A stretch of 30,110 nt of DNA from contig KZ538025.1 in assembly GCA_000934665.2 (NCBI GenBank), positions 124,001 to 154,110 on the forward strand, in the 5' to 3' direction. The position numbers were made by a program, and so were the translations under genes. Position 1 is the first letter of the stretch; each line of letters starts with the position of its first letter. The notes under the pieces were generated by a model that was given only the letters and a program-made list of their open reading frames with translations, was not told the DNA's origin and did not search any database. Shown here piece by piece: positions 1-30,110 of the stretch. The stretch is from Catajapyx aquilonaris. Its lineage: Eukaryota.

Positions 1-2790
1 ACGGTGGGTACGAATTGGAAATGCATATATCTTCGAGTTATTACTAGTTGTCAGACCTTTGGGGAGGTATGAAAAATTGCTTCTTATTCTCTCTCAAGAG
101 GAAATGCGTATATATCAATCATGTGGACTGTTGGGGATAGGTCATAATTAATTGCACGTTTTGAGACTTTTCCGGATTTGGAATGGATGATTTATTATGG
201 GAAGTATATGCTTCTCACACGACGTAATGTGTTTTTAACAATTTAAATCGGTGGTGATTCCAAGCATATTTCCAGGATGATGCTTCACAATATAGGTTTT
301 ACAGGTTTAACTTGTAACGAAATATAGCGATCTTAATTACCATGATATGCACTTGTGTACGAAGCTTTATTGCAAGGTGATGTCAAATACAACAATGTCA
401 CAGTCTTCCTGACTTGCAGCAGGTATACAATATCAAATCTCATATGTTGTGACCGAGTCTGCAAAACCACACGTAGGTTGATGCTATTATTATACTGTAT
501 TTAGTAAATGAATACCCGGATAATAATATGACTCACTATTATTATCTCTCCTTCTCCACCACTAAAATGAAATTGTGGGCATTCAAACACAATAATTAGA
601 GAAGTTCTTTTTATCCAACCTACACACCAGACTCGAAGATGTAACTACCCGACCTTTTCCCAGCAATAATGGAACTGCGAAGCGCCTGTGACTTCATTTC
701 CCACGCTTATATTTCGTCTGAGACTTCTCGAATAGTATATTTTTGGGAGGCCTGACGGAGGGAAACGAAAGCAGTCATTTTCGTCACACGCAATAGGAAC
801 CAAAAGGTTACCCACAATACGACTTCTCCTTCCGATTTCCCTTCTAACCTACCGTGTATACTGATTCCGTTTAATTCAAAACTCTTACTCTCAAAATACA
901 TTTATTACAGTGTATCTCTTATAATGAAATGACCGCTTTGGCGTTACGTTGCGTTTCAGAAGAGCAACCGTTGGTGATTGCGTTTGCGTCGCCAACTGCA
1001 ATTTCCGTGGTATAGGTTAGTTATTAGGGTGGGGCATTTCAAGGAGGGGGACCTAGAAAGATTAAAAAAAAAACACCGTTCTACTTTCAAAAAACCTAAA
1101 TGTTGCGTTTGCCTCTTTCACCCTCCTACCCTATCCTCCTCCCAAAGAAGTGGCACTGATTCCGCTTGATAAAAGTAATAATTACATCATGAGTTACTCT
1201 AAACCAATTACGTCCTCACTTTTCCTCCCCTGCATGGCTCTGATACTTTTTTCCTCCATCCCGCCTTTTTGGTACACGAAACATGAGAAACTAAGAATAT
1301 CCGGTAGGACATGAGATATTACAAGCCTGAACTAATAGATACCGTGGTAACATGTAATTAGTATTGAAAATATGAATAATAAATTAAAATTTTGTCCGAT
1401 TCAGATTTACGTCATTTTTACAAACAAGTGACAATAACAATGCTGTAATGAGAAACAAATATTATTTTATGGAAATATTGCGCGTCAATTGGTCCATGTG
1501 TCTAGAAATGATTCAATTCATATGCGACTACTGGGCACATATGCTATATGGTAAGACCAGAAATCTCGAGTTACAGGGTCCAATCAAAATACATTTCCCT
1601 GTTTTGACGCCCATAAAAACTTTCTGCAGCTGCAGAAGAAGGGAAACGAAGGAGAACGAGAACTAATTAGCGCTTGGAAGCCGATCCTCCTCAGCTTCTC
1701 CTCTTACAAGAAACACAAGAGGCGTCTTTTGGACCTCTTCCGGGCTAATCCCAGTAAGTCGGCTGCCATTCCTAACGAGCCGAAGGATGGCCACTATTTC
1801 AAGGGAAACAGTTTTGGTGGGGGAGACCACATCTAACTTACCATGCCGACCTGTCAGCTAAAGGAACACTGCTGGAACACATTCGACCCCGGAACGTGTC
1901 GGCCCCTAACAACATTGGCCATATGCCTACCGCACTTCTGGTCAAAAATTCCTATGATTACTTTTAAAAAGTGTGCGAGCAATAAACAAGGGAAGAGATT
2001 CCTGGCTAGACCATTTTTATGGGAAGATTCCCATAGAGCTCCCCATCTAGAGACCACGGGACGATTGATAATGGCTGATAATTATTGGTTTGATTGGATG
2101 AGGATTCCCTCCATGTCGAGGAACGCTATGGTTTTCTAGACAGAAAATTATATAGGAGTGCTCGCATTGGGCCTTAGGGCTTGCGGGATTTTTTTTCTTC
2201 CTTTCCTTTCCCCCCCACCCTTGCTATTTGGTAAACGCCCACAGTATACACTGAGTAGGTGTTTTCAAAGCTCATGTCAGATTGCTCGAACTTATGACTT
2301 TCTTTGAGAACTTCCGAATTAGCTGAATTGCCGCGAATATTGCGTAAATGTGGAGCAAAATTAGATTTTATCTGAACATTTCATATTTTTGTGCCACTTT
2401 AGTAGATTTCCACCATTCGCGTGTGACCATGAACGTAGCATGATAGTAGGGTCATGGGTCACTGATGTTAGAGTCATCTCATGTGATAAACATCGCCAAG
2501 TTTGTGTCGGGTCAACTTGAAGAACGATGGAAGTTTTGACACTGTGATGAGACAGGGGCCAAGGGAAAATGTATGGTTCCGTTCGACAAGGAGCCTAACG
2601 TAAGAAAGCCTCCCATCCTGCACTGTTGGAGCCTGTAATTAGCGGGGAAAAACGGGCGGGAAACCTACCTGCCGATTTCACTCAAGCTGCTATGGATTCC
2701 TTTTCTGGGAATTTTTTGGGAAATATGTTAGCAAAAGAATTTTGTTCACACCGCTTAATTTTATTTTCTCAAAACTGCAATTTTGTAGTT

Positions 2791-5498
2791 CTAATCAGAA
2801 GAATCTGATTCGGATAGTTCGACAGGGTTCGCCTCCTCTTCATCATCAAGAGGAAATGCGATTTCGGCCAGTAAGTCGATTCTTTTGTCAATCAGAGAAT
2901 TGATGTTGTGAAGTAGATGCCTGCAAAGAGGTTCGCCAACGTCCCTGCAACCGCCGATTTGGGACATCACAAGAAGCGTCCAGGATGACATGGGCCAGAT
3001 TGGTGCTGTGGTACCATTCAGGAAGGCTCTTCCGTTGGTGTTCCACTCACCTCCGACAATGGTGACAAAGCCGGCCACTTCGTCCATCACGGTCCTCGGG
3101 GTACTGAGGCGCCCTCGGCATACAGGGCAGTGCTGCTGCACCAGCATGGCATTCTGGAGGCAGTCTTCGTGGAAGAAGTGGTGGCACGGAGTCATCTTAG
3201 CCTCGATCATATCATCCTGGCAGATTGCACACACGTCGTTGTGTGCGGCCAAATCTCCCGCAGACGCGTTGGGGAACATGTCATGGACTCGACGTTGCAT
3301 CTGAAACAAGCATCTGGATATAGTATTTGTCACCAATAGGCTACAAGTGGAGATACCTCGCGTTTGCTACGAAGGTTGATGGCTGTAGCGGTGGCATCGA
3401 TGTCGTTGCATAGCATCAGCCCATATGCAAATATGTGTGCGGATGTTTCCACCCATGGTAGGACAAAGAAGCCCCATCCGACCAGAGCTCCAGCGGACAG
3501 CAAACCCTTCAGCATTACCTTGGCCGTGATCATGTTGATGGCTTTTGTTCTGGCCCATTCCGGTGAGAGCAGTGCTAGTAGCATTGCCACCCAGGAAATT
3601 CTGGACAGGACTAGGCTGCCATGTTCGTACCCTGCGAGCCAAGGGATGATGCTGAGGACCAGAGCACCTCCGTATACCCAACTGGGGCAATTGGGTTCTG
3701 TTCGGTTCATCAAAATCAGGTCACTGCGCCACGTCAGTTCGCGGAGAACCACGTGCATAGCGCTGTGTAGTAATGCGATTGCGATGACCCGTTTCCCCAG
3801 TAGGGGCATGGCCATCATGCCGGTTGACACCACAGAGGCCACAAACTGAGAAGGAATATCCATAAACCAACACTGATGGCTGTCATATACATATCGGAAC
3901 TCACTTGGATAGCCAGAGCATCGCCAATACTAGTGGTTCTTCCTGATGGTAATATTGCTTCGAGACTATTGTACAGCAATTGGCTGGCGATAGCAAGGAA
4001 GGAAGCTGTTCCCAAGAGAGAGATGTAGCCGTCAGTAGCCGCGTCTGTCAATGATTGGAAGCTGAACTCTGGCTGATGCAAGGCCTCGTTCAGAACCATT
4101 GCCATCTTTCCTGTCCAGATGATGCGGACCAGTGGCATAAACCAGAAGGATAGTAATATATTGCCGGCCAGAAACACAATCGGGGACAGCACCAGTAGTG
4201 GAAACATCACCGCACTGACCCACCATTCCGCAAGAAGTGCCCATGCTGAAAGTCAGTATACGCTATTCTAAAGTTTGGTTCACACAGGAGTCATTGTTTT
4301 TGACTCCCGTGTGAACTACCTCACCTAGGAAAACTGTGTGTGCGAATGTTAACCCTCGACGTTGAACATGCTTGGCCGTCTCAAACACGTACATTCCGGT
4401 TCGAATAAGTCGGCGTCCAATCACTTGCCACACTATCCCTATGAAAGGCATCACAAGTGCCAATCTAGGTGTGGTGTCCAGGATGTGCTGCTCAATACCC
4501 ATCTTGGACAAAACCGTAGGTATGAAGAAGGTGGATACCAGCATAAGCTTTTGGGGGAGTTCTTTCGGGCCTTCCAGGGCGGTGAAGATGAAAGAGAGCC
4601 CCAACTGCAAATTGCCAATGTGAAATTATGCACACTTTGAGAGATGACATTAAGGTCCTACCTGATAGAGTGCGTTGTACATTAGTGGCCCATTTCCTTT
4701 AGGCATGAATAGCTGAATGGTGGGTGCTTTCATAGCCATGGCGCTCTTGCTGAGTAAGCTGCTGGTGGACGCACCAACTGACAGAGATTCGAGCATGTGG
4801 ACATTGTTGCAGAACGAGCATGACAGAGCCACTGAGGCTAAAATGTGTCTCAAGATTTCTCTCACTATTTTTCGCACTTGGTGTAGTGCCCTGACGCCTA
4901 CTCTAGTCCTCCTTATGCCTTTCCTTATCAAGAACGTGACAGCGATTATACCGATTGCAGGAACTGAAAAAGACAATGGGAGTCAGGTATTGTAGCTTAC
5001 TAATTGTGGCTAGAAACTCACGGATGTAATAATTCCAGTCTTGCGAGATGACATTGACGTAGTGGTAAATTGTTCGAAAGATTGCTCCACTGCAGGCTAA
5101 CATATTATCCAGTTGGTCATTTGTTTGGCACATTGGTCTGTAGACTTGAGGAATTTCTTGAAACATATGTGAGAATTTAGGAATTGTAGCTTCGCAAATA
5201 CATCGGGCTGTCCTCTCTTTTTGGCTACTTTCCGAGTCGTCCAGGAAGGACACGCCATCCCAATACCAGCTGATGTCCATACTCTGAATTGCATTTTAGC
5301 AATGCATAAGCATACCAGAGTGGTGCAAACGCCAAATTATGTTATTAGTTAAAAATGTAAGGTACAGGATAATAATGAGAAGATTACCGTCAGGACTCTT
5401 TTCCACGGGTCGTGTGGCAGGCCGGACAGAAGCTTGATGGCCTGGATGACCATGACGCAGAGAAGAGTCGCTTGGAGCCACAGCTCTATCATGGCCAT
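2791..5498 (-). CDS. Multi-pass membrane RING-H2 protein, divergent TRC8/RNF139/RNF145-like E3 ligase family, paralog A (~764 aa, 7 exons)
   Basis: Hand-spliced exons 5498-5388, 5283-5022, 4963-4662, 4604-4325, 4245-3905, 3845-3357, 3300-2791 (2295 nt, all GT-AG, open frame). Many hydrophobic segments. RING-H2 CAIC-x11-CHHFFHEDC-x10-CPVC at 3118-3231, preceded by FPNASAGDLAAHNDV, which resembles the segment leading into the TRC8/RNF145 RING (ATxEQL..xNDxCAIC). AATAAA at 2760-2765. Confidence 0.85.
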
Positions 5499-5873
5499 TT
5501 TTGTATTTTATAATTTTTCTACACTAATGATTTTGGAATTAAGCGGTGGGTGATGACGAATAATTTTGAATTGCGACCAAATGAGCCTCTAAATAACAAC
5601 GTGCAACCATGGATTTCCAACAATGCCACATACCACATCTGAATCATTGTTGTTTTACTATGAACATTGAACAAAACCGGTCGAATAAAATGGCCGAACA
5701 GCAGGGACATTATTGGACTTGATGAGTGTGCTTCTTCAAAAAGCAAAAACCGAATTAGTTGTCAAGTTTTTGAGCGAGTTGTAGTATCTGGTTCTAGCCT
5801 AGGTTCTAGTAGGGAGGGACCATCTGCCGGGGGGCAAACTAATTTGGTGGGTTATAAATGAGCGCCAGAGCGG

Positions 5874-5889
5874 TGGCGCCATCTGGTAG
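5874..5889. promoter_or_regulatory. CTCF-like motif between paralogs B and A
   Basis: TGGCGCCATCTGGTAG; the reverse complement CTACCAGATGGCGC differs at one position from the CTCF core CCACCAGATGGCGC. A weaker similar word, GACCATCTGCCGG, is at 5818-5830. Motif match only. Confidence 0.4.
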
Positions 5890-5925
5890 TTGGGGCGATG
5901 CACCACGTGAACCTGTGCTCAGAAG

Positions 5926-6090
5926 TAGGGCTGTGCGATATTTCGATACATCGACCGTGCATCGACTGTCGATACGATATTTTCCTAATATCGAAGTTGC
6001 GACTGATTATATCTGACGCTTGGCATGTTCGATGTATCGAATATCGCGATTTTTCGATGTCGGTTTTCGATATTTTTTGATGTCGGCTCG
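5926..6090. mobile_element. Truncated hAT-like MITE end
   Basis: Starts TAGGGCTGTGCGATA, a typical hAT TAGGG(A/C)TG terminus, followed by dense ATCGA/TCGAT subterminal repeats. I did not find a matching opposite terminus. Confidence 0.5.
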
Positions 6091-6399
6091 TTTATTTAAA
6101 TGGTAATCCTAAGTTTTTATATTCTGACAATTTTCTCAAAATGAGCTTGCTGTGTTTTTGACTGTACCAGCCTGTCTGAAAAATTACACATTTAGATTTC
6201 TTCCAAGAATCATCCTTTCAATCAATGAGATACGTTTGTGTAAATGTACTTTTTTCAGCATTGAAAGCGGTATGTGTAATTCTAATATAAGAAAATTTGA
6301 GTAGTAGGCTACTGGTATACCTTTTTTACCTATTGTTATTAGGAAACACCTGCACCAAAAGTTATAGGTTTCATCAAAACCAATAATGTGGATGGAATT

Positions 6400-6407
6400 T
6401 TTATTCA
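6400..6407 (-). terminator. Poly(A) signal overlapping the paralog B stop codon
   Basis: Minus strand reads GAG TGA ATAAA, so AATAAA shares its first A with the TGA stop. Confidence 0.5.
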
Positions 6408-9400
6408 CTCATCACCAGTCAGTGCATCATAAGTATCACCAGTGAGTGCATCATAAGTATCACCATTGAGTGCATCATAAGTATCACCATCGAGTGCATC
6501 ATAAGTATCACCAGTGAGTGCATCATAAGTATCACCAGTGAGTGCATCATAAGTATCACCATTGAGTGCATCATAAGTACATTCAGAGTGTAGCATTTCT
6601 GAAGTAAGGTTGGATGCATTATAGTCTGCACTATGTTCCCCACTGCCACCTTCATCCTGGTTTTCATGCACCTCGTCATTGAATTCATTGCATTCAACCA
6701 ACTTGTCAGGAAAGAAGACCATGTTCATCATGTGGATCCTCTTGTCCACAATGGCAGTTATCTCCTTAAGCATGGTCAAATTGGGAGGATCACCAACGTT
6801 TCCACATCTTCCAGCATGTCTCAGGAGTATCACAGACCAGGCTGACATTGCCCATACTGGAGTAATCACATGTCTCAAGAACTTTGTTCCATTAGGATGC
6901 CATTCTCCACCAACATGTGTCCACACATTCAATGCCCCACTGTACAGTTGCTTCTGATGAGTTGGGTGCAATGGCTGGTGACAGATGGGGCACTTGTAAT
7001 GCTGCATCAAGACAATCGTAAGGCATTCTTGATGAAAGATATGCTGACATGGTGCCACTTTTACACCTACAATGGCCAGTCTATGGCAGTGAGAGCATGA
7101 TAGGTTGCTGGTGGAGAGTTGAAGATTAGTGACATCAGGATATTGACTTGCACGTTGTTTTGCCTGTAGAAATAACACAAATAAGGTTTATAGTGCACAT
7201 TAATGGTAGTTCATACTCATTTATGGGTCAGTATTTTGAATTAGTATGGTTGCGTTGCCTGGAAAAACTACAATAGACATACCTTTCCATTGAGGTAAGT
7301 GTAAATGCAAATTGAAAGGGCATCAATATCAAAGCAGAGCAGGAGTATAGATGTGAAGAAATCCATTGCTGAATTTGGCAAGTCAAGTGCATAGGATATG
7401 ATGCAATTTGCACTTAGCAGGACTCGAAACATTCCACCCACAATGATGAAGGTGGGTGTCTTGGCCTTATCACGTGACATAGCAAGTGCCACGGTTGCCA
7501 TAGTTATCCAGGACACCACCTTCGCAGACATGCTGAAACTGTTCATGTCTTGTCCCATAAAGATGTTGGCAAGAGCAAGTATCTTTCGGAGGATACCCAA
7601 TTCCACATGGAGTAGGGATGACATGTCAATTCTCCATTCCAAATCATGCCAGAAGAGAGACAGGGAGCCTCTTATGATGGCACTTGTAACCATACGTCTC
7701 TTGGATAGGGGAAGGCTTGTTATATTGGTGCATATGGAGAGAGCTAGCATCTGTAAGAAGTGAAAGTTTGTAACTGCTATACAAGATTGTGGGTCCTTTT
7801 AGTTATAGAGTGTTATAGATCAATGCTGCTATTTTATGTAGCTTGTTGTGCCCTGATCCAGGTGCCCTATTCTACTGAAACTGCTATATTCAGCCACCTG
7901 GGAGTAATGGGGCACATGGATCGGGGCACAACAATCTACACAAAAATAACTGCTTTGGGGAATATCAGTTATAACTAAAACGAACCATGAACTTGGAACA
8001 CCCTGTATGTTTTATACACTAGGATAGTCTAAAAGGCCAGTAATGTCTTTGAAATAGCTGACATTAGTGTGGTATATATACCTTCTGAACTCTGTATGGT
8101 AACTATATGTTGTCAAAATGTGAGCTCCTCCATAGATAAGAACTGTAGCTTACCTGGATAGCTATTGCAGTGCCTGGTAGTGGGCCCAATGGGAAAGTAA
8201 TAGCTATTACATATTTCCATATGGTAAATAATGCTTTGTAGATGAAACATGCTGTAGCCCAGAGAGTAATGTAGCTTGCTGTAATTTGGTCACCCAGCAG
8301 CATCCAGCTGAATCCATCTTTCCAAATTGTATGCTGGCTGAGAGCTAACATCATCTTGTACAAGAAGAGAGTGCACCCAAAGAAGTTCGCCATTGAGGAA
8401 AGGAGCATGTTTGCAACAGGACTGATCAGCAGTAGTGAGAGTAGAGTTGGAGACAGTATGACACTTATCATCAACTCTCCGGCAATGCAGCATACTGGAA
8501 GTAGATGAAATGCTAGGAATGTTTTACTGATCCTGTGCTACAAATTAGAGGATGCATACACAAGACTGTGGCTTGGATCAAGTGAATCCCATGATGCTGC
8601 ATGTGTCTGATGACACACCATAAGTAGGTACAAAGGCGGAAGAGGCGACGTGCCACTAAATGCCAGAGAAGCCATGTGAAGGGTATCCCCATAACTACTC
8701 TAGGGACTGCTAAAATGAATCCAGGCTGGAAATTGAGTGGGTACAGCAAGAGTGGACCTAGAAATGCAAATCCAAGAATGATCTTGTATTTCATCCTTCT
8801 CGGACCCACCATCCGTGTGAAAATGGACCAAAGTACAATCTGGAGGAATTAAACAATAAGTGTCATTTTGATAAGAACTACATTATTTTTTACCTGGTAC
8901 AGGAATTTGGTGGTAATTGAAGTCTCCAGAAGCAAGGGAATGGATTTATATTGGCAGGATTCCAACAACGTGTTTTTTTCAAGCATTGTGTAGTGATTAC
9001 TGCAGAAAGATGCTGCCATAGTAATTGATGCCACTGTGTATCGTATAATCTCTTCTGCCAGTGCTTTAGCAACATCCAGAAAATTATCCATGCTTTCATC
9101 ATTCCTTAAGTTGCCTTTAATTATTGCCAGCAAAATCAATGGTAAAGCCAGACCCACTGGAACGAATTTCTGCCATTAATTTACGAGTGGTCTAAGGTTA
9201 GCTTACACTGAATATAAATCTAGTAATGTCAATTTAACTAATTAAATTTACAAATAGATACATACCAATGTATAGGTGCCAGTGAGTATACAGCAAGGAG
9301 GCAGCATCCCAAGTAATCCGAAAGACCATCCCAGATGCTGTCATAAGATTGTGTAGGGAATCATTTCTGAGGCACATGGGTGAATATTGACCGGGCATGT

Positions 9401-9695
9401 GATCAAAAAATGTATATGTCATGGGCAAAGGAGCTTCACATATGCATTGAGCTATTATTTCATTTTCACTTGTTTTTTTCTTGGGCATAAAATTTCTCTT
9501 GTCCCAAGTAGAATCCAAGCTCTGAAAATAATCTAGTTAGTTTGAAAAACTCTTATGAAACTTTCTATCATGTGTGGTACTGACCATGAAACTCCTTTTC
9601 CACAATTCTTCATAGACCGTGAGTGTTATTATGATTGTCTGCTGAATTGTAATGCATAAAATGAAGAAGGTGAGCCACTTTTCAGTCAGAGACAT
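6405..9695 (-). CDS. Multi-pass membrane RING-H2 protein, paralog B (~825 aa, 7 exons), with C-terminal TYDALxGD repeats
   Basis: Exons 9695-9585, 9521-9266, 9156-8894, 8839-8560, 8494-8154, 7750-7283, 7163-6405 (2478 nt, in frame). Exons 1, 4 and 5 (111, 280, 341 nt) are the same length as in A. RING CSHC-x12-CQHIFHQEC-x10-CPIC at 6981-7097. Confidence 0.85.
6411..6578 (-). repeat. Coding 24-bp tandem repeat, 7 units, encoding TYDAL(N/T/D)GD
   Basis: Plus-strand unit ATCACCA(G/T)(T/C)(G/C)AGTGCATCATAAGT x7, located one codon before the stop codon of paralog B. Confidence 0.97.
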
Positions 9696-9983
9696 TCTGT
9701 ATAAATATATGTGCACTAAAACTCTCAATTTCAAGTAAATTTTAGTACAACTGCTTGTTGCTCAGTAACGACAAGGATGGTGTGAAACAACAATAGGAAT
9801 TTGCACATTGTCCAGGTGGGATATCTTTATTGCAACTTTAGAGCATTCAGTTGTTTTTTTTGTCATCTTTTCTGAAGTCTCTGAGGCCTGACTGTTTCAC
9901 TACTATTTTGGTAAATCCAAATAGGCTGCATGTGAGAATGTAAAGGTGTAAATATGCTTCCAAAATTTAAATGTCCCTCTAGT

Positions 9984-12900
9984 TTATAAATTCAATTGCA
10001 CAGAAATATTAACAAAAGGAAGATGAGCTATCCGGTCATCAATAAGTTTGGCGACGTCTCTCCAAACTAATTCGTCATGTTCATCACAAGGTTCACCACA
10101 TCTGCCAGCATGTCTCAAAATCACTAATGACCACATTGACATAGTCCATGCTAAGTCACCCGTACTGCGAAGAAAGTTGGGAATGGACAAGTCCCAATCT
10201 CCCCCCAAGAAGGGGAGTAGTGTTGCAGCTACTTTGTCCAAGAGTGTGCTTTCTGAAGAAAAGGAGCTCCGACACAAGGGGCATTGGTGGCGCAGAGTCA
10301 CAGCCAATTGCAGGCATTCTTCATGAAACAAGTGATTACAGGGAGTCACCTTAGCTTCTGTCATGGCTCCTCTACAAACAGCACATATGTCATTGTAGGT
10401 GACCAACTGTTCTGTTGTTGCATCAGGATACAAATGGATTAGATGCAGGACCTGCAAAGTAACCATGTTGTGATTGGGATTCTTTTATTAAATAAAGAGC
10501 CTCACCTCAAAGTTTTTTCCCAACTTGAGTGCTCTGGCAGCCGCATCTACGTCCAAGCAGAGGAGCACACCAGTATAAAACCATTCCTCAAGAGAATTGA
10601 TATGAGTGATTGTGACTACATGCAATATGAGTCCTGCAACCCCTGATGTTAATCTTAGTTTTGCCTTAGATACTATCATCTGTTGAGCCTTAGGGGTGCT
10701 GGAAAACATGGCCAAAACAAAAGCAATCGAAGAGTAACCCTTCAACAGCTTTCGATAGGGGCTACAAATTTTCAAGAACATGCTGGAGGGAAGAGTGATA
10801 GCCAGAGCACCACAGGCTATTTGGGAAGATTGAGCTTTCCTAAAATGGTTCAAGACAGCCATATCAGCTCGCCACTCAAGCTCAAGAATCAGAAATTCCA
10901 GGCACTGCACACTGATTCTCTTCCACATGTAGTCCTTCTCAATGGTAGTCTGACCCATCAGCCCATAACAGATTGATGACACAATCATCTGAAAGCATAG
11001 TAGAGTGTAGAGAATAGCAGGAGCAGAATATTACATGTGCTTTTCTCGTGCTCAAATACTCACATGCATTCCAATGACATAGCCCATAGTGCAAGATCTT
11101 CCAGAGTGAACCACCACTTCCACCAACAAAAGTATGCTGCAGAAGATCACGGCAACAATGTACACAGCCCCCAACCATGACATATATCTGCTGGTGGCAT
11201 TCTCTGTCATTCGGGTCCAAATTCCATCATGTTCACTTGTGCTGCTTTGGTCAGGCATTGTGTAAAATGCTATGCTAATACATAGCGATGAAATGACTTT
11301 GCCAACCCAAGGCTTTGCTAGAATTTCCTCAATAAATTTGATTGTTGGCCAAAGCAGTAGTAGTGGCAGAAACACCAGATTGTATAACCAATCCATGAAC
11401 ATTGCCCAGCCTTAGGGAGGGAAAATGTTTTTGTACAAAGTGTGTGATTTTTTGTGTAATTCTGACTTTAAGGTCACATAACTGCCACTTTCAAGCCACT
11501 TTGGCAGTTGGGTCATAACAAATGTAAGTGGAGGGGTGAGAATGTTGACGTGCCAACCATAATGATATATAGTGTAGACAATGACAAACATTCAATTCCT
11601 CTAGCTGCTCTAGTAATCTATGCCATTATATGTAGATTGGTGCCTGTATATTTCTCAGTCCTAAATTTTAGACTGGTTTTGGCGAGATGAATTCAGTGGC
11701 AGTCAGATGACCTATTAGTTAGAAATACCCTGAATTAATAGGGTTACTTACATAACATTATGGCGGTAAAGAATGGTATGCCACTATTTTTAATATGTCG
11801 TCCAGCCAGTAACATGTACAGCCATAACCGGAAAATGCGACGTCCAATGAAGCGCCACAGAATCCATAAAGCCAGGATTGTTGAAGAAACATACGTGGAT
11901 TTCAGAAGCAATTGGCTACTTTGGACATGGACCTGGAGAAGTATTGGAAAGAAGAAGCTCAAAGAGGCCACAGTTCTTGTGTGAGGATGCCAGGGCCCCA
12001 TAGTGAAGATGAACACTACACACAGAAGAAACTGCAAGTGAAAGTTTTAGTCAGTTTTGAAGCTAAAGAAATGGTACCCTTCTTACCTGGTACACAGCAG
12101 CTTGAAAAACAGCTAACATTCCATTGGATTCAGTTGGAACTGGACACTGACACATTCCCTGCTGCTTTCTTTTTATCATATTGCAATTATTGTAAAATGA
12201 TGCTAGGAGCACAAAAGATGCCAACAGAAGTAGAGTAATTTCATGTCCTAATTTTGCCATGTTATGCCTAACAAGCTTCCATCCTGGTGTATTTTTGTGC
12301 AAACTCATTTTTAAAAACAGCAGAAAATTCAATATCAAAATCAGGGGTACTGTAAATGAAAGTTGTCATCATTTCTTATGCGACACTTATTGTTAGTGGA
12401 GTGGAATGAGGCAAGTGCGGTTTTCGTCACCTACATTTACAAGCCTCCCAGTTCTCATTTAAAGTCAAGATCCTTTGCCAGGGGGAGCTTCTGAGCCAAG
12501 TGTAGAATTTAGAGATGATGTAAAAAGAGTAGGGTAGTGGGAGAATTTCACAAGAGCAGTCACTGATTCCTCCTTGGACCCATCTTGCATCGATGCAAGA
12601 GTGTCTGTCCCAATGCCCATACAAATTTTGGTTCTGAATAATCTGAAATGCAATGAGTAAGTACGTGATAACTTGCTTAAATGGTTAATAATCAATTAAT
12701 CAAGCAGTAAGAATGAAAATCTGTTATATGTCATGTACAAATTAAATTTAGGTGATGGTGAATTCACGTAAGATATATTCTAGATATAAAATTTATCAAA
12801 ACTTTTCCTTTGTCACAATTTTATTTTATACTTAGGAAAGATATACTTGTTTAATTATTATTTAATTGACAATACTGACTCAAGTGAGGCAGACCTACTA

Positions 12901-13183
12901 TTGCTAGGATGTACTGTAGTTTTAATGCCATGAGAGTTACTGGCCTTTTCCTAGAAAGAAACCTATTCTTCAATTCAGCCAGCATGTCCATTGATGAAAT
13001 TTGTATCAATTCTACAGTAATGGCAACAGTTTGTCCAGTGTGTTCTAAATATTGATGATTGAATATACTTACCAATAGCGTTTTCTCCCATAATCCTCTT
13101 GCATTTAAAAACATGGCATCATAAGAATACCAGGCTATGCTCCATGTGAGGAATAACTGAATCCATAATAGTATTATGGACAT
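9984..13183 (-). CDS. Multi-pass membrane RING-H2 protein, paralog C (~716 aa, 7 exons)
   Basis: Exons 13183-13073, 12633-12435 (in-frame alternative boundaries 12642 and 12441), 12349-12087, 12031-11752, 11410-11064, 10988-10506, 10451-9984 (2151 nt). RING CAVC-x11-CNHLFHEEC-x10-CPLC at 10272-10385, preceded by YPDATTEQLVTYNDI. Confidence 0.8.
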
Positions 13184-13187
13184 GGTT

Positions 13188-13199
13188 TTTATTCACTGA
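13188..13199 (-). promoter_or_regulatory. Adjacent Inr-like TCAGT and AATAAA poly(A) signal in the 81-bp D/C gap
   Basis: Minus strand reads ATCAGTGAATAAAAACC-ATG: TCAGT at 13199-13195, AATAAA at 13193-13188, paralog C ATG at 13183. Confidence 0.45.
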
Positions 13200-13264
13200 T
13201 TTACATGCAAAAATTTTGTAATCCAAATATCACATTTGCTGTTGCTAGGCAAACTTTGTTTGTG

Positions 13265-16070
13265 CTAATTAGTGTCATCAACCATCAAATCATCATCATA
13301 ACCCATGAGTGGTGAGAAAGAATCCAATATGTCATTTCTGGTTTCCATCTCGGCACAGAGCTGTTCAAAGAGGCTACTATCTTTGGGATCTCCCACTTCC
13401 CCACAGTCTCCAACACACTCCAAGAACATAACTGACCACTTTGAAAACACCCAAAAGGGCTCCAGAATGAAGGCTAAAAAATCACGCCCCTCCATTTCCC
13501 ATTCACCAGATCCACAAAAGATGGACAGTGCCTGAGCCACGTCGCTCGTTATGGATCTGTAATTGTTTCCAAGGAGACCCCTGCACATTGGGCAGTGCGG
13601 ATAGATTGACATTGACTCTTCTAGGCAGATTTCATGGAAGTAGTGTCGACAGGGGGTCACCCGAGCCTCAGTCATGACTTCCCTGCACACTGGACACACA
13701 TCATCTTGGTTAATCAGCTCTGAGCTTGTGGCACGTGGAAATGTGGCCGTCACTGCTGCTATTTCCTGATCAGTCACAAAATAATGCATGAGATTGTAAT
13801 ATGTAGAAGTAGTCAATCATCACTGATGGAAATGCGTTGGTATTGGAACACACATCAGCACATGACATTATTATGGCAGCAGGCTACAACATGTGACTTG
13901 AAGAATTTACAGTGAAGTGATGCAATTTTACGACTCACCTCAGTACTTATACTTGCTATGTTGAGAGCTGCTAAGGCAGCATCCATGTCCCAGCAGTAGA
14001 AGATCCCAGTGACAAGTAGGCTTGAAGAGGGCTGTTGAGATAAACCTGTTGTTATCAACATTTCCCAGGCCATGCTTCGAGCACCAAGAACACCTCTGAG
14101 ATGGGTCTTGAATACCAGAAAATAGTAGATGGCAATAGAAATCGAAGAAGATCTGATTGAGGTCAGCCAGAAAGCAAGCCAATATAAGGGTGTGAGGAAG
14201 ACATCGTTTAGAGACGGAATTCCTATTAAAAGTCCAGGGAGTACGCCAAGAAGAATTGCAATGGCTGACACCAAAGGAGGACATACTGCTCCGTAGTGTT
14301 TCAAGACAGCCAGATCAGCACGCCATTCCAACTCACGGGCCAGGAGTAGAAGAGAGAACTTCAGAATGGCCTGATTTGCTTCTGAAGTCTGATCATAGCT
14401 TAATGACAATGTGCTGCCAATAGCCACCCAGGCCACCATCTGCAAATGCAAAGTCAAATAAATATACTGACCCTGCAGAAGGTTCAGGCACATGAGCAAG
14501 TTGTACCAACCTGAATTCCAATGGGTAATCCTGCTTTATTAGAGCGTCCAGATGGCAATGTGTCTTCTAGTATAGGAAAGACAAAGCCACAGGTAGTGAC
14601 TAGGAAGCAGATGGTAGCCCATATTCCAAGGTATCCATCAGTGACTCCACTCACCACAAGCTGCCAACTGAACTTATCTCCATGAAGGCTCATGACAATT
14701 GACTTGATCATATTCCAACAGAAGACATTAACTCCTATCCAGGTGGTGGTTGGACTCAGTAGAAATTCACCAGCCAATATTACCATGGGTAGGAGAGGTA
14801 TCAGCCTCAGGAACATGAGGTTAAGCCACATTTCGCCCAGGACAAAGACATCTGAAGGTAGTTACAAATGATAATGTATAGATGCTGCGATGAAGCAATT
14901 AAATTACAGTGTTTGTTCTTACATATGGCCAAGATTCGTTGTGGCTGTGATCCGATGTTCCTGAGGTGCTGGTTGACACTTGCAGTGTAGATGAAGAGAC
15001 GGCAGAATCGGCGTCCCACCGAGTGCCACAGAAGGCAAGCCATAGGGAACAGAAGGGCTAGGCGGCATGTGGTTGCGATTTGTTTGGAATTCACAGAACT
15101 ACCTAATAGGCCCACCATACCCATGGGTAAGAGGAATCCCATTGCAGCTATGGACGCATTCTTCAGTTTGCCTGAGCATACCAACACAGTGAAGCTCAAC
15201 CACAGTGTCACCTGCCAGAATAAATACCATCATTGTGATTCAGAAGAGCAATAAGACATTTGAATATTTGTCAGTGTCCACGTCACCTGGTAGATGGAAT
15301 TGAATGCTACTGGGGAGAGATTGCTGGGAATCCAGCGAGCCAATGGTGAGATGTACTTTCGCGGAGGAGAAAGTATTTCTTCACTGCTTGTAAGATAGTA
15401 ATAATTACAGCAGAAGGACTCAGCTAGCGTAATGGCAGCCATTATATATCTTGTCAACTCTATAGCCACCTTCAGAGAATTCTGCACGATCAAGCCTCCA
15501 TTCAGACCTCCATTCTTCAGGAAACTCTTGATTATCTCCAAGGTAGGATAAGCAATTACCAAGTAGCCTGTCCAGAATTAGCCGCAATGGTTACTTGATA
15601 CTTTCGAACATATTTGTTACATACCAAGACAGACTTTCCAATTTCCATACAGGAAGTTGCCGGATTCAAGGAAGAATCTGTAAGCCGTTCCTGCTGCCAC
15701 CAGAAATACATGTATAGGGTCCCCCTGAAGGCAAAAGGATGGGGACGAGTTGTCTGGATTTTCACTAGCTTGAAATAGAAGGTCAAGTTGAGGGACAGGA
15801 GCTTCGCACACACATTTATGGGACTTGTCTTCATCTGGATGCTCTGTATTTCCAAAAATCCTGTTTTGAATCCAACTGTTACTCTCTTCCATGTCCGGCA
15901 ACTGCAAATGATAATGTCAGTTTGTGACACTGAGGTCATTGGAGGTAACTGTAACTGACCTGGACGGCTTTTTTCCACATGTCCATTGGAAATTCTTCTA
16001 CTATCTGAAATGCCTTTCTGATGATGATGGAATGAATAAGGGTTTTGAGCCATAACTCAGTTATTGCCAT
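13265..16070 (-). CDS. Multi-pass membrane RING-H2 protein, paralog D (~766 aa, 7 exons)
   Basis: Exons 16070-15960, 15901-15625, 15567-15287, 15211-14923, 14851-14511, 14439-13939, 13765-13265 (2301 nt). Exon 1 (MAITELWLKTLIHS...MWKKAVQ, 37 codons) matches A exon 1 (MAMIELWLQATLL...PWKRVLT). RING CPVC-x11-CRHYFHEIC-x10-CPMC at 13583-13696. Confidence 0.85.
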
Positions 16071-16236
16071 TGAAAATTTATAAAAACTAACAAGCCAAAA
16101 ATATTAATTTTTCGCCACACATTTGTGGATCTGGTTTTGCTGTTGCCTAGTAATGAGTGTTAATGATAAGGAGTAAACAAAGAGTTCTGCTATAATATAC
16201 CTATATCCTTTCCTATTGGCCAGGCTGAGGCAACCC

Positions 16237-16369
16237 CCATCTTTACTCATGTAATATTGTATTCTGACAGTTGTCTAGCAACTGGGACAACAACCAATAA
16301 TGACAACACTGTGACAACAATTAGTCCAATAATGTCAGGTGTCCGCCATCTTTACTCAGGTAATATTGT
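16237..16369. repeat. 24-bp direct repeat pair in the E/D intergenic region
   Basis: CCATCTTTACTCATGTAATATTGT (16237-16260) and CCATCTTTACTCAGGTAATATTGT (16346-16369), one mismatch. Confidence 0.8.
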
Positions 16370-16564
16370 TGCCTGCCTCACATTTCACCCTGAGTGCTCT
16401 CTCTAGGTATATTATATATTATAGCAGAACTCTTTGGGAGTAAAAGGTGGCAAAATCAATTATGCTATTTATTGTCCCAAAATGCAATTACGAATCACAC
16501 CATTGGTTATCCTTTGAGACTGAGCTTTTTTTACTTATTTCTTCTGTTCTTCACACTCATCCTT

Positions 16565-19216
16565 TCAAATCATGTTAGCAGCCATGGCTAGCAGGTTCAG
16601 TATTTGGCTCCTGAATTCCACTTTGACACATAATTTTCCCAAGATCTCACTGTCCAGAGGATCATCCATTTCTCTGCAGTCACACCCGTACCTCAATAAC
16701 ATGCCAGACCATGATGACAGCATCCCAAATGTGCCACTAATGAAGTTCAGAAAGTTGCGTCCGTCCACCTTAATATCTATGATTTCGAAGGACCCAGTGC
16801 ACTGAGCCAGGACACTTGCTACTGTCCGTCTGTTCAAGGATTCCCTGCACACAGGGCATATAGGTCGCTCTGCTACGGCTGCCCGTAAGCAGTCCTCATG
16901 GAAACAGTGGTGGCATGGAGTTACCCTGGCAGAAGTCATGGTGTCTCTGCACACTGCACACACATCATTTGTGTTCCTTAGCTCATTTCTAGTGGCTCTT
17001 CGGCACATGGCCCATGCCTGGCGTGATGCTCGCTTCTAAGAGGATGTATGCATTAGACATGACATTACATAAAGGCAGCGTTTTTTTTACTGGCTGAACT
17101 ACTGACCTTGCAATATAGGTGGGCTAATCTGACAACGATGAAGGAATAATCGATTTCCCAACAATAGACAATAAGTCTGAATAAAACACTGATGTCATGA
17201 ATCCACCTTGGAACCATGACTTCTGTGGCCAAGTACCCAAATGCAAGAATGCCTCTTAGTCCTGTCTTAATCAAAATGATGTTACGGGTAACATGGAGGA
17301 TCCGCAAGTGACTGCAGCACAAAGTCATCAGAAGAGAAATGATATGCAAGACATTGAAGTAGGAATCAAAGTAATCCGTACTTCCCATGAACAGTGCAGG
17401 GAAAATCCCGACAACAATGATTGCAACCGATATCCTCTGGGAACATCCTTCTCTCAAGTGAATGAGGATGGCCTGGTCAGCTCGACAAACCAATTCTCGT
17501 GACAAAACTAGAAGGGCTAGCTGGAGGATGGCCTGATGTACCCTCTTTCGATGGTCGAGATCCAATCTCACAGTACTGGCAAGGATAAACCATGCCCACA
17601 TCTGAAATATAATGTGCAACTAATAAGGGTGGAGTGGACAGGGAAACACTATTGGTACCTGGATGGCAAGTGGCACTGCCACTTTGGTGGACCGCCCAGA
17701 AGCCATAAATAATTCCAGGATTTGGAAAAAGAAATGGCACACTCCCAGCATGAAGCATATGGAAGCCCACATGGCAATACTTCCATTTGTTGCTGCATCT
17801 ATCACTGTCTGCCAAGTGAGATCATTGCCACCTACGCTGCTGAGGATGGCTGCAGCCATCTTCCAGCAGAAGACACCAAATCCCATCATGTTGGCATAAG
17901 GGTTGAGGAGGAATTCTCCAGCCAGTAATACCGCAGGAAGGAGGAGTACCATTTGCAGGAATACCATATTGAAACAGATTTCTGCCAGCACGAAGCAATC
18001 TAAAGATATTCGTAAACTGCACTGTATGTTGGACACACTTCCAACCAGTGAAATGGGCAAAACACTTACATAGGATAATCACTTTCTTGCCAATTTCCCC
18101 ACCACATCGCAGGTCCTGGTTGATGGCTTCAAAGTATCTGAGGAATCGGCAAATACGACGTCCAATTAGGTGCCACAGGTAACCTGCAATGGGAATCAGA
18201 AGAGCCAGACGGCAGGCAACCGCAATTGTTCCATGACTCAACTTCAGAGGTTTCAAGCACATTGGAAACAAAAAGGCCGTCAGGATCATCAACTTGCTGC
18301 GACCGCTGACGCACACTAGGGAAGTGAAGAGAAATCCTAGAATTACCTGTGAGAGAGGAAGTGATCAAGAATCTTGCATGAAGTGTATTCCTTCAGTGAA
18401 CTATGCCTCTCACCTGAAGTAATGAGCAGAATATAATAGGACAAGACGTGTTCAAAATCCACGTGTCCAAGAGAAAAAGTTGTGGTAACTTCCTGATGAC
18501 TGACGACTGAGTGTCTTGTTTATGCGTCAGGTAGTAGTAATTGCTGCAGAACGATACTACCAATGCACTGGAAGACAGTGTGTACCTAGCGAGCTCTCTA
18601 ATTATCTTGGAGTAATCAGATATTACTCTCATGTTTACTTTTCTGCTTTTGAGGTACCAACTGACCAGTATTTTCACAGGTACTGCAGATACCAAGCTGA
18701 TGATTGCCATAGCTGTAAATGCTAGAAGTTAATGCCCATTTAACTTATTTTAAATGTGAATACACACCCAGATCGATCCACCGAATCCAACTTGTGAGCA
18801 GTGGAGTGAAGAGTTTGTAGTAAAACCTCATGACCATTGCCGAAACGACCAGAAATACGTGAATTGGATCACCATTCAGGCATGTTGATACTGTACCCGA
18901 AGTGTTCCATGGCCACTCAAGTCGAGATGGAGGGGCTTCACAGATACACCGGCATGGGCTGTTGCGGTTCATGTCACTTGGATTCTCAGGGATACTTTGT
19001 TCTACGTCTCTATCCGTGTTGTTATGATCATCCTGGAATACATGATTTGATAGGCTGCAACTAGTCTATACTGGCACAATGGGCCTCCATATGTATACTT
19101 ACACCAGGTGCAAAACCTCCCTGCCACATGCCTGCTGGAAACTCCAACATTAATATAGCCACATCGCAAATGAGGAACAGTGCAATAGAGTGCAGCCATA
19201 TTGAAACAGCTGCCAT
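16565..19216 (-). CDS. Multi-pass membrane RING-H2 protein, paralog E (~753 aa, 7 exons)
   Basis: Exons 19216-19103, 19032-18768, 18712-18414, 18346-18070, 17999-17659, 17601-17107, 17035-16565 (2262 nt). RING CAVC-x11-CHHCFHEDC-x10-CPVC at 16847-16960. Most similar to D (CL.GDPIHVFLV, SFC.NYYYL, SGRS.K...P..IQ). AATAAA at 16468-16473. Confidence 0.85.
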
Positions 19217-21618
19217 GTTACTACCCTGCAAGAACCAGAAAAAGAACATGAATATTTGTGCAGCTCGTTGCTTAATAACCTTACCCTCCCTGTATAAAAG
19301 TAAACAAACTAATTGTTAGTTGTTGATTAGAAACACACTTGCTAAAAATGATTGCGATATCCACTGTTGCAGCCATGTGTGGAATACAGAAACCTTTTGC
19401 CATGTGTCACGAGTTATCACTTCCCGCAACAAGCTGAGCAAGCCCCAGACACCTAGCTGCCGTCACTTATTTGTACAGTACTTCTGGAAATGGAACACTG
19501 CAGGGTCACCCATTCTTCCAGTGTTTTCTCTCATTGAAAGCAGTAGTTGCTCCCGGATTCCAGGGTGCAATATTATTCACTGTTCCTGTTATAAAATATG
19601 ATGGGTATGTACGTACTTTAGACGTTTCTTGTAATTTATAATTCTCCATTGGTAATAACTTACAGTTTTACACTTACAAGTACATACTTGTAGTGCATTT
19701 TAAAATGGCTATCAACTGTTGCGGAAACATTGTGGAAGTTGTGCTTATAAAATCGAGAGCTCTTGATAAAATACGTACAGGTACATCATTGGCCAGTAAT
19801 AGGCATAGAATGATTCGGATTCGTAGAAGAAAAATGCGAAAATGAGTGTTCAGTATAGTTAAGAAATTCAAAATAATTGGCATTTGGGAGTGCTGGACCT
19901 GACAGTAATTAGTGAGGGAAATCCCACTGAGATAGGATCAACCGAGTGTGCCTCGCTTCTCTTATCAAAGATGAAGGGCTGAGCTGGGGCTTGGGCATTT
20001 TCCTTCTACCAGTCGTTTATAATATGCATATGTTATTCAGAATAATCAACATAGCATCGTCGGCAATGCAAAACCTCGTTTCTCACGATAATGTCATTTT
20101 ACAGGACAAGGAAAAACATGTTCGTGCAAAACCTCGCAAAATTTCTGCTTACACGGTAGATGAGTGCCTTGCAAAACCTCCTATAGATTAACTTTTCTTT
20201 GTGGGTTTATTGAATCATTATTGTTTGACAATACTTAATCCTGTCGTCATGAAGAGGTGCAGTACCTCATGGGCATAAGTGTAGGTATGGTAACTGCCTT
20301 ACATAAGCCTACGTGATCACAAACAGGAATGGCCGCCATTGTGGCTGGTGAAAGAAATACGAGGTCTTGCTGCCGATCTCGGTTAGCTGTTGGTGACGTG
20401 GTTTTGCCAGGTGACCTAAACACCCACTCTCATTGGTCCGAAAAATACGAGCTTTTTCAGGTCGACGCGGACAATTTTTCGGCACACAACTACATGAGTA
20501 ACTCTATTTCGGCCAAATCGCGAGTTGCGAGGTTTTGCATTGCCAACGACGATAGCCAACACGTGTTAGTTTCAAAAATATTACATTATGATGCAAGAAG
20601 TTATGTTTTCTTACTTGGGGCAGTGAAGGAATGACAATGTGTGGGGCTTTCTCAGTTTTTGACTTTCTGTAAGTTCCTCATGGTCTTCCGTAACGCGGGG
20701 CCTTCCAAAGAGCAGGGCCTGGAGCAGGGGCCCCTGTTGCCCTCCCCTAGGACCGCTCTGGGTAGCAGCATCTGTGGGCAATGACAAATGTTTCTGTCAC
20801 GCTTTATCCTTGAAAACCACACAATGACCTCCTCCAGGCCTTCCACTTCATTAGTCCCAATTATGAACAGAATATTGCAAATACTCACCATCTCACAATC
20901 TTCTGATTAGTATATCTCCACCTGCCCTATTCAAGCCCAAGCTGCATGTGAGGCTTGACCCTAGCTGACATGCACAAAGGATGCGTGGGACCTAGGTTCT
21001 TCAGATGACTGTCCCGCCATTCCTTCCCATTCCAGCCAGCAAGTCACTGACGCTCTCTTCTATTGCACTCACAACGTCAGTGTTCCTGAAATGAACGTTA
21101 AACCCCTCTCCCCACACCACATCTTTCACTTCCTTCCAGTTCCAGTTTACAAGCAACAGAGCTCACATTTTCATGCAATGACAGGTTGGCATACTCTTCC
21201 ACCTAACATTGGCTAAACAATTTATTTCAGGTAAAAAAGTTGAATTGTCATGCCTGACTTAATATTGCACATGCTTTAAGCAGTTTGATGCCAAGGAAAC
21301 TGACCTAATTAGCTGGACAGCCATACCGCGAGGGGTATGGTGACTTTCTGTACACCCTGACAATACCAGAGCAGCAGAAATTCTTGTCACTGCATCCTGG
21401 CCTTGACCAGAACAATTGGGTGGGTTCAAACTAGGGTGAGAATGCTCGCCGCAATGGAGCATTAGACCCCAGATTTACTAGAGAACTAGACGCTCTATTT
21501 AATGTCTACTCATGTAACTGTGGAATATCTGTGAATTCTACGACCATCTTCACTTTAAACCACATGTAGTGAACTAAGAATTGCAAGTAGCAACATTTTG
21601 TCTTTACAGTAAGATTTT

Positions 21619-21624
21619 TTTATT
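21619..21624 (-). terminator. Candidate PI4KB poly(A) signal (a second candidate is at 21221-21226)
   Basis: Minus-strand AATAAA about 635 nt downstream of the PI4KB stop codon. Confidence 0.4.
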
Positions 21625-22258
21625 TCATAAAATACAAAGAACTTGTAGCTATACATCACATGTTGCAACCCCACTTGCTCGCTCTCACTCACACAAACAC
21701 TTTCACACCTAGGCTCCAACCACAGGGAGCCATATCTTCAATGAAGACTCTTCACTTGCTCACACACACGAAGGAAGAGATGAAAGAGGGCCAGTGAGAA
21801 TGGAAGGACACAGGATGGGGAAGGACCAGGGGTGCAACTGACTCTGCAGTTGGGGGCACATCAAATGAATATTGCAATAGTCTCAAATTGCTATTATAAT
21901 AATCAGAGCGGACAAATCTTGGCACAAGTAATATCATGGTCACTTCAGTTCCAGTCTTTACGGACCACATCACAAGACAAGGACTTGGAAGGTTGAAAGG
22001 GGGGCACAGGGAATGAAGTAAACAAAAACAAAACAAAATTTATCTTGAGTTCTCCTCCACACAAGAAGACCAGTCTCGATGGTGTGTATCACAGAATCCA
22101 GCCTCCAGTTAGTCCCACCAAAAAACCCACCCAAACAATGTTCAACAATCTTGCTTAAGAGAGCAAGGTGGGGATGAAGGGTGGAAGAGGCCAGCATGAG
22201 GCTGCGGTTATGACAGGGATGAGGGAGGGAGGGGCGGGGGAGGGAGGAGGGTTGTCTC

Positions 22259-29412
<7,154 letters not shown>

Positions 29413-29416
29413 TGAC

Positions 29417-29631
29417 CTGGTAGACAACATGTCAGTTAGCGCACCGAACATTTCTCAAAACAAAATCACCCGCAATGCCTCAAGGTCACGCGGCTGAACA
29501 CGTGCCAAACGCATGTAGGCCTCACTTAGCGCAAATGAACCCCGCACTTCGCACTCATCCAGCTGTGATCACACTGTCCGCAAAATGTACACCTCCCAGC
29601 TAGAAAACAGCTTGACGAGTGCCGCACTCAC
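29417..29631 (-). other. Probable 5'-UTR intron of PI4KB, with a non-coding exon from 29632 upward
   Basis: Minus-strand donor AAG|GTGAGT at 29632/29631. Branch-like CTAAC and acceptor CTACCAG|GTCA lie 4 nt before the ATG. The spliced upstream exon has an in-frame TAA (29670-29672), so it does not extend the CDS. Confidence 0.65.
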
Positions 29632-30110
29632 CTTTTATCGACCCCCACCGCCCTACTTCTTATCCCTGATTACGGCCCCTGGACTTTGATTGAAGGGGCC
29701 TCCGAATAGGTACCGCAACGAGGGAAGGTCGTTGTCGTCATTTGGATTTCCCCAAGGATCACACCCCGTATTTTGGACCCGAGATGCGTTGCGTCCGTGT
29801 CCCCAACCCGTGCCAAGTACCCCTGACGTAACCCGGTTCTGCTCGCGTGCAAGGCTAGCTGTAGCGTATATTCGCCGCATCGCCACTCTAAGGACAAGCC
29901 TATTTTGTATTCGATCCTTCGAATCGAATTCCTCACGGTGACAGGATTCCCTGGAGCGTGACCGGATCGTACCCGAAGACTTCGGCAATCGTTTCCCCTC
30001 CCTGGTTGACAGCTTAAGGTGGTCGGCAACCCCTTTGCAGCGCCGCTACCAGGCAACAGAGGGCGGGCACTTCCCTATGTATTTCTTATGGTACGGCTCT
30101 GGATACTTCC

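Follow-up and report, generated by a model that had tools for sequence, protein, structure and literature searches.

The five genes described here are, with a probability which we put at about 70%, old and intact tandem paralogues belonging to a divergent and apparently lineage-restricted subfamily of TRC8 (RNF139)/RNF145-type proteins. They are co-oriented on the minus strand of a 30,110-nucleotide stretch of Catajapyx aquilonaris DNA (contig KZ538025.1, positions 124,001–154,110; referred to here as the window), and occupy positions 2791–19216, where 2791 is the final base of the copy 1 stop codon and 19216 the A of the copy 5 ATG. The architecture we propose for them has four parts: a family-specific N-terminal helix with a Cys-containing segment (exons 1–2), a multi-pass membrane domain that would be a remote homologue of TRC8_N (exons 3–6), a putatively cytosolic RING-H2 finger of the HRD1/gp78/TRC8 clan, and a family-specific post-RING block of ~80 residues followed by a variable acidic tail (exon 7).

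The gene models rebuilt from the sequence have seven exons each, and every copy has the intron phases 0,1,0,1,0,0; GT...AG ends are present in 30/30 introns, of which 25 are 54–119 nt long. An earlier note on this DNA had described five co-oriented seven-exon genes with these phases, and the rebuilt models bear this out, agreeing with its outer coordinates and matching exactly the sizes it gave for exon 1 (111/111/111/111/114), exon 4 (280/280/280/289/277) and exon 5 (341/341/347/341/341). It had also held the copies to be intact, without stop or frameshift, and indeed each spliced coding sequence (~2.2–2.5 kb) is a multiple of three and open to a single terminal stop, with no internal stops in any copy (the proteins are 719–825 aa long). 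Five open reading frames of this length, all spliced alike, exclude chance as their origin. It should be noted that the exon 6 acceptor of copy 4 may be at 14439 or 14466, as either is in frame, and that the spacer between copies 4 and 3 contains a single AATAAA ending 4 nt ahead of the copy 3 ATG. No sixth copy or remnant was found in the flanks, where tblastn (E ≤ 1e-3) returned nothing beyond the five spans except one RING cross-match overhanging the copy 5 span by 51 nt, and a search of 365 six-frame flank pieces with the family HMM gave a best E of 0.32.

Table 1. Features of the five-gene array, in window positions; exon sizes are in nucleotides, with the last exon counted with its stop codon.
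Feature	Positions	Strand	Basis or remark
Copy 1 gene, 764 aa	2791..5498	-	Splice-site search, spliced translation, intron ends
Copy 1 exons	5498-5388, 5283-5022, 4963-4662, 4604-4325, 4245-3905, 3845-3357, 3300-2791 (stop 2793-2791)	-	Sizes 111/262/302/280/341/489/510
Copy 2 gene, 825 aa	6405..9695	-	Splice-site search, spliced translation, intron ends
Copy 2 exons	9695-9585, 9521-9266, 9156-8894, 8839-8560, 8494-8154, 7750-7283, 7163-6405	-	Sizes 111/256/263/280/341/468/759
Copy 3 gene, 719 aa	9984..13183	-	Splice-site search, spliced translation, intron ends
Copy 3 exons	13183-13073, 12642-12435, 12349-12087, 12031-11752, 11410-11064, 10988-10506, 10451-9984	-	Sizes 111/208/263/280/347/483/468
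Copy 4 gene, 766 aa	13265..16070	-	Splice-site search, spliced translation, intron ends
Copy 4 exons	16070-15960, 15901-15625, 15567-15287, 15211-14923, 14851-14511, 14439-13939, 13765-13265	-	Sizes 111/277/281/289/341/501/501
Copy 5 gene, 753 aa	16565..19216	-	Splice-site search, spliced translation, intron ends
Copy 5 exons	19216-19103, 19032-18768, 18712-18414, 18346-18070, 17999-17659, 17601-17107, 17035-16565	-	Sizes 114/265/299/277/341/495/471
Spacer, 81 nt, copy 4 stop to copy 3 ATG	13184..13264	-
N-terminal extension, copy 1 (exons 1-2)	5022..5498	-	Alignment, hydropathy
Exon 4, copy 1, clearest TRC8_N similarity, ends in W-x3-G-RR-x2-R	4325..4604	-	Segment-wise hhalign
Exon 4, copies 2-5	8560-8839, 11752-12031, 14923-15211, 18070-18346	-	Equivalents of copy 1 exon 4
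RING-H2, copy 1 (C-x2-C-x11-C-x-H-x2-H-x2-C-x10-C-x2-C)	3118..3231	-	Pfam zf-RING_2; alignment A2
RING-H2, copy 2	6981..7097	-	Alignment A2
RING-H2, copy 3	10272..10385	-	Alignment A2
RING-H2, copy 4	13583..13696	-	Alignment A2
RING-H2, copy 5	16847..16960	-	Alignment A2
Post-RING block, copy 1, ~80 aa	2881..3117	-	Conserved in alignment A2
Post-RING blocks, copies 2-5	6738-6980, 10032-10271, 13337-13582, 16610-16846	-	Equivalents of copy 1 block
In-frame tandem repeat, 24 nt x 7, copy 2	6411..6579	-	Tandem Repeats Finder, 95% matches

Hydropathy analysis predicts multi-pass proteins with 6–14 hydrophobic segments. Pfam TRC8_N was found in none of the 20 delimited exons (exons 3–6, scanned exon by exon; gathering score 27 bits), and its sole trace (12 bits, E 0.092, profile positions 115–198) was on the stop-to-stop open reading frame around exon 4 of copy 1. 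A home-made HMM built from 24 TRC8_N-bearing proteins and run on the spliced proteins scored the membrane parts of copies 1–5 at 24.1, -1.8, 14.1, 5.1 and 11.2 bits, the best of these being below the 27-bit Pfam cut-off and copy 2 scoring nothing; the matches are colinear (HMM ~56–339 with residues ~150–460), and four of the five copies fall independently on the same interval. When the RING-less alignment of the five copies (a query of five sequences only, Neff 2.9) was compared with RING-less TRC8 proteins by hhalign, the probability was 92.2% (E 6e-7) and the score 61.7 over 299 colinear columns, against 16.7 for the reversed control, 15.7–27.3 for block shuffles (0/8 reaching 61.7) and 16.0 for the HRD1-like membrane domain. 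Most of this signal comes from exon 4 (probability 60%, E 8.5e-5, query 2–61 with template 122–180); exons 3, 5 and 6 are insignificant singly, and the weak segment matches are in the expected colinear order. Clade by clade, the signal was strongest with the clade containing named 'protein TRC8 homolog' entries (probability 89.9%) and only 2.9% with the RNF145 clade, though 283 columns were colinear there, and Mytilus RNF145-like proteins gave none. On the strength of these profile comparisons, which exceed all 10 controls, the membrane region is a remote and colinear homologue of TRC8_N. The YISLLG... segment, in which the earlier note recognised an echo of the TRC8 membrane domain, aligns on the TRC8 consensus '...iavlGmtsivsyv' in the HMM alignment.

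The nearest relatives of the C-terminal part were sought by searching 1.84 billion proteins with an exon 7 profile. The matches were RING proteins, and the best named of the 150 listed were RNF145 and RNF145-like proteins; local HMMs placed a TRC8-type membrane domain in 49/150 and an HRD1-type in 33/150 of those listed. Thirty were picked, 27 by length (>~530 aa) and three (P0064, P0083 and P0127) as the match extended past the RING, and Pfam found TRC8_N in 25 and the synoviolin/gp78 N-domain in three. In the PDB, gp78/AMFR at 63 bits and synoviolin at 62 matched best by sequence, and the next entry fell to 47 bits. Against the 24-protein HMM the RING flanks of copies 1–5 scored 83.7, 29.2, 75.2, 73.1 and 60.3 bits, and the flank signature P-x-A-[TS]-x3-L-x3-[ND]-[DL]-x-C...[KR]-[VM]-[TA]-P-C-x-H-x-F-H is present; because this is also found in HRD1 and gp78, it is diagnostic of the clan rather than of TRC8 specifically. 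Judged by sequence, finger and flank are of the HRD1/gp78/TRC8/RNF145 type. The TRC8/RNF145-like assignment made earlier was thus right in kind, given the flank scores and the 92.2% hhalign probability, but with Pfam at 0/20 and HMM scores of at most 24.1 bits these are not ordinary members of the family.

These results also bear on whether an HRD1-clan RING might instead be carried by an unrelated polytopic membrane domain, the TRC8_N likeness being a by-product of hydrophobic helices and the array an independent membrane RING lineage. The empty Pfam scan, the insignificance of exons 3, 5 and 6, the want of significant signal with the RNF145 clade or the Mytilus proteins, and a flank motif common to HRD1 and gp78 would all be expected in that case. 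We consider it unlikely, since 61.7 over 299 colinear columns stands against 27.3 or less in 10 composition-matched or unrelated-membrane controls, four copies independently select one HMM interval, the weak segment matches all keep the expected order, and the domain order and RING position are as in TRC8/RNF145.

The finger itself was detected by Pfam zf-RING_2 (E 2.5e-9, copy 1), and its eight zinc ligands (C24, C27, C39, H41, H44, C47, C58 and C61 in alignment A2; C3H2C3) and CP-x-C proline are invariant across the copies. It is the best-conserved segment, with 40% mean identity in paralogues that are otherwise ~25% identical, which argues for kept RING function. We take the CLxxW tryptophan and the hydrophobic position of C-x-[IV]-C to be E2 contacts, as in established RING–E2 structures. 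The tryptophan is absent in all five copies (replaced by A, V, A, S and A), and copy 2 has His (C-S-H-C) where relatives have Ile or Val, so that ligase activity is not assured. Proteins that are TRC8-like by descent might have lost this activity and become RING pseudo-enzymes, which could serve as decoys or membrane adaptors or regulate the canonical ligase. The copy 2 His could suggest this, as could the loss of a Trp found in 122 of the 150 RING matches listed as nearest. The remaining 28 of those listed likewise do without this Trp, however, and the zinc ligands, proline and finger have been preserved amid such divergence, making this explanation quite improbable.

On either side of the shared domains, the paralogues carry sequence of their own. 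Exon 1 encodes a hydrophobic helix and exon 2 ~87 aa with a C-x-C-E motif; both exons are present in all five copies, and the extension has no counterpart in TRC8 proteins and no Pfam family in any copy. The post-RING block (mean pairwise identity 29%) follows the pattern GGEW..NG..FL...W.MS.W...G.C..[GD][DE]P...D.R, with F93, L94, S105, W107, C118 and R140 invariant in alignment A2. It has no Pfam family in any copy, and none of the 150 HMMER matches listed covers it. The variable acidic tail beyond it forms the C-terminal end, and in copy 2 the tandem repeat translates to (DTYDAL[TND]G)x7.

Pairwise protein identity among the copies is 21.1–37.2%. Short shared motifs that had been proposed all exist, but as written (W..GRR..R, ELxWRxD and CxDxD) were slightly too strict: W-x3-[GA]-RR-x2-R is in all five copies, while [ED]-L-x-[WC]-R-x-D has its W and C-x-[DE]-x-D its D in four of five. 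Synonymous divergence (dS) among the copies is saturated and exceeds dN, which is 0.59–1.0. In the phylogenetic tree the copies form one clade (SH-aLRT 100), with copies 4 and 5 as sisters (SH-aLRT 100), on a stem of 3.31. This clade makes up a trichotomy together with those of RNF145 and the TRC8 homologues, a placement for which the program warns of long-branch joins. Path lengths within the array are 1.9–3.9 substitutions per site, compared with ~1.3 separating the TRC8 homologues of a scorpion and a brachiopod, and no orthologue was found in the protein database searches, including that with the exon 7 profile (best 150 matches listed). The long paths and missing orthologue are consistent with a lineage-specific array that is diverging fast, and the TRC8-like subfamily is real and divergent, and probably fast-evolving. 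Every copy may also be functional, and the parallel that the earlier note drew with germline or host–pathogen gene families is a possible one. That these are decaying or never-expressed duplicates, and the models an artefact of reading open frames, is highly improbable: the very short spacers (81 nt between copies 4 and 3) might hint at it, but five complete frames of 719–825 codons without a stop, 30/30 canonical splice sites in conserved phases, dN below saturated dS, and zinc ligands and family motifs kept despite saturated synonymous sites all speak against it, as neutral decay over such a time span would have wrecked the frames.

Were the array proteins to work as their relatives do, they would sit in the ER membrane like TRC8 and RNF145. 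There the membrane domain would recognise lipids or clients embedded in the membrane, while the RING would bring in a ubiquitin-charged E2, leading to ubiquitination and then degradation of the client. We infer ER location, ligase activity and a role in ERAD because a review (PMC12765900) reports ER localisation, E3 activity, an ERAD role and sterol/lipid responsiveness for mammalian TRC8/RNF145. Five strongly diversified membrane domains could then provide five client or ligand specificities. Since the usual E2-contact Trp is missing in all copies, the conserved post-RING block may, more speculatively, help to hold E2 or a cofactor. Taken together, this would be an undescribed, fast-evolving branch of ER-membrane ligases in which a new post-RING domain has taken over from the RING Trp in recruiting E2 or a cofactor, with five sensors each serving a different client; we offer this fuller scenario as a doubtful one. 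If true, the diversified-sensor pattern would fit lipid sensing particular to the lineage, or an arms race against membrane proteins of viruses or symbionts. We note as part of the same scenario that the genes are as close as 81 nt and possibly co-transcribed.

Among known systems, HRD1/synoviolin and gp78/AMFR have the nearest solved RINGs (62–63 bits) and are fellow members of the clan of RING-H2 ligases in the ER membrane, but their membrane domain is unlike that of the array (hhalign with three HRD1/gp78-like proteins: score 16.0, probability 0.1%). Pfam found no CUE, G2BR or synoviolin N-domain (TPR_SYVN1_N) in the array exons, and this together with the hhalign score rules against membership of the HRD1/synoviolin–gp78 group. 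RNF145, to which the review PMC12765900 ascribes sterol- and lipid-sensing features, has the same architecture and RING type, but its membrane-domain similarity is insignificant (hhalign 2.9%). Closest are TRC8/RNF139 and the invertebrate 'protein TRC8 homolog' (PF13705 plus RING-H2), which likewise have a polytopic membrane domain and then a C-terminal RING-H2; TRC8 shares the RING flank signature, and the membrane region of the array is colinear with TRC8_N. In contrast to TRC8, the array proteins fall below the Pfam TRC8_N threshold (exon by exon with Pfam, and with the home-made HMM on the spliced proteins), have ~100 extra N-terminal residues (the helix and C-x-C-E segment) and a conserved ~80-residue post-RING block with no TRC8 counterpart, lack the CLxxW tryptophan, and form a separate long-branch clade. 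The TRC8/RNF139–RNF145 family is usually low-copy, whereas the array has five copies in tandem, and is an offshoot of that family which has so far gone unrecognised.

The five co-oriented genes are a real feature of this DNA. A fivefold series of open segments is seen on the minus strand at ~2.8-19.2 kb of the window in both the ORF listing and a stop-free scan, and we modelled the genes from such stop-free segments joined by frame-keeping GT...AG pairs, with short introns and a maximal open frame preferred. This splice-pair search returned one consistent model per copy, with seven exons in all five and intron phases of 0,1,0,1,0,0 throughout; every one of the 30 introns is GT-AG, and 25 measure 54-119 nt. 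The spliced coding sequences are 2160-2478 nt with one terminal stop apiece and encode proteins of 719-825 residues, with the N-terminal extension in exons 1-2, the membrane domain in exons 3-6, and a RING-H2 finger, post-RING block and tail in exon 7. The five-gene array described in the earlier note was thereby confirmed, with the rebuilt exon sizes equal to the figures given there. Across the five copies exon 1 (M-x5-W...W; 111 or 114 nt) can be recognised as homologous, and any two of the proteins share only 21-37% identity, copies 4 and 5 being the closest pair. The flanks, 2.8 kb on the lower side of the array and 10.9 kb on the upper, contain no sixth copy or fragment.

Features of the array and its surroundings (positions within the window)
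Feature	Position	Strand	Description
Sequence below the array	1-2790		2.8 kb; short ORFs only
Array, copies 1-5	2791-19216	minus	Copy 1 at the lowest coordinates, copy 5 at the highest
Minisatellite in copy 2	6411-6579	minus	In frame; 24 nt x 7, 95% matches
Spacer, copy 4 stop to copy 3 ATG	13184-13264	minus	81 nt
3'-splice-site-like sequence	19217-19245	minus	Strong; pyrimidine run and CAG, ending 9 nt before the copy 5 ATG
Sequence between the array and PI4KB	19217-22261		~3 kb; short ORFs only
PI4KB gene (phosphatidylinositol 4-kinase beta)	22262-29454	minus	Pfam PI3_PI4_kinase and PI4KB-PIK1_PIK on exons; upstream of the array, same strand
GC-rich segment	29001-30000		GC 0.59 (0.36-0.53 elsewhere in the window); adjoins the 5' exon of PI4KB

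Hydropathy analysis predicts many membrane segments in roughly the first 590 residues and a soluble C-terminal part beyond them, where exon 7 holds the RING-H2 finger (Pfam zf-RING_2, E 2.5e-9), the best conserved part of the proteins at 40% mean identity. Searched against 1.84 billion representative proteins, a profile built from exon 7 of all five copies produced 21,782 matches at E<=1e-3, and the best 150 of these (at least 67.9 bits), which we inspected, all cover the RING and ~20 preceding residues only. Thirty of the 150 were chosen for Pfam analysis, 27 by length (>~530 aa) and three because the match extended past the RING (P0064, P0083 and P0127; P-numbers are handles for database proteins). 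TRC8_N (PF13705), the membrane domain of TRC8 (RNF139), was found in 25 of the chosen proteins and the synoviolin/gp78 N-domain in three, and local HMMs run on all 150 listed matches recognised a TRC8-type membrane domain in 49 and an HRD1-type domain in 33. Named matches include 'protein TRC8 homolog' from scorpions and Lingula, and RNF145 from coelacanth and Mytilus. The solved structures closest to the RING in sequence are gp78 (AMFR) and synoviolin (HRD1) at 62-63 bits, with the next match at 47 bits. The TRC8_N and HRD1-type relatives, together with these nearest structures, place the RING in the HRD1/gp78/TRC8/RNF145 clan of ER ligases.

The membrane domain is more distant. Pfam recognised TRC8_N in none of the 20 single exons (exons 3-6 of the five copies), and a stop-to-stop ORF enclosing the fourth exon of copy 1 matched it at just 12 bits; we therefore built an HMM from 24 TRC8_N-bearing matches and ran this on the spliced array proteins. 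Copies 1, 3, 5 and 4 scored 24.1, 14.1, 11.2 and 5.1 bits in their membrane parts, over the same model interval (~56-339), and the membrane part of copy 2 gave no score. Profile-profile comparison with the RING removed matched the array to TRC8_N with 92.2% probability (E 6e-7, score 61.7) over 299 colinear columns, compared with control scores of 16.7 for the reversed query, 15.7-27.3 for eight 25-column block shuffles, and 16.0 for the HRD1/gp78-like membrane domain. Most of the signal comes from exon 4 (60% probability), and exons 3, 5 and 6 have weak best matches to TRC8_N in the expected colinear order; in the same segment-wise comparison, exons 1-2 and the post-RING part found no counterpart in TRC8 proteins. 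By clade, the TRC8-homolog proteins matched at 89.9% and the RNF145 clade weakly at 2.9%, and the Mytilus RNF145-like proteins gave no signal with the array membrane domain. Two motifs, W-x3-[GA]-RR-x2-R and [ED]-L-x-[WC]-R-x-D, are common to the membrane part of the array. The predicted structure of exon 6 (mean pLDDT 72, pTM 0.65, six helices) had no match at E<=0.001 in the PDB using Foldseek, and a wide VIA-align search returned only generic helical bundles (BRIL fusions and cytochrome c'/b562) at Z<=10.2, where the noise level for helical bundles is ~13.

An HRD1-clan RING carried on an unrelated membrane domain would fit the lack of Pfam matches, and would fit poorly with a colinear match scoring well above every control, and we consider it unlikely. 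We conclude instead that the array membrane domain is probably a remote TRC8_N homologue lying below the curated detection threshold of the family. The TRC8/RNF145 assignment proposed in the earlier note was right at the level of the superfamily.

The RING itself differs from its relatives at two positions which we take, from RING-E2 structures, to be E2 contacts. Of the 150 nearest listed RINGs, 122 have the tryptophan of the CLxxW motif; the array copies instead have A, V, A, S and A there, and copy 2 has His where 149 of the 150 listed relatives have Ile or Val. Such changes might be expected had the genes descended from TRC8 and lost ligase activity, a reading that overlaps with our own; none of the eight zinc ligands varies among the copies, and we regard such a loss as distinctly improbable. 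That the copies are non-functional duplicates is scarcely credible for five uninterrupted frames with identical intron phases.

Two further modules are particular to the family, and neither was assigned to a Pfam family in any of the five copies. The N-terminal extension of ~100 residues combines a hydrophobic helix (exon 1) with a segment bearing a C-x-C-E motif (exon 2). The post-RING block of ~80 residues (GGEW..NG..FL...W.MS.W...G.C...) is second only to the RING in conservation (29% mean identity) and was unmatched in the 150 listed protein matches, metagenome contigs and the ESM Atlas; it is modelled with pLDDT <50 in an AlphaFold2 prediction of exon 7 (mean pLDDT 56). Copy 2 alone also has an acidic tail, (DTYDAL[TND]G)x7, encoded by a minisatellite which looks like a recent expansion within an otherwise ancient gene.

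The earlier note describes the TRC8/RNF145 family as generally low-copy and well conserved. Searches for orthologues of the array found nothing at E<=1e-3 for exon 6 of copy 1 amongst the longer proteins of a 5.8-billion-protein database, in which the exon-7 profile matched just two Mytilus RNF145 or RNF145-like proteins, by the RING only. Amongst the 1.84 billion representatives none of the best 150 matches passes profile position 103 of 163, so that a weaker orthologue could be hidden; the 46 loci in JGI metagenome contigs all match query residues 2-86 only, and the ESM Atlas had no usable match for exon 6. Full-text literature searching found general papers only, and no account of a tandem TRC8/RNF145-like expansion.

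The array duplications are old in sequence terms. Pairwise pS is 0.71-0.79 and dN 0.59-1.0, and as synonymous sites are saturated no reliable dN/dS can be given. We constructed a quick maximum-likelihood tree (598 columns) from the array proteins together with 25 TRC8_N proteins and three HRD1/gp78-like outgroups, leaving out the partial proteins P0026 and P0127. This placed the five copies in one clade (SH-aLRT 100) on a stem of 3.31, made copy 4 the sister of copy 5 (100), and did not resolve the order among the array, TRC8-homolog and RNF145 clades. Path lengths between array copies are 1.86-3.92, where the summed printed branches are ~1.3 from scorpion to Lingula TRC8 homologues and ~3.6 from TRC8 to RNF145. 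Had the array evolved at the canonical TRC8 rate, it would be older than the protostome phyla; given that no orthologue was found elsewhere, it reads more simply as a family that is restricted to its lineage and evolves more quickly than canonical TRC8, allowing for long-branch and alignment noise and for inspection of the best 150 matches only. It should be noted that six other TRC8_N proteins (the Mytilus RNF145-like P0042, P0151 and P0152, plus P0049, P0111 and P0059) score only 27-120 bits against 240-570 typically and fall into long-branch groups of their own in the tree; other invertebrates thus have divergent offshoots of the ligase family too, none of which shows specific similarity to the array.

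The neighbouring PI4KB gene has an exon with 68-70% identity to PI4KB of millipede, scorpion and spiders and nothing closer among the matches listed, which indicates an invertebrate source, probably an arthropod or a near relative of that group, whose lineage has no closely related annotated genome in the database searched. The array genes have GC and GC3 values (0.43-0.51 and 0.45-0.58) that overlap the ranges of four of the five measured PI4KB segments (0.47-0.55 and 0.51-0.59), with the 5'-most segment higher, and the GC-rich segment is possibly the PI4KB promoter region. Of the short ORFs flanking the array, the five submitted to Pfam had no match; these flanking sequences show no array-family similarity, and neither Rfam nor a tRNA scan gave a match anywhere in the window.

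The sole AATAAA in the shortest spacer ends 4 nt ahead of the copy 3 ATG, and with only 81 nt available the transcription units must overlap, or there is read-through or co-transcription; the remaining spacers (494, 288 and 906 nt) have one AATAAA apiece. The splice-like site before copy 5 is suggestive of an untranslated exon further upstream or of a trans-splice acceptor, and copies 1-4 have weaker AG sites 1-20 nt ahead of their ATGs, near chance expectation. Alignment of the 160 nt before each ATG revealed no shared motif, and a sigma-70 promoter scan, irrelevant to a eukaryote, gave background levels.

The review PMC12765900 describes TRC8 and RNF145 as multi-pass ER ligases of sterol- and lipid-linked ERAD, with roles in sterol-regulated HMG-CoA reductase degradation, tail-anchored protein quality control and lipid-dependent ADIPOR2 degradation, and reports that cytomegalovirus US2 hijacks TRC8 for MHC-I degradation. 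By homology, each array copy would be an ER-membrane E3 in which the membrane domain selects membrane clients or senses lipids and the RING brings in an E2, and the copies may differ in specificity, given how strongly their membrane domains have diversified. If the five-member diversified tandem family stands, this ligase scaffold can radiate as receptor and immune gene families do, and the array would offer five naturally occurring versions of a single membrane domain for studying the determinants of client or lipid recognition. From its sequence, the array is a new, divergent and expanded form of a known kind of enzyme, the TRC8/RNF145-type ligase, from which it differs in the family-specific modules at the N-terminus and after the RING and in a predicted change to the E2-contact surface.
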